Source: a virus
Lineage: Duplodnaviria; Caudoviricetes
Length of the DNA stretch: 57,706 bases
IMG/VR virus record: IMGVR_UViG_3300032233_002069
Location: 1 to 57,706 of that record
Reading direction: 5' to 3' (one strand)
Shown: positions 1 to 57,706 of the stretch, in pieces
How the letters are laid out: the number at the start of each line of letters is the position of its first letter
Position numbering within the stretch: position 1 is the stretch's first letter
Notes under the pieces: model-generated
Told to the model about the DNA's origin: nothing
Databases searched by the model: none
What the model saw: only the letters and a program-made list of their open reading frames with translations
Translations under genes and position numbers: made by a program

Positions 1-245
1 ATCCCCTCTAGGCGCGCGGTGGCGATACGCGCATCCACTTCGGCGGGCGTGAGGACTGGGCCATTATATTTTTTATAACTCCATTCTTCTGCCGCAAAGT
101 ACAGAAGATCATTAACTTGCCATAGTGGGGCGTCATCGTCGGCAAATACCCGCCACCAATACGGTATGCCGCCCACCCAATGCCACCCATCCCGCTCCGG
201 GTTCAGCGGCACCCCAGGCTTGCCGGGCCATCCGTTGTCGCTCAT
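1..245 (-). CDS. Small hypothetical protein, runs off the window start (MSDNGWPGKPGVPLNPERDGWHWVGGIPYWWRVF...); paralog/variant of 57331..57706
   Basis: Hand translation from ATG at 245 (overlaps TGA of the upstream gene, GGAG RBS); no stop before position 1. Confidence 0.65.
   Translation of the reverse strand, partial: MSDNGWPGKPGVPLNPERDGWHWVGGIPYWWRVFADDDAPLWQVNDLLYFAAEEWSYKKYNGPVLTPAEVDARIATARLEG
28..189. repeat. Imperfect ~160-bp direct repeat of the window end (57547..57706)
   Basis: Shared gcgcatccacttc...aaatacccgccaccaatacggtatgccgcccacccaatgccaccca with several substitutions and a 3-nt indel. Confidence 0.9.
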
Positions 246-256
246 TCCTTTTCTCC
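237..256 (-). repeat. Gene-junction motif GGAGAAAAGGAATGAGCGAC, copy 1
   Basis: Exact 20-mer also at 479..498 and 57326..57345. Confidence 0.9.
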
Positions 257-487
257 TATAGGTTTGATTTTCTCAAACAGTGGGCAATCAGTGTGGATGG
301 CATCTGTCCTGTTGATAACTCCACCATCTGGCTTTGATTGGATTGCCCGAAACCAATAAAAAGCCTTCGGTATAACCGGCACTTTATACTCAAAAGTACA
401 CCGCCCATCGCCGCTTGGATGTTTGCGGCCAGACTTTGTTGTTTTCCACTTTGCCCTATTGCACGTGAGGCAACTTTCGTCGCTCAT
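242..487 (-). CDS. Small Cys-rich hypothetical protein (CxxC...C...C)
   Basis: ORF track; ATGA overlaps at both ends. Confidence 0.7.
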   Translation of the reverse strand: MSDESCLTCNRAKWKTTKSGRKHPSGDGRCTFEYKVPVIPKAFYWFRAIQSKPDGGVINRTDAIHTDCPLFEKIKPIGEKE

Positions 488-498
488 TCCTTTTCTCC
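479..498 (-). repeat. Gene-junction motif, copy 2
   Basis: Exact 20-mer; 24 nt identical with the copy at 57326. Confidence 0.9.
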
Positions 499-681
499 CA
501 GCACCGCGCGCGTTTCAGGTTTCAGTGATTGCCAATCGCCCCGGCTGATGTACTTGGCCATGTCATGCAGGGCTTCACGCAGCATCCCATTCTCTTCCAG
601 CAGCAGCCTTGCTTCGGCTTTCGCTTCCACTGTCTCAGCAGTCACGCTGCTGGTGTTGTGTCCCTCGATCTTCATGATCAT
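484..681 (-). CDS. Small hypothetical protein (short coiled coil, ends LGEKE)
   Basis: ORF track; GGAGG RBS. Confidence 0.7.
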   Translation of the reverse strand: MIMKIEGHNTSSVTAETVEAKAEARLLLEENGMLREALHDMAKYISRGDWQSLKPETRAVLGEKE

Positions 682-690
682 TCCTCCCTA

Positions 691-1197
691 TCAATTCACG
701 TTTCTTGCGGAGTGTATGCACTCGACAAGCGAATTTACTATTGCATTGGTTCCGGATAGCGAGATGGTCCAGGTCCTCTCGTTTGTTCTGGGGAACGAGA
801 TATACATCGTGTGACCGAATCTAAATTGATTCTCGAATCGAGGGATATGATTGACGGTCATGTTCCATTCGAGCGTGTCGAGAGTGTTCGACACTGCCGG
901 AGCATTCCAGTGGATGTTGCCATCAATCCTCAGCACGACATCAGTCTCAAATCCGGATCTCATGCGCCATCTCGGATCCACCACATGAAATATGATGCGA
1001 GGATTGTTCTGGATCCACTTCATCATGAAATGGCGACCATCTCGATCGTCGTAAACATCGACGCCACATACCAAATTGTTGTTGGTCGTCCGGGCGACGA
1101 ATGAGGTCCAATTACCGCGTCTCTCCAGAGTCGCAGCATCTTGGGCTAGAGCTGGTGCTGCACTCAGCAGAGCAGCAATCAATAGCTTTCTGATCAT
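691..1197 (-). CDS. Exported protein with signal peptide, loosely IalB-like
   Basis: MIRKLLIAALLSAAPALA-QDA signal peptide; GNW...C...SLSGTNAIVNSLVEC pattern. Confidence 0.55.
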   Translation of the reverse strand: MIRKLLIAALLSAAPALAQDAATLERRGNWTSFVARTTNNNLVCGVDVYDDRDGRHFMMKWIQNNPRIIFHVVDPRWRMRSGFETDVVLRIDGNIHWNAPAVSNTLDTLEWNMTVNHIPRFENQFRFGHTMYISFPRTNERTWTISLSGTNAIVNSLVECIHSARNVN

Positions 1198-1309
1198 GTG
1201 TATATCCACCTCATTAGGAAGTGAGACAGGATGCTCGACAGCAACGTAGCGAAGAATATGACTGCCAGCACGAATGCCGCTGCCATCATCTCATCTTTAC
1301 GCTTTTCAT

Positions 1310-1531
1310 TCACGATTCGGATTCCTTATTCGCCGGGCAATTACGCAGCTTAGGACCATTCCCCCAGGGTGTGCCATCCTCTTCATAGAGCGAGATCATC
1401 GATCCCCAGGTGGTCTCGTATTGGACAACGCGTAGAATGACCTTGCCGGTTCGGTAATCGGACGATATCACCCTGGCGGGCTGACTACGCTCCGTTTCGA
1501 TGCTGCCTTGCCAATCGACTGCTACGATCAT
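1310..1531 (-). CDS. Hypothetical protein
   Basis: ORF track; fits the operon. Confidence 0.55.
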   Translation of the reverse strand: MIVAVDWQGSIETERSQPARVISSDYRTGKVILRVVQYETTWGSMISLYEEDGTPWGNGPKLRNCPANKESES

Positions 1532-1548
1532 GTGTCTTCTCCGCGATG

Positions 1549-1752
1549 TCAGAAGGATTTAAGGAACCGGCTGAGGGTAGGATTCGACTGCGCCCGAATA
1601 TCGGGATTCGGAAGCGTCCAGCATTCGCCGTTACTGTCGAGGAAGCACACCCACATCAGGTGCGATTCGGGACCGTAATCGATGAGAAAATGCGCCAGTG
1701 CTGAGCCTTTGGAGGTGTTCAATGGTATGGGCGGATTAAGCTGAAGGATCAT
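1549..1752 (-). CDS. Small phage hypothetical protein (MILQLNPPIPL...LIDYGPE...WVCF)
   Basis: ORF track; GGAGG RBS before ATG at 1752. Confidence 0.7.
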   Translation of the reverse strand: MILQLNPPIPLNTSKGSALAHFLIDYGPESHLMWVCFLDSNGECWTLPNPDIRAQSNPTLSRFLKSF

Positions 1753-1945
1753 GGTCGTGGACCTCCTTGCGATGCCTCGCACCGTCTATGTATCCGACAT
1801 AGTAGTATTCTGCCCACTCGGGCGAAGCGTCATGAGGAATCGTGTCATTGTTGCCGCACTTTCCGTCCTCGAATCCTATCAACAGAGCATTCGTTATACT
1901 GCTCGTGTCGGGTGCGGTCGGCCTGACCATTACGGGTTCAGTCAT
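1736..1945 (-). CDS. Hypothetical protein
   Basis: ORF track; overlaps neighbours. Confidence 0.55.
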   Translation of the reverse strand: MTEPVMVRPTAPDTSSITNALLIGFEDGKCGNNDTIPHDASPEWAEYYYVGYIDGARHRKEVHDHDPSA

Positions 1946-2231
1946 TATACATTCCTTCCAGCCTATCGAGCATCATGTCGCACAGCATCCGCGTGTATTT
2001 GAGGTCGTGCATAGCGGTATCGTCCGCGCCATTCGCCCTGTTGGTCATATATTTGGTCAACACGAACAGCACCTCTTTCAGGGTCTTACTCTGAGAGCTG
2101 TCGGCCATGGTGAGCAGGTTGATGCGTCTGAGACATTCGGCCATTTCGAGATCAGCGACCCGCATGGGGTTCGTCTGAGGCTCCAGCCCGACCATGTCGA
2201 TCGGGCTGGATTTGTGCCATTGCATATTCAC
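1938..2231 (-). CDS. Hypothetical protein
   Basis: ORF track; GGAGG RBS. Confidence 0.6.
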   Translation of the reverse strand: MNMQWHKSSPIDMVGLEPQTNPMRVADLEMAECLRRINLLTMADSSQSKTLKEVLFVLTKYMTNRANGADDTAMHDLKYTRMLCDMMLDRLEGMYND

Positions 2232-2239
2232 GTCCTCCC

Positions 2240-2647
2240 TTAAAGCAGCGCGCGAATAGAAGAAGATATATCGTCCAAGCTACCACCCCTAAGAATATAA
2301 TCCTTAGCCGGAGCGATTTCGCTAGCCTCGAATGCGATGTAGGCATCAGAGCCATACACCGGATCCACCTCGACCCAATGATCGACGTTCAGCTTACCAC
2401 CGGCAGCGAGACGAGCACGAACGCGATCGGCGAAGGCTTCGGCACGATCGGCAGCATCCCACACCCGACGATAATAGGGACCATCTTCCGGATCGTTAAC
2501 CAATTCGGCGGCAGGATAAGACACTTCGTGACGGAAGCGACGACCTTTAGAGGTCACGAATTGGACGAAAAAGCTCTCGAAGATCTCGGGACCATCATTA
2601 CCGCGAACTTCGAAAAGATCGGAACCGACTTCAATTTCCAGGGCCAT
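2240..2647 (-). CDS. Hypothetical protein with its own promoter (moron-like)
   Basis: ORF track; promoter at 2680..2712. Confidence 0.7.
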   Translation of the reverse strand: MALEIEVGSDLFEVRGNDGPEIFESFFVQFVTSKGRRFRHEVSYPAAELVNDPEDGPYYRRVWDAADRAEAFADRVRARLAAGGKLNVDHWVEVDPVYGSDAYIAFEASEIAPAKDYILRGGSLDDISSSIRALL

Positions 2648-2679
2648 TGTCTATCTCCACGTGTCTGAACTACAAGAGC

Positions 2680-2712
2680 ATTATAGCACAATGTTCTTGT
2701 GCTTACAATATA
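2680..2712 (-). promoter_or_regulatory. Sigma70-like promoter, repeated-motif copy (TTGTAA-17-TATAAT, extended -10)
   Basis: Read directly; conserved across copies. Confidence 0.75.
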
Positions 2713-2718
2713 CCCTCA

Positions 2719-3081
2719 TCAGCTCGATTCCTCCATGTGACGCTTACGACCTTCTTCACCCAGATAGCACCGAGACAAGCACATTTGCTGGATGCGACCG
2801 AATACCAATCCGCGCAGAGCGTCGTCTTGCGATGCGAATGGGCCGGGTGCGGTCCAAGCTCGCACCACCATGCCCACAGGGGCGCTACCACCAACATACG
2901 GAGTGTAACCAGGGGTGGTGGTTTTTAGCCAGCACACGTAACCAGCAGGCTTGCCCTTATTAGGTCCGCTCTTTAGCACTGGCAAGCTGTCGATGGCTTC
3001 CTGGCCAAAAAGCTTAACTGCGTATTGATATCCCCACTCGTCGGAGAGTTTCGCTGCCTTTTGCTCGATCTGGGCTTTCAT
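2719..3081 (-). CDS. Hypothetical protein with its own promoter (moron-like)
   Basis: ORF track; promoter at 3120..3152. Confidence 0.7.
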   Translation of the reverse strand: MKAQIEQKAAKLSDEWGYQYAVKLFGQEAIDSLPVLKSGPNKGKPAGYVCWLKTTTPGYTPYVGGSAPVGMVVRAWTAPGPFASQDDALRGLVFGRIQQMCLSRCYLGEEGRKRHMEESS

Positions 3082-3119
3082 CGTACGGTCCTGTATCTAA
3101 GGTGTTGTTACCTGAATAC

Positions 3120-3152
3120 ATTATAGCACAATGTTGTTATGCCCACAATATA
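3120..3152 (-). promoter_or_regulatory. Repeated promoter copy (TTGTGG-17-TATAAT)
   Basis: Read directly. Confidence 0.75.
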
Positions 3153-3164
3153 TTTCAGAACGAG

Positions 3165-4658
3165 CTACGTTTTGCTGCCTTTCACTGCCTCGAAGATGCT
3201 CTCTTTACGCTCCAGCGCGCGAGCGATAGCGTAATCGCGGTCATTGCTCACGAGGTCGATGACAGTGGTCTGACCCACCTGATTCACACCCCTGTTACGT
3301 TCTTCGCATTGGCTCCGGTCGTCGAGCGAATAAGTGTTCTCGTAGAAGACTGTGTGCAGACAGGGGTTCGTCTTATTGCCCATCAGCATATGACCATACT
3401 TGGTAGCTCGGATCTGGCCAATTATCACCCGACAGGCCGGGTCGTTATTGAAACGATTCTTCTCCTCGATCACGCTCCTGCTGTTCGAGTGGTGCCAGCC
3501 ATCGTCGCGAATGAAGGCCGGATTGAAGCGCTGCAAGACTCGACCGAGTAGGTCCATCGAGGGCCGATAATGAGCCAGCACGACCAGCTTCTGCCCTTCT
3601 GGGATCTCGTTTTCGAGTATGTATTCGATCTCTTTAGCTCGCGGTGGAGTGGACTCCGGATCAATGAAATGGGCGAACCTATTCTCGTCGTATACGAATC
3701 CGGACGCTATCTGTTGGAGTTTCAGCAGCTGAGTGATGACCTGATCGGCGGTGACGAATGCATCATTCAGCAGAGCCACGAAATCCTGATCCATCTGCTT
3801 GTACAGCGCCAGCTGCTTGGGCGTCATGTCCACCCAGCGCTTCGCGTAATCCGGGCTATCGATATTCGCCCAGTCTCGCTTACTGGCGAACCAGCTGCAG
3901 CGACTCAGCATCTCTTGCAGGCGCGGAGCCGAGTCTTTGTTGATACCCACCACCTGCTTGCCCATGTATCCGCCCATCCGGCAGAAGGCATTCTTAAACA
4001 CGACCGGCGACAGACCATTCGCTTCGCCCATAAATCGCATCTGCGTCCACAGGTCGTGCGGTCCTTGCGTCATGGGCTTGCCGCTCAGGCACCGAGTCAT
4101 CTTCGCGACTTTCCCAGCCATCATGACTGCTCTTGAAGTCTTGCTGCTCGGGTTCTTAATCCAGATGCTCTCGTCGGCGATTATCATGGCGCCGGATGTC
4201 CAATCCGCGATTTCGCGAGCGACGGGTCCTTGCGCCAGGGCTTCGTAATTCAGCACGAAAGCTCCCGCACTGGACTTTTTCAGAATGCCGCGATGAATGT
4301 CCTTGGTCGTGATGGGCTTCGGGACTATTGGCGCCTTTTTATCGATCGCCTCCTTTTCCCAATCGCCTACGAATTTATTCGGCGAGAGTATGACGAATTT
4401 ATTGGTCAGTCCATCCCTTGCGGCCAGAGCCATTTCAGCCAGGGCGACGCTGGTCTTACCGAGTCGCATTTCGAGGAAGTGTCCCCAGCCATAGGCTGGG
4501 GCTAAGGCGCTCCGAATGGCAGTAGGACTCAAGTCGCCATTCGGCTTATAGGCACTGACTCCGAAATATGAGCGGGATAGTGCCTCTAATTGGACCACAC
4601 GGGGTTCGCATTCGAGCGGCCAGTCTTTCTCGGTAGCATAGGTTAAGCTGCGTACCAT
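3165..4658 (-). CDS. SNF2-family (SF2) helicase
   Basis: EMRLGKT (Walker A), IADES (Walker B), LSGKP, QLLKLQQIASGF, RSQCEER. Confidence 0.85.
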   Translation of the reverse strand: MVRSLTYATEKDWPLECEPRVVQLEALSRSYFGVSAYKPNGDLSPTAIRSALAPAYGWGHFLEMRLGKTSVALAEMALAARDGLTNKFVILSPNKFVGDWEKEAIDKKAPIVPKPITTKDIHRGILKKSSAGAFVLNYEALAQGPVAREIADWTSGAMIIADESIWIKNPSSKTSRAVMMAGKVAKMTRCLSGKPMTQGPHDLWTQMRFMGEANGLSPVVFKNAFCRMGGYMGKQVVGINKDSAPRLQEMLSRCSWFASKRDWANIDSPDYAKRWVDMTPKQLALYKQMDQDFVALLNDAFVTADQVITQLLKLQQIASGFVYDENRFAHFIDPESTPPRAKEIEYILENEIPEGQKLVVLAHYRPSMDLLGRVLQRFNPAFIRDDGWHHSNSRSVIEEKNRFNNDPACRVIIGQIRATKYGHMLMGNKTNPCLHTVFYENTYSLDDRSQCEERNRGVNQVGQTTVIDLVSNDRDYAIARALERKESIFEAVKGSKT

Positions 4659-5173
4659 GTGATTTCTTTTTCAGCCTCTTTTATGATCCTGCTCACGAAA
4701 TCCTCGACATCCGCAGCAGTGCAGTCTGCTCCCAGCGAATCGATAGCCTTTTCGAGAAGCTTGGTGATCTCGCGCCGGAGCTTGGTTAAACGAGTATTAC
4801 CCATGCTCTCTTCCTCAGTCAGCCATACAACCGCATCCAACAGGTCAGCTATTTTGACCAGCTTCTTGGTCAGACTGGATGTGGCCGAGCTTTCGTCCAT
4901 CATCCAATGCTTTATGGCTTTCTCGGCGCTATCGTAATCGGAGAGACGCCTTTTGAGAGGGCTGGGTATGTCACCCGTGAAGGCTTCCGCCATGTCGTGG
5001 ACAAGCGCGTAAGACAGCGCTTCTGCCGTTTCTTCTGACGATAGTCCCATAGTGTCACACATGCTCTTCGTGTAGAGGGCGACATAATAGGAATGCTCAG
5101 CGACAGACTGATTGCGTATCTTCGGCACGATCGCCCACCGCTGGACGTACGATAGTCTCCTAGATCCTTTCAC
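4643..5173 (-). CDS. datZ: HD-domain dATP triphosphohydrolase DatZ
   Basis: RW...QSVAEHSY...VHDMAEAFTGDIPSP...KIADLLD HD/YfbR-like motifs; next to purZ. Confidence 0.85.
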   Translation of the reverse strand: MKGSRRLSYVQRWAIVPKIRNQSVAEHSYYVALYTKSMCDTMGLSSEETAEALSYALVHDMAEAFTGDIPSPLKRRLSDYDSAEKAIKHWMMDESSATSSLTKKLVKIADLLDAVVWLTEEESMGNTRLTKLRREITKLLEKAIDSLGADCTAADVEDFVSRIIKEAEKEITWYAA

Positions 5174-5475
5174 TGTTCGACGTCCTCTTTCACATCCGGC
5201 AATTCGTCGAGTGCAACGCTGGTGATGATCATGGCAAAGTTCGCAATGTCGGCGCCTTCGAGCAGGATCTCGGCATAGCTCTGCTCGTGCATGGCTTGCC
5301 TCAGCTCATCGACCTCCTCCACCATTCGGAGAAGAGCCTCCGATAGGCTGAGGTCCTCCCACTTGCCCTTATGCTTATTCTTGCGGAGCTTGTACACCAT
5401 CGCGCTCCAGAACCGGCTGAGGTCCTTCGCAATGGGCGTCAGCTCGTCCGGAATATAGACATTGATGTGAGGCAT
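5170..5475 (-). CDS. mazZ: MazG-like nucleotide pyrophosphohydrolase (MazZ candidate)
   Basis: EEVDEL...EGADIANF MazG acidic motif; between datZ and purZ. Confidence 0.65.
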   Translation of the reverse strand: MPHINVYIPDELTPIAKDLSRFWSAMVYKLRKNKHKGKWEDLSLSEALLRMVEEVDELRQAMHEQSYAEILLEGADIANFAMIITSVALDELPDVKEDVEQ

Positions 5476-6593
5476 TACCGGGTCCCCTCGACAGTGACGA
5501 CATCAGTCGTGGACGGACCGAACCCCAGCAGCAGGAGAGGCTTCTTGTATTGACCAGCCGACAGGTTCACCAAATTGTCGAGGTCGTCGTTGATGTTGCT
5601 GAGCATTGCCTCCAGGTCATGCTTCTTCATGTAATTGGCGAAGTTCAGCAGGATCGTGTCGGGCCTATTGACGGACACCGCTTCCACGAATTGCATGCGC
5701 GACCACGAGAAAATCCGGCGCACCCGCTTGGTGACGGTCGTGTATTCCGGTTCTTGTCCGACTTCTTCCCAGGTAAGCTCGCGCTGATCCGGGTAGCAAT
5801 CGCCGCTGCTGTTCTCGGTATTGCCGACACGAATCGGGTAGGTGCGAACCACCATCATGACCTTGTTAAGCGTCTGAAGGGGCAAGCGAGCGTCGGCCAT
5901 GGCTTGGCCCACAGTGCATTCGCGGTGGGTGCAGTGAGGATAGAACCCGCTATTGATGCCTAGGCTAAAGCCCTGGGACGTCTCGACAAACACCACGCCA
6001 GCATATGGGTCGAAGGCGCGCATCGCCCAGGAGGGAGTCATCTTGTCGGGGATGTCGCCCAAAGGCAGATTGTCGCCATATACGCGACCGGTGCGAAGGA
6101 TACGGGCTGCTGCAGCCGGTCCGGTGCCTTTGCCGGTGGACGCGATGCGCTTCACCAAATCGGTGTTGGTGCTCTTGTCAGCGTCGGTGACTTCGGCTGC
6201 GTGAGGGTGTATCGCCACCAGATCTTGAGCGTGTTCGGACAGCGCTTTCCACTCGGTCAGCAGCTCATCCATAGCGATAACTGCACCGCCATTCAGATAG
6301 GTGTAAGTAGGACGACCCAGATGGTCGAGCACTGAGGTGGCAATCGGGATCTGCTTGTTGATCCACTTTCCGCCCGGAATAATCGCCGTATGGCCACTGT
6401 TTGGACCAGCATTCGACATGATGCCGTCGATAGGGAGAGCGGTCTCCTTGGCATAAGCCGCCAGCAGCGCTGCTGCTACGCCTTTGCCGGTCGATCCGTA
6501 TTGACCGTCCACCAGCACATAAGAGCCGGTGGTTCTGAACCATCCCGATTCGTATAACGCCTTCACTACGTCGCGATTAATGATCTCAGCCAT
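5475..6593 (-). CDS. purZ: PurZ, N6-succino-2-amino-2'-deoxyadenylate synthase (PurA paralog)
   Basis: DGQYGSTGKG (Ser at the PurA catalytic Asp), NSGHT, QGFSL..FYPHCTHRECT, YPIRVG, TTVTKRVRR, LNFANY in place of PurA TKLD. Confidence 0.93.
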   Translation of the reverse strand: MAEIINRDVVKALYESGWFRTTGSYVLVDGQYGSTGKGVAAALLAAYAKETALPIDGIMSNAGPNSGHTAIIPGGKWINKQIPIATSVLDHLGRPTYTYLNGGAVIAMDELLTEWKALSEHAQDLVAIHPHAAEVTDADKSTNTDLVKRIASTGKGTGPAAAARILRTGRVYGDNLPLGDIPDKMTPSWAMRAFDPYAGVVFVETSQGFSLGINSGFYPHCTHRECTVGQAMADARLPLQTLNKVMMVVRTYPIRVGNTENSSGDCYPDQRELTWEEVGQEPEYTTVTKRVRRIFSWSRMQFVEAVSVNRPDTILLNFANYMKKHDLEAMLSNINDDLDNLVNLSAGQYKKPLLLLGFGPSTTDVVTVEGTR

Positions 6594-7017
6594 ATGTCTT
6601 CTCCAGGATCAGTGGCGTTAAACGCCGGGTTAACCGGTTCTTCTCAACCGGAATTACGAAATCAGGGTCGTGCTTCAGATGGGTAAAGCGAGCGTCGCAG
6701 ACCTGCAACGAATGAAGCTTGCCCTTCGTGTCTTTAAATCCGACCAGGACTACCGAATGTTCGAATTTGCTCAATTCGTCGTGTTGCTTCGGAGTCACAC
6801 CCGTCAGGACCGGTCTTTCATTGTGGCCCAGCGCTGCGTCGCGTGTGTGGATCTTAACTTCTGCCACCAACAGCACACCGCGAGCACTACGTGCGGGCAT
6901 GATCCGGAGAAGGAGATCGGGCATCCCCACCATGAACCGGTGAGACATCTTCCGCCCATACCCACCTTCTTCTGCGATCCATTTCAGGATGTTCGACTGA
7001 AGCTTAAGTTCTTTCAT
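6586..7017 (-). CDS. VRR-NUC / resolvase-like PD-(D/E)xK nuclease
   Basis: E..LQ..I...GMPDL...EVK...TPKQ. Confidence 0.75.
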   Translation of the reverse strand: MKELKLQSNILKWIAEEGGYGRKMSHRFMVGMPDLLLRIMPARSARGVLLVAEVKIHTRDAALGHNERPVLTGVTPKQHDELSKFEHSVVLVGFKDTKGKLHSLQVCDARFTHLKHDPDFVIPVEKNRLTRRLTPLILEKTYG

Positions 7018-7330
7018 GCTTGGGCAGCTCCCGATTATCCTCGCCTACGTTGCGCTGCCTCAGGACCGCCAGCATGATCAGCGAAGCTGCAGCATGGTAG
7101 AGGTGGCTGATGCCGGTCTCCTGGTCGTTCTCGCGACCGCGCCACCACTCCCAGGTGTGACGCATGGTGGCAGAAAATAGGCGCCCCCATGTCATCCCCC
7201 GTTCCCAATTCCGGTCGCCATATTTCTCCGCACCACGGGTAAACACTTCGGCCAAATAATACATCGCGTCAGGCGGTATCAGATCGAAGCGCACCTTGCC
7301 CTGATCGAATTTCTTTCCCTTGTCCATCAC
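7004..7330 (-). CDS. DUF5664-type dATP/dGTP diphosphohydrolase domain protein
   Basis: KFDQGKVRFDLIP...GAEKYGDRNWERG...RH...DQETGISHLYHA. Confidence 0.8.
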   Translation of the reverse strand: MMDKGKKFDQGKVRFDLIPPDAMYYLAEVFTRGAEKYGDRNWERGMTWGRLFSATMRHTWEWWRGRENDQETGISHLYHAAASLIMLAVLRQRNVGEDNRELPKHERT

Positions 7331-7542
7331 TTCAATCCATTCTTATCGGCCAGCCATTCCGGCACCTTAATGAACACACGAGAGCCAAGCTTGTAATCCT
7401 CTTCGCCCTCTTCGGACTCCACTTTGATCTGGCTCTTGGGTAGCCACACCTCGTCCGTCATGAAGTCGCTCTGGAACAGCACAGCCTTTGCCGTGATGTG
7501 CTTGATAAATCCGTTCAGAGTGACTGTATCCTGCTTTCTCAC
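7327..7542 (-). CDS. Small phage protein (TAKAVLF...VWLPKSQI...VPEWLA)
   Basis: GTGA overlap with polymerase stop; recognisable pattern. Confidence 0.7.
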   Translation of the reverse strand: MRKQDTVTLNGFIKHITAKAVLFQSDFMTDEVWLPKSQIKVESEEGEEDYKLGSRVFIKVPEWLADKNGLK

Positions 7543-9398
7543 TTCTTGCCTCCATACGTCGCGATAGACCAATTCTCGCCACCACCGACATCCAGCTTGA
7601 AAGGCACCCGGAGATTGAATGGGTCCGACTGGACATCGACGAACATATTTCTGAGATCCGCCATAATGCGGGTGCTACGCTCATCATCCGCGCCCTGCCA
7701 AAGAAAGCTGTCGTGGATAGTCATCAGCAGTTGCACCGTGTCGCCTTCTGCCTCCAGCATACGGTCGGCATCGAGCAGCTTCTTCTTGACGATATCAGCA
7801 TTTCCGCCCTGAATGATGCGGCTGGTGGCTTTGTAAGCGAATCGGGCATCATCGAGCCTGCAGACCCTGCCCAGCAGCGTAAACACGTAGCCACGCGAGA
7901 GCATGGCCTGCTTGGCTTGGCGCTGAAAGCCGGGTATACCAGGAAAGACTGCCATCCAAGCATCGAACATTTCGCGAGCTTTGTCCTCGCTCCATCCCAT
8001 GTGCTGGGAGAAGCTCTTCTGCTGCATCCCGGTGAGCAGCCCCATGTTCATGCGCTTGGCTACCGTGTCGCGATCGACACCCAGCATGTCTGCTGCGACG
8101 CGATGCATATCGCGTGGTGGCTCGGAGCTGTAGCCCTCCACCAGGGCCGGTTCACGAGCGTAGTGGGCAAATAGGCGAGGTTCGCATTGGCTATAATCGC
8201 CCTCGAAGATCGTCATGCCTTCGTCAGGCACGAAGATCGACCGGAAGAGCTTGCCCAATTCCTTATTGTGCTTCGGTACCTGCTGCATATTTGGATTGGA
8301 GCAGGAGAATCGCCCGGAGATGGTGCCGAAACCGTCGATAGCGGTAGCATGAAGCGAGGGGTGCACTCGCCCCTTGAAAGCATGCCGCTCCATCAGTGGA
8401 TTAAGAAAGCTGTTGATGAGATTGGTGGATTCGCGGATGGCGACGATGCGCCTCCCCTCCTCGAAAGTGCTGAGCCACTTTTCGGTGAAGGAGGGCTGAC
8501 CCTGAGGAAAGCGCTTGCTAGGTTCGGTCAAAGGCCAATCGGTGTGGCCCAAGTCCTCGCAATATTTCCGCATATCGGAAGGCGACCTCACATTGAAGCC
8601 TTCCGGCAAACAAGACACGAAATCGGAGATGCGCCCTTCAAGCTCGCGCCTCACTTCGTCCGCCCTATTCGAATCGATGCGAATACCACGACGCTCGATA
8701 CGGAACACGGTCCGGATGAGATCCGACTCTAGCTGCCAGACCCTGCTCATATCCACCGGCTGAGAATCCCGGTCGCGACGCTGGTCTTGCCACACTTCGA
8801 ATGTGGTGATGCCGTCACCGGCTGCGTAATCCATCGCCAGAGCGTCATTACCTGGGAGACGCCAGAAATGTGCCATCTGGTCGCGCTTGGCTGGACCGCC
8901 AAATTTCTGCGCTATGTGTGCATAAAGCTCGTCGCCCTTCTTCGCGGTCACTCCGCGCCGGGTCGCGCAATCACTCAGGCCGAATCCGTTAGCATGCTCG
9001 TCGAGCAACGCTTCGTTGGTCTGGGTGCATTCAAGCTGCCGGTTGAGAAACACACCTGCGTTGGCCGAGAAATGCAAATCGAACTTGAGATTGTGACCGA
9101 TCGTCAGCAGCCCTCGCCGGTCCCGCTCAGCGAAAGCAGCAGCCAGCTCCTTCTCGAAACGATGAATGACGATAGCGTCTTCGGTCGAGGACAACGGCGG
9201 CACATTGATATCGAGGAGGTTCCCCCCTCCCCCGTGTCTAATCGGGATATACACGGAAGAGGAGGGATCAGGGGTAAACACGTATCCTATAGGCTGATTA
9301 CGCTTCCAATCGACACCAGATGTTTCGGTGTCGAACGCCAGAACAGGGGCCTCTGTCACCCATCTCAGCGCTCTTTCCGCGTCTTCAGCTATAGTCAT
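7539..9398 (-). CDS. dpoZ: Family A DNA polymerase with 3'-5' exonuclease, DpoZ candidate
   Basis: Exo FDTET, HNLKFD, YAAGD; pol SGRFSCSNPNMQQ, DYSQCEPR, AKRMNMGLLTG, IQGGNAD, TIHDS; inside the purZ cluster. PolA call is strong, the dpoZ label is contextual. Confidence 0.8.
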   Translation of the reverse strand: MTIAEDAERALRWVTEAPVLAFDTETSGVDWKRNQPIGYVFTPDPSSSVYIPIRHGGGGNLLDINVPPLSSTEDAIVIHRFEKELAAAFAERDRRGLLTIGHNLKFDLHFSANAGVFLNRQLECTQTNEALLDEHANGFGLSDCATRRGVTAKKGDELYAHIAQKFGGPAKRDQMAHFWRLPGNDALAMDYAAGDGITTFEVWQDQRRDRDSQPVDMSRVWQLESDLIRTVFRIERRGIRIDSNRADEVRRELEGRISDFVSCLPEGFNVRSPSDMRKYCEDLGHTDWPLTEPSKRFPQGQPSFTEKWLSTFEEGRRIVAIRESTNLINSFLNPLMERHAFKGRVHPSLHATAIDGFGTISGRFSCSNPNMQQVPKHNKELGKLFRSIFVPDEGMTIFEGDYSQCEPRLFAHYAREPALVEGYSSEPPRDMHRVAADMLGVDRDTVAKRMNMGLLTGMQQKSFSQHMGWSEDKAREMFDAWMAVFPGIPGFQRQAKQAMLSRGYVFTLLGRVCRLDDARFAYKATSRIIQGGNADIVKKKLLDADRMLEAEGDTVQLLMTIHDSFLWQGADDERSTRIMADLRNMFVDVQSDPFNLRVPFKLDVGGGENWSIATYGGKK

Positions 9399-9427
9399 GT
9401 TAGCCCCTAGTCGTTATAATGGTAGAA

Positions 9428-10294
9428 TCAGTATTCGCCGCTGGTAGAACCACCGGTCGAGCTTGGCTCCGCGTCCTCACCGGCAATATCCGCCTCATCG
9501 CGCGATTTAAGACCGCCGAAACGCTTCTGCAAATCGACTGCCTGCTTAAATTCGCCCTCGCTCGCCCAGCCAGCACTCGTGAACTTCACGTTGAAGTAGC
9601 TGCCTTCCTGGCCCTGCTCTTCGACCGCTTCAGCGCGGAAGCGAAGCGCTTGCATTGGGCGACCGGCATTGCCGTGAAGCATGATCTTCGGGTAAAGCTC
9701 GCGGCGCACTTTCTTTACTTGACTCCGCGCGAACGTGAAGAATGTCGGGCCAAGATCCGGAAAATCTGGCAGGATTACCAGATGCTCATACATGAGGACC
9801 GCAGCAGGGGGGCTATCTGGGTCATCCGGATTGAAAGTGCCGAACTGTGCCAGCCCGGATTCCTCGACCGTAGGGCGGAGGTTCCAGACAACTGGCTTCT
9901 TTACATTCTTAAGCTTAACTTCGAAGCTGCCCTCGGACGGCGCCCAATTCACACCGTCCTCAGCGCGAGCCAGGACACCGCGACCGTCCGTGAGCGGCGC
10001 CATGAGAAGATACTTCTTCCGATTGGCGCAGATGATGAAGTCCACGGAGCGTCCGAGAGGCATGTCGAAGCCGGTGTGCCAGAAGACACCGGGTGTAGCA
10101 TCATCGAATGTGCTCACCGCCTCGCTTACCGCTTGGAGAAGGCGAATGGACGGCAGCGCGACGTCAGATTGGTCCACACCCGACAGCTGACTCCCTTGGG
10201 CCGCGCCCTGCAGGTAAGCTGGGATGTTGGACGATGCCGCAGCGACCGGCAGATTTTCCGGTTCAGCAGCACGAGTTACAGCGTTTTTAGCCAT
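9428..10294 (-). CDS. Putative ssDNA-binding/recombination protein
   Basis: DVALPSIRLLQAVS...PG motif, acidic C-terminal tail ending in Y; position in the replication module. Confidence 0.5.
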   Translation of the reverse strand: MAKNAVTRAAEPENLPVAAASSNIPAYLQGAAQGSQLSGVDQSDVALPSIRLLQAVSEAVSTFDDATPGVFWHTGFDMPLGRSVDFIICANRKKYLLMAPLTDGRGVLARAEDGVNWAPSEGSFEVKLKNVKKPVVWNLRPTVEESGLAQFGTFNPDDPDSPPAAVLMYEHLVILPDFPDLGPTFFTFARSQVKKVRRELYPKIMLHGNAGRPMQALRFRAEAVEEQGQEGSYFNVKFTSAGWASEGEFKQAVDLQKRFGGLKSRDEADIAGEDAEPSSTGGSTSGEY

Positions 10295-10308
10295 GATTGA
10301 GGTCCTCC

Positions 10309-10809
10309 TTAGACCTTGGTGCGAGACATGTGTTGAATGGTGGACAGCTTAAACAGCTCAGCGGGCAGATCTTGCCCTTGTTCGAGCACATACTCGGAAG
10401 CGAACTTCGACAATGTGCTAGAATTCACAGTGGGGACGATGATATCGCCGTGACCTTCTTCGCGCAGCCACTCCATGGCGCGCTCCTTATCGGTCATCGA
10501 CGCGGTAATCCGGGTGTTTACCGTAAATCGTGCACCCAGCTCCTTCATCGTGAGGGTGGATACACCCTCCTCCTGGAAGCGTTGCGGCAAGACCGTTACG
10601 CTCAAAAGCTGCAGCGCTTTTGACATAGCCTTGCCCACTTCCTCTATCCGGTCGTCGAGATTGCGAATCGCGTCATACAACGCGCATGTGTTGGCGAGAG
10701 TGCCAGCTTCCTTGATCGTGTCGGGCAAGGAAGAGACGAGAAGTTCGACCTCCTCTGATGTCTCCCGGATTCGCTCACTGAGATTCGAGAATTTCGCCAC
10801 GTAGTCCAT
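10309..10809 (-). CDS. Replication-module protein of unknown function
   Basis: ORF track; GGAGG RBS. Confidence 0.7.
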   Translation of the reverse strand: MDYVAKFSNLSERIRETSEEVELLVSSLPDTIKEAGTLANTCALYDAIRNLDDRIEEVGKAMSKALQLLSVTVLPQRFQEEGVSTLTMKELGARFTVNTRITASMTDKERAMEWLREEGHGDIIVPTVNSSTLSKFASEYVLEQGQDLPAELFKLSTIQHMSRTKV

Positions 10810-10846
10810 TTGTCCTCCTATAAAGGCCGCTTATCGGCCTATCCAC

Positions 10847-10875
10847 AATAGATCACACAGAGCTTTGCGGCACAA
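10847..10875 (-). promoter_or_regulatory. Degenerate copy of the repeated promoter (TTGTGC-17-TCTATT)
   Basis: Same spacing and TGTG extended -10; upstream of the replication/Z operon. Confidence 0.45.
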
Positions 10876-10902
10876 TCCCCTTGTCGCGTAAGCATCTTGT
10901 AT

Positions 10903-11310
10903 TCACAGAGGGTTTCCGTCGCGGTCTTCGACCGGCTGGGAGAAGTCGTATTCGGTCATCACCTTCAGCCACGAATCCGGCGCATCGTGCCATACCCTCT
11001 TGCCGGTCTCGTCCATGGCATACAGACCACCGCGACGACGAGCGGCACCGCGCAGCGAATTGCCGATATTCATCGCCACTCGACCGCGACCCTTGGGCGT
11101 CGCCAGGGCAAAATCGATTCGATACTTGTCGGTCTGCTTAATGTTGTTAAGCTCGGCCATGGTGAGGAGCTTGTTCCAGCTCACGGCACTGACAATTTCA
11201 GCGTCCACGTAAGGCGGCAGATCCTCATCGTTTGCCGGAATCTCGACACGCTCCGACATCACGATTCGAGTGTGAGTGGCCAGGAATTCTTCGAACCAAT
11301 CATTGGTCAT
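10903..11310 (-). CDS. Hypothetical protein, shares a domain with 16859..17644
   Basis: GRVAMNIGNSLRG vs GRARMSIGNILRG. Confidence 0.7.
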   Translation of the reverse strand: MTNDWFEEFLATHTRIVMSERVEIPANDEDLPPYVDAEIVSAVSWNKLLTMAELNNIKQTDKYRIDFALATPKGRGRVAMNIGNSLRGAARRRGGLYAMDETGKRVWHDAPDSWLKVMTEYDFSQPVEDRDGNPL

Positions 11311-11312
11311 GG

Positions 11313-13706
11313 TTAATACTCCGCTTTTTCGATGTTGGGAACATTAGCTTCGGAGGTGTCGCTTAGTCCTCCAAATACTTTACCGTACTTTCGCTCCAGA
11401 TGTTCCAATATTCTCTCCATCGATGGGAAAGTGTACAGCCTCACCCTGCGACGTTGGGTGATATTCGTGTAAGAGTCGGTGACTGATACCGACCTTTGAC
11501 CGATCGATTCGATAGACGAATCGGGGAAGACACCCCTGATGGTCAACCAGACATTGCCGGTGTGCAGTGGCTTGCCTCGCTCGCGCACATACCGCCGGAA
11601 ATCCTCTTCTATCGCGGGCAGGTGAATGGTGTCCGGCCATCTGTCGGCGATCAGCATATTGGAGGTGGAATACTCGGCCTCTTTATCCATCTGGAAGCAC
11701 TGCCACCAATACTGGTGTACTTCTCCTGACAACGGGAAGCCATTTTGGAGCCTTTCGTTGAGCCACGACACCTCTAGTGGCACCCCAACCCCCTGCAGCA
11801 CTCGTTTGGCCTCCGTCGCGTAAGGACGACGTATCGAGGATTTATCATACTTCCGGTCCATGAGATACTTCGCGATCTTGGGCAGATTGTCCGCCGTCCA
11901 TTGGCGCAGGTTCTGCCAGTAGTTATTGTCCGAACTCCGCGCACCGGATACGTGCAGCACCGTGAAGCGACGCTCAGCCGGTGTGGCATCGATGAAGAGA
12001 GCAGCAGTCTCCTCGTTCGATGTAAACACGAACCGCATGTGATTGGGCTTCACGTAAGGATTTACGAACTTGGGTTCGATTCGCATCGTCTGGTCAGTCA
12101 CGAGGGCTTTTAGTCGAGCAGCAGTGTCGCGCTGGTAGCTATGCAATGCCTCGTCGCATTGGAGCAGCAACTTGTTGTCCACCAGCTGATTGAAGCGCTC
12201 GGTGAGGCTAGTGATCGAATTGGTCTGACCGTAGTGAGTCGGGCCTATGATCGCTCCTAGGACGCACTCGCCGAGAAAGGTCTTGCCTGCGCCCGGCATG
12301 CCGACCAGAACTAGCGAGGTGCCGGGTTTCTTCGCCGGGTCCTGCAAGACGTCAGCGCACCAATCGAGTACCCAATTCGCGGCTTTGTCGTCCTTATCGG
12401 CGACGACCTCGTGAACGTAGTCGAGGAAGGGTCTCACTTCGTCCTCGGTCACGTCCTCTGCTGGATCCACCTTGAATCCGCGCCACTGATTCACGTAGGC
12501 GCAGTCGTCGTGCTCGATCACGGTCTCGGTCGAGGAGGGATCGAATGTGACGCCAAATACGCGTCCGACCGCGAGCGACGAAAATAGGATGCTGGACACG
12601 GGGATCTTCTTGCCACCCAGCGTGAGCGATCTCCCGCCCATGCTGTTCTTGGCCTGCTCGCGTGTCATCCAGAACTGGCTCATCCCCCGCTCTACCATGT
12701 CGAGATCGATCAGCACCCCTTGACCATACCAAATGCGGAAGCGCTCGGCCAGCTCTTCGAATTCGAGTGTTCCGGCATCGTCGGCCATGAGGATATAGAG
12801 GTTCCTCACCACCTGAGGGCCGACTGGGCCGATCAGCTCAGCCAGACGGGTGGCACCGATCGCCTTCGATGAAGGGTCGCGGTCGAGCTTCCTCCAGGTG
12901 GAGTGTAGATTCATCACTCGCGATTTCACGTCGGCAGGATCGTCGTCGGCCAGAGTGGTGATGGTGCGTAGCAGACGCTCTGCGCGATCGAGTGCCTCGG
13001 ACGATCGCGGCGCCTCGCTGCCTGAGATCTCGGATGCCGAGAGGACGACCGAATACATGCGCCACAGAGCACCAGCCAGGGCCAAACTCATGTCGTTGCG
13101 AACGCCTTTCACCCAATACCTGGACAGCATAGCGGCAGCTGCTGCCATCCGCACTGCGTCCACCAGCTCGGGTGCGCGAACTTGGGTCGGCGACACGGAA
13201 GTGTCGAGCGTGTCCCAGGTATAGACTTCGCCTTCCGGGTGTATGCTGCCGGGCAGCACCGATACGAAACCCGCCGACTTCGTGCCTCCACGAACCTCGA
13301 CCGATAGACTGGTGTCCTCCACTTTCAGCGCCTTGATAGCGCGCAGCAGAGTCCCGAACTCGTCCCGGTTAAAATCCTGGTCCAGCACATAGAGCCTGTG
13401 GGAACGGGGTTTGCTGGCGCGACCCCAAACCAGGGAAGACGCTGGCAGACATAGGTCGAGTGCTTCGATGATCAGTGGCTCGAAAGTGTCCACATCAACA
13501 TCCACGATGCGACCGAACAGGTGGACCGCGATGTTGTCGTCGCCCAGATTGGTGAGGATCTTCTCGGGCATAGACGCTCGTCGCGGGTCCCAGTCACTAG
13601 TCGGCGCCTTCTGCCCAGCACGAATGCGCACCGGGTTGAGAGAGTAGGCTTTGATGACTTCGAGTGTGCGCTGCAAATGGTGGTCGCGACTGTTATTAGC
13701 TGTCAC
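11313..13706 (-). CDS. Primase-polymerase / SF3-like helicase fusion (DUF5906/NrS-1 type)
   Basis: N-terminal VDVDVD...SHRLY...LPGSIHP; GMPGAGKT, LLQCDE, FTSN, ERRF. Confidence 0.85.
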   Translation of the reverse strand: MTANNSRDHHLQRTLEVIKAYSLNPVRIRAGQKAPTSDWDPRRASMPEKILTNLGDDNIAVHLFGRIVDVDVDTFEPLIIEALDLCLPASSLVWGRASKPRSHRLYVLDQDFNRDEFGTLLRAIKALKVEDTSLSVEVRGGTKSAGFVSVLPGSIHPEGEVYTWDTLDTSVSPTQVRAPELVDAVRMAAAAAMLSRYWVKGVRNDMSLALAGALWRMYSVVLSASEISGSEAPRSSEALDRAERLLRTITTLADDDPADVKSRVMNLHSTWRKLDRDPSSKAIGATRLAELIGPVGPQVVRNLYILMADDAGTLEFEELAERFRIWYGQGVLIDLDMVERGMSQFWMTREQAKNSMGGRSLTLGGKKIPVSSILFSSLAVGRVFGVTFDPSSTETVIEHDDCAYVNQWRGFKVDPAEDVTEDEVRPFLDYVHEVVADKDDKAANWVLDWCADVLQDPAKKPGTSLVLVGMPGAGKTFLGECVLGAIIGPTHYGQTNSITSLTERFNQLVDNKLLLQCDEALHSYQRDTAARLKALVTDQTMRIEPKFVNPYVKPNHMRFVFTSNEETAALFIDATPAERRFTVLHVSGARSSDNNYWQNLRQWTADNLPKIAKYLMDRKYDKSSIRRPYATEAKRVLQGVGVPLEVSWLNERLQNGFPLSGEVHQYWWQCFQMDKEAEYSTSNMLIADRWPDTIHLPAIEEDFRRYVRERGKPLHTGNVWLTIRGVFPDSSIESIGQRSVSVTDSYTNITQRRRVRLYTFPSMERILEHLERKYGKVFGGLSDTSEANVPNIEKAEY

Positions 13707-13735
13707 GTGTTAACTCCCGACCCGGTGTATTGAGA

Positions 13736-13972
13736 TTAGTGCCAGACTATGCTTTCGGCTTCGCCCACTTCAGAGGGGTGCACCAAGACGATATGAGCGA
13801 AACCGCCTCCATCGTCGGCCTCGCATAACTTGCGATTGATATCCTCCGCTGGAAGGCCGGTCTTATATTCCAGGATCATCGCAAGCTCGCTGTAGTAGAA
13901 GCCCTTCTCTTGAAGGCACAGCTCCTCGAACACGAGATCCGCCAATTCGAGCAGCTCTTTATCCGTGATCAT
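13736..13972 (-). CDS. Hypothetical protein
   Basis: ATGA overlap with upstream ORF. Confidence 0.55.
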   Translation of the reverse strand: MITDKELLELADLVFEELCLQEKGFYYSELAMILEYKTGLPAEDINRKLCEADDGGGFAHIVLVHPSEVGEAESIVWH

Positions 13973-14283
13973 CCGCCGTGCTCCTTCTTGGACGCGATCG
14001 CCAGACGGATGTCGTCGAGCGTGTCTTTCAGCATGGCTGCTTCGTCCCGATTCTTGCGACGCATCGCGCCAATCAGCAGGCACCATGCCTCCAGTATCAC
14101 GACGCTGATCTCACCATCGTGCGGATCAGCATAGGCATTGTCGAGGTCGAAGATGTGACGCAGCATCATCTCCTGATTCGGCGAGAATCCAAGCTCATTG
14201 CAGACGGCACGAATATCGCGCTCCATAGAGGGATCGGCCTTGATGTAGCGGCGCATCAGCTGGGCGTGGTTCATGTGGCTCAT
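13969..14283 (-). CDS. Hypothetical protein
   Basis: AAGGAG RBS, promoter upstream. Confidence 0.65.
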   Translation of the reverse strand: MSHMNHAQLMRRYIKADPSMERDIRAVCNELGFSPNQEMMLRHIFDLDNAYADPHDGEISVVILEAWCLLIGAMRRKNRDEAAMLKDTLDDIRLAIASKKEHGG

Positions 14284-14307
14284 CGATATCTCTCCTTATC
14301 TTTGAGT

Positions 14308-14340
14308 ATTGTATCACAAGGCTCTTAGGCACACAATATA
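14308..14340 (-). promoter_or_regulatory. Repeated promoter copy (TTGTGT-17-TACAAT)
   Basis: Read directly. Confidence 0.7.
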
Positions 14341-14679
14341 CTTGGTGTTCAAGAATGTGCAGATATGCTGGCTGGCTCATCAGTGACCGGGAGCCTCCCG
14401 GCCAGACCCGGCATGCCGGGTTTCGCCTTTCATTTGTCGGCTGGTTTCGGCTCGTCGAGGTCCTTGAACTCGCAGCGATAGAGGTCGTTGTGCTTGTCGT
14501 AGAAGGCTCGTGCCGCGCGCTCGTTCTTAAATTTGGCGCGAGCTATGACCAGACGGTCATTCATGACTACCACTTCGTACATCTTCATCCTCCTCAGGTC
14601 AGACCAATTGCAAATGCGAAGCCATACATGACGGCTCCGAACAACACGATCTCAGCGATCTTTTCGATGGTCGCGCGCA

Positions 14680-14973
14680 TTAGCGGGTGCCTCCTTGCAG
14701 CAGAGTGTGAGATGTCCACTTGGTCGCATACTGGGTGTACTCGATCCGGTCGCGTTCCCAGTCTACGTTGCTCGATTGCCAGCCGACCGGCAGACCGAGA
14801 GCCTCCGCCCGGTGGGCTTCGTCGAAGATGGCAGCGTAGCCCATCCGCATCAGCTCATCGCGCTTGACCTGGGCATCCGCCAGAGTGAAGCTGCCCAGCA
14901 CCCGGCGCCATTCGCATTCGAGGGTGCCGCCGATGCGGTAGCTGACGACGTAGGACTTGGTGGTATTGGCCAT
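14680..14973 (-). CDS. Hypothetical early protein
   Basis: GGAGG RBS before ATG at 14973. Confidence 0.65.
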   Translation of the reverse strand: MANTTKSYVVSYRIGGTLECEWRRVLGSFTLADAQVKRDELMRMGYAAIFDEAHRAEALGLPVGWQSSNVDWERDRIEYTQYATKWTSHTLLQGGTR

Positions 14974-15017
14974 GGGAGTACCTCCGAGAGGGTGGAGGGC
15001 TTTCGCCCCCCTTAGGG

Positions 15018-15317
15018 TCAGAACGTGAAGAAGCCGGTGCAGAAGCCCAGGTAGCCACCGGAGCTGGTCGGACGACGGAGCAGCTCCGTCATGTTGATCG
15101 CGCCCACCCAGCGACCCCACGCCTCATTGTAGAACACGATGTATTGGGCGGCAGGGGCATCCGCGCGATTGTGAGCATCGAAATGAGTAGCGGCGTCCTG
15201 CGCCATCTTCGCGGTCGCCTTCTCGGCAGCTTCGCGAGTCGCGTAATTCTTGCAGGGAGTCTTATTGGTGGCGCGGTATTCTTCGATGTTGGCCATCAGG
15301 CAATTGATGATGTTCAT
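15018..15317 (-). CDS. Hypothetical early protein
   Basis: AGGAG RBS; promoter at 15360..15392. Confidence 0.7.
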   Translation of the reverse strand: MNIINCLMANIEEYRATNKTPCKNYATREAAEKATAKMAQDAATHFDAHNRADAPAAQYIVFYNEAWGRWVGAINMTELLRRPTSSGGYLGFCTGFFTF

Positions 15318-15322
15318 TTCGA

Positions 15323-15429
15323 GGTCTCCTGTCTCTACCGGGTTGATTCCCGTAAATCTTTTGTATCACAATGTTCTTACGCGCACAATATATTTCGTGA
15401 ATGTGCGCGTAAGCTGAATGTGCGGTGCA
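15323..15429 (-). repeat. ~110-bp promoter + 5'UTR + RBS block, copy 1 (TTGTGC-17-TACAAA)
   Basis: Near-identical segments to 16471..16574. Confidence 0.8.
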
Positions 15430-15432
15430 CAA

Positions 15433-15915
15433 TCAGACCCGCGTCGCGTCGGATCCCCACTTGCAGCCGGTGCGATAAGTCTCGATCCAGACGTTGCCGC
15501 CCAGGCCGGTGCCGTTGCTGGCGGTCTTGGCTGCAGCCGGTGCCAGCTCGCGCGCCTCATGCAGACCCAGCTTCTTCTGCACCCGCGAATTGTCGCCTTC
15601 CGGCAGGAACCTCCGCCCAAAGCGCAGGGCCTCGTCCTCGTTCAGCAGCCAGGACGGACCAAATTGGGTCTCGATCAGACGAGCAGTCACTCGCCGGTCG
15701 CCTTCGTACAGACCACGGAATTCAGACTTGCCACCATTGCGCAGGATCTGCGCTTGGCGACGACGCAGGTCGGCGGTGATGCCGCTCGCCCACTGCGTTA
15801 GGCACCCGTCCGTGTCGCTCCGTTCGAAGCTGTCATGGGCGCGCTGGACAGCTTCGCGAGCCTCGGCTTCCAGGGCTTCGGCTTGGGCGATGAGGTCAGT
15901 GGTGTTCATGTTCAT
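15433..15915 (-). CDS. Hypothetical early protein
   Basis: GGAG RBS before ATG at 15915. Confidence 0.7.
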   Translation of the reverse strand: MNMNTTDLIAQAEALEAEAREAVQRAHDSFERSDTDGCLTQWASGITADLRRRQAQILRNGGKSEFRGLYEGDRRVTARLIETQFGPSWLLNEDEALRFGRRFLPEGDNSRVQKKLGLHEARELAPAAAKTASNGTGLGGNVWIETYRTGCKWGSDATRV

Positions 15916-15931
15916 ATCTCCGGTTCGAGTG

Positions 15932-16144
15932 TCAGGCGCGAGCACGGCTGTCGGCCACATACTTGGCCCACATATCGTCGAGTCCGGTCCAGTCCTCCTC
16001 CTTCTTGGGCGGAGTCCAGATAATGGCAAAGAAGAGATCGTCGAATTCTTCCTGGGTCGTAGCCGCAGCCATAGCAGCCCTGTATTCCTGGACCTCCTCG
16101 CTGGTCAGGTCGGTTTCCAGGGTGCCTTCGGGATAACGCTTCAT
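15932..16144 (-). CDS. Small acidic hypothetical protein
   Basis: GAGGAG RBS. Confidence 0.6.
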   Translation of the reverse strand: MKRYPEGTLETDLTSEEVQEYRAAMAAATTQEEFDDLFFAIIWTPPKKEEDWTGLDDMWAKYVADSRARA

Positions 16145-16158
16145 ATCCGTGTCTCCTC

Positions 16159-16464
16159 TCACAGGCTCGCGTACAGGCCGGTCATGCTCTCGAATGTCTC
16201 GCGCAGCATGTCCACGTATACATCCTCGCGGGTCTCGATCTTGGTCATCTGCATCGCGCGCTTGCTATACTTCATAGACTCGACAGTATAGGTGTCGCTC
16301 GGGTCGAGACGGATCCGGAGGTGGGTCACACCCGACTTCGTGCCGCGAGGCAGGCGCATGGTCAGCGAATCCTCGCGACCCACAAAATCGCGCGCACCCG
16401 TAATTACCACAAAGCGGGTGCCGCCGAGCTGAGAGAGAATGGTGTTGGCTACTTGCATCGTCAT
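16159..16464 (-). CDS. Small early phage protein (ANTILSQLGG...DTY...DVY...TGL)
   Basis: AGGAG RBS, promoter upstream. Confidence 0.75.
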   Translation of the reverse strand: MTMQVANTILSQLGGTRFVVITGARDFVGREDSLTMRLPRGTKSGVTHLRIRLDPSDTYTVESMKYSKRAMQMTKIETREDVYVDMLRETFESMTGLYASL

Positions 16465-16470
16465 GTCCGT

Positions 16471-16574
16471 GTCTCCTGTCTCTACCGGCGTGAATGCCGT
16501 GACCTTTTGTATCACAATGATCTTACGCGCACAATATATTTCGTGAATGCGAATGCAAGCTGAATGTGCGGTGC
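16471..16574 (-). repeat. ~110-bp promoter + 5'UTR + RBS block, copy 2
   Basis: See 15323..15429. Confidence 0.8.
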
Positions 16575-16595
16575 AGCAAAGCACTCGAATCGAGG

Positions 16596-16814
16596 TCACC
16601 GATAGGACTTCTTCGACTTCATCAAATCGACTAGGTAGCAGACGCGAGCGTGTACGGCACAATAGGCGCCCATCACAGTGGGTGCCTCGCAGAATAGGCC
16701 ATTCGAAGGCTGATCATTCGCCCACATGGGATACCGGCATTGGGCGAAATAGATCTTTACTGGCTCCTTGGACGGAGATTTCGGATCCTCGACCGGCGGA
16801 TTCGTTTCATTCAT
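16596..16814 (-). CDS. Small GcrA C-terminal-like Cys/His protein (CRYP...FC...YC..HAR..Y)
   Basis: Pattern resembles the C-terminal domain of alphaproteobacterial GcrA regulators. Confidence 0.55.
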   Translation of the reverse strand: MNETNPPVEDPKSPSKEPVKIYFAQCRYPMWANDQPSNGLFCEAPTVMGAYCAVHARVCYLVDLMKSKKSYR

Positions 16815-16840
16815 TTGCTCGATCTCCTCACGAATGAGAA

Positions 16841-16858
16841 GGAGGGCCTAAGCCCTCC
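16841..16858 (-). terminator. Hairpin ggagggc-ctaa-gccctcc, putative terminator
   Basis: Perfect 7-bp stem immediately after the stop of 16859..17644. Confidence 0.5.
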
Positions 16859-17644
16859 TCACTTGACCTCCAGCACTACTTCCTGACCACGACGCACCCG
16901 ACCGCGCAGGATGTTGCCGATCGACATCCGCGCACGACCGATATAGCCACGGGTGCCAGTCATGTATTTCTCGGAGTCAATACCATTCAGGGTCGCCAGT
17001 GCAATAAGGCGGTCCACATCCAGAGCGTCACCCGACTTCAGCACTATCTCCAGCTGCGCGGCCATATCGTCGCCACAGTTATTCGTATTGCCACGCTCGC
17101 GGTAGATGTCGCGATACTTCTCGCGCACCACGCTGCCGCTCGGACCCTGGTCTTCCTCTTCTGCGTCTTTCAGGTCGGCTGCATCCTCGTTCTCTTCCGT
17201 GACGACCGGCTTGATAGCAGCTTTCTTGGCCTTCGGCTTCGCGGAGGCAGTAGGCTTCTCGGCCTTCGGCTTCACCGCCCTCAATTGCACCAGCTCCTCG
17301 GCCTCCTGGCGCGCGATAGCCTTATCGACCGCACGAGACATGACATCATCCAGATCGGATCCACGCAGATGCTGACCACCCGGAATGGTGATGGTATAAA
17401 CGCCAGTAGCCGACTGCTTGATCTCCAAGCCATATTCCTTGGCGTACACGCGAGCCTGATACACGGCCTGCAGGGTATTCTTGGCATAGGTGCTCACCGG
17501 AATGCCGTCGGGATTCGGGAAGATCCAGTCGGATTCGGTCCCAGGGAAGATCTCACCGGAGACCGTCACGCGACCAGTGTGGTCGGAGGTGAGGGTCAGA
17601 CCCAGGGTGGCAGCGCGCTTAATGGTGTTGTGATGGATGGACAT
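16859..17644 (-). CDS. First early gene, hypothetical, with Lys/Ala-rich linker
   Basis: AGGAG RBS; promoter at 17683..17715. Confidence 0.75.
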   Translation of the reverse strand: MSIHHNTIKRAATLGLTLTSDHTGRVTVSGEIFPGTESDWIFPNPDGIPVSTYAKNTLQAVYQARVYAKEYGLEIKQSATGVYTITIPGGQHLRGSDLDDVMSRAVDKAIARQEAEELVQLRAVKPKAEKPTASAKPKAKKAAIKPVVTEENEDAADLKDAEEEDQGPSGSVVREKYRDIYRERGNTNNCGDDMAAQLEIVLKSGDALDVDRLIALATLNGIDSEKYMTGTRGYIGRARMSIGNILRGRVRRGQEVVLEVK

Positions 17645-17682
17645 TCTAAATCTCCTATGTGCCGGTGTTATTCACCAGAACT

Positions 17683-17715
17683 TTTATACCACAACGTGAA
17701 TGGGCGCACAATATA
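17683..17715 (-). promoter_or_regulatory. Repeated promoter copy (TTGTGC-17-TATAAA)
   Basis: Read directly. Confidence 0.7.
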
Positions 17716-17872
17716 TTATGCTAACAAGGGCATTGTAGGACAAAAAGCGCTGCCAAGTGCACACATCGAAACACCGAGAAAATGAGAGTCAGGGGGGCTG
17801 CAGATAATTGACAGGCGGAAAGAATGCCCGGAGAAGGCCGAATTTCGGGGGGTCGAAGCGCAGAAGCCGAGA

Positions 17873-18094
17873 AGACCTGCACACATATGCACATTGCACA
17901 TATGTCTCCGGATACACGGTCCCTCACACGCTTCTCGCCGAGACCCCCTTTCTCTTTTTTTCTTTTTACTCTTCTTCTTCTTCTTCTTAAAAAAGAAAAA
18001 AAGTGTATCCGGGTTGTGTTGCAGCTTGCGCGCAAGAGCGGGAAAGGAGACGTATTTCCGGGAGCATGTGTGCAGCGTGCATGTGTGCAGGTCT
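17873..18094. repeat. Inverted-repeat-flanked polypyrimidine element 1 (candidate origin/pac region)
   Basis: agacctgcacacat...atgtgtgcaggtct 14-bp perfect IR, TGCAC iterons, CT-rich core; at the strand switch. Confidence 0.65.
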
Positions 18095-18176
18095 AATCGG
18101 TTTAATTGTCATTACGATGCGCTTGTGCTAGTTTACAAGAGCATTGTTACAATTCGTGATTTCAGGGGTATCTGAC

Positions 18177-18467
18177 GTGTCAAAGGACATAGATTTATCA
18201 CTCCTTCCATCTTCTAGACCTGAAGCTTTAGAGACGGGTTTCGCGAGGTTTTATACTGGTCGCCCATGCGTTAGAGGACACATGGCTCCTCGTTATGCTT
18301 CGTCTGGGAGCTGTTGCCAATGCGTGAATCACAAAACATGGGTTAAGGAGCAGCGTATTCGCAAGGCTGCTCGGGATCTGGGCATTCCACTTAAGGAATA
18401 TCGCAACAGGAGGGATGCTAAGGCTCCTCGCTCTGATTCGTTGCGTTCCTGGCTTCTCTCGTGTTAG
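18177..18467 (+). CDS. Zn-binding protein (FYTGRPC..GH...RY...CxxC; resembles HNH-associated N-terminal domain)
   Basis: Motif recognition; start uncertain. Confidence 0.6.
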   Translation: MSKDIDLSLLPSSRPEALETGFARFYTGRPCVRGHMAPRYASSGSCCQCVNHKTWVKEQRIRKAARDLGIPLKEYRNRRDAKAPRSDSLRSWLLSC

Positions 18468-18493
18468 TGTGATGCTCTAATAGAGCTGAACTC

Positions 18494-19027
18494 ATGCCAT
18501 CTGATTCAGATAAACCTGTTAAGCATAGTGCACAAGGGGTCTCCGGTCGTAAGGCTATGGGGCTTTCGCTGGTGCCTAGCTATGATCCGGCCACACCTCT
18601 GACTTACAAGCCTACTGGTGTTCAAGCAGTCAGTAAAGCGTTCGACGATGATCAAAAGAAGGTGTTCCTGTCTTCACTTTCGGAATTCCCCAGCACAGCC
18701 ATGGCCGCTCGTGCAGCTGGCGTGTCTATGACCACAGCTTATAAGCACAAATACAAGGACGCTGATTTCTCTGAAGCTTGGGACATCGCGATTGAGATCG
18801 GTTACAACATTCTAGAGGCTGAGGCTATTCGGCGCGCGGTGATGGGGGTCAAAGAAGACGTCTATCACAAGGGTGAAGTGGTGGGGCAGGTCACCAAATA
18901 CAGCGACACGCTGCTGGCCTTCCTGCTCAAGGGTCGTCGTCGCGACGTGTTCGGCGACAAGGCTAATGAGAACAGCGAGGATGCGTCCATCACCATTCGG
19001 GTAGTCGGTGGTCTTCCTGATGCCTGA
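18494..19027 (+). CDS. terS: Terminase small subunit
   Basis: HTH AARAAGVS, LEAEAIRRA, YSDTLLAFLLKG; precedes terL. Confidence 0.8.
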   Translation: MPSDSDKPVKHSAQGVSGRKAMGLSLVPSYDPATPLTYKPTGVQAVSKAFDDDQKKVFLSSLSEFPSTAMAARAAGVSMTTAYKHKYKDADFSEAWDIAIEIGYNILEAEAIRRAVMGVKEDVYHKGEVVGQVTKYSDTLLAFLLKGRRRDVFGDKANENSEDASITIRVVGGLPDA

Positions 19028-20312
19028 ATTAGTGGTGCACTTACCTGAACTTCATTCGGGGCAGATTGGTGCACTCAGGATGATGGATGCCGATAACAAA
19101 CCCGCTCGGTTCAGAGCGATCAGGTGTGGGCGTCGCTGGGGCAAAACATCGATGGCCAAGACCCTGGCTGGCGACAGGATTCTGAAAGGCCGAATCCAGG
19201 GTTATTTCGTTCCGGCGTATAAATATCAGACCGAGATCTACGACGAATTGCTTGATATGCTGCGCCCGGTAGTGAAGTCGCACAATAAGACTGAGGGTGT
19301 GATTCGGTGCATAACGGGTGGGCGCATCGAATTTTGGACGCTCGAAAACGACAGTGCCGGTCGCTCGCGCAAATACCACGACATATACATCGATGAGGCA
19401 GCATTCACTAAGCCCAACATGATGGACATATGGAACAGAGCCATCCAGCCCACGCTGCTCGATTTCAAAGGAACCGCGACGGCACTGAGCAACGCGAACG
19501 GTGTCGATTCGGAGAACTTCTTCTGGCGTATATGTAACGAGCCTGAGCATGGATTCGTCGAGTTTCACGCTCCCACTGCCAGCAATCCTTATATGCCGCA
19601 AGAGGAACTATCGCGACTCGAAAAAGAGCGTCCTCCTCTGGTCTGGAAGCAGGAATATCTGGCCGAGTTCGTGGATTGGTCGGGTTCACAATTCTTCAGT
19701 CTCGACCATCTGCTCGAAGAGGGTCAGCCTATCGAGTGGCCTTCGAAATCGGCTGGTGTGTTCGCTATCATCGACAGCGCCACCAAGACCGGCAAGGAGA
19801 ATGACGGGACAGCGGTAATCTACTGCGCCAAGAGCATTCTCGGCGCCAAGCATGAGTTGGTGGTTCTCGATTACGATATTCAACAGATCGAAGGTGCGCT
19901 TCTCGAACACTGGCTACCGAATGTGTTCCGACGTCTGGAAGAGATGGCGGTCGCATGTAAGGCGCAGATGGGCAGCTTGGGTGTCTGGATCGAAGACAAA
20001 GCTTCCGGCATGGTGCTGCTGCAGCAGGGTGCTAGGCGCGGCTGGCCCACTCACGCTATCGAGAGCAAGCTCACGAGCGTCGGCAAGGCTGAACGAGCGA
20101 TTTCGGTATCGGGCTACGTCTATCAAGGCAAGGTCAAATTGACCAGACACGCTTACGAGAAGACTCTGAATTACAAGGGTTCCACCCGCAATCATCTGAT
20201 GCATCAGGTGCTCACGTTCAATCTCAGCCTGAAGGACCAAGGCGAGGACGATCTGCTTGATGCGTTCTGTTACGCTATAGCCATTGCCTTAGGCAATCAG
20301 GAGGGTTTCTAG
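19020..20312 (+). CDS. terL: Terminase large subunit
   Basis: CGRRWGKT, YIDEAAF, IDSA, IEDKASG, DDLLDA. Confidence 0.92.
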   Translation: MPELVVHLPELHSGQIGALRMMDADNKPARFRAIRCGRRWGKTSMAKTLAGDRILKGRIQGYFVPAYKYQTEIYDELLDMLRPVVKSHNKTEGVIRCITGGRIEFWTLENDSAGRSRKYHDIYIDEAAFTKPNMMDIWNRAIQPTLLDFKGTATALSNANGVDSENFFWRICNEPEHGFVEFHAPTASNPYMPQEELSRLEKERPPLVWKQEYLAEFVDWSGSQFFSLDHLLEEGQPIEWPSKSAGVFAIIDSATKTGKENDGTAVIYCAKSILGAKHELVVLDYDIQQIEGALLEHWLPNVFRRLEEMAVACKAQMGSLGVWIEDKASGMVLLQQGARRGWPTHAIESKLTSVGKAERAISVSGYVYQGKVKLTRHAYEKTLNYKGSTRNHLMHQVLTFNLSLKDQGEDDLLDAFCYAIAIALGNQEGF

Positions 20313-20488
20313 TGTCTCCATTTCAAGTGCTGGCAGCAGCTCTAGCTACGAGGGGCGTTCACGTGTCTCCAAATGTCATCGCAGATGCAGCTTTCGCGGC
20401 AGGCGTTGTCGTTACGTGTACTACAGCTCGCAGCGTCGCTGATCACATAGCGCATCACGCAGCTCTGTCGAAAGAGGTGTCACCGTAA
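20312..20488 (+). CDS. Small hypothetical protein (58 aa)
   Basis: Hand-found GTG..TAA ORF exactly filling the terL-portal gap. Confidence 0.45.
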   Translation: MSPFQVLAAALATRGVHVSPNVIADAAFAAGVVVTCTTARSVADHIAHHAALSKEVSP

Positions 20489-21900
20489 TGTCTGTCATCA
20501 ACGTAGCCACATCCAATCTCGGCGGATCTCTGCAGCAGCTGCTTATGGCAGACGAGATCATGCCTGGGAGCGACGCCTCCTACCAGACCTGCAAGACCAT
20601 CTACGCCTACCATCCTCTCGGCAGGAAGATGGCCGACGCTCCCATCACAATGGCGCAATCGCAAAAGCGTCAGATCAGCGTAACGAATGCTCCTGAGGCT
20701 CGCGTTCGTGAAGCTTTCGAGGACGAGTGGACGCGCATTAATGCGGATCTTTACATCGCCCAGGTCGCGAGCGTTGCGCGCATTTACGGTGTGGGGTCGA
20801 TCATCGTAGGCGCGCGGGAAATCGATCCCGAGAAGGAGCTTCCGCTCGATAAACTGGCTGATCTGTCTATCTATTTCAACGTGTTGGACCCTCTGAACAC
20901 TGCGGGCAGCTTGGTGCTGAATCAGGATCCGAATGCTCCTGATTTTTTGAAATACACGTCCATCGCCGTGTCGGGTCGCGTGTATCATCGCAGTCGTTCT
21001 GTCGTGATCATGAATGAACGACCCTTGTATATTGAGTACACGACTTCGGCATTTGGCTATGTTGGCCGGTCGGTGTATCAGCGCGCTCTGTTCCCATTAA
21101 AATCGTTCGTGTCCACTATGATAACGGACGACCTAGTAGCTCGCAAGGCGGGTCTGATCATCGCCAAGCTGAAGGCGCCGGGTTCCATCATCGATAACGC
21201 TATGCAGCGCATGGCGGGTGTGAAGCGCCAACTGCTCAAGGAAGCGCAGACCAACAACGTGATGTCTATCGACTTGGCCGAGAGTATCGAGAGTCTGAAT
21301 CTGCAGAATGTGGATGGCGCGGGGTCGTTCGCGAGGACGAATATTCTGAAGAACATTGCCACTGCTGCCGACATGCCAGCTAAGATTCTCGAAAACGAGA
21401 CCATGGTCGCGGGCTTCGGTGAGGGTACGGAAGACGCTAAGAACATCGCGCGCTACATCGATGGGATTCGCGAGTGGCTGACACCCGTGTATGCCTTCTT
21501 CGACGAGATCGTGATGCGCCGCGCATGGAATGAAGACTTCTATCGGACCATTCAGGCTGATTTCCCGGAATATGCGGACGTCTCCTATACCGACGCATTC
21601 TACCGCTGGAAGAATAGTTTCGAAGCCACATGGCCTTCGCTGCTGAAAGACCCGGAGGCTGACACCAAAGCGGAAGATGTTCGCCAGAAGGCCATTCTGT
21701 CCATGGTGCACATGCTGTTGCCGCAAGTGGATCCGGACAACAGGGCGCGACTGATCGAATGGGCAGTGGACAGTGCGGGTGAGAATAAGACCCTCTTCCC
21801 ACAACCCCTAATTCTGGATTATGAAGCGCTCAAAGAATTCGAGCCTCAGCCTACTCCTCAGGGTGGAGGTGGCTTAGCTCCTATGTCGGACAAATACTGA
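20488..21900 (+). CDS. Portal protein (DUF1073-like)
   Basis: Size and position; VYHRSR, FGYVGRSV, IATAADMP. Confidence 0.85.
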   Translation: MSVINVATSNLGGSLQQLLMADEIMPGSDASYQTCKTIYAYHPLGRKMADAPITMAQSQKRQISVTNAPEARVREAFEDEWTRINADLYIAQVASVARIYGVGSIIVGAREIDPEKELPLDKLADLSIYFNVLDPLNTAGSLVLNQDPNAPDFLKYTSIAVSGRVYHRSRSVVIMNERPLYIEYTTSAFGYVGRSVYQRALFPLKSFVSTMITDDLVARKAGLIIAKLKAPGSIIDNAMQRMAGVKRQLLKEAQTNNVMSIDLAESIESLNLQNVDGAGSFARTNILKNIATAADMPAKILENETMVAGFGEGTEDAKNIARYIDGIREWLTPVYAFFDEIVMRRAWNEDFYRTIQADFPEYADVSYTDAFYRWKNSFEATWPSLLKDPEADTKAEDVRQKAILSMVHMLLPQVDPDNRARLIEWAVDSAGENKTLFPQPLILDYEALKEFEPQPTPQGGGGLAPMSDKY

Positions 21901-21908
21901 GATACGCG

Positions 21909-22187
21909 GTGGTGTTGCTGCACCCTCGCGTTACTGCCGGGCGGAAAGGGCTGCCTCTTCCCGTTTCGCCCGGCAGGCCTGAAGAGGAAGAACTGGGGCG
22001 AATTGCTCATCGCAGGTCAGAGGCTGACGCTCTGAGACGAGAAAAAGAGCGATTGATGAGAGAGTTCTTCAAGCTAGGTGTGGCGATTTCTAATCGCGGT
22101 TGGTTCGGTGATTCTAAGAAGCGTCTAGACAAGTTGGATCGAGATCTAGCGGATATCGATCGCAAAATCGAGGAGACAGGTCAGTGA
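21909..22187 (+). CDS. Hypothetical protein
   Basis: ORF track; start uncertain. Confidence 0.45.
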   Translation: MVLLHPRVTAGRKGLPLPVSPGRPEEEELGRIAHRRSEADALRREKERLMREFFKLGVAISNRGWFGDSKKRLDKLDRDLADIDRKIEETGQ

Positions 22188-22996
22188 CCTTCTACGAAGT
22201 AATTACTGCAGCTGTTCGCGACATATCCGACAACGGTTATGATCCGATCAGGGTGGACCAGTGGTTACAGGAAATCGAGGAAGCTGCAAAACGTGATCTA
22301 GTCTCGACTGATGTTCTCGATCGCACATTAAGGGCGTCGCTCGAAACACTGTACAAGCGCTATGTCGAGCGTGGTGCTCTGCTGAAGTACAATCCTGGCG
22401 TCACGCGTTACAGCCTCGACAAAGTGAAGCCAAAACTTCGCGCGGAGCTTGATCGTCGCATAATGGCATCAGCTCAGTTAATCAAAATGAATCGTGAAGA
22501 AGCGATTCAAAAAACGCTGCGACGTTTCGCCGGGTGGTCCACTTCCATTCCTCAAGGAGGTTCGGAGGTGGTGGATAAGAACGAGGTGAAAGGCGATATC
22601 AAAAAGTCGCTCAAGCAATTGCCGTTCGAGGAACGACGCGTTCTGATCGACCAGGGCCACAAATTCACTTCGGCGATTTCGGAAACGCTCGCGACCGATA
22701 ATGGCGCGCTCGCTGCCGTGTGGCACTCGAACTGGCGCCAGCGTAACTACAACTATCGGAAAGACCACAAAGAACGAGATCAGAAAGTATACACTGTTCG
22801 CGGCAATTGGGCGCAGTCGAAAGGACTGATGAAGGCCGGTCCGTCGGGTTACGTGGACGAGATCACCAAGCCTGCTGAAGAGCCTTTCTGCCGATGCCAT
22901 TATGAATGGGTCTATAACTTGCGCGACTTGCCTGACGACATGTTAACTGATAAAGGACGCGACGAGCTTTCGAAGCTGAAAGGCAAATCGAGATGA
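22184..22996 (+). CDS. Head morphogenesis protein (MuF / SPP1 gp7-like)
   Basis: DQGHK, W..R.DH..RD, PAEEPFCRC. Confidence 0.85.
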   Translation: MTFYEVITAAVRDISDNGYDPIRVDQWLQEIEEAAKRDLVSTDVLDRTLRASLETLYKRYVERGALLKYNPGVTRYSLDKVKPKLRAELDRRIMASAQLIKMNREEAIQKTLRRFAGWSTSIPQGGSEVVDKNEVKGDIKKSLKQLPFEERRVLIDQGHKFTSAISETLATDNGALAAVWHSNWRQRNYNYRKDHKERDQKVYTVRGNWAQSKGLMKAGPSGYVDEITKPAEEPFCRCHYEWVYNLRDLPDDMLTDKGRDELSKLKGKSR

Positions 22997-23292
22997 GTTC
23001 GATTGATAAAGCAATTGCTCGAATCGAGAAGACGTTGGCTTCGGTGCGCTATGATGGTGCGCCCAAAGAATGGCAGTCGAAGGCCGGTGGTCTGACCGAA
23101 AAAGGTCGGAAAGCTTACAATCGCCAGACTGGCGGCAATCTGCAAAGACCCGTCAAAGATCCTGACCATCCGCGACATAAGGCGTTCTGTGCTCGCATGA
23201 AAGGCCAGAAAAAGAAGATGACCGGCACCGCGACAGCTCGCGACCCGGAAAGTCGCATCAATAAATCCCTCCGGCGTTGGAATTGTCACTGA
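22993..23292 (+). CDS. Basic protein with shared leader + DUF6321-like domain
   Basis: GGLTEKGRKAYNR...FCARM...DPESRINKSLRRWNC. Confidence 0.7.
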   Translation: MSSIDKAIARIEKTLASVRYDGAPKEWQSKAGGLTEKGRKAYNRQTGGNLQRPVKDPDHPRHKAFCARMKGQKKKMTGTATARDPESRINKSLRRWNCH

Positions 23293-24131
23293 TGAACATG
23301 TTATCCAAAGCTCTCGATCGCATTAAAGCGACTCTTTCCAGATCCGATGCCGAATGGAAGGAAGAGGACCACCCTCGCGGTGAAGATGGCAAATTCGGTT
23401 CAGGTGGTGGCGGAGCAGCAAAAGAGAAAAGCTCGAAAGCTGCCAAGCCGAAAGCTAAGAAATCAAATGTGCTCACTCCAGCCATGGCGCTGAAAAATAA
23501 AACATGGCACGAAGCAACATGGCACAATAACACCAAAGCATGGGATGATGCTCCCATCATGGTGCTAGAAGCCATTCAGAAGACGGGTGAATTGAATACG
23601 GTCACCACAGATCCTGGAACCAACAGCTACTATCGTCGCAGCAGCAAAACTATCAACATGGGATACAAGCCCGATCCAAAAGACCGAAAGGCCGTAGTGA
23701 TATGGCGCCATGAATTCGGTCACGCCATGGATTTCAATGGTGAAATGGAACCTCAATCGCTTAAATGCGCGAAGATGATGGAATATGACGCTAGAAATCA
23801 GGAAGCGATTGTGAATAGCTTCTATTCTATGCTTATGCCGCGAAGAAAAGATGATGAGTGGATGGAAAGCGAAGGTTTACTATTAGCCGATTTTGTGTGT
23901 GCTTTGACCAATGGTAGGGAAGGCTGGGGACATTCGAAAGACTACTTTTCCGATGTAAGCAATCGCACTGCTGAGATGTTCGCCAATTATGTTGCTTTAA
24001 TCAGTGGCCCTGACGGCGACGAGTATAAAGCGGTGCTTACTAAAATGGCTCCGGCTACGTGTCTCGGATTTGATGGCATTCTTCTCCACATGGGCGACCC
24101 GAAACGCTATGGCAAGATGAGGAAGTCTTGA
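23292..24131 (+). CDS. Leader + HPRG motif + zincin-like metallopeptidase domain
   Basis: RHEFGHAMD (HExxH), GHSKDYF...EMFAN. Confidence 0.7.
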   Translation: MNMLSKALDRIKATLSRSDAEWKEEDHPRGEDGKFGSGGGGAAKEKSSKAAKPKAKKSNVLTPAMALKNKTWHEATWHNNTKAWDDAPIMVLEAIQKTGELNTVTTDPGTNSYYRRSSKTINMGYKPDPKDRKAVVIWRHEFGHAMDFNGEMEPQSLKCAKMMEYDARNQEAIVNSFYSMLMPRRKDDEWMESEGLLLADFVCALTNGREGWGHSKDYFSDVSNRTAEMFANYVALISGPDGDEYKAVLTKMAPATCLGFDGILLHMGDPKRYGKMRKS

Positions 24132-24189
24132 GCATTGCTCCTACAATACCCTTGTGCTACAGTGTTTGGCTTTAAAGAGGAGAGCGGAT

Positions 24190-24444
24190 ATGTCTAGAAT
24201 TACGGATGTCATCAAGAGGATGTACGCGACTGTGCGCGCGGATGCCGAGAAAAGCCCCTTTGAGGCCATCGAAGCCTATAAGAAGAAATTCGGGTCAGTC
24301 CCGACGTTGGTCGGCGTTCCGGTGCCACTGGAAAAGATGGCTGCAGTGCTGAGCAAGGCGCTCGAAAGCGATAAAGCTCTTACTGAGGACGAATGGTACA
24401 AGGCTTTGGATGTGAAGGCGCCACCTCCAGGCGTCTTGACCTGA
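24190..24444 (+). CDS. Leader-bearing small hypothetical protein
   Basis: GAGGAG RBS; upstream TTGCTC-17-TACAGT promoter-like sequence. Confidence 0.7.
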   Translation: MSRITDVIKRMYATVRADAEKSPFEAIEAYKKKFGSVPTLVGVPVPLEKMAAVLSKALESDKALTEDEWYKALDVKAPPPGVLT

Positions 24445-24462
24445 ATCGGAACCGGCTTTGTT

Positions 24463-24645
24463 GCTCACCTGCACACCTCTCACATCTGCCGGAGACACGG
24501 TGGGTAGCTCACGCCTCGCGCTTATCTCCCTTTTCTCTTTTATTTTCTATCTTCTTTCTCTTCTTAGGGTAGAAAAGTGCAGCAGGGTAGTGGTGCACCG
24601 GGGCGACCGGGTATCTGACAAGATGTGTGATGTGTGCAGGTGGGC
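24463..24645. repeat. Inverted-repeat-flanked polypyrimidine element 2
   Basis: cacctgcacacctctcacatct / agatgtgtgatgtgtgcaggtg IR (20 of 22 match) around a CT-rich core. Confidence 0.65.
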
Positions 24646-24732
24646 GACTCTTTTGAACATGATCAAAAGAGAATACTTGCATTTCAGCACGAAATTTGCT
24701 ATCGTATAAATGCCTGCATTCGAGGAATATCA

Positions 24733-25263
24733 ATGCGCACCATAGCCGACTGTTACGCCAGAATTGAGAAGACCCTGGCCAAAGGCATGTCTCGCTCTGA
24801 TGCTACCTGGGAAGAGGGCAAGCACCCTCGCGGTAAGGATGGCAAGTTCGGATCTGGTGGCGGGTCTAGCAAGTCCTCTTCTTCGAAGAAAGAGACCTCT
24901 GCTGCTCCTGAAGCAAAATCGGAAATTTCCGCGAAAGGCGCCAGGAATATTGGCGGTCACATCACTGAGACTAAATATCTCAAGGATGCCCTTGAAAAGA
25001 GCATGAATAAAGACGGAAGTCTCACACCTGCTCAAGCCAAGGACATGAAAGAGCGTTGCGAGTATGGCGCCGGATTGTTGTATCAAGGGATCGAAGAGAC
25101 CATTGATATGGAAGTTCGGAAAGGCGCGAAAGAGAATGGCTCAGCGATTAAAGAGCTTCTTGCCGCTCAAGAAATTCTAAATAAAGCTGAATACACCTCT
25201 GATGATTTCACCAAAGTGATTCAGCACTTGAAAGACTCCAGAATCGCGAAAAAAGAAGCCTGA
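24733..25263 (+). CDS. Leader + HPRG motif + unknown helical domain
   Basis: GAGG RBS; WEEGKHPRGKDGKFGSGGG. Confidence 0.75.
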   Translation: MRTIADCYARIEKTLAKGMSRSDATWEEGKHPRGKDGKFGSGGGSSKSSSSKKETSAAPEAKSEISAKGARNIGGHITETKYLKDALEKSMNKDGSLTPAQAKDMKERCEYGAGLLYQGIEETIDMEVRKGAKENGSAIKELLAAQEILNKAEYTSDDFTKVIQHLKDSRIAKKEA

Positions 25264-25266
25264 TTC

Positions 25267-27093
25267 ATGATTCACGCTGCGGGTATCATGTTCGTGACGG
25301 ACGAGGGCGAAACGCTTCTGTTAAAGCGTGGTCCTGGCGGCGATTGGCCCGGCGCGTGGTGCTTTCCTGGCGGCAAAGCTGAGGGCGACGAAACGCTCGA
25401 ACAGACTGCAGAGCGTGAAACGCTTGAAGAATTGGGCTTTCTGCCTGAGGGCGAAAAGCGCGTCTGGACTCGTCGAATCTCCGATAATCAGATGCCTGCC
25501 TTCCAGACGATGGTGGATCCGACACCGGAAGGCCCTATCAATCCGGTCCCTCCTCTCGGGGATCCGGTGGATTACACCACTTTCATTCAACCCGTAAAAG
25601 AGCGTTTCGTCCCTAAATTGGATGGCGAACACACTGCTTTCGCGTGGTGCAAAATCGACACGCCTCCGGAGCCTCTGCACCCTGGGGCGGCAGTTTCGCT
25701 GCGTCGTATGTTCATGGATGAGCTGGGCGTCGCTAAGGCAATCCGTGATGGTGATCTGACCAGCCCGCAGCAATACGAGAATATTCACCTATTCGCTCTA
25801 CGAATTACAGGCACTGGGACTGCGTATCGCAAGAAGCTGGAAGAATTCGTTTACCGCAAGCCTGAAAATTATTTGACGCCAGACTTTCTAGAACGGTGCA
25901 ATGGTTTGCCGGTCATCTGGGAGCACCCGGATAAAGGCAGACTGGACACTCGCGAATTTGCAGATCGCATCATTGGCATGATACTCTTACCCTATATTCA
26001 TGGGGATGAAGTCTGGGGCATCGCCAAGATCTATGATCAGGATGCTGCAAAATTGATGGCGTCTAAGCAACTTTCTACTTCACCTGCCGTTGTTTTTCGC
26101 GAAACCGATGGTAATGTGCATGCGAAGTTGGAAGATGGGCGCACCCTTTTGGTGGAAGGGAAGCCTAGCCTCTTGGACCATTTGGCCATTTGTGAAGAGG
26201 GCGTCTGGGACAAAGGTGGCGAACCCACCGGAGTCGAACTATCCACCTTTAACCACTCCGGAGAAACCAAAATGTCTGATGAAATCGAAAAGGAACCTGC
26301 TGCTGAGGCACCTCGTGCCGACGCTGATACGGGGACCGGCAATCTCGACAAGTTGCTCATGGGTATCGATGCCCTGTGCGACCGAATCGATGCCATGGAA
26401 AAGCGCATGGACTCGATGATGTCCAAGAAGGACGATGACGAGAATCCTGCTGCTGAAGAGCCGAAAGAACTCGCGGCTGATGATGCTGATGCAGGCGAGC
26501 CGGGCGGCATGAAGGCCGACGAGCACGATTTGCCGCCCATGTTGTCCAAGGACGACGAAGAGGAAGACAAAATGGCTCGCAAGGACTCTGCGATTCGTAC
26601 ACCGGGCATCGACGCGCATATCGCGAAGGAAGTCCGTCGTCTCGCTGGTCTCGTGAGCAAGATGCCAAAGGTCATGAGCGACGATGATTACGCTGCTATG
26701 GCGGATTATCAGGCTCGTGCCGACAGCGTTTATGGCGCTTTCGGTGAACGTGCTCCTGCTCCGCTCCAGGGCGAAACGTCGAATGCCTATCGCATTCGTC
26801 TGGCCAAGGGTATGCAGCAGCACAGCGATGCTTGGCGCGATGTCCCGCTCCGTGATCTTCCTGGCAATGCTCTGGAAATCGCTGAACGTCAGATTTATGC
26901 TGACGCCTCTTCTGCCGCGCGCAGCGCCTCTGGTGTTGCTCCTGGTAGCCTTCGTGCCATCCGCAAGCGTGACGCGGCTGATCGCATGATCACCGAGTTC
27001 GTCGGTGAACCCAGTGCTTGGATGGGCGAGTTCCGGACTGCTCCGCGCTCCATCAACAAGCCTTTCTTCCGTCCGCGTCAGATCGGGGGTTAA
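25267..27093 (+). CDS. NUDIX + DUF2213-like prohead protease + scaffold fusion
   Basis: Nudix box GGKAEGDETLEQTAERETLEELG; LPVIWEHP, LSTSPAV, LDHLAIC..GVWDK; acidic coiled-coil C-terminus. Confidence 0.8.
   Translation: MIHAAGIMFVTDEGETLLLKRGPGGDWPGAWCFPGGKAEGDETLEQTAERETLEELGFLPEGEKRVWTRRISDNQMPAFQTMVDPTPEGPINPVPPLGDPVDYTTFIQPVKERFVPKLDGEHTAFAWCKIDTPPEPLHPGAAVSLRRMFMDELGVAKAIRDGDLTSPQQYENIHLFALRITGTGTAYRKKLEEFVYRKPENYLTPDFLERCNGLPVIWEHPDKGRLDTREFADRIIGMILLPYIHGDEVWGIAKIYDQDAAKLMASKQLSTSPAVVFRETDGNVHAKLEDGRTLLVEGKPSLLDHLAICEEGVWDKGGEPTGVELSTFNHSGETKMSDEIEKEPAAEAPRADADTGTGNLDKLLMGIDALCDRIDAMEKRMDSMMSKKDDDENPAAEEPKELAADDADAGEPGGMKADEHDLPPMLSKDDEEEDKMARKDSAIRTPGIDAHIAKEVRRLAGLVSKMPKVMSDDDYAAMADYQARADSVYGAFGERAPAPLQGETSNAYRIRLAKGMQQHSDAWRDVPLRDLPGNALEIAERQIYADASSAARSASGVAPGSLRAIRKRDAADRMITEFVGEPSAWMGEFRTAPRSINKPFFRPRQIGG
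26272..27093 (+). CDS. Probable nested in-frame scaffold protein
   Basis: GGAG RBS before in-frame ATG at 26272. Confidence 0.55.
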   Translation: MSDEIEKEPAAEAPRADADTGTGNLDKLLMGIDALCDRIDAMEKRMDSMMSKKDDDENPAAEEPKELAADDADAGEPGGMKADEHDLPPMLSKDDEEEDKMARKDSAIRTPGIDAHIAKEVRRLAGLVSKMPKVMSDDDYAAMADYQARADSVYGAFGERAPAPLQGETSNAYRIRLAKGMQQHSDAWRDVPLRDLPGNALEIAERQIYADASSAARSASGVAPGSLRAIRKRDAADRMITEFVGEPSAWMGEFRTAPRSINKPFFRPRQIGG

Positions 27094-27099
27094 TCTACT

Positions 27100-27717
27100 A
27101 TGTCTAATTCTATCGCTTTCAATCCCATGCTGACCACCAACAATTATGGTGGCTTCAGCACTCAATCCAATGGCCTTGTGCAGGGCGTTGCCATGGACGA
27201 TCCGGCGGTGCGTTTCGCGCTCTCCGGTGGCGTTCTCGCGACGGATGAAACTCTGCCGATGTGGGGTGGTGTGGGTATCTACGCTCATGTGCCTCCGGCT
27301 GCTTCCGAGACGCTGGGGACCATCGTTGGTCGTGCGGATAACTACACCGCCTACGATCCCAAGCAGCTCGTCGGCTTCTCGGTGGTCAATCAGGCCACTG
27401 CTTGGCTGACGACTCCGCAGTCTCCGGCGCCGACGGCAGCTGGTGGCATGACGGTTCCGTACTTCCTGTTCGGTTCCGGTGCTCGTATTGCGGTCGATTG
27501 CGACGCGACGCTCGCGGCAGCTCTGCTCGATGGTACGATTGTTCCGGAAGTTTACTGGGACTTCACCAATCAGCAGCTCGTAGCTACTGGCACTGATGCG
27601 ATTCCTGTGAAGGTGCTTCGCGTTCAGGCTGGCAACTCGAAAATCGTGGTATGGGATAACGTCGCCCTGACCGCTACTTACAACAACAGCGGCACCGCCG
27701 CGCTCATCCAGATCTAA
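27100..27717 (+). CDS. Head decoration/cement protein
   Basis: Between scaffold and capsid; strong codon bias. Confidence 0.7.
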   Translation: MSNSIAFNPMLTTNNYGGFSTQSNGLVQGVAMDDPAVRFALSGGVLATDETLPMWGGVGIYAHVPPAASETLGTIVGRADNYTAYDPKQLVGFSVVNQATAWLTTPQSPAPTAAGGMTVPYFLFGSGARIAVDCDATLAAALLDGTIVPEVYWDFTNQQLVATGTDAIPVKVLRVQAGNSKIVVWDNVALTATYNNSGTAALIQI

Positions 27718-27729
27718 GGAGCCGCTGAA

Positions 27730-28752
27730 ATGGCGAATATTACTCCCTCTCGGGTAATGGTCTCCCCGCACTACATGGAACCGGGGAAACTGTTGCAGTA
27801 CAATCAGGCTTCCGGCGCTTTCGACGCTCTGGCGGGTGGCAATCCGCAGGTGCGTCTCGGCGAAGGCGATCTCTACGTTTATATCGATGCTTTCGATATC
27901 CGTACGACGATGGCCGCTGGTCAGACTGAATACAACTCGCTGCCTTCTGTTTCGGTCGTAGCGAAGCAAATCAGCACCCCGACCTACCTGCAGCGCGTTC
28001 GCGCCGAATACGATCACCATGACACTGCTGCGATGTCGCAGTGGGGCGTGTCGATCGTCGAAGCGCAGCGTCTTGGTATGCGCCAGGGCCACTTCCAGCT
28101 GATGCGTTCTGCTCTGCTGTATGGCTTCAATGGCTCGAACGGCGAAGGTCTGCTGAACACCAGCGGCGCCACCACTGCCAATCTCCCGGCTGACAGCAAC
28201 GGTAATACCACTGTTGTCACCTACGACAATGGTCAGATGGCGTTCTTCCTGCTCTCGCAGGTGTCCGCGCTCAAGACCCGCACGATGCAGCTCGGCATTG
28301 GTCACCGCATTGTGGTACTCGGTCCGCAGCGCGTCCTCGGTTCCTGGGAATACCAGGACATCGTGCAGGTGACTCAGTTCCAGCGCGCAGGCGCCGGTAC
28401 TCTGTCCACTGCCGGTGTTGTGAAGGCGGTCGGCGAGATGAACGAGGACGAAATCCTCTGGTGCTACGACGACACGCTGATTGGTAAGGGCGCGGGCGGC
28501 ACGGATGCCGTTCTCATCATCCTTCCGGAAGTGGAGAAGCCTAAGGCCGGTCGTATCAACACGAACGTCTTCGCTGAGCTGTCTCCGGGTCTCGCGGCCT
28601 GCACCCTGCAGTACTGCGACATGGCTGCTCCGCGCGAAATCCCGACTCCGCTCGCGGGTGGGGCAATCGATGTTCTTTCCGAATTGCGTGTGACGTCTGG
28701 CTGGGGCGTTCGTCCTGAAGCCATCGCCATTCTTAGCATGCAATATCAGTAA
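27730..28752 (+). CDS. Major capsid protein
   Basis: 340 aa, LLYG...GEGLLN, SGWGVRPEA; position. Confidence 0.85.
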   Translation: MANITPSRVMVSPHYMEPGKLLQYNQASGAFDALAGGNPQVRLGEGDLYVYIDAFDIRTTMAAGQTEYNSLPSVSVVAKQISTPTYLQRVRAEYDHHDTAAMSQWGVSIVEAQRLGMRQGHFQLMRSALLYGFNGSNGEGLLNTSGATTANLPADSNGNTTVVTYDNGQMAFFLLSQVSALKTRTMQLGIGHRIVVLGPQRVLGSWEYQDIVQVTQFQRAGAGTLSTAGVVKAVGEMNEDEILWCYDDTLIGKGAGGTDAVLIILPEVEKPKAGRINTNVFAELSPGLAACTLQYCDMAAPREIPTPLAGGAIDVLSELRVTSGWGVRPEAIAILSMQYQ

Positions 28753-28759
28753 GAACTCT

Positions 28760-28805
28760 CGGCGCGGGGCAGGATATGTCTCCCGACCTTAAGTCCCGCG
28801 CCGAT
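28760..28805 (+). terminator. Stem-loop after the capsid gene (cggcgcggg...cccgcgccg)
   Basis: 9-bp GC stem; no clear U-tract. Confidence 0.4.
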
Positions 28806-28828
28806 TCCTAACAATCAAAGAGGATCTC

Positions 28829-29350
28829 ATGCCAACCCTTTACGTAGCTAATGCCAGCAAGCAAAAGCACGACTTCATTTATCGCGTTCCTGAGGAAACG
28901 TCTCTCCGGAGGCAACAAATTCCTGCAGGCGGGCAGATCACTGTCTATCAGCCTAATGCACCCATCGAGGTGTTAAAGACGATTGTGGATCAGCATTCTC
29001 GCTATGGTCTCGTCGATGTCGCGGATATCGATCGTCGCAGGCCTTTCGTAGGCGTTTGCTACAGCTTCGACAAGCCCATCAAAGTCGATAAGATCATGCA
29101 GGCTGACGAGCATAACGCAGGTGTGCTGCAACAGGCTAGCCAGGAGGCTCGCAAGCTGTCCGCAGCTGCCTTGCACAATGCCATCGACAGGGCTACAGAG
29201 GGTGCTGTCAAATTGGAATCCCTCGAACTCGAAGTAGTCGAGCAAAATGGCCCGACCGAACCGGGTTTGAATGAACGTGTCATGGTGCACCGGGACGGCG
29301 AAGATGCCCCTCCTCCGCGCCGTAGCACACGGACGCGTAGAGCTACCTGA
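28829..29350 (+). CDS. Head-associated hypothetical protein
   Basis: ORF track, synteny. Confidence 0.7.
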   Translation: MPTLYVANASKQKHDFIYRVPEETSLRRQQIPAGGQITVYQPNAPIEVLKTIVDQHSRYGLVDVADIDRRRPFVGVCYSFDKPIKVDKIMQADEHNAGVLQQASQEARKLSAAALHNAIDRATEGAVKLESLELEVVEQNGPTEPGLNERVMVHRDGEDAPPPRRSTRTRRAT

Positions 29351-29351
29351 C

Positions 29352-29816
29352 ATGCCAGCAGAACCCACTCTAGCAGGCTTCGAGACGTTCATAACAGATA
29401 TCATGGGGATCGACCCTTTATATCTGCCCTCGAATAGTCCGGCCATAGAGTGGGCCTATGCCAATGCCCTGATGATTGTGAACCCCACCCTAGCACTGGT
29501 GGGGGTCCGGTCGCCGATCATGACCACTCTATATGTGGAAGCGGTCTATAATCTCGGCGGCGACAATCTCATCAATTATGCTCCTGATCAGCCTGGGCGA
29601 ATCTACTTCGCTGATCTTCGCCGGAGCATGAACATCACCAGCTTTGCGTCGGGTGTCGTTCAATCGGCATCCGATAGCACCACCTCCGATACACTGGCGG
29701 TGCCCGAAGCGTTGAAGAATCTCACGATTTCTCAATTGCAGAACATGAAGACCCCTTGGGGTCGCAGATATCTGTCGATCGCCCAGACCTACGGCACCAT
29801 GTGGGGTGTGGCATGA
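29352..29816 (+). CDS. Head-tail adaptor (DUF4054-like)
   Basis: KTPWGRRYL motif. Confidence 0.7.
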   Translation: MPAEPTLAGFETFITDIMGIDPLYLPSNSPAIEWAYANALMIVNPTLALVGVRSPIMTTLYVEAVYNLGGDNLINYAPDQPGRIYFADLRRSMNITSFASGVVQSASDSTTSDTLAVPEALKNLTISQLQNMKTPWGRRYLSIAQTYGTMWGVA

Positions 29817-30259
29817 CGAAGCTTCATCTCGGCGTTATAGACATTCCCTACAAAGAAGAATCCCAGACTACAGGGGAAGTGGCCGAGATACTAGAAGCTC
29901 GTTATAAGGTCATGGAGTCCTACTTCGAATCGCACAAGCTCGATATAGCGAAGGCGATGGAGAATTCAGTAGCTGGCGCTCTCGAAAATCTGATGCTCGG
30001 GGGTCCGGTCGATGCGTCGCCTTTCGTCGCTGCCGAGAGCTTCATTGATGCGGATTTTCGTAAATTCCTGTCCAGCAGCGAAATCGAGAAGCTCGGAATT
30101 CCGGGCGTTCCCACTCAAGCTGCACTCGATGGCGTCAGTCACCGGTTCAAAAATCCTCGTTATGTGAAGGTGCGGGGCAAGAAGGTGAAGCGTCCTCGTC
30201 GGCCTTCTTTCATAGACACTGGTCTTTATCAGTCCAGCATGAAGTCGTGGTTTAAGTAA
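29813..30259 (+). CDS. Neck protein
   Basis: RPSFIDTGLY motif. Confidence 0.7.
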   Translation: MTKLHLGVIDIPYKEESQTTGEVAEILEARYKVMESYFESHKLDIAKAMENSVAGALENLMLGGPVDASPFVAAESFIDADFRKFLSSSEIEKLGIPGVPTQAALDGVSHRFKNPRYVKVRGKKVKRPRRPSFIDTGLYQSSMKSWFK

Positions 30260-31212
30260 TGGTGAACGTAGCCGAAAGCGTCGATTCGCAAAGGCCAATT
30301 CGAGCAGCCCTCGATGACGGCATTAATTCGATCTCGGCTGGTCAGGTTGTCACCTTTCAGAAATACGTAAAGAAGATCCTGCCGATTGACGGATATGTGT
30401 TTTGGCTCGCTGGTGAGACTATTAGTGTTCCTGGGTCTTTCCACTATTCCAGCAACACTGACCAGACTGAAGACGAGACTATTGCCATCAATTCCGTGGT
30501 CTTTAACACCACGACGCTGGTATTCGAATTCAATACTATAGACGAGCAGACTCTCTACATCGCTCATTATGACGGGATCCGTTTCGCTTTTTCGAAGCGA
30601 GGTCCCTTCTACGAGCAAGCGGGCGTCTATCACTACGAAGGCAACGCGGTATATTCAGCTCTTGCTACTCAGCTCGTTGAAAACCTATATGACCTGGAAA
30701 ATTACGAGCCTATCGTATCCAATAGCCTGCCTGCTTGGCTGACCATCAAAGAATACAATCCGATTTGGCTCCAGAATAAAAATCCGGGTATTGAGTTGTA
30801 TCCGTCCTATTTGGTCCCATTTAACATCATCCCACCATATGGGGTGGTGCATATAGAGCCATCTAGGACGTCTGCCATTCAGGCAGCGCCTAAGCTCATT
30901 ATTAATTCGACCCATTATCAGCTGACTACCGATAAGGTTAAAATAACCTTTTATGGTCTTACCAATGCTCAGGTGATGGATTTCGTGGATACGGTTAATC
31001 AATATACTGTGGATACGGACGTTTTGGGGATCATGAACATACCTACGGTTCGTGATGAAAAAAGACCTCAGTCCGAAATTCAAGCTATTGCAATGAAGAA
31101 GACAATCGAGTATGATGTAAGCTACTACCAACAGCGCATACGTGATGTCGCGCGCCAATTGATAGAGCAATGCATCGTCGATTACCAAGTTTCGCCCTAC
31201 CAAACCACGTGA
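30259..31212 (+). CDS. Head closure / tail completion protein
   Basis: Synteny. Confidence 0.6.
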   Translation: MVNVAESVDSQRPIRAALDDGINSISAGQVVTFQKYVKKILPIDGYVFWLAGETISVPGSFHYSSNTDQTEDETIAINSVVFNTTTLVFEFNTIDEQTLYIAHYDGIRFAFSKRGPFYEQAGVYHYEGNAVYSALATQLVENLYDLENYEPIVSNSLPAWLTIKEYNPIWLQNKNPGIELYPSYLVPFNIIPPYGVVHIEPSRTSAIQAAPKLIINSTHYQLTTDKVKITFYGLTNAQVMDFVDTVNQYTVDTDVLGIMNIPTVRDEKRPQSEIQAIAMKKTIEYDVSYYQQRIRDVARQLIEQCIVDYQVSPYQTT

Positions 31213-31224
31213 CAGGAGATAGTC

Positions 31225-31617
31225 ATGCCTCAGAATCCGAATCAAGTTTACCCTGCAGTCAGTGGCGGTGTAGCTCGCCCACTGAATAACGATGCCAATG
31301 GTCTGCTCCTGAGCACGATCGGCGGCGATTCCACCACGCTCAACATCACCGCTGCTTCCGTAGTGAAAAACACTGCCGGTCGCATTGCGAAGCTCATCAT
31401 TCTCGCCCCTGGCTCGACTGGTGGTGCCTTCACGATCAACAATTGCGCTGCCACTGGTGCCGCGACGACCGCGAACCAAGTGTTCACGATGCCTTACGAT
31501 TCCACCCTCAATCAAGCCGGTCGCGTGATCGAGCTTGATATGCTTTGCAGCACCGGTATCGTCGTGTCTGCTGTGCCTACAGGTGGTTCTCCGCGCATCG
31601 CGATCACCTATAGCTAA
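31225..31617 (+). CDS. Small structural protein
   Basis: AGGAG RBS, beta-rich composition. Confidence 0.6.
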   Translation: MPQNPNQVYPAVSGGVARPLNNDANGLLLSTIGGDSTTLNITAASVVKNTAGRIAKLIILAPGSTGGAFTINNCAATGAATTANQVFTMPYDSTLNQAGRVIELDMLCSTGIVVSAVPTGGSPRIAITYS

Positions 31618-31651
31618 TTCCCGAATCGTCTCACCCTAGCCGGAGAGAAAA

Positions 31652-33244
31652 ATGCCCAATATTGTAGTCGTCAATGTTACGCAGACTGTCGGGGCAGCTC
31701 CCGCCACTCTGCAAAAATCCGGCGCTCTCATCTCCCAGGGTGGGACGACGACCAGCCCTGGGAATGTGACGCTGATCACGCAGCTTGCGGATCTTTCGGC
31801 CATCCTGAAACAGCCTGAGACCATCGCGACAACCGTTCTCGCAGGAACGACCGTCACGGTCACGACCACGACGCCTCACGGTTATCCGACTGGCATCGAT
31901 ATGATTATGACCATGGCTGGGATCACTCCTGTCGGGTATAATGGCACATATCTCTGCAGCATCACGGGTGCCAGCACCTTCACCTACGACCTGAATCAGG
32001 TGCTCATCCTGGCCTCGGGCAGTGGTGGTACCTACGTTCCAGAGAGTGCGATTGAACTCGAAGCCATGGGCAAGACTTTCTTCGCTCAGGGCGCGAATCT
32101 CTCCTGTTACGTTCTCGAATTGGGTCCGGGTAGCCCTACGGATGGCGTCGCAGCTCTGGATGATTACATTCAGGCGAACCCCAACAGTGATTACACTCCG
32201 GGCGCAGAAGGCTATTTTTACGCCTACGTGGTGCCGAAATCCTGGGATGGAAATTCTTATTTCCTGAATCTTCTGGCGTCATTCGAATCTACGACCGCCA
32301 GGACCTATTTCTTCATCACGACCACGCTCGCTACCTATCAGAGCTACACGGATCTGATGAAGTGCGCATTCACGCTGATCGAGTCGCCTCAATACGGCAC
32401 TTATTTAGCGAATGAATTGACCGATGCCACGTGGACGAGTGGTAAGGTCACGTTCGAAACGACCTCGACCAGTGGCGTTTCGGTCGGTGACTGGTTTACC
32501 ATCGCCGGGTGTACTCCGTCCGAATACAACGGCACGTATCAGGCGTTGGTGGTGGATGGCGTATACATCACCGCCTACTTGGTCGATGATCCTGGTGCTC
32601 TCACTGTTCCTGGCCAGCTTAATCAGAGCCTTTACGGTAATGCAGGGGCGCCTAATACCGAATTCACCGTAGCGTCGTGCTTCTGGCGTCTTCTCAATTA
32701 CTCGCCGACCGCAGCCAATCTGGTCGCTCCTTTCGCTTTTGGTTATACCTATGGTGTGACTCCTTTCCCGACTCGGGGACAGAATGCGCTTCTCACTGAA
32801 TTGAAGGCGGCGAATGTCAACGTAATCGGGACGGGTGCTGAAGGCGGCATCAGTAACACGATCATCCTGTGGGGAACCACCATGGATGGTCACGACATGA
32901 CCTATTGGTATTCGGTCGATTGGGTCCAGATCAATGTCGATTTGGCGATCGCAAATGCCGTTATCAATGGCTCGAACAACGCGCAGAATCCGCTATACTA
33001 TGATCAAAGCGGCATCAATCGGCTTCAGGCTGTAGCTCAGAACGTGATGCGTAATGCTATCGCTTTCGGCTTGGCCCTGTCGCCGGTCACTGTCAATGCG
33101 GTTCCTTTTGCTCAGTATGTTCTGCAGAATCCGACCGATTATCCGGCTGGGATCTACCAGGGCCTTTCTGTGGCGTATACTCCGCAACGCGGGTTCATTC
33201 AGATCGTGTTCTACGTTAACGTCTCGTCCTTCCCGACGGCATAA
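31652..33244 (+). CDS. Contractile tail sheath protein (DUF3383-like) with inserted beta domains
   Basis: WYSVDWVQIN, NPLYYDQSGINRL. Confidence 0.8.
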   Translation: MPNIVVVNVTQTVGAAPATLQKSGALISQGGTTTSPGNVTLITQLADLSAILKQPETIATTVLAGTTVTVTTTTPHGYPTGIDMIMTMAGITPVGYNGTYLCSITGASTFTYDLNQVLILASGSGGTYVPESAIELEAMGKTFFAQGANLSCYVLELGPGSPTDGVAALDDYIQANPNSDYTPGAEGYFYAYVVPKSWDGNSYFLNLLASFESTTARTYFFITTTLATYQSYTDLMKCAFTLIESPQYGTYLANELTDATWTSGKVTFETTSTSGVSVGDWFTIAGCTPSEYNGTYQALVVDGVYITAYLVDDPGALTVPGQLNQSLYGNAGAPNTEFTVASCFWRLLNYSPTAANLVAPFAFGYTYGVTPFPTRGQNALLTELKAANVNVIGTGAEGGISNTIILWGTTMDGHDMTYWYSVDWVQINVDLAIANAVINGSNNAQNPLYYDQSGINRLQAVAQNVMRNAIAFGLALSPVTVNAVPFAQYVLQNPTDYPAGIYQGLSVAYTPQRGFIQIVFYVNVSSFPTA

Positions 33245-33256
33245 GAGGAGCAATAG

Positions 33257-33703
33257 ATGCCCGCTAATCCGCAAATCGCCCAGGGGACGCTTAACAGGCT
33301 CCGGGGCAGTGTTGTTATTCCGGAGTATCCGGAACTGCAGGTAACTGCTCCTTTTCTTGGCCGTCAGGGTATCAGCATCTCGTTTGATGGTGAGACCACG
33401 ACCATGATCCCGACGATGACAGGATCTGTCACGTCTCCTATGCCTTACCAGATGGTAACTGTTACGGTTGCGCTCCTAAAGACGCAATCGCTCGCAGCTG
33501 CCTGGGAGGCACAGCGCCAGGATACCAGTGTTATTGGGGATATCACCATCACCACCGACACTGTTTCGCTGCCCTCTTACACATTCAATAACTGCGCTAT
33601 TGACAACGTGAGAGAGCTGACTTTTTCTGGCGAAGACGCTGGTTACGTTGTGACCATCAAAGGTTATTACCAGATCAATAACAGGCTGTGGAATCTCGTC
33701 TGA
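33257..33703 (+). CDS. Tail tube protein
   Basis: 148 aa directly after the sheath. Confidence 0.75.
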   Translation: MPANPQIAQGTLNRLRGSVVIPEYPELQVTAPFLGRQGISISFDGETTTMIPTMTGSVTSPMPYQMVTVTVALLKTQSLAAAWEAQRQDTSVIGDITITTDTVSLPSYTFNNCAIDNVRELTFSGEDAGYVVTIKGYYQINNRLWNLV

Positions 33704-34272
33704 TGCGGATTGATAAGAGGCTCAATCTAGTCATCGAAGTCGAAACGGAGCAAGGGACGGTTTTCGTCCACAGCACTCCGATTTCGCGCGATGTTTTCGA
33801 GCGTTATTTTTTGATCATCAGCAAGACATTTGCTGCCATCATTAGCGAGGGTCTGAGTTTCATCTCTGGCCCTCGTGTGGCTGCATTGATGCTGAAAAAG
33901 ATAGCTACCGATCTCGGCGTCTGGGAAGGGCGAGACGGGGTGAATAATGGCCTGATGGCGGAGGTCAGAAGGCTTTCCAATGTCGTGATGCCGAGTGAAA
34001 GGGGATGGCAGACCGTCCCGTTTCAAGACGCTATCGACAAGGGACTGCTCGATGAGTCCGATATTGCGGAGGTGGAGGGCCTGATTGCTTTTTTTATCTG
34101 CGCCTCTGCAATGTCCCGGAAAACCGAGATTCAATCAGTCCTCGAAAGGATGGCTTTGTGGGGGTCGTCGATAACGTCGTTGAACTCTACGGCGTTCGCA
34201 GAATCCTTGCCGATATCGATGCCGGAAGAGACTTCTCAGATTCCGGTGAACATCTCGTCAGTGCCGCATTAA
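33703..34272 (+). CDS. Tail assembly chaperone
   Basis: Between tube and tape measure. Confidence 0.7.
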   Translation: MRIDKRLNLVIEVETEQGTVFVHSTPISRDVFERYFLIISKTFAAIISEGLSFISGPRVAALMLKKIATDLGVWEGRDGVNNGLMAEVRRLSNVVMPSERGWQTVPFQDAIDKGLLDESDIAEVEGLIAFFICASAMSRKTEIQSVLERMALWGSSITSLNSTAFAESLPISMPEETSQIPVNISSVPH

Positions 34273-34399
34273 ATTGGGTAGCTGGTGAGGGTTTCCAGGA
34301 ATTCTTTCATCGTCACGATCCAGAATGGAGATGGGAAAGCACACTAGAATTTCGCAATCGGCACATAGTAAAAGCTCTTAAAAGCATTGGGTTGAATCC

Positions 34400-36274
34400 A
34401 TGGCAGTGAAATCAGTTATCGAGATTGACGTCCAGGACGATGCTTTTAAGGCATTTATTGCGTCTTTTCAGAAATTTCAAGATGCAGTCAAAAATCTGCC
34501 GGGTGCATGGAGCGAAGTAACTGACGCTGCTTCTGGTGTGACTGCTTCGATTGCTAAAAGTGGTGAGAGGATCAGTGGAAATCTGAATCTCATCTCGAAG
34601 CAAACGGAGGAGCATCGCAAATTACAACGGCAGATAGAGGCATCGAATCGCTCCTGGGCCGAGTTCGGTCGCGGGACTATGCGGGTCGCCTCTACGGTCA
34701 AAGATATAACTCTCAATCTCGCTAAGTGGGGTGCTGTCTCGGGACTCCTTACTGGTGCAGGCGGATTCTTCGGGTTTAGAGCTTTAGCGGAAAGCTCGGC
34801 TCAGGCTAGGCGCGGCGCTCTCGGTCTCGGTATCACTTCCGGGCAGTTCCGCGCCGCCGAAACTACCTATGGCCGTATTGGTGGCGCGGGCAATATCCTT
34901 TCTAAAATCTCTGAAATGAAGCAAAGCCCCGAAGGCATTGCTCAGCTTCAAAGGCTTGGGATAAGCGCAGAAGATGTGGCTAGTAAAAATGCTGGCGAGT
35001 TATTAGATCAGGTTCTTGTTGGCATTCAAACTCGGTACAGATCTTTTGCCCCAGGGCTAGAAAGGCCGCTTTCCGAAACTTATGGATTGACGGAATTCGG
35101 CGACCTAGAAACAATAAAACGAATTGCCGACCTACAGCCGGGTGAGCTTCCTCAAATGGCGTCGGAGTTTGCTAGGCGGAGTCGTGAACTTGCCGTTTCC
35201 GACAATGTTGATAGGCGATATGAGGACTTTTTGTCTCGTATTGGTACTGCGAGTGAGCGGTTGAAGGTCACTCTTATCGACAATCTCGAAAAGCTGAGTG
35301 AGCCTATAGCTAATGTTGTTGATGCGTTTACCAATTTGATAGCCTCTGGCATAAACACGCCAGGATTTAAAGAGGGTATCAAGTCTTTCGCGGACTACAT
35401 TCAGGAATTATCAACTTGGCTTGGATCGGAAGAGGCTAAGAAGTCTCTTCGAGATTTTGCGACTAGTATCACCCAAGTCGTCGCCGGTCTTGGTAGGATG
35501 GTTGCTTGGCTTGCTAGCTGGTTTCCAGAGGAAGGAGAGAGACCTCCGAGAGAATCTGGTGATAGGCCCAGCCCTTCGAATCCTCAGGGTGAAAGAAGGA
35601 ATAGAAATCCATTTCAGAGGCCACTTTATCCTGCTGAACCGATGTCGTTCACTCCGGCTTCTTACACTCCCGGTGGAGAGGGTATAAACTTTGCCGGTGC
35701 TGTTGGTGGGCGTTTTGGTCGTGGAGGCTCTGGAGTAAGGCCGATCACTGGCGGACCCGGTATGTGGGGTGAGCATTTCGCTTCTCTCGAAAATAGGTAT
35801 GGTCTTCCTGGCGGTTTGCTTAACAGCATTTACCAGCTTGAGTCTGGCGGCGGTCGGAACATGGGTCCAAGTCGCTCAGGCGCACTGGGACCATTCCAAT
35901 TCATGCCAGCCACTGCACAGTGGCTCGGCCTGCAAGATCCGATGGACACGGCATCATCCGCGAATGCTGCAGCTAGGTTCATGGAATACCTGCTAAACCG
36001 CTTCTCCGGCGATCTTGAAATGGCTGCTGCCTCGTATAACTGGGGTGAAGGCAACGTTCGGCGCCAAGTCCAGCGTCTTGGTCCGCGCTGGCGTGAAGGG
36101 CTACCGGAAGAAACTCGCAATTACATTAATAGGCTGATGACGGGTCTGGGTCCGAATGTAGGCATGATTGCTGCACAGCCCAACAATCCGGTATACGTTC
36201 TGCTTAATAACAGCACCGGGGGGAGTGTAGTTGCTTCCGTCAATGGCCTAGTCATACCAGGAACAGTGACATGA
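34400..36274 (+). CDS. Tape measure protein with C-terminal lytic transglycosylase (SLT)
   Basis: LESGG, GALGPFQFMPATA, ASYNWGEGNV, PEETRNY. Confidence 0.85.
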   Translation: MAVKSVIEIDVQDDAFKAFIASFQKFQDAVKNLPGAWSEVTDAASGVTASIAKSGERISGNLNLISKQTEEHRKLQRQIEASNRSWAEFGRGTMRVASTVKDITLNLAKWGAVSGLLTGAGGFFGFRALAESSAQARRGALGLGITSGQFRAAETTYGRIGGAGNILSKISEMKQSPEGIAQLQRLGISAEDVASKNAGELLDQVLVGIQTRYRSFAPGLERPLSETYGLTEFGDLETIKRIADLQPGELPQMASEFARRSRELAVSDNVDRRYEDFLSRIGTASERLKVTLIDNLEKLSEPIANVVDAFTNLIASGINTPGFKEGIKSFADYIQELSTWLGSEEAKKSLRDFATSITQVVAGLGRMVAWLASWFPEEGERPPRESGDRPSPSNPQGERRNRNPFQRPLYPAEPMSFTPASYTPGGEGINFAGAVGGRFGRGGSGVRPITGGPGMWGEHFASLENRYGLPGGLLNSIYQLESGGGRNMGPSRSGALGPFQFMPATAQWLGLQDPMDTASSANAAARFMEYLLNRFSGDLEMAAASYNWGEGNVRRQVQRLGPRWREGLPEETRNYINRLMTGLGPNVGMIAAQPNNPVYVLLNNSTGGSVVASVNGLVIPGTVT

Positions 36275-36978
36275 GCGATTCGATCGGTAGGACTATTTAC
36301 CAATTAGGGTTTCAGATATCGCCGATCATTCTTGCGAATGGTATAGCGAATTATACACCTACCCTTGGACATCTCCCCATTGTCGCATTGACTGAGGGTC
36401 CGAATGCTATCGTTACTTTGCTGGCGGGTGGGAATCCTTTCAATCTCGATAATTTCTTCGCCCATTTTACTCCGGTCGCCGGAGGAACTATCCTGAATTA
36501 TTCGATCGGCCAGTATCCTTTTGCTAATCAGGCAACAGCTGCAAATGCTATTATTGCGGAGCCATTAAATATTTCGATGAGGATGAACATTCCCGTTAAT
36601 AAACGAGGTGGTCATACTTCGAAGCTCGCGACCATGATTCTTCTGCAGACACTGCTTCAAAAGCATGCCGAATTGGGTGGCACATATGTAGTGGTTACAC
36701 CGGCAGCGTTTTATACAGGGTGCATTCTCACTAAATTGTCGGATGTAAGCTCAAGTGCGGATCCGATTCCGCAGAATGCATGGCAATTCGATTTTGTAAA
36801 GCCTCTCATAACCATAACGGAAGCTAAAGGCGCTGAGTCCACTTTGATGCGCTCGGTCACGCAGCAAACAGCTACTAACGGTAGTTGGAATGCGACCGCT
36901 GCCGTCGGTGGTGTTCCTTCTGTCACGCAGACAGGCGTCGTTGGAACAAATCCAATTCCTTTGACGAGTATTCGCTGA
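36271..36978 (+). CDS. Baseplate / tube initiator protein
   Basis: Synteny. Confidence 0.65.
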   Translation: MSDSIGRTIYQLGFQISPIILANGIANYTPTLGHLPIVALTEGPNAIVTLLAGGNPFNLDNFFAHFTPVAGGTILNYSIGQYPFANQATAANAIIAEPLNISMRMNIPVNKRGGHTSKLATMILLQTLLQKHAELGGTYVVVTPAAFYTGCILTKLSDVSSSADPIPQNAWQFDFVKPLITITEAKGAESTLMRSVTQQTATNGSWNATAAVGGVPSVTQTGVVGTNPIPLTSIR

Positions 36979-37469
36979 TGACGACTTATTACCCATTTCA
37001 GCCAAGCGAAACCCAAGCTTTCAGCTTTCAGCCCACACTCGACAACACGGTGTATACGATTGTTGTGGGCTGGTCGCTTTTTGGTCAAAGGTATTACGTC
37101 CAGTGCTACACGAATAGCACCACGCTTGTTTTTAACGTTCCATTGATTGGTTCGCAAGACGGCATCCACATTCAAAATGTTGAATGGATAAATGGAACCG
37201 TTTTTGCTGTCTGCGACATTCCGCACAATTTCAAGATAGGATCTGTTGTTAAGGCCACTCTTCGCGGATTCGTGCCTGATGCCTATAATGGCGCTCATGA
37301 AGTATTGGTCACAGGACCAGCTTCTTTCTCGTATTCTTTATCTAGTGATCCTGGTGCCTTCTCGTCGTTGGGTTACGTTTATTACGACATTAATTTGGCT
37401 GCAGGGTATTTCACCAATTCCACGTTGGTGTATAGGGCGAGCAATCAGACCTTCGAGGTAAATCCGTAA
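36978..37469 (+). CDS. Baseplate protein
   Basis: Synteny; FSFQPTLD...W..FGQRYY. Confidence 0.65.
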   Translation: MTTYYPFQPSETQAFSFQPTLDNTVYTIVVGWSLFGQRYYVQCYTNSTTLVFNVPLIGSQDGIHIQNVEWINGTVFAVCDIPHNFKIGSVVKATLRGFVPDAYNGAHEVLVTGPASFSYSLSSDPGAFSSLGYVYYDINLAAGYFTNSTLVYRASNQTFEVNP

Positions 37470-38545
37470 TGCGGTTTTACCGGATAGAAATAACCGACCC
37501 GTTTAATAGGGCGCCTCCGATCATCTACACCAGCTGGATCGAAAGACCCGCTTTCCCTCTTTCGGTCTTTGGCCCGACTTCGGATATGGGCGCTCTGAAT
37601 GTACTTTTCGACCTGCAAACTATGCCTTTCTCCACGCCACGGGGCTACAGCTCCGTAGAGATCTGGGGCATTCCTTTGAGCGTGATTAGTGGTTCCTCAA
37701 ATCTGAATAATCGCAATATTTCTATTTATGCCGGATTCAAACCCGGTCTGCCTCTGGCTACACAAGCCTCAACTTATCTATCCGGACCGATAGTACAAGG
37801 ATTTATTTTTCAGGCCTATGGTAACTGGATCGGAACGCAGATGACTCTCAATTTAGTCGTCGCACCGGGTATTCTGACTCCAGTTCAATCAGCACAGCCT
37901 ACTGCTGTACAGGCAATTTCTGCTCCGGTGGCTCCGCCGACCGGATCTTTGTCGATACCCATAAACGGCAGCTTTTATATGCCTCCCGGCATGCCGGTGT
38001 CCACTGCGATTCGGAATTTCCTTTCTACTGCTATGCCCACATTCACGATTGAATCGATAAGTATCAATCCGGATTTCACTCTTCCCCATGAGCAGGGCGG
38101 TATCTTTTACACGATTGAACAGTTCAATCAATGGATATACAGTTATTCTCAAAACGTAGTAGGGTCGAATTATCCGGGTATCAGTATTCGTGTTCAACAG
38201 GGTAACAGACTGATCGTAAGCGACGCTAATCCTCCGACCAAAACGGTGGTAATATCCTATCTCGATTTGATTGGACAACCGACTTGGATAGAGCCATTTA
38301 AAATCCAAATAAAATGCCCTATGCGATCGGATTTGCAAGTAAATGATGCCATAGTGTTGCCACGAGGGTATTATTCAATTTTGCCTTCCACTTTGTCGCG
38401 TCAATTCCCCGAACGCTCTCGCTCGGTCCAGCAAGGAAGATACGTTGTCAGAGAATTAAGACATGTTGGTAATTTCAGACAGGGCGATGCTGCGTCTTGG
38501 GTGACGGTAATCACTTGCGAATTTCTTCCTCCGGGAGTCGTGTAA
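37469..38545 (+). CDS. Baseplate hub protein
   Basis: LIGQPTW, RHVGNFRQ...WVT. Confidence 0.7.
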   Translation: MRFYRIEITDPFNRAPPIIYTSWIERPAFPLSVFGPTSDMGALNVLFDLQTMPFSTPRGYSSVEIWGIPLSVISGSSNLNNRNISIYAGFKPGLPLATQASTYLSGPIVQGFIFQAYGNWIGTQMTLNLVVAPGILTPVQSAQPTAVQAISAPVAPPTGSLSIPINGSFYMPPGMPVSTAIRNFLSTAMPTFTIESISINPDFTLPHEQGGIFYTIEQFNQWIYSYSQNVVGSNYPGISIRVQQGNRLIVSDANPPTKTVVISYLDLIGQPTWIEPFKIQIKCPMRSDLQVNDAIVLPRGYYSILPSTLSRQFPERSRSVQQGRYVVRELRHVGNFRQGDAASWVTVITCEFLPPGVV

Positions 38546-38546
38546 T

Positions 38547-39146
38547 ATGGCTGACAATTCTCAAACCACGCCACTAGTAAGGACCCTGACACGTTTTGTC
38601 CAGGGGGAAATCGAGAATAAGGTTCAGCAATTCGGTCAGTCTTTGCCGGTGTCTGTGGTCGCGGTCGATGGACCTTTCGTTACTGTCCAATTCGAAGTTC
38701 AAAGCACGATCACTTTCCCGAATATGAAAGTCCCTCAGGCTATCTCTCGCTATGCAAGGCCTCCCACCCAGGTCGGCGACAAAGGCTTTGTAGTTGCGGC
38801 TGATGTGTATCTAGGGGGCGTGACGGGTCTAGGTGGCGGATACGCGAATTACTCTCGCGACGAATCAAATCTGTCCACATTGGTGTATGTGCCTTTGAGC
38901 AACACGAGCTGGCCTGCTGTAGATACTAATGCTTACAACATTACGGCACCGAATGGTGTGGTCATCAAAGATGACTCCGGAAATAGCGTTATAACTTTGA
39001 CTCCTTCTTCGATCGTGCTAGAATGTGGTGGAAGCAGCATTGTTATAGACGCTTCCGGAGTAAAGATAATGGGTGTGGACTTCCTTACTCATGTCCATTC
39101 TGGCGTTCGCTCTGGACCTAACAATTCTGGGGGCGTGGTCGTTTAA
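38547..39146 (+). CDS. Baseplate spike (Gp138/GpV-like)
   Basis: C-terminal THVHSGV HxH metal-binding apex. Confidence 0.8.
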   Translation: MADNSQTTPLVRTLTRFVQGEIENKVQQFGQSLPVSVVAVDGPFVTVQFEVQSTITFPNMKVPQAISRYARPPTQVGDKGFVVAADVYLGGVTGLGGGYANYSRDESNLSTLVYVPLSNTSWPAVDTNAYNITAPNGVVIKDDSGNSVITLTPSSIVLECGGSSIVIDASGVKIMGVDFLTHVHSGVRSGPNNSGGVVV

Positions 39147-39481
39147 TGCGCGTTTACGGACGAAATTCGGAAACTGGGGCTTGGGAGATGGTCGAGACCA
39201 CTCCGGCTGGCCAGAACGATTACGTCTATATCACGGCGATGATCCAGTGCATTAAATTGAATATCAACGAATCTCCTTTCTGGGCGGATTGGGGTATTCC
39301 TGCGCAGCAGTCTGTCGTCCAGCAAGTGTTTCCGGATTTCTATGTGGCGTTGATTCAGCAGAGATTCGCGCCATTCTTCGCTAGCCTGCAAATAACCAAA
39401 TTGCAGTCAACGACTCCGACTTACAATGTCTCGGTCGTGACCAATCAGGGTGTCCAAATCGCAATGAGCATTCCCGTATGA
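39146..39481 (+). CDS. Baseplate wedge / sheath initiator
   Basis: ESPFWADWGIP; synteny. Confidence 0.65.
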   Translation: MRVYGRNSETGAWEMVETTPAGQNDYVYITAMIQCIKLNINESPFWADWGIPAQQSVVQQVFPDFYVALIQQRFAPFFASLQITKLQSTTPTYNVSVVTNQGVQIAMSIPV

Positions 39482-40893
39482 GCGGAACCATTCCTATCGT
39501 CCTTGGCCCAGCTGGCATGATTGCTGCTAGTCCTGCAGTAGTTCAGCAAGAGCTTCTGGCTAATGTGGCCGCAACAAATCCGGGTTACACCGCGAATCTT
39601 CCTGGAACTCTCATCGAGGACATCAGCAGCACAGACGTTGCAGCGATCCTTCTCTGCAATTCGGCCTTGGTCGAATTAGTGAATTCCGTCACTCCCTACG
39701 GCGCCAATCAATTCCTCCTGAATCAGCTTGGTCAGATTTACGGCGTTCAGCAGGGCCAGAACACCAACACTTCCGTGTATGTCGTGTTTAGTGGCCCAGC
39801 AGGTTTCGTCATTCCTATCGGCTTCACGGTGTCGGACGGGACCTATAATTACACAGTTCAGACCGGTGGTATCATAGCTACCGGGGGCGACAGTGTGCCA
39901 CTGTATTGCTTGGCGACGCAGGCCGGGTCTTGGGCAGTTCCGGCTAACACGGTGACGTCTATCACTACTTCTGTCCCGTCGCCGATCGTCATTACTTGTT
40001 CTAATCCGCAGCCGGGTACGCCTAGTTCTGGCGCTCAATCTGTCGAGAGTTATCGCTCCCAAGTCCTGCAAGCGGGTCTCGCTGCCTCTCAGGGCATGCC
40101 GCGATATCTTAAGACGTTGTTGTCTAACATTCCAGGTGTTCAGCCACGGTTGATTTCGATCGTCCAGGGTGTTGGTGGCTGGAAAATCATAGTGGGTGGC
40201 GGTGATCCTTATGAGGTCGCTTATGCCATTTACAGCGCACTATTCGATGTTACGAATTTGGTCGGGTCCGTAATTTCTATCACGGCGATCACTCAGGCTG
40301 CAGCAGCGCAAGTAACTACTGACCTGAATCATGGTTTGACTACGGGCGACACGACCACTATCAGTGGCGTCACCGGCATGACGGGGGCTAATGGCACCTG
40401 GACAGTCACCGTACTTAGCGAAAAGACGTTCACGATTCCTTACAATTCGACCGCTGCCCCTGCCTATATCAGTGGCGGTGAGCTGTCTCCGAATTCTAGG
40501 AATCAGACCGTAACTGTCAACGATTATCCGGATGTCTATAACATAACCTTTGTCGTCCCTCCGGTTCAGTCCGTCGGTGTTTCGCTCACCTGGAATACGA
40601 TTTCCACCAATGCTGTCTCTGCCTCTTCGATGGCATCCGTAGGCGCAGCGGCGATCGTCGAATACATCAATAGCATCTCTGTGGGCCAGCCTATTAATAT
40701 TTTTGAGCTTCAGAATGCCTTTCAGATCGCTACCGCTTCGATCCTTCCCACTTACCTCTTGACTCGAATGGTATTTGCGGTCACCATCAATGGCATTCTT
40801 ACCAGCCCGAATGCTGGCACTGGCATCATCGAGGGGGACCCGGAAAGCTACTTCTTGACCGACATCACTCAGATCAGCATTAATCAGGGCTGA
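39478..40893 (+). CDS. Baseplate J-like protein
   Basis: LNQLGQIYG, FVIPIG..VSDG, QSVESYRSQV. Confidence 0.8.
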   Translation: MSGTIPIVLGPAGMIAASPAVVQQELLANVAATNPGYTANLPGTLIEDISSTDVAAILLCNSALVELVNSVTPYGANQFLLNQLGQIYGVQQGQNTNTSVYVVFSGPAGFVIPIGFTVSDGTYNYTVQTGGIIATGGDSVPLYCLATQAGSWAVPANTVTSITTSVPSPIVITCSNPQPGTPSSGAQSVESYRSQVLQAGLAASQGMPRYLKTLLSNIPGVQPRLISIVQGVGGWKIIVGGGDPYEVAYAIYSALFDVTNLVGSVISITAITQAAAAQVTTDLNHGLTTGDTTTISGVTGMTGANGTWTVTVLSEKTFTIPYNSTAAPAYISGGELSPNSRNQTVTVNDYPDVYNITFVVPPVQSVGVSLTWNTISTNAVSASSMASVGAAAIVEYINSISVGQPINIFELQNAFQIATASILPTYLLTRMVFAVTINGILTSPNAGTGIIEGDPESYFLTDITQISINQG

Positions 40894-40897
40894 TGAT

Positions 40898-41599
40898 ATG
40901 ACTCTTCAGAATACGATCCCATCCTACCTCTACACTCAGTATTCTGACGATGACGATTTGCAAGCTTTCGTAGCGTCTTACAATACCATCACTCAAAAGT
41001 ATGTGGACACGTTCAATCAATTGAATCTGCCCATCTATACAGGGCTTTCGGGTGCTTTGCTGGATTGGGTCGGCCAGGGCGTTTACGGATACCCAAGACC
41101 CACTCTTCCTGCTAGCGGCGCCAGTGTTATCGGTCCGATCAATACCTACGGTCCTGATTTCTTCGTTCCTTTAAATACGCAGGAGTCCACTGTAGCTACT
41201 AATTATGTGACGACTGACGATATCTATAAAAGGCTATTAACTTGGCATTTTTACAAAGGCGATGGCAAGACTTTTAGCATTGAATGGTTGAAAAGAAGGA
41301 TTAAAAGATTCCTAATCGGATCTAATGGCACTGCGCCCTTCATTGATCAGACCTATGATATTAGCGTTAATTTCAGTCCTGGAAATGTGGTTGATATCAT
41401 TCTTCCCGAAAGCCCGGAATCAGATATTCTCATATCTGCCATAGACAGTGGTGCTGCAGAAACGCCTTTTCAATACTCTTTCAATATTACTACCTCTCCT
41501 GCCGGAAGTCTGGTAATATGGCTGAATAACACCAGCAACATCGTCGATTGGGAGAACAACAGTTCTTCTAACGTCGATTGGGTCAACAACTCGGTCTGA
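40898..41599 (+). CDS. Baseplate wedge protein (DUF2612-like)
   Basis: GALLDWVG..VYG..R, TDDIYKRLL. Confidence 0.75.
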   Translation: MTLQNTIPSYLYTQYSDDDDLQAFVASYNTITQKYVDTFNQLNLPIYTGLSGALLDWVGQGVYGYPRPTLPASGASVIGPINTYGPDFFVPLNTQESTVATNYVTTDDIYKRLLTWHFYKGDGKTFSIEWLKRRIKRFLIGSNGTAPFIDQTYDISVNFSPGNVVDIILPESPESDILISAIDSGAAETPFQYSFNITTSPAGSLVIWLNNTSNIVDWENNSSSNVDWVNNSV

Positions 41600-41608
41600 G
41601 GTGCTTCG

Positions 41609-44773
<3,165 letters not shown>

Positions 44774-44805
44774 AACAGTTTTTCGTAACCACAGAAGAGG
44801 CAAAC

Positions 44806-44979
44806 ATGAGTAAAGAAGAAGACAAGACAATCACTTTGACGCTCTCAGTGGGACAGGTAAATCAACTCCTGACTCTCCTCGGAGAGCTTCCGTTCAACAA
44901 ATCTGCAGACGCTATCTTTTTTCTTAAGAAGATAGGCGATGAGCAATTGCAAGCTATCGAAAAGGAAGAAGCAGCTTAA
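44806..44979 (+). CDS. Small fibre-associated protein (57 aa)
   Basis: Hand-found ORF with GAGG RBS (LLTLLGELPF). Confidence 0.6.
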   Translation: MSKEEDKTITLTLSVGQVNQLLTLLGELPFNKSADAIFFLKKIGDEQLQAIEKEEAA

Positions 44980-45378
44980 ATGATCGTATCGGACAACAGG
45001 CTGATTAGAGTTATTCCGCCCTGGCAGCAAAGATACTCATGGCCTGTTTCCGAACCCGATGACGACCTTGATTATTCGTTCGATGTAACTGCAGCCTTGT
45101 TAGATGCGAATGATCAGTTCGAATATGCAACTGCTTGTGTCGCTCCTCATGGACTGACCGAATTATACCTAAGTTCTATGACATATGCAGACGGGATAAT
45201 CACCCTTAGGGCGTCCTATGGGGTCCCTGGAAGAGTATATATCATAAACATTAAGGTTTACTGTTCCAATGGGAGACAGTTCTCCTTTTTCGTTGAACTT
45301 CCTATAAGTGCCAATTCGGTGGTAAACTTGCCTGGACCGCCTTATTCGCCTTATTATAGCAATCCAATCTCCACATAG
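44980..45378 (+). CDS. Fibre adaptor-like protein, paralog of 46992..47456
   Basis: WP...LDY..DV...GVPGR.Y shared. Confidence 0.6.
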   Translation: MIVSDNRLIRVIPPWQQRYSWPVSEPDDDLDYSFDVTAALLDANDQFEYATACVAPHGLTELYLSSMTYADGIITLRASYGVPGRVYIINIKVYCSNGRQFSFFVELPISANSVVNLPGPPYSPYYSNPIST

Positions 45379-45388
45379 GGATTAAGAC

Positions 45389-45781
45389 ATGTCTGGCACA
45401 TTCCCCAATGAGCAGAGCAACCCAGCAGGCGCCATACCGGTTTGGATCGCACCCGGACAATCAGGTGCCGGTTACACTCCTACCGCAGCCTCTGCGAATT
45501 CCGTCACCACGGGGGGAACGTCGGTAGTAGCCATGGCGGGTCCGATAGCGGGTGGCTTCATCGCCAATCCGCTAAGCGCAGCTGCTCAGGGTCTCGGTGC
45601 CGCAGCGAATCTCTACATTAATTTGATCGGCACACCCGGATCCACCGATGCCGCAGCAGGCAACGGGACGTTGATTCTCGTCCCAGGTGCCTCTTACAAT
45701 GTCCCTGCTCTCGCAAGTGGCGTCAACCTGCGAGTGAATGCCGCGTCGAGCGGTCACAAGTTTACAGCCTTTAAATGGTGA
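45389..45781 (+). CDS. Small structural protein
   Basis: ORF track. Confidence 0.6.
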   Translation: MSGTFPNEQSNPAGAIPVWIAPGQSGAGYTPTAASANSVTTGGTSVVAMAGPIAGGFIANPLSAAAQGLGAAANLYINLIGTPGSTDAAAGNGTLILVPGASYNVPALASGVNLRVNAASSGHKFTAFKW

Positions 45782-45787
45782 TTGATT

Positions 45788-46009
45788 ATGCCATTAGAAA
45801 AAGGCAAGAGCCAGGAAGTCATCTCTCGGAATATTAAGAGGGAGATGGAAGCGGGCAAACCTCAAAAACAGGCGGTCGCCATTGCTTTGCAGGTAGCTGG
45901 CAAGTCCAAAAAGGACTCGATCGAACAATATATGGATTCGGTTAAATCAGGCAAACCTCGCTGGGATGGCGATATGTCTGCCGAATACATTCTCAAGAGG
46001 TCCAAATGA
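45788..46009 (+). CDS. Small basic protein ([16 protein letters not shown]...[11 protein letters not shown])
   Basis: Recognisable small phage motif. Confidence 0.65.
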
Positions 46010-46992
46010 GCCAGATTCTCTGGGCGAACAACGCCTCGACCACCATAACTGGGACGATCGCATTCAATTCTCCGACGGTTACGGTATCGGCTGGTACGGG
46101 GGCGTTGTTTCCTTCACCCGGGGCATATCAGTATTTTCTGGCTACACTATCTCCTTCGACTCCTGGCGCGCAGCCACCGGAAATCGTTCGCGTCACTTCG
46201 GTTTCGGGCGACGTGTTTACTGTCCTTCGCGGACAGGAAGGCACGACAGCGCAAGCTTGGGGTGCGGGTTCCATTCTTCAGAATCTGATTACACGCGACA
46301 CGCTGAGCGTTTTTCCGCAGATGACTATTTATGCCGGAAATCCTAATGGCAACGTAGCTGGTGCGGCAGCTTCCGGTATCGCTCCGCCTTCTACGGTCTG
46401 GGACAGCACGAATGGCCTCGTCTGGATCTGCACCGCGTCGGGAAATGCCGCGACGGCCAGCTGGGCAGCACAGGCTCCATTGAATAGCCCGGCTTTTACC
46501 GGAACCCCGACGGCGCCTACTCAATCGCCCGGCAATGATTCAACGCGTGTAGCGACAACAGCATTCATTCAGGCAGCTCTCGCCACTAAGGCTAATCTGG
46601 CTGGCTCTGCCGCGCAGCAATTCAGCGTCGCTGCTGCAAGCTCTAACTCGCAGGCGGTCAACCTCAGCCAATTCACTAATCGCTCGCTCACGACAAATGG
46701 ATATCAGGTGCTTCCTGGCGGTCTCATAATGCAATGGGTGGCGGGTCCTATTGATCCACCGGGACCCTCTGAACCCTCTCACGTGTTGAATTGGTCAATT
46801 CCTTTTCCGGCAGCTTGCCTTGGAACTTATTGTTCTACAAATCTTCCAGGGCCTAGCGTTACTACTGACCATTGGTATCAAACTGCCGGATTCAATACAA
46901 CGACAGTCACGGTTCAGCGTCAGCAGACAGGGTTTACCGGTTCGACCTTTACGGCAACTACTCAAGCTTATGTCCTCGGGATTGGGTTCTGA
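46006..46992 (+). CDS. Tail fibre protein
   Basis: [30 protein letters not shown]. Confidence 0.75.
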
Positions 46993-47456
46993 TGAATTTC
47001 GCTCGTTCACTAAAGATCGACAAGGCTGGTATAAATTACCTTCAATGGCCTATCGCATCTTATAACGAGCTTCTTGATTACTATTTGGATGTAAATAGCG
47101 CTGTTTACGTGAATGGAGATTTTATCTCTAGTGTTCGCGTAAATGTGGCTCCTTCCGGTTCCGGCGAAATTGAGGCTCTGGATGTCGATGTGGTCGATGG
47201 AGTCATTCGCATCGATCTACAGGGCGGTGTTCCAGGTCGGCTATACCGGGTAAGAGTTAATGTAAACACGTTTCTCGGAAGAGACTATTCCTGGATAGTT
47301 AATCTACCGATAAGAAAAGAATATGTTCCTGGACCCTATCAGGTCGCTCCTGATCCCGGATTCGGTCCGGATTCGAACTGGGCTATGATTGCGCTGGAAA
47401 ATGGTCAGGGTTTCTGGCGTCTGGAAAACGATCTCGGCAATTGGGTTTGGGGCTAG
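46992..47456 (+). CDS. Fibre adaptor-like protein
   Basis: Paralog of 44980..45378. Confidence 0.6.
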   Translation: MNFARSLKIDKAGINYLQWPIASYNELLDYYLDVNSAVYVNGDFISSVRVNVAPSGSGEIEALDVDVVDGVIRIDLQGGVPGRLYRVRVNVNTFLGRDYSWIVNLPIRKEYVPGPYQVAPDPGFGPDSNWAMIALENGQGFWRLENDLGNWVWG

Positions 47457-47460
47457 ATAA

Positions 47461-49998
<2,538 letters not shown>

Positions 49999-49999
49999 G

Positions 50000-50185
50000 A
50001 TGGCTGAAGTGAAAATAATTTTTGAGAAAGAAACGCAGTACGGCATTTACCGTGATGCGCTTTATTTCCCTGAAGATCAATTGCCTTCTGATGAAGAGAT
50101 TGAACGTCTAAAGCAGGAGCGAGTTAATAACTGGGTTGCGATGATCATGGCACCTCCTGTGGAGGAGCTTCCACAAGATGGCTAA
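50000..50185 (+). CDS. Small fibre-associated protein
   Basis: ORF track; GAGG RBS. Confidence 0.6.
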   Translation: MAEVKIIFEKETQYGIYRDALYFPEDQLPSDEEIERLKQERVNNWVAMIMAPPVEELPQDG

Positions 50186-51788
50186 TCGGTATTGGGTTGG
50201 TGGAACAGATCTTTGGGATGGAAACGCAGGCTCTAAATGGGCGCTAACCTCTGGGGGAACGGGCGGTCAGGCCGTTCCAACGGCTTCTGATGATGTGTTT
50301 TTTGATGGCAATTCCGGCGCCAATATAATAACCATATCTACGACTACTGCGCTTGCAAAATCTTTAACTTGCACTGGTTTTACCGGAACTATTGCCGGTA
50401 CTGTTGCTTTATCTGTTTCAGGAAGCGTCACGCTTGGCTCTGGTATGACATGGAGCCATAGCGGAACTTTTACGATTAACGCTACTGGTACGCTCACAAG
50501 TAATGGAATAGTTTTAGCAAATTTAACTAAAGCAACTGGCGCCGCAACTTTAACTTTTGCGGATGATCCTACTGTTGTGGGCGCTGTAACTCTTACTGCT
50601 GGCACGTTTGACTTGAATAGTAGGACGGCAAATTTTGGCTCTTTCAGTTCAAACAATACTAACACCAAAACTGTCGCTTTTGGGGCTTCCGGTGTCATCA
50701 ATATTACCGGCACGGGTACTGTGCTTAATTTTGCTCAAAGTGGTCCAACAGTTACTGGCTCTAGAACAGTTAATATTATTAATGGCGGATCGACGACCAT
50801 TACGGCTACCACCACATCTCTAACTACATCTAGTGGTTTTGATTTAAGCATTACTGCGGGTATCTTCACGTTCAACACAAATGGCACAAGTCGAAATGTT
50901 AATTTCACGGGGTTTTCCGGCGCTTGGACTTTATCAGGCGGTACATCAATTTTTGGAAATTTGACCGTTTCTACGGGTATGTCCATTAATGCAAGCGGGC
51001 AAACCCTCACCTTTAATTTGGCGTCTGCAACTCAAACGGTTCAAACCAATGGTAAGACTTTTGATTTTCCCATAACCCAAAATGGTTCTGCTGGTACATT
51101 AAGGTTACTTGATTCTTTAGCGATGGGTTCTACAAGAACCTATACGCTTACCAATGGCACACTTGATCTTAATGGCAATACCCTCACGGTAGGCACTACA
51201 GGGGCTTTTACGACCGGCACAGGCACTAAAAATATTACCTTTAACGGCGGCATTTTGGCTTGTCCTGCCGCAACAGTAACTGCCTTCAATAATGCTCAGC
51301 CTACCAATTTTACCACAACAGCAGGCACCGGCACTGGCGAAATCCGCATGACTGCGGCTGGCGCCAAAACCTTTGTGGGCGGCGGGTCCACATATCTTTG
51401 CACTTTGAGCAACACTGGTGCTGGAGCATTGACAATAAACAATAGCAACAATACGTTTACAACTATTAGCAATAAAATTAACCCATCAACTCTCAATGCA
51501 CCAACAACGTTCACATTTACTTCTGGTACAACTACGACAATAACTAATTGGGACATCAATGGCGCGTCGGCGGCGGCTTTAGTAACAATTCAAAGCAGTA
51601 CCCTTGGCTCTCAACATACTCTGTCAAAATCGAGCGGAACGGTAAACGCCGAATATCTTAGCATTCGGGATAGTAATGCGATAGGCGGCGCAACCTGGAA
51701 TGCTACTAATAGCATAAATGTCAGCAATAATAATGGCTGGAACATTACAGCGCCAATTGCTAGCGCAAATTTCTTTATGTTGTTCTGA
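50178..51788 (+). CDS. Thr/Gly/Asn-rich beta-solenoid virion protein
   Basis: MANRYWVGG...DDVFFD start; repeated LT.GT.DLN. Confidence 0.65.
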   Translation: MANRYWVGGTDLWDGNAGSKWALTSGGTGGQAVPTASDDVFFDGNSGANIITISTTTALAKSLTCTGFTGTIAGTVALSVSGSVTLGSGMTWSHSGTFTINATGTLTSNGIVLANLTKATGAATLTFADDPTVVGAVTLTAGTFDLNSRTANFGSFSSNNTNTKTVAFGASGVINITGTGTVLNFAQSGPTVTGSRTVNIINGGSTTITATTTSLTTSSGFDLSITAGIFTFNTNGTSRNVNFTGFSGAWTLSGGTSIFGNLTVSTGMSINASGQTLTFNLASATQTVQTNGKTFDFPITQNGSAGTLRLLDSLAMGSTRTYTLTNGTLDLNGNTLTVGTTGAFTTGTGTKNITFNGGILACPAATVTAFNNAQPTNFTTTAGTGTGEIRMTAAGAKTFVGGGSTYLCTLSNTGAGALTINNSNNTFTTISNKINPSTLNAPTTFTFTSGTTTTITNWDINGASAAALVTIQSSTLGSQHTLSKSSGTVNAEYLSIRDSNAIGGATWNATNSINVSNNNGWNITAPIASANFFMLF

Positions 51789-51810
51789 TGGTCATCACGT
51801 GAGAAACGCC

Positions 51811-52074
51811 ATGAGCCAAGAGCTTTACAATATTGTCGTCGGCGTCGCCGGAACAGCAATCGGCTGGATCCTGAAGGTCGTTTGGGATAGCGTCCGCACG
51901 CTACAGAACGATATGAAAGAAATCGAGCGTGAGATTCACACTAACTACGTAAGCAAAGACGACTACAAGCAAGACATAAAAGAAGTCAAAGAAATGCTGC
52001 GCCAAAATAGCGCGGAAGTCAAAGAGATATTAAAACAGATTTTCGAGAAACTGGATAAGAAAGCGGATAAATGA
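51811..52074 (+). CDS. Single-TM coiled-coil membrane protein (holin-like)
   Basis: N-terminal TM followed by coiled coil. Confidence 0.6.
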   Translation: MSQELYNIVVGVAGTAIGWILKVVWDSVRTLQNDMKEIEREIHTNYVSKDDYKQDIKEVKEMLRQNSAEVKEILKQIFEKLDKKADK

Positions 52075-52694
52075 TCCCTCTGGTTGTCTGCACAAAAGGT
52101 TCAAAAAGCTTATCGGTCATGCAGCAGAGCATTGCTGCTTATGCTCTCGACCAAGTGCAAATGTGCGTGTTCTCCACCAACCACACCAATTTCGGCGATG
52201 CGTATAACTACGCGATGCGCAAGTTATTCGAGGGTCACGACGAAATCCTTTTCGCGAATGACGACATTGTATTGCATCCATCTACGATCCCATTTCTAAT
52301 GGAAGATGTGCAAAACCTCAAAGCCTCTGTTCCGTTACTCGGTCTCGTCGCGCCACGGTCCGATAACGTCCGCCCTGGACAGTGCATCAAATACGTCGGC
52401 GGTGAATCACCGACTGAGGTCTATGCGCTTTCGCCGATTCTTGCGTGGATCAGCCGAGAAGCTTTCGAGAAGGCGCCTTTTCCGCCCATTAATTGGTTTT
52501 CCGACGATGTTCAGTGTGCAGACTTGTGCGCGCTCGGCTACCGGCATTTTCTTTCTCGGTCGTATGTCCATCATGTCGGATCTTCGACGATCGGCTACGA
52601 CAATAAGCGTCACACAGACGAAGCTCGTCCCTGGATTGTTCAAAACCGCCCCCATTACGCAGAGCGTTGGGGATTAATAGAGAGGCAACATTGA
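52071..52694 (+). CDS. GT2-family glycosyltransferase
   Basis: NFGDAYN, FANDD, WFSDD, YVHHVGS. Confidence 0.75.
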   Translation: MIPLVVCTKGSKSLSVMQQSIAAYALDQVQMCVFSTNHTNFGDAYNYAMRKLFEGHDEILFANDDIVLHPSTIPFLMEDVQNLKASVPLLGLVAPRSDNVRPGQCIKYVGGESPTEVYALSPILAWISREAFEKAPFPPINWFSDDVQCADLCALGYRHFLSRSYVHHVGSSTIGYDNKRHTDEARPWIVQNRPHYAERWGLIERQH

Positions 52695-53746
52695 AAATCG
52701 CAGTCTATGCAATCGCGAAGAACGAACAGCAATTCGTTCAGCGATTCTGTGACTCAGCCAAAGAAGCTGATGTCATAGTTATAGCCGACACAGGCAGCAC
52801 CGACGAAACTGCAGAGCTGGCAGCTCGGTGCGGTGCGCAGGTTTACACCATATCTGTAAAGCCATGGCGCTTTGATGTCGCGCGCAATGCGGCGCTTGCA
52901 CTTGTTCCGGCTGACGTTGACGTTTGCGTGAGCGTTGATCTGGATGAAGTTCTTGAACCTGGGTGGCGACAAGAGATCGAGAGGCACTGGGTTCTCGGTC
53001 AGACGACCCGCATGCGCTACCCATTCGATTGCGGCCAGGGGCTGATCTTCAAGAATGAGAAGATCCACGCTCGCGATGGCTACCGGTGGGCATTTCTCTG
53101 CCATGAATATATCACGGCGGATAAGCGCATCACGGAATCATGGGCCGACACCGACACGCTTTTGATGCGCCATTTGCCGGATCCGACTAAAAGCCGGGGA
53201 CAGTATTTGGACATGCTGAAAGCGGCAGTTGAAGAAGACCCTGCTTGCGAACGGAACGCTTTCTACTATGCGCGTGAATTGTATTACCACTCTCGTCACA
53301 GCGAGTGCATAGAGGCTTTCGCGAAATATCTCGCGATGCCGTCGGCGATATGGAAGAATCATCGCTCGTTCGCTCATAGAACGAAAGGCCGGTGCCATTG
53401 GCAGCTAGACGAACACGCTTTGGCCGAGAAGGAATTTCAGCTGGCCTCGATCGAGGAGCCTCACACCCGCGAGCCTTGGTGCGAGCTATCGGTGCTTTGC
53501 TACCGGCAAAGTCGCTGGCCGGAATCTCTAGCTTACGCGATGAAGGCACTTTCGATCACGGATACGGTGATCACCTTCTCGTCGGATCCTGCCGTATGGG
53601 GTTCTCAGCCTCACGACCATGCGGCTATTGCAGCTTCCTGGCTGGGGATTAAGAACGTAGCCATCGAACACGGAGAGAAGGCCCTGGCCTTCGAGCCTGA
53701 AAACGAAAGGCTGAAAGTAAATCTCGAATTCTATAGGGCTATGTGA
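52691..53746 (+). CDS. GT2 glycosyltransferase with C-terminal TPRs
   Basis: IAKNE, DTGSTDET, FDVARNAAL, DLDE, HE; TPR-like helices. Confidence 0.85.
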   Translation: MKIAVYAIAKNEQQFVQRFCDSAKEADVIVIADTGSTDETAELAARCGAQVYTISVKPWRFDVARNAALALVPADVDVCVSVDLDEVLEPGWRQEIERHWVLGQTTRMRYPFDCGQGLIFKNEKIHARDGYRWAFLCHEYITADKRITESWADTDTLLMRHLPDPTKSRGQYLDMLKAAVEEDPACERNAFYYARELYYHSRHSECIEAFAKYLAMPSAIWKNHRSFAHRTKGRCHWQLDEHALAEKEFQLASIEEPHTREPWCELSVLCYRQSRWPESLAYAMKALSITDTVITFSSDPAVWGSQPHDHAAIAASWLGIKNVAIEHGEKALAFEPENERLKVNLEFYRAM

Positions 53747-54210
53747 TGGAGCTACCCAAATTAACGCCTATTGTTCAATTCGCAACAGCTAGTTTCGCTT
53801 TGGCTGTCGGCGGATACACAGCTGGCGAGAAATTTGGGTGGTTTAAAAATGAGATCATCGCTTGGGCGCCAGAGCACTTCCGAATTACAGATTCTAAAAT
53901 CGGCGCACCGGTCACCGTAACAGTAGCTCGAATTAAAAAACGTGACGATTGCTCCGTGGAAGGATTCGAAGTTACGATTCGGGATGGTGCCGGTGTGATC
54001 CATCAAGCAGCACCGAGTATGACACGGTTCACCGGTCCTGCTGGGCCGGAGATTGATACTTTCACTTATACTCTGCACATCGACGAAAAAGAAATGATCT
54101 CACCCGGCAGAGCCACATTGCTAGCGACGATCAAATATAAGTGTCCAGAGGGCGAACGCACGGTCACTTATCCTCGTCACCAAAATCTGACCTTTATGCT
54201 GGAGAGATAA
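53743..54210 (+). CDS. Membrane-anchored hypothetical protein
   Basis: N-terminal hydrophobic segment. Confidence 0.6.
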   Translation: MMELPKLTPIVQFATASFALAVGGYTAGEKFGWFKNEIIAWAPEHFRITDSKIGAPVTVTVARIKKRDDCSVEGFEVTIRDGAGVIHQAAPSMTRFTGPAGPEIDTFTYTLHIDEKEMISPGRATLLATIKYKCPEGERTVTYPRHQNLTFMLER

Positions 54211-54211
54211 C

Positions 54212-54730
54212 ATGGAAGCTCTTCTTAATCTCGTTCGGACAGTCGCACCAAGCATCGCGACCGCCGTAGGCGGTCCATTGGCGGGCATGGCAACGAAAGC
54301 CATCTCGGAGGCTCTCCTTGGCAGGCCAGACGGCACAGAGGACGAACTTACCCAGGCTGCTGCTAAGGCCACTCCGGAGCAGCTTCTCGCCCTCAAAAAG
54401 GCAGAGCAGGATTTTGCTGTGCAGATGCGCGAGTTGGACATCGATCTAGAGCGGATCTCTAACGCTGATCGCGACAGCGCCAGGAATCGAGAGATTAAGA
54501 CCAAAGACTGGACGCCTCGCATCCTGGCCGGATTTGTGACCGTCGGTTATTTCGGCGTGTTGTTCTACATGCTGATTAATGGTCTCCCTACGCATGGTGG
54601 ATCTGAAGCGATGTTGGTCATGCTCGGCACACTCGGCACTGCCTGGGGCGGTATCATCGCTTATTATTTCGGCAGCAGCGCCGGTAGCAGAGAAAAGACG
54701 GAAGTCATGAGCAGGATGGCTGTAAAATGA
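54212..54730 (+). CDS. Holin-like membrane protein
   Basis: DRDSARNRE, two C-terminal TMs, YYFGSSAGS; precedes endolysin. Confidence 0.7.
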   Translation: MEALLNLVRTVAPSIATAVGGPLAGMATKAISEALLGRPDGTEDELTQAAAKATPEQLLALKKAEQDFAVQMRELDIDLERISNADRDSARNREIKTKDWTPRILAGFVTVGYFGVLFYMLINGLPTHGGSEAMLVMLGTLGTAWGGIIAYYFGSSAGSREKTEVMSRMAVK

Positions 54731-55248
54731 AAAGCAATTTCGAATCTTGCCTCGAATTCATTCTTCATCACGAGGGGGGCTGGGCTGACCATCCGAAAGA
54801 TCCGGGTGGTGCGACTATGAAGGGCGTGACTCTGGCTGTCTATAAGGAGTACCTCGGTCGAGATGTGAGTAAGGAGGAGCTGCGCAACATTCCGCAGGAG
54901 CATCTCCTTAACCTCTACAAGACACGCTATTGGGACAAGGCCAAGTGTGATGATCTCGCTGCCGGTCTCGATTTGGTCGTGTTCGATTTGGCTGTGAATG
55001 GCGGTGTCGGTCGTGCAGCGCGCATTCTTCAGCGGTGCGTCGGGGCGACTGAAGACGGGGCGATCGGTCCTAAAACTATGGCTCTGGTCAAAGAGGTTCC
55101 GGCCAAGCAGATGATCATTCGATTCAGCGAGCAACGTCGAATGTTTTACAAGAGCCTACCCACTTTCGACACTTTCGGTCGGGGCTGGCTGCGTCGCACA
55201 GACGAGTGCGAATCCAGGGCTTTTGAGATGGCTGGAGATCAATCATAA
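54727..55248 (+). CDS. Endolysin, glycoside hydrolase family 108 with PG-binding domain
   Basis: HEGGW..HPKDPGGAT..GVT, DGAIGPKT, FGRGWLRR. Confidence 0.9.
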   Translation: MKSNFESCLEFILHHEGGWADHPKDPGGATMKGVTLAVYKEYLGRDVSKEELRNIPQEHLLNLYKTRYWDKAKCDDLAAGLDLVVFDLAVNGGVGRAARILQRCVGATEDGAIGPKTMALVKEVPAKQMIIRFSEQRRMFYKSLPTFDTFGRGWLRRTDECESRAFEMAGDQS

Positions 55249-55271
55249 ACGCTACGATTGATCTCGCTGCG

Positions 55272-55808
55272 TTAAAGCTCTAGCCTTGTGCCGGTGAAGA
55301 CAGCCTTAATCCCGGCTTCTTGCAGCTTCTGCCTACAATCGTCGCACACCCTATGATGTTCGACGATTGCTATGGCGTTTTTCGCCTTCGGACCAGCAGC
55401 CTTCAGGGCCATTACTTCTGCGTGACCGGATTGCTGACAAATCGACCGGCAGAGAGTAAAATCGTCGCGCTTGTATAGTTCGCCTACCCTGGGACACGAT
55501 GCCTGGGGATTATCGCATGAGTTCTCCCCTGTGAATTGCTCACCATCTTCGGCGATGATGGTGCACACGATGCTCTTTTTGGCGCAGGGTCCGCGTTTAC
55601 TCGAATTCAGCTGCTCCCCTTCCTTCAATTCGCGACTCAGATGGGCTATCTGCTGATTAAGTCTCCACCATTCCTGAGAGAATGGGTGCGCTTGTCTCAG
55701 GATCTGTTCTTTCACGTTGATCCTGGCTCGCAGCATTCCCGGCTTCTTGGCCTCCCAGAACGGGTCTATTTGAGTAATTTCGGGAAGTGTTGATTTCTTA
55801 TTATCCAT
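55272..55808 (-). CDS. dCMP/cytidine deaminase-like protein
   Basis: HAE...CDDC Zn motif, CAKK..CPR. Confidence 0.75.
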   Translation of the reverse strand: MDNKKSTLPEITQIDPFWEAKKPGMLRARINVKEQILRQAHPFSQEWWRLNQQIAHLSRELKEGEQLNSSKRGPCAKKSIVCTIIAEDGEQFTGENSCDNPQASCPRVGELYKRDDFTLCRSICQQSGHAEVMALKAAGPKAKNAIAIVEHHRVCDDCRQKLQEAGIKAVFTGTRLEL

Positions 55809-55819
55809 TAGTCTATTCC

Positions 55820-56101
55820 TTACGAGATCCGCTCCAGCAACGATCGACCTTTATCCGTAATGCAGAGTGCCACACAACGTTTGTCATCATTCAAGCGACG
55901 TTTCTTCAACAGCTTACCCCTCTGCAATTCGGAGGACGCTTTCGATATGCTGGGCATGGAGACACCGAATGTTTTCGCCAGCTCTGTTACCTGAGGGCTG
56001 TCTGAATAACATGCCGCCAAAATGCCCATTTTGATTGCCGACATTTTCGGATTCTGTCGAACCATCGAGACGATGATTCTGGTTACAGTGCTTTCGATCA
56101 T
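55820..56101 (-). CDS. MarR-like winged-helix protein
   Basis: VTELAKTFGVSMPSISKA...DKR...ITDKG. Confidence 0.75.
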   Translation of the reverse strand: MIESTVTRIIVSMVRQNPKMSAIKMGILAACYSDSPQVTELAKTFGVSMPSISKASSELQRGKLLKKRRLNDDKRCVALCITDKGRSLLERIS

Positions 56102-56111
56102 AGGATCTCCC

Positions 56112-56546
56112 CTATTGTTTGTGTGTGAAAAAGACGTGTTCATCGACCTCGGCGACTTCCACTAAGTGACGCCACCTGGAGCGATATCTTTTGGTGCGGA
56201 AGTATAATGCACCATTGGTAATGTCACCGGGCGCCTCTCCCGCGATATGCCACGCGGCCTGCCAAGAAGCGTTTCGGGGCGGCATGACGTTACGGACGCT
56301 ACTACAGGCCCAGCTAAATTGGCAAACGCCTCCGGACCGCTGGAAGACGACCGCGCAGGGGGTCTTAGGAAAGGCCGGATGATTGACCCGGTTCCAGATC
56401 ACTTCAGCCACCGCGCGCTGACCATTCTCGGACAATCCGCGAGCTTCCCAATAGATGGCGCGAGCTATGCAGGCGCGTTGTTCGTAAGCTGCAGCAGGAA
56501 ATGCGAGGGTAGCGAATGCGACAAGCGTGGTGGCGAAGCGAATCAT
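56112..56546 (-). CDS. SleB-like cell wall hydrolase with signal peptide
   Basis: CIARAIYWEARG...AVAEVIWNRV...CQFSW, GALYF, HVF. Confidence 0.85.
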   Translation of the reverse strand: MIRFATTLVAFATLAFPAAAYEQRACIARAIYWEARGLSENGQRAVAEVIWNRVNHPAFPKTPCAVVFQRSGGVCQFSWACSSVRNVMPPRNASWQAAWHIAGEAPGDITNGALYFRTKRYRSRWRHLVEVAEVDEHVFFTHKQ

Positions 56547-56719
56547 TATCTGCTCTCCTCGGGGGGCTGTCGTGGTGAGAAGAGCTTGCGAGACCGCTCG
56601 ATATGGGGCTTCAAGAGCATTTCCAGTGTATCTTTGATGCGCGCGGCACCCCAATGGTCGTTCTCCTGTTCGGCGATTCGCAGATTGTTTTGCAGTTGAG
56701 ATATCAACGAATTGCTCAT
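56546..56719 (-). CDS. Small hypothetical protein (57 aa)
   Basis: Hand-found ORF overlapping both neighbours. Confidence 0.5.
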   Translation of the reverse strand: MSNSLISQLQNNLRIAEQENDHWGAARIKDTLEMLLKPHIERSRKLFSPRQPPEESR

Positions 56720-56952
56720 TTCGGATCTCCCAGCGTCGCGCGCCGAATTGGCACAATATTAAAACCCAGAACGTCATAAACACGTTCAATATCTGAGATG
56801 CTTGGCGTAGTTTTGCGCTTGCGCCAGCGAAATATCGTTTTCTCATTCATGCCAGCTTGTTTCGCTATAGCCTCCCACGACATTCGCTGGCGCTTCCGTT
56901 GTTTTTCCATGAACACTATCAGATGATGCTGGCTTGCGGTTTGCTCGCTCAT
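56716..56952 (-). CDS. Cro/C1-type HTH protein
   Basis: SWEAIAKQAGMNEKTIFRW...TPSI. Confidence 0.75.
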   Translation of the reverse strand: MSEQTASQHHLIVFMEKQRKRQRMSWEAIAKQAGMNEKTIFRWRKRKTTPSISDIERVYDVLGFNIVPIRRATLGDPK

Positions 56953-57119
56953 GGCTTTTGTCTCCTATCTAGCATCCTCTGCCTCACGCGAATTAAGTAA
57001 ATCATTCGTCGATCGCACCATTTAGCCATAGCACTCGCGAACTCATATAGACGCAACGTAATTCGGCACAGCACACCGACAACGGTCCATTGAACCCTGT
57101 CCCACAGGGTGATTTTCAT
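56949..57119 (-). CDS. Small hypothetical protein
   Basis: ATGA overlaps. Confidence 0.5.
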   Translation of the reverse strand: MKITLWDRVQWTVVGVLCRITLRLYEFASAMAKWCDRRMIYLIRVRQRMLDRRQKP

Positions 57120-57334
57120 TTCTTTTCTCCCCATGCTTCTCTTTCGTATATGTCAGGCGGGTCTCGGTTTTCGCCTTCCCACCCGCGAGCTTGAACAGCA
57201 TTGCGCGCCCACTCCATAGCTTCTTTTTTTGTGGCTTCATACCCAACAGTCATAACCTCATTGCCGCGCATAATCGCGGCCATCCAAAGCTCTCTTGTGT
57301 AATCGCGGCCAATGACAATTTGCAAGTCGCTCAT
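57116..57334 (-). CDS. Small hypothetical protein (starts MSD, ends GEKK)
   Basis: Junction motifs at both ends. Confidence 0.65.
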   Translation of the reverse strand: MSDLQIVIGRDYTRELWMAAIMRGNEVMTVGYEATKKEAMEWARNAVQARGWEGENRDPPDIYEREAWGEKK

Positions 57335-57345
57335 TCCTTTTCTCC
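57326..57345 (-). repeat. Gene-junction motif, copy 3
   Basis: Exact 20-mer. Confidence 0.9.
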
Positions 57346-57706
57346 CAGCGCACGAAGTGCGGTGGCTATTTTTCGGGCTTCATGATCCATGCCCGCTGCG
57401 CTTGCTGCTGCCAAATCAAAAATCCTGCTATTGCCTGCCGCACTCGCCTTACGCATTACCTCTGCAAATTTCTTATCCGAGTAATGAGCATATTTGTCAG
57501 CCACTTGCGCCGCTTCTTCCAGCGCATCGCGCCGCGCCTCAGAAACGCGCGCATCCACTTCAACGGGCGTGAGGACTGGGCCACCATATTTTTTGTAACT
57601 CCATTCTTCTGCAGTAAAGTACAGATGGTGGGTTTGCCATAGTGGGGCGTCATCGTCGTCAAATACCCGCCACCAATACGGTATGCCGCCCACCCAATGC
57701 CACCCA
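57331..57706 (-). CDS. Hypothetical protein, 5' end beyond the window (ends LGEKE)
   Basis: Frame is open to the window end. Confidence 0.65.
   Translation of the reverse strand, partial: GWHWVGGIPYWWRVFDDDDAPLWQTHHLYFTAEEWSYKKYGGPVLTPVEVDARVSEARRDALEEAAQVADKYAHYSDKKFAEVMRKASAAGNSRIFDLAAASAAGMDHEARKIATALRALGEKE

Follow-up and report, generated by a model that had tools for sequence, protein, structure and literature searches.

The characterized 2-aminoadenine (Z) phages S-2L, phiVC8, and SH-Ab 15497 are sipho- or podoviruses (PMC8599892, PMC8342488). PMC8342488 also defines the purZ-mazZ-datZ set as the Z-cluster, and the title of that paper states that the S-2L triad suffices in E. coli. 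In freshwater viromes, PurZ, HD_3, DUF5664, and PolA co-localize on contigs enriched by restriction-enzyme resistance, as bioRxiv 10.1101/2025.10.22.683976 reports. The sole cultured relative of the Z module described here is found in Ochrobactrum phage vB_OspP_OH (OH), a Wolominvirus and 41-kb podovirus with the gene order primase, gp33-like, gp34-like, PolA, small nuclease-like ORF, PurZ, MazZ-2, DatZ, and helicase.

The stretch of DNA that we analyzed (the window; 57,706 nucleotides, ~58 kb) is the genome of an uncultivated freshwater phage of the contractile-tail type. We consider it likely that the window carries a complete, functional-looking Z-DNA module within a mosaic genome. A first-pass annotation had listed contiguous datZ, mazZ-like, purZ, nuclease, DUF5664-like, and polA genes. 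All six are present and adjoin one another on the minus strand at 4643-9398, within the following Z/replication arm:

3165-4658, minus strand: SNF2/superfamily-II DNA helicase (PF00176 8.5e-13, phrog_62 1e-61), the downstream end of the module
4643-5173, minus strand: DatZ, HD-domain dATP triphosphohydrolase (PF12917, YfbR-like, 4e-21; phrog_7076 "dATP triphosphohydrolase" 9e-33; PDB DatZ 6zpa 2e-10)
5170-5475, minus strand: MazZ-2-type MazG-like nucleotide pyrophosphohydrolase, 101 amino acids, called from homology to OH gp33 and its place between purZ and datZ
5475-6593, minus strand: PurZ, 2-aminoadenylosuccinate (dSMP) synthetase, ATP-type (phrog_1211 6e-64)
5631-5645, minus strand: PurZ NFANY, residues 317-321, aligned to the PurA guanine-specificity columns K331-D333
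6480-6497, minus strand: PurZ P-loop GSTGKG (residues 33-38), whose Ser34 occupies the position of the PurA catalytic Asp13
6586-7017, minus strand: 143-amino-acid protein, a lead to a probable PD-(D/E)xK (Hjc/VRR-NUC-like) nuclease, from OH gp30 similarity and neighbors
7004-7330, minus strand: stand-alone DUF5664 domain protein (PF18909 8.8e-33, phrog_801 8e-41)
7327-7572, minus strand: 81-amino-acid protein with no assigned function (phrog_8389 1.4e-10)
7539-9398, minus strand: family-A DNA polymerase PolA with a 3'-5' exonuclease domain (PF00476 5e-51, PF01612 4e-6)
8028-8060, minus strand: PolA motif B AKRMNMGLLTG, residues 447-457, in which Met452 aligns with Klenow F762 and Thr456 with Y766
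9428-10809, minus strand: Pam3 gp34-like and gp33-like proteins, conserved module partners (PF23977 2e-22, PF23984 1e-25)
11313-13706, minus strand: Prim-Pol/D5-like primase-helicase (PF09250, PF19263, phrog_1156 3e-38)

The gene order of this arm is that of OH, and its proteins are 43% (PolA), 45% (PurZ), 48% (MazZ-2), 34% (DatZ), and 36% (the helicase, which in OH comes after datZ) identical to their OH counterparts. Identities are 36% and 34% for the gp34-like and gp33-like proteins and 24% for the primase-polymerase. The same module architecture recurs in 80 IMG/VR PurZ loci, with homologs of the helicase in 68, of the gp34-like and gp33-like proteins in 57 and 53, and of the 81-amino-acid protein in 8. 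The order purZ-mazZ-datZ is shared with phiVC8, S-2L, OH, Bm1, and SH-Ab 15497. The complete Z pathway that had been proposed from the sequence corresponds to a genuine, complete Z-cluster in canonical order, supplemented by an extra DUF5664 gene and a linked PolA.

Pfam gives Adenylsucc_synt as the only name for the purZ product, as it might if the gene were an auxiliary one of purine metabolism, encoding an ordinary adenylosuccinate synthetase. We give that reading almost no credence. A Ser stands in place of the catalytic Asp13 of PurA, as it does at this column in all 80 IMG/VR PurZ loci, and the guanine-specificity residues K331 and D333 are missing. PurZ-specific residues are present; in phiVC8 numbering these are S14, T262, F295, Y298, P233, Y244, W252, G256, and S273, and the F12 column holds Y, as in S-2L. 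By alignment, window residues F318 and Y321 are F295 and Y298 of phiVC8 PurZ, which stack on adenine (section 8 of bioRxiv 10.1101/2025.10.22.683976). The best PDB matches are the PurZ enzymes of phiVC8 (6fm1, 4e-51) and S-2L (7odx, 1e-42), the tree groups the protein in the PurZ clade and outside PurZ0, and the gene adjoins datZ and mazZ. The GSTGKG and NFANY motifs picked out by the first-pass annotation are real, and its choice of ATP-type PurZ over GTP-type PurZ0 agrees with both the specificity residues and the clade placement.

DatZ keeps all of the S-2L specificity residues W20, I22, and P79 in the aligned columns, the first two being W13 and I15 of the window protein. The MazG-like protein has a weak Pfam match to PRA-PH (0.0045, below the cutoff), and its similarity to OH gp33 (E 4e-21), termed MazZ-2 in PMC8342488, suggests by distant homology that it is of the MazZ-2 type. 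Residues E54, E57, E73, and D76 are invariant among 24 homologs. The best folds for its AF2 model (pLDDT 94) are AF_0060 (2p06, TMt 0.72) and the T. maritima MazG-related 2yxh; S-2L MazZ is absent from both the PDB sequence and the fold matches. Wayne gp51 and the N-terminal domain of SH-Ab 15497 gp40 both align with the DUF5664 protein; the Wayne enzyme hydrolyzes dATP, dGTP, and dUTP to dNMPs (PMC12884076). The gene that had been called a nuclease is indeed an ORF at its expected place, but the function remains a lead because the product has no Pfam or PHROG match. Its 27% identity (E 2e-4) to OH gp30, a "putative nuclease" at the equivalent position, its GMPDLL...EVK motif, and ESM Atlas neighbors whose family labels are VRR_NUC, Hjc, and RecU indicate that it is probably a PD-(D/E)xK nuclease.

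Together, these enzymes would form a pathway in which DatZ destroys dATP after infection while the MazZ-2-type pyrophosphohydrolase and the stand-alone DUF5664 enzyme turn dGTP (and dATP) into monophosphates. PurZ would join dGMP and aspartate in an ATP-driven reaction to give dSMP, which host PurB and host kinases would carry on to dZTP. The linked proofreading PolA would then replicate the genome with Z opposite T, and the Z-DNA would be shielded from many A-dependent restriction enzymes. Because Z reads as A in a sequence, we infer Z in the virion DNA, like the enzyme activities and the host steps, from the genes. The sequence itself establishes what the genes are, how they are ordered, which key residues they encode, and how the relatives are connected.

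PolA had also been counted in the pathway. A linked proofreading PolA is present, with Exo I-III and polymerase motifs A and C intact, and its best cultured matches all come from PurZ phages. It departs, however, from the described DpoZ enzymes: PolA carries Thr instead of the Tyr-to-Phe change that is the sole hallmark common to both characterized DpoZ clades, and phiVC8 insertions 2 and 3 are missing. Its PDB scores are nearly equal for Klenow (5e-45) and DpoZ (7pbk, 8e-43). The OH-like PolAs form a clade of 18 rows (SH-aLRT 97) that splits from the phiVC8/SH-Ab DpoZ clade, Wayne, and four non-Z PolAs. On the tree, the window PolA is thus placed in a third PurZ-linked clade, outside both described DpoZ clades. 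The Thr, the missing insertions, and the near-equal PDB scores would fit a real cluster in a phage whose linked PolA is not Z-selective, so that its DNA is only partly Z or the module serves chiefly to reshape nucleotide pools. We regard this as improbable. The Klenow Tyr766 column is fixed as Thr (64) or Ser (2) in 66 of 66 PurZ-linked PolAs, which points to a constrained, Z-associated enzyme; the window DatZ retains the three S-2L specificity residues; and S-2L is fully substituted with a non-selective PrimPol and DatZ (PMC8342488).

At higher coordinates than the Z/replication arm lies a virion module on the opposite strand:

18494-55248, plus strand: virion, packaging, and lysis module of contractile-tailed type, including TerS, TerL, portal, a NUDIX-protease fusion, fibers, and a GH108 lysin
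27730-28752, plus strand: major capsid protein (MCP)
31652-33244, plus strand: sheath (phrog_205 4e-28)
33257-33703, plus strand: tube
34400-36274, plus strand: SLT tape measure
37469-38545, plus strand: baseplate hub (phrog_196 2e-22)
39478-40893, plus strand: J-type baseplate wedge (phrog_6 8e-25, Pfam Baseplate_J above the cutoff)

The sheath call comes from the PHROG match and weak fold matches to a poor AF2 model, Pfam and PDB sequence searches having given no match; with the hub and wedge matches, it supports the contractile-tailed virion that had been read from sheath and baseplate J.

Three IMG/VR genomes of 57 to 61 kb (G001, G002, and G003; CheckV completeness 100%, with terminal repeats in G002 and G003) have a virion module like that of the window, at 60-94% protein identity (MCP 94%, TerL 69-83%, sheath 61-78%, J-type wedge 65-74%). 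From TerL onward, 30 window ORFs match G002 at 36-94% identity, whereas the 15 ORFs that the window has between 2719 and 17644 match none of the three. Unlike the window, these genomes lack PurZ, DatZ, and PolA; the replication genes of G002 encode a Prim-Pol/DUF3987 protein, DEAD and UvrD helicases, an AAA_24 protein, and a PDDEXK nuclease. Of 69 capsid-related records, one carries PurZ, and the gene is absent from all 11 that are at least 90% complete. Conversely, the window-type arm is common in environmental genomes of ~40 to 47 kb without a baseplate wedge gene: among the 40 of the 80 PurZ records that are at least 20 kb long, phrog_6 was found in none, including 17 at at least 90% completeness. 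The genome is best read as a mosaic in which a Z/replication arm (~3.1 to 13.7 kb) is joined to a myovirus virion module, the Z module having apparently been swapped in from a type usual in smaller, short-tailed phages. The Z-bearing myovirus lineage of the first-pass annotation is not upheld: with PurZ in a single capsid-related record, Z is not a trait of this myovirus lineage as a whole. Its suggestion of an alphaproteobacterial host is plausible, given capsid relatives on MAG contigs of Acetobacteraceae, Sphingomonadaceae, and Rhizobiales and a Z module whose sole cultured relative infects Ochrobactrum.

That the two arms' relatives form wholly different sets could also be the mark of an assembly chimera between a podovirus-type Z replication arm and a myovirus virion module. 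The record is linear in the IMG/VR classification and lacks terminal repeats; among the matches listed, no contig of an independent run bridges 15 to 19 kb, and only run X1, perhaps the source of the window, bridges the replication arm and the terminase. Against this, run X1 has Logan contigs that cover 3000-22000 at an even depth of 7.6 to 10.8, one of them spanning 15674-20992. Both arms are also present, at comparable depth, in three further runs: two freshwater runs of two other studies yield pieces of the two modules, most of them 95-99% identical, and another run, of a third study, yields a more diverged relative. The window has a single set of TerL, portal, and MCP, a second structural set was not found in it, and its CheckV completeness is 100%. 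In a second record, G017, the virion lineage is the same (MCP 91%, TerL 73%), and the module type joined to it is present in another version (33-41% identity). The contig looks real, and we consider a chimera very unlikely.

Palindrome counts bear on whether the DNA contains Z. The observed/expected ratio of A/T-containing 6-mer palindromes is 0.83 in the window and 0.73 in G017, compared with 0.58 to 0.62 in the PurZ-less G001 to G003; in the homologous virion modules, it is 0.85 versus 0.57 to 0.60. G/C-only palindromes are depleted in all five genomes (0.22 to 0.64). The weaker A/T-palindrome depletion fits Z in the DNA, in a contrast of two genomes with three for which host is a confounder and another DNA modification is possible in the relatives, since G002 encodes a TAGT-type glycosyltransferase. 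Partial substitution would be in keeping with the continued avoidance of GTAC (63 observed, 142 expected) and of CTCGAG, GAGCTC, and GTCGAC (0 to 1 observed, 15 to 23 expected), but GTAC is far less avoided in the window than in the PurZ-less relatives, where 1 to 10 occur.

Among the known systems, S-2L, phiVC8, and SH-Ab 15497 share with the window the order of the triad and the specificity residues of PurZ and DatZ. Unlike the window, S-2L uses MazZ-1 and PrimPol; SH-Ab fuses DUF5664 to DUF550, whereas DUF5664 stands alone in the window and MazZ-2 is separate; and the PolAs of phiVC8 and SH-Ab belong to the DpoZ clade carrying F459. Motif B of the OH PolA is of the same type (Met at the F762 column, Ser at Y766), but OH has a different gene at the DUF5664 position. 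It has podovirus-type structural genes, in which phrog_6-type baseplate genes were not seen, and its virion module is unrelated to that of the window. The first-pass annotation had set the window apart from the characterized Z phages that it named, all sipho- or podoviruses, yet in Burkholderia phages Bm1 and BCSR129 (66 to 68 kb) a J-type baseplate wedge already accompanies PurZ, DatZ, PolA, and a small ORF. The words adenylosuccinate, aminoadenine, and diaminopurine do not occur in the text of the Bm1 paper. Their PurZ proteins (40% and 39% identical to that of the window) fall in another subclade, with BUCT555, phiVC8, and ZP6; their PolAs, unlike the window's, are of the phiVC8 type, having the insertions and a motif B that contains Leu and Phe; and their virion genes are unrelated to the window's except for a NUDIX domain. 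Bm1, with annotated sheath and baseplate hub, is a myovirus by TEM, and the two phages are earlier database cases of PurZ combined with a contractile tail, of which the window is a further example and not the first.

The first-pass annotation had placed six named genes of a 2-aminoadenine (Z) pathway at 4643-9398. Gene calls with Pfam and PHROG searches recovered all six, adjacent to one another and on the minus strand. The window is an entire IMG/VR virus record, classed as linear, with 57,706 bp and a CheckV completeness of 100%. Minus-strand genes occupy about 0.7-17.6 kb and 55.3-57.7 kb, and the plus strand at 18.5-55.2 kb carries packaging, virion, and lysis genes. Megablast of window positions 1-20000 against cultured phages returned no close cultured relative. 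No tRNA was found in the window, and no integrase was found among the ORFs scanned, which comprised all but some small ones.

Genes at 4643-9398 and the matches that identify them
4643-5173, minus strand: DatZ candidate; HD/YfbR-like domain (PF12917, 4e-21), dATP triphosphohydrolase PHROG (phrog_7076, 9e-33), S-2L DatZ in the PDB (2e-10)
5170-5475, minus strand: MazG-like 101-aa protein; Pfam PRA-PH match below threshold only
5475-6593, minus strand: PurZ; PurA homolog matching phiVC8 PurZ (6fm1, 4e-51) and S-2L PurZ (7odx, 1e-42)
6586-7017, minus strand: 143-aa ORF; no family match
7004-7330, minus strand: DUF5664 domain; PF18909 "dATP/dGTP diphosphohydrolase N-terminal" (9e-33)
7539-9398, minus strand: PolA; family-A polymerase with a 3'-5' exonuclease domain

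At the opposite end of the linear record, a protein with a dCMP/cytidine deaminase domain (55272-55808, minus strand; PF00383, 5e-8, above the cut-off) shares its strand with the replication arm. This enzyme might provide extra dTTP for Z:T pairs.

The PurZ candidate matched bacterial (E. coli) PurA at about 1e-7, far behind its matches to 6fm1 (4e-51) and 7odx (1e-42). Ser in place of the catalytic Asp13 of PurA is described as a feature of PurZ (PMC12884076, PMC8515928). We aligned the window protein with 15 named references and the PurZ of G017, a PurZ-bearing capsid relative, and found Ser34 of its GSTGKG motif in the Asp13 column. Functionally validated PurZ positions are listed in section 8 of the metaGPA paper (bioRxiv 10.1101/2025.10.22.683976). 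In phiVC8 numbering, the window enzyme has Tyr at position 12, as do S-2L and the cultured Burkholderia phage Bm1, together with Ser at 14, P233, Y244, W252, G256, T262, and S273. The adenine-stacking residues F295 and Y298 are kept and form the NFANY motif, and K331 and D333 of E. coli PurA are replaced by Leu and Asn. The P-loop reads GSTGKG, in contrast to GSEAKG in PurZ0, the PurZ-like type of Wayne, Ghobes, and Hiyaa. In a quick IQ-TREE tree of 44 rows, the window protein fell inside a 39-row PurZ clade (SH-aLRT 93) that leaves these three PurZ0 proteins outside. It adjoined an 81%-identical metagenomic protein within an environmental clade, with the Ochrobactrum podophage vB_OspP_OH (OH) basal. 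F295/Y298, the P-loop, and this placement support the original assignment to ATP-type PurZ rather than PurZ0, and the grouping with PurZ rather than PurA holds as well. From its sequence, the enzyme is predicted to be an ATP-using member of the PurZ clade that makes dSMP from dGMP and Asp. PurZ0 reportedly uses GTP. The introduction of PMC12884076 states that PurZ uses ATP; one sentence in section 24 of that paper gives the nucleotide preferences of PurZ and PurZ0 in reverse, which is probably a word-order slip.

A further PurA homolog with Ser in the Asp13 column (GSSGKG) is encoded by the cultured 168-kb Flavobacterium phage MaF61 (PQ858689.1, L106). This 447-aa protein, encoded at 259-1602, also has T262, F295, and Y298, and it lies on a very long branch adjoining the PurZ clade.

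The DatZ candidate combines a YfbR-like HD domain (PF12917) with alignment columns that retain W20, I22, and P79 of S-2L DatZ, where W20 serves the sugar and I22 the adenine (bioRxiv 10.1101/2025.10.22.683976, section 10). The 101-aa protein is encoded between datZ and purZ, the position given for MazZ-2 (PMC8342488). OH gp33, named MazZ-2 by Czernecki et al. (PMC8342488), shares 48% identity with it across 84 aa (E 4e-21), and phiVC8 p26 and ZP6 gp22 can also be aligned with it. Residues E54, E57, E73, and D76 are invariant across 24 homologs, and we infer that they correspond to E35, E38, E50, and E53 of S-2L. A structural model (pLDDT 94) has a four-helix MazG-like fold; its nearest folds are AF_0060 and a Thermotoga MazG-related protein, at Foldseek E values of only 0.04-0.2. 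The order purZ-mazZ-datZ is common to the window, phiVC8, S-2L, OH, Bm1, and SH-Ab 15497.

Two further genes accompany these three. The DUF5664 protein can be aligned with Wayne gp51 and with SH-Ab 15497 MazZ, in the latter case over the N-terminal domain. Experiments on the Wayne DUF5664 protein demonstrated conversion of dATP, dGTP, and dUTP into monophosphates (PMC12884076). A stand-alone DUF5664 gene in company with a MazZ-2 is new here. The 143-aa ORF had been called a nuclease. Ties to nucleases were found but are weak, and a family match was absent, so that this identity is weakly indicated.

Exo motifs I-III of the window PolA are intact, as are its polymerase motifs A and C. Motif B reads AKRMNMGLLTG, placing Met at the Klenow F762 column and Thr456 at the Y766 column. 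Replacement of Tyr by Phe in helix O (phiVC8 F459) is described as the only change common to both clades of DpoZ, the Z-selective PolA (PMC8599892, section 13), and phiVC8-like DpoZ bears three insertions (PMC8599892, section 12). This hallmark Phe is present in phiVC8, SH-Ab 15497, Bm1, and Wayne but not in the window PolA (Thr456), and a MAFFT alignment showed that the phiVC8-like fingers insertions 2 and 3 are absent from it. Two features that mark DpoZ, an active-looking 3'-5' exonuclease and genetic linkage to purZ, are present. The top cultured matches are all to PurZ phages (OH, 451 bits; SH-Ab 15497, PMBT28, and Klebsiella types, 222-248 bits), compared with 148-216 bits for non-Z PolAs. 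A tree of 28 rows placed the window in a clade of 18 PurZ-linked PolAs (SH-aLRT 97), with the phiVC8/SH-Ab/Bm1/PMBT28 clade, Wayne, and four non-Z PolAs all outside it; the order among the clades is without support.

The Thr at the Y766 column extends well beyond the window. Among 66 PolAs from IMG/VR loci found with a PurZ profile and covering motif B, this column holds Thr in 64 and Ser in 2, and the F762 column holds Met in 56, Leu in 8, and Gln in 2; these counts are drawn from PurZ loci only. As judged from these alignments, the large, PurZ-linked Thr/Ser clade is a new putative polymerase group that falls into neither described DpoZ type. It is linked to PurZ in all loci examined, with Thr or Ser replacing a normally invariant Tyr, and its members are concrete candidates for studies of Z-selective replication and for the laboratory production of Z-DNA.

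Contigs from environmental samples bear on the joining of the two arms of the record. Contigs of X1, a sequencing run that is possibly the source of the window, tile 3000-22000 at even depth, and a single contig covers 15674-20992. Pieces of both arms, mostly 95-99% identical, occur at similar depth in two other freshwater metagenome runs from two other studies; a third study contributes one more freshwater run, with a more diverged relative. No bridge over 15-19 kb was seen among the contigs listed from the freshwater runs X2, X3, and X5, where gaps prove nothing. Within this region, word depth at 15046-16313 rises to as much as 184-411, versus about 5 around it, in two independent freshwater runs, and at about 15241-15895 the contigs of this deep stretch pass into dissimilar sequence. 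The segment 15046-16313 is shared with a far more abundant entity; it contains an ORF (15433-16029, minus strand) that matches phrog_5855, to which no function is assigned.

The virion module encodes a tail sheath (phrog_205, 4e-28), a hub (phrog_196, 2e-22), a J-type baseplate wedge (phrog_6, 8e-25), a tube, and an SLT tape measure. The wedge also matched Baseplate_J (PF04865) at 24.1 bits against a cut-off of 21.1. These genes predict a contractile-tailed (myovirus) morphotype. The sheath had no match in Pfam and no sequence match in the PDB, and comparing its profile with the Bm1 sheath in hhalign was likewise negative. Its AF2 model, built from 14 sequences, had a pLDDT of 56, falling below 50 over the C-terminal 180 residues. 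The top Foldseek matches were tail and baseplate entries of the Agrobacterium phages Milano and 7-7-1 (TM 0.16-0.18), which offer weak support because the model is poor. As a contractile-tail marker, PF04984 was uninformative because it matched none of five records and so missed Bm1 too. PF04865 matched the window alone and missed the Bm1 control; we therefore used phrog_6, which caught all three controls.

The virion module has some further features. In a 608-aa head-module protein (25267-27093, plus strand), a NUDIX domain (3e-16) at the N terminus is fused to a prohead-protease/DUF2213-like region (phrog_6216, 4e-150); in Bm1, NUDIX and protease are separate neighboring genes. The J-type baseplate protein (39478-40893, plus strand) contains a ubiquitin-E1 FCCH-like domain (PF16190, 2.9e-10), and the confidently modeled N-terminal part of the sheath (31652-33244, plus strand) matches Uba1 FCCH regions in Foldseek. 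In both proteins, the FCCH-like part is probably a decorative beta-barrel insertion. Two long collagen-like fiber proteins of 1054 and 845 aa (41609-44773 and 47461-49998, plus strand) have repeat matches to phrog_30509 and phrog_1806. Downstream of the fibers lies a family-2 glycosyltransferase with TPR repeats (52667-53746), which is 79% identical in G002 and G003, two relatives introduced below.

A search of IMG/VR found 228 capsid relatives, 80 of which were retained. The virion arm of the window recurs in its entirety in three complete relatives without PurZ (G001, G002, and G003), with protein identities of 36-94% (94% for MCP, 61-78% for the sheath), and the 15 window ORFs at 2719-17644 had no match in any of them. 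In place of the Z module, G002 carries AAA_24, a PDDEXK nuclease, a DEAD helicase, Prim-Pol/DUF3987, UvrD, ParB_N, and a TAGT-type glycosyltransferase. Among the 69 capsid-related records examined, a single one had PurZ, and the 11 at 90% completeness or more all lacked it; five genome-binned capsid relatives lacked PurZ and gave weak PurA-like matches only. The single PurZ-bearing record among the 69 is G017 (39 kb, 72% complete), whose module has the same architecture as that of the window at only 33-41% identity and whose PolA belongs to a different subclade.

The reverse search gave a corresponding picture. A scan of IMG/VR with the single PurZ protein found no relative, and a scan with a PurZ profile found 119, of which 80 were retained. 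These 80 loci carry a helicase (68), PolA (68), a gp34-like gene (57), a gp33-like gene (53), DatZ (46), MazZ (42), and, in only 3 cases, DUF5664; among cultured phages, the gp34-like protein matches OH only. The phrog_6 baseplate wedge was present in none of the 40 PurZ records of at least 20 kb, including 17 at 90% completeness or more, and was detected in all three controls (window, Bm1, and Bm1's fellow Burkholderia phage BCSR129). Because the arms differ among relatives and the longer PurZ loci lack phrog_6, we conclude that the window genome is a mosaic, in which a myovirus virion module has acquired an OH-like Z/replication cassette. The cassette normally resides in genomes of 40-47 kb without a baseplate wedge gene, and its joining appears to have happened twice in this virion lineage, in the window and in G017. 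Exchange of modules inside a single virion lineage, of which this is a clear example, is new here.

Two of these relatives have further features of interest. The G017 PurZ, at about 7718-8773 (minus strand), combines a PurZ0-like P-loop (GSEAKG) with the ATP-type residues F295 and Y298 and forms a deep, long branch between PurZ0 and PurZ; it may be an intermediate type. In G002 (L087; 18697-19716, with 5212-17734), which among capsid relatives without PurZ is the closest, the protein with the TAGT (TET-associated glycosyltransferase) domain (2.8e-40) adjoins the ParB_N protein, and the replication set consists of Prim-Pol and the UvrD and DEAD helicases. G002 may carry another DNA hypermodification. 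Tet_JBP (PF12851) had no match in G000-G003 or G017, in a search run without a positive control.

As indirect evidence on Z, we compared observed palindrome counts with those expected from a maximal-order Markov model. For A/T-containing 6-mers, observed/expected was 0.83 in the window and 0.73 in G017, compared with 0.58-0.62 in the PurZ-less G001-G003; partial OH, phiVC8, and Bm1 gave 0.78-0.82. Within homologous virion arms, the values were 0.85 for the window versus 0.57-0.60 for the PurZ-less relatives, and GTAC occurs 63 times in the window versus 1-10 times in those relatives. G/C-only 6-mers are depleted in all five related genomes (0.22-0.64). The AT/GC ratio of palindrome depletion did not split PurZ carriers from noncarriers; absolute A/T-class depletion alone did. 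The pattern fits relaxed selection against A-containing restriction sites and lends Z weak support, as a comparison of two genomes with three that is confounded by host and by possible other modifications. Overall, Z-DNA is the most likely state of the window genome, and we regard it as quite probable.

If Z is confirmed, Z-genomes are not bound to a single virion architecture, and ZTGC-DNA would be packaged and injected by a capsid and contractile tail that hardly differ from those of relatives without PurZ, which bears on the spread of DNA modification systems by module exchange. A broader reading, which we offer tentatively and hold to be somewhat short of probable, is that Z-DNA modules are portable cassettes, that at least two wholesale replication-arm swaps occurred in this lineage, involving module versions that have diverged deeply from each other (window and G017), and that the OH-like PolA is a third independent Z-adapted replicase. 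Virions with 91-94%-identical MCPs would then package canonical, otherwise-modified, or Z-DNA. The OH-like PolA would be recognizable by a motif B of the form AKRxxMGxLTxM in which Thr or Ser occupies the Klenow Tyr766 column, and its clade may outnumber the two characterized DpoZ clades in the environment.

Infection of Alphaproteobacteria had also been proposed. Capsid relatives were found on a 3.56-Mb Acetobacteraceae MAG contig (83%). Binned contigs also carry them, the bins being assigned to Sphingomonadaceae (91%), Rhizobiales, Stellaceae, Xanthobacteraceae, and Rhodopila. Isolates of Paraburkholderia and Caballeronia contain others (61-63%), and one binned to Limnocylindrus (94%) is probably a phage contig. 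Because of the placement of these relatives, notably those in Acetobacteraceae, Sphingomonadaceae, and Rhizobiales, an alphaproteobacterial host is plausible.

The Z phages described in PMC8599892 and PMC8342488 are sipho- and podoviruses, and none of the titles and abstracts listed in a literature search reports PurZ or a Z-genome in a myovirus. A link to the myophage Pam3, suggested by Pfam names, was dropped; the text available from PMC9382816 mentions neither PurZ nor adenylosuccinate. PurZ homologs are abundant in metagenomes: of the 8000 candidates scored, 1724 proteins reached E ≤ 1e-10. Because of this abundance and because the pathway is known, the advance is incremental. The suggestion that Z genes occur here for the first time in a myovirus loses force in view of Bm1 and BCSR129, which precede the window in databases. 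The 67.5-kb GenBank record of Bm1 is annotated with PurZ, DatZ, PolA, a tail sheath, a baseplate hub, and a wedge; the Bm1 paper shows contractile tails by TEM and nowhere mentions adenylosuccinate, aminoadenine, or diaminopurine. BCSR129 has a similar gene set. The PurZ and PolA of both phages belong to phiVC8-like subclades, unlike those of the window, and their virion genes are unrelated to those of the window. Because of these differences, Bm1 and BCSR129 represent an independent combination of PurZ with a myovirus.
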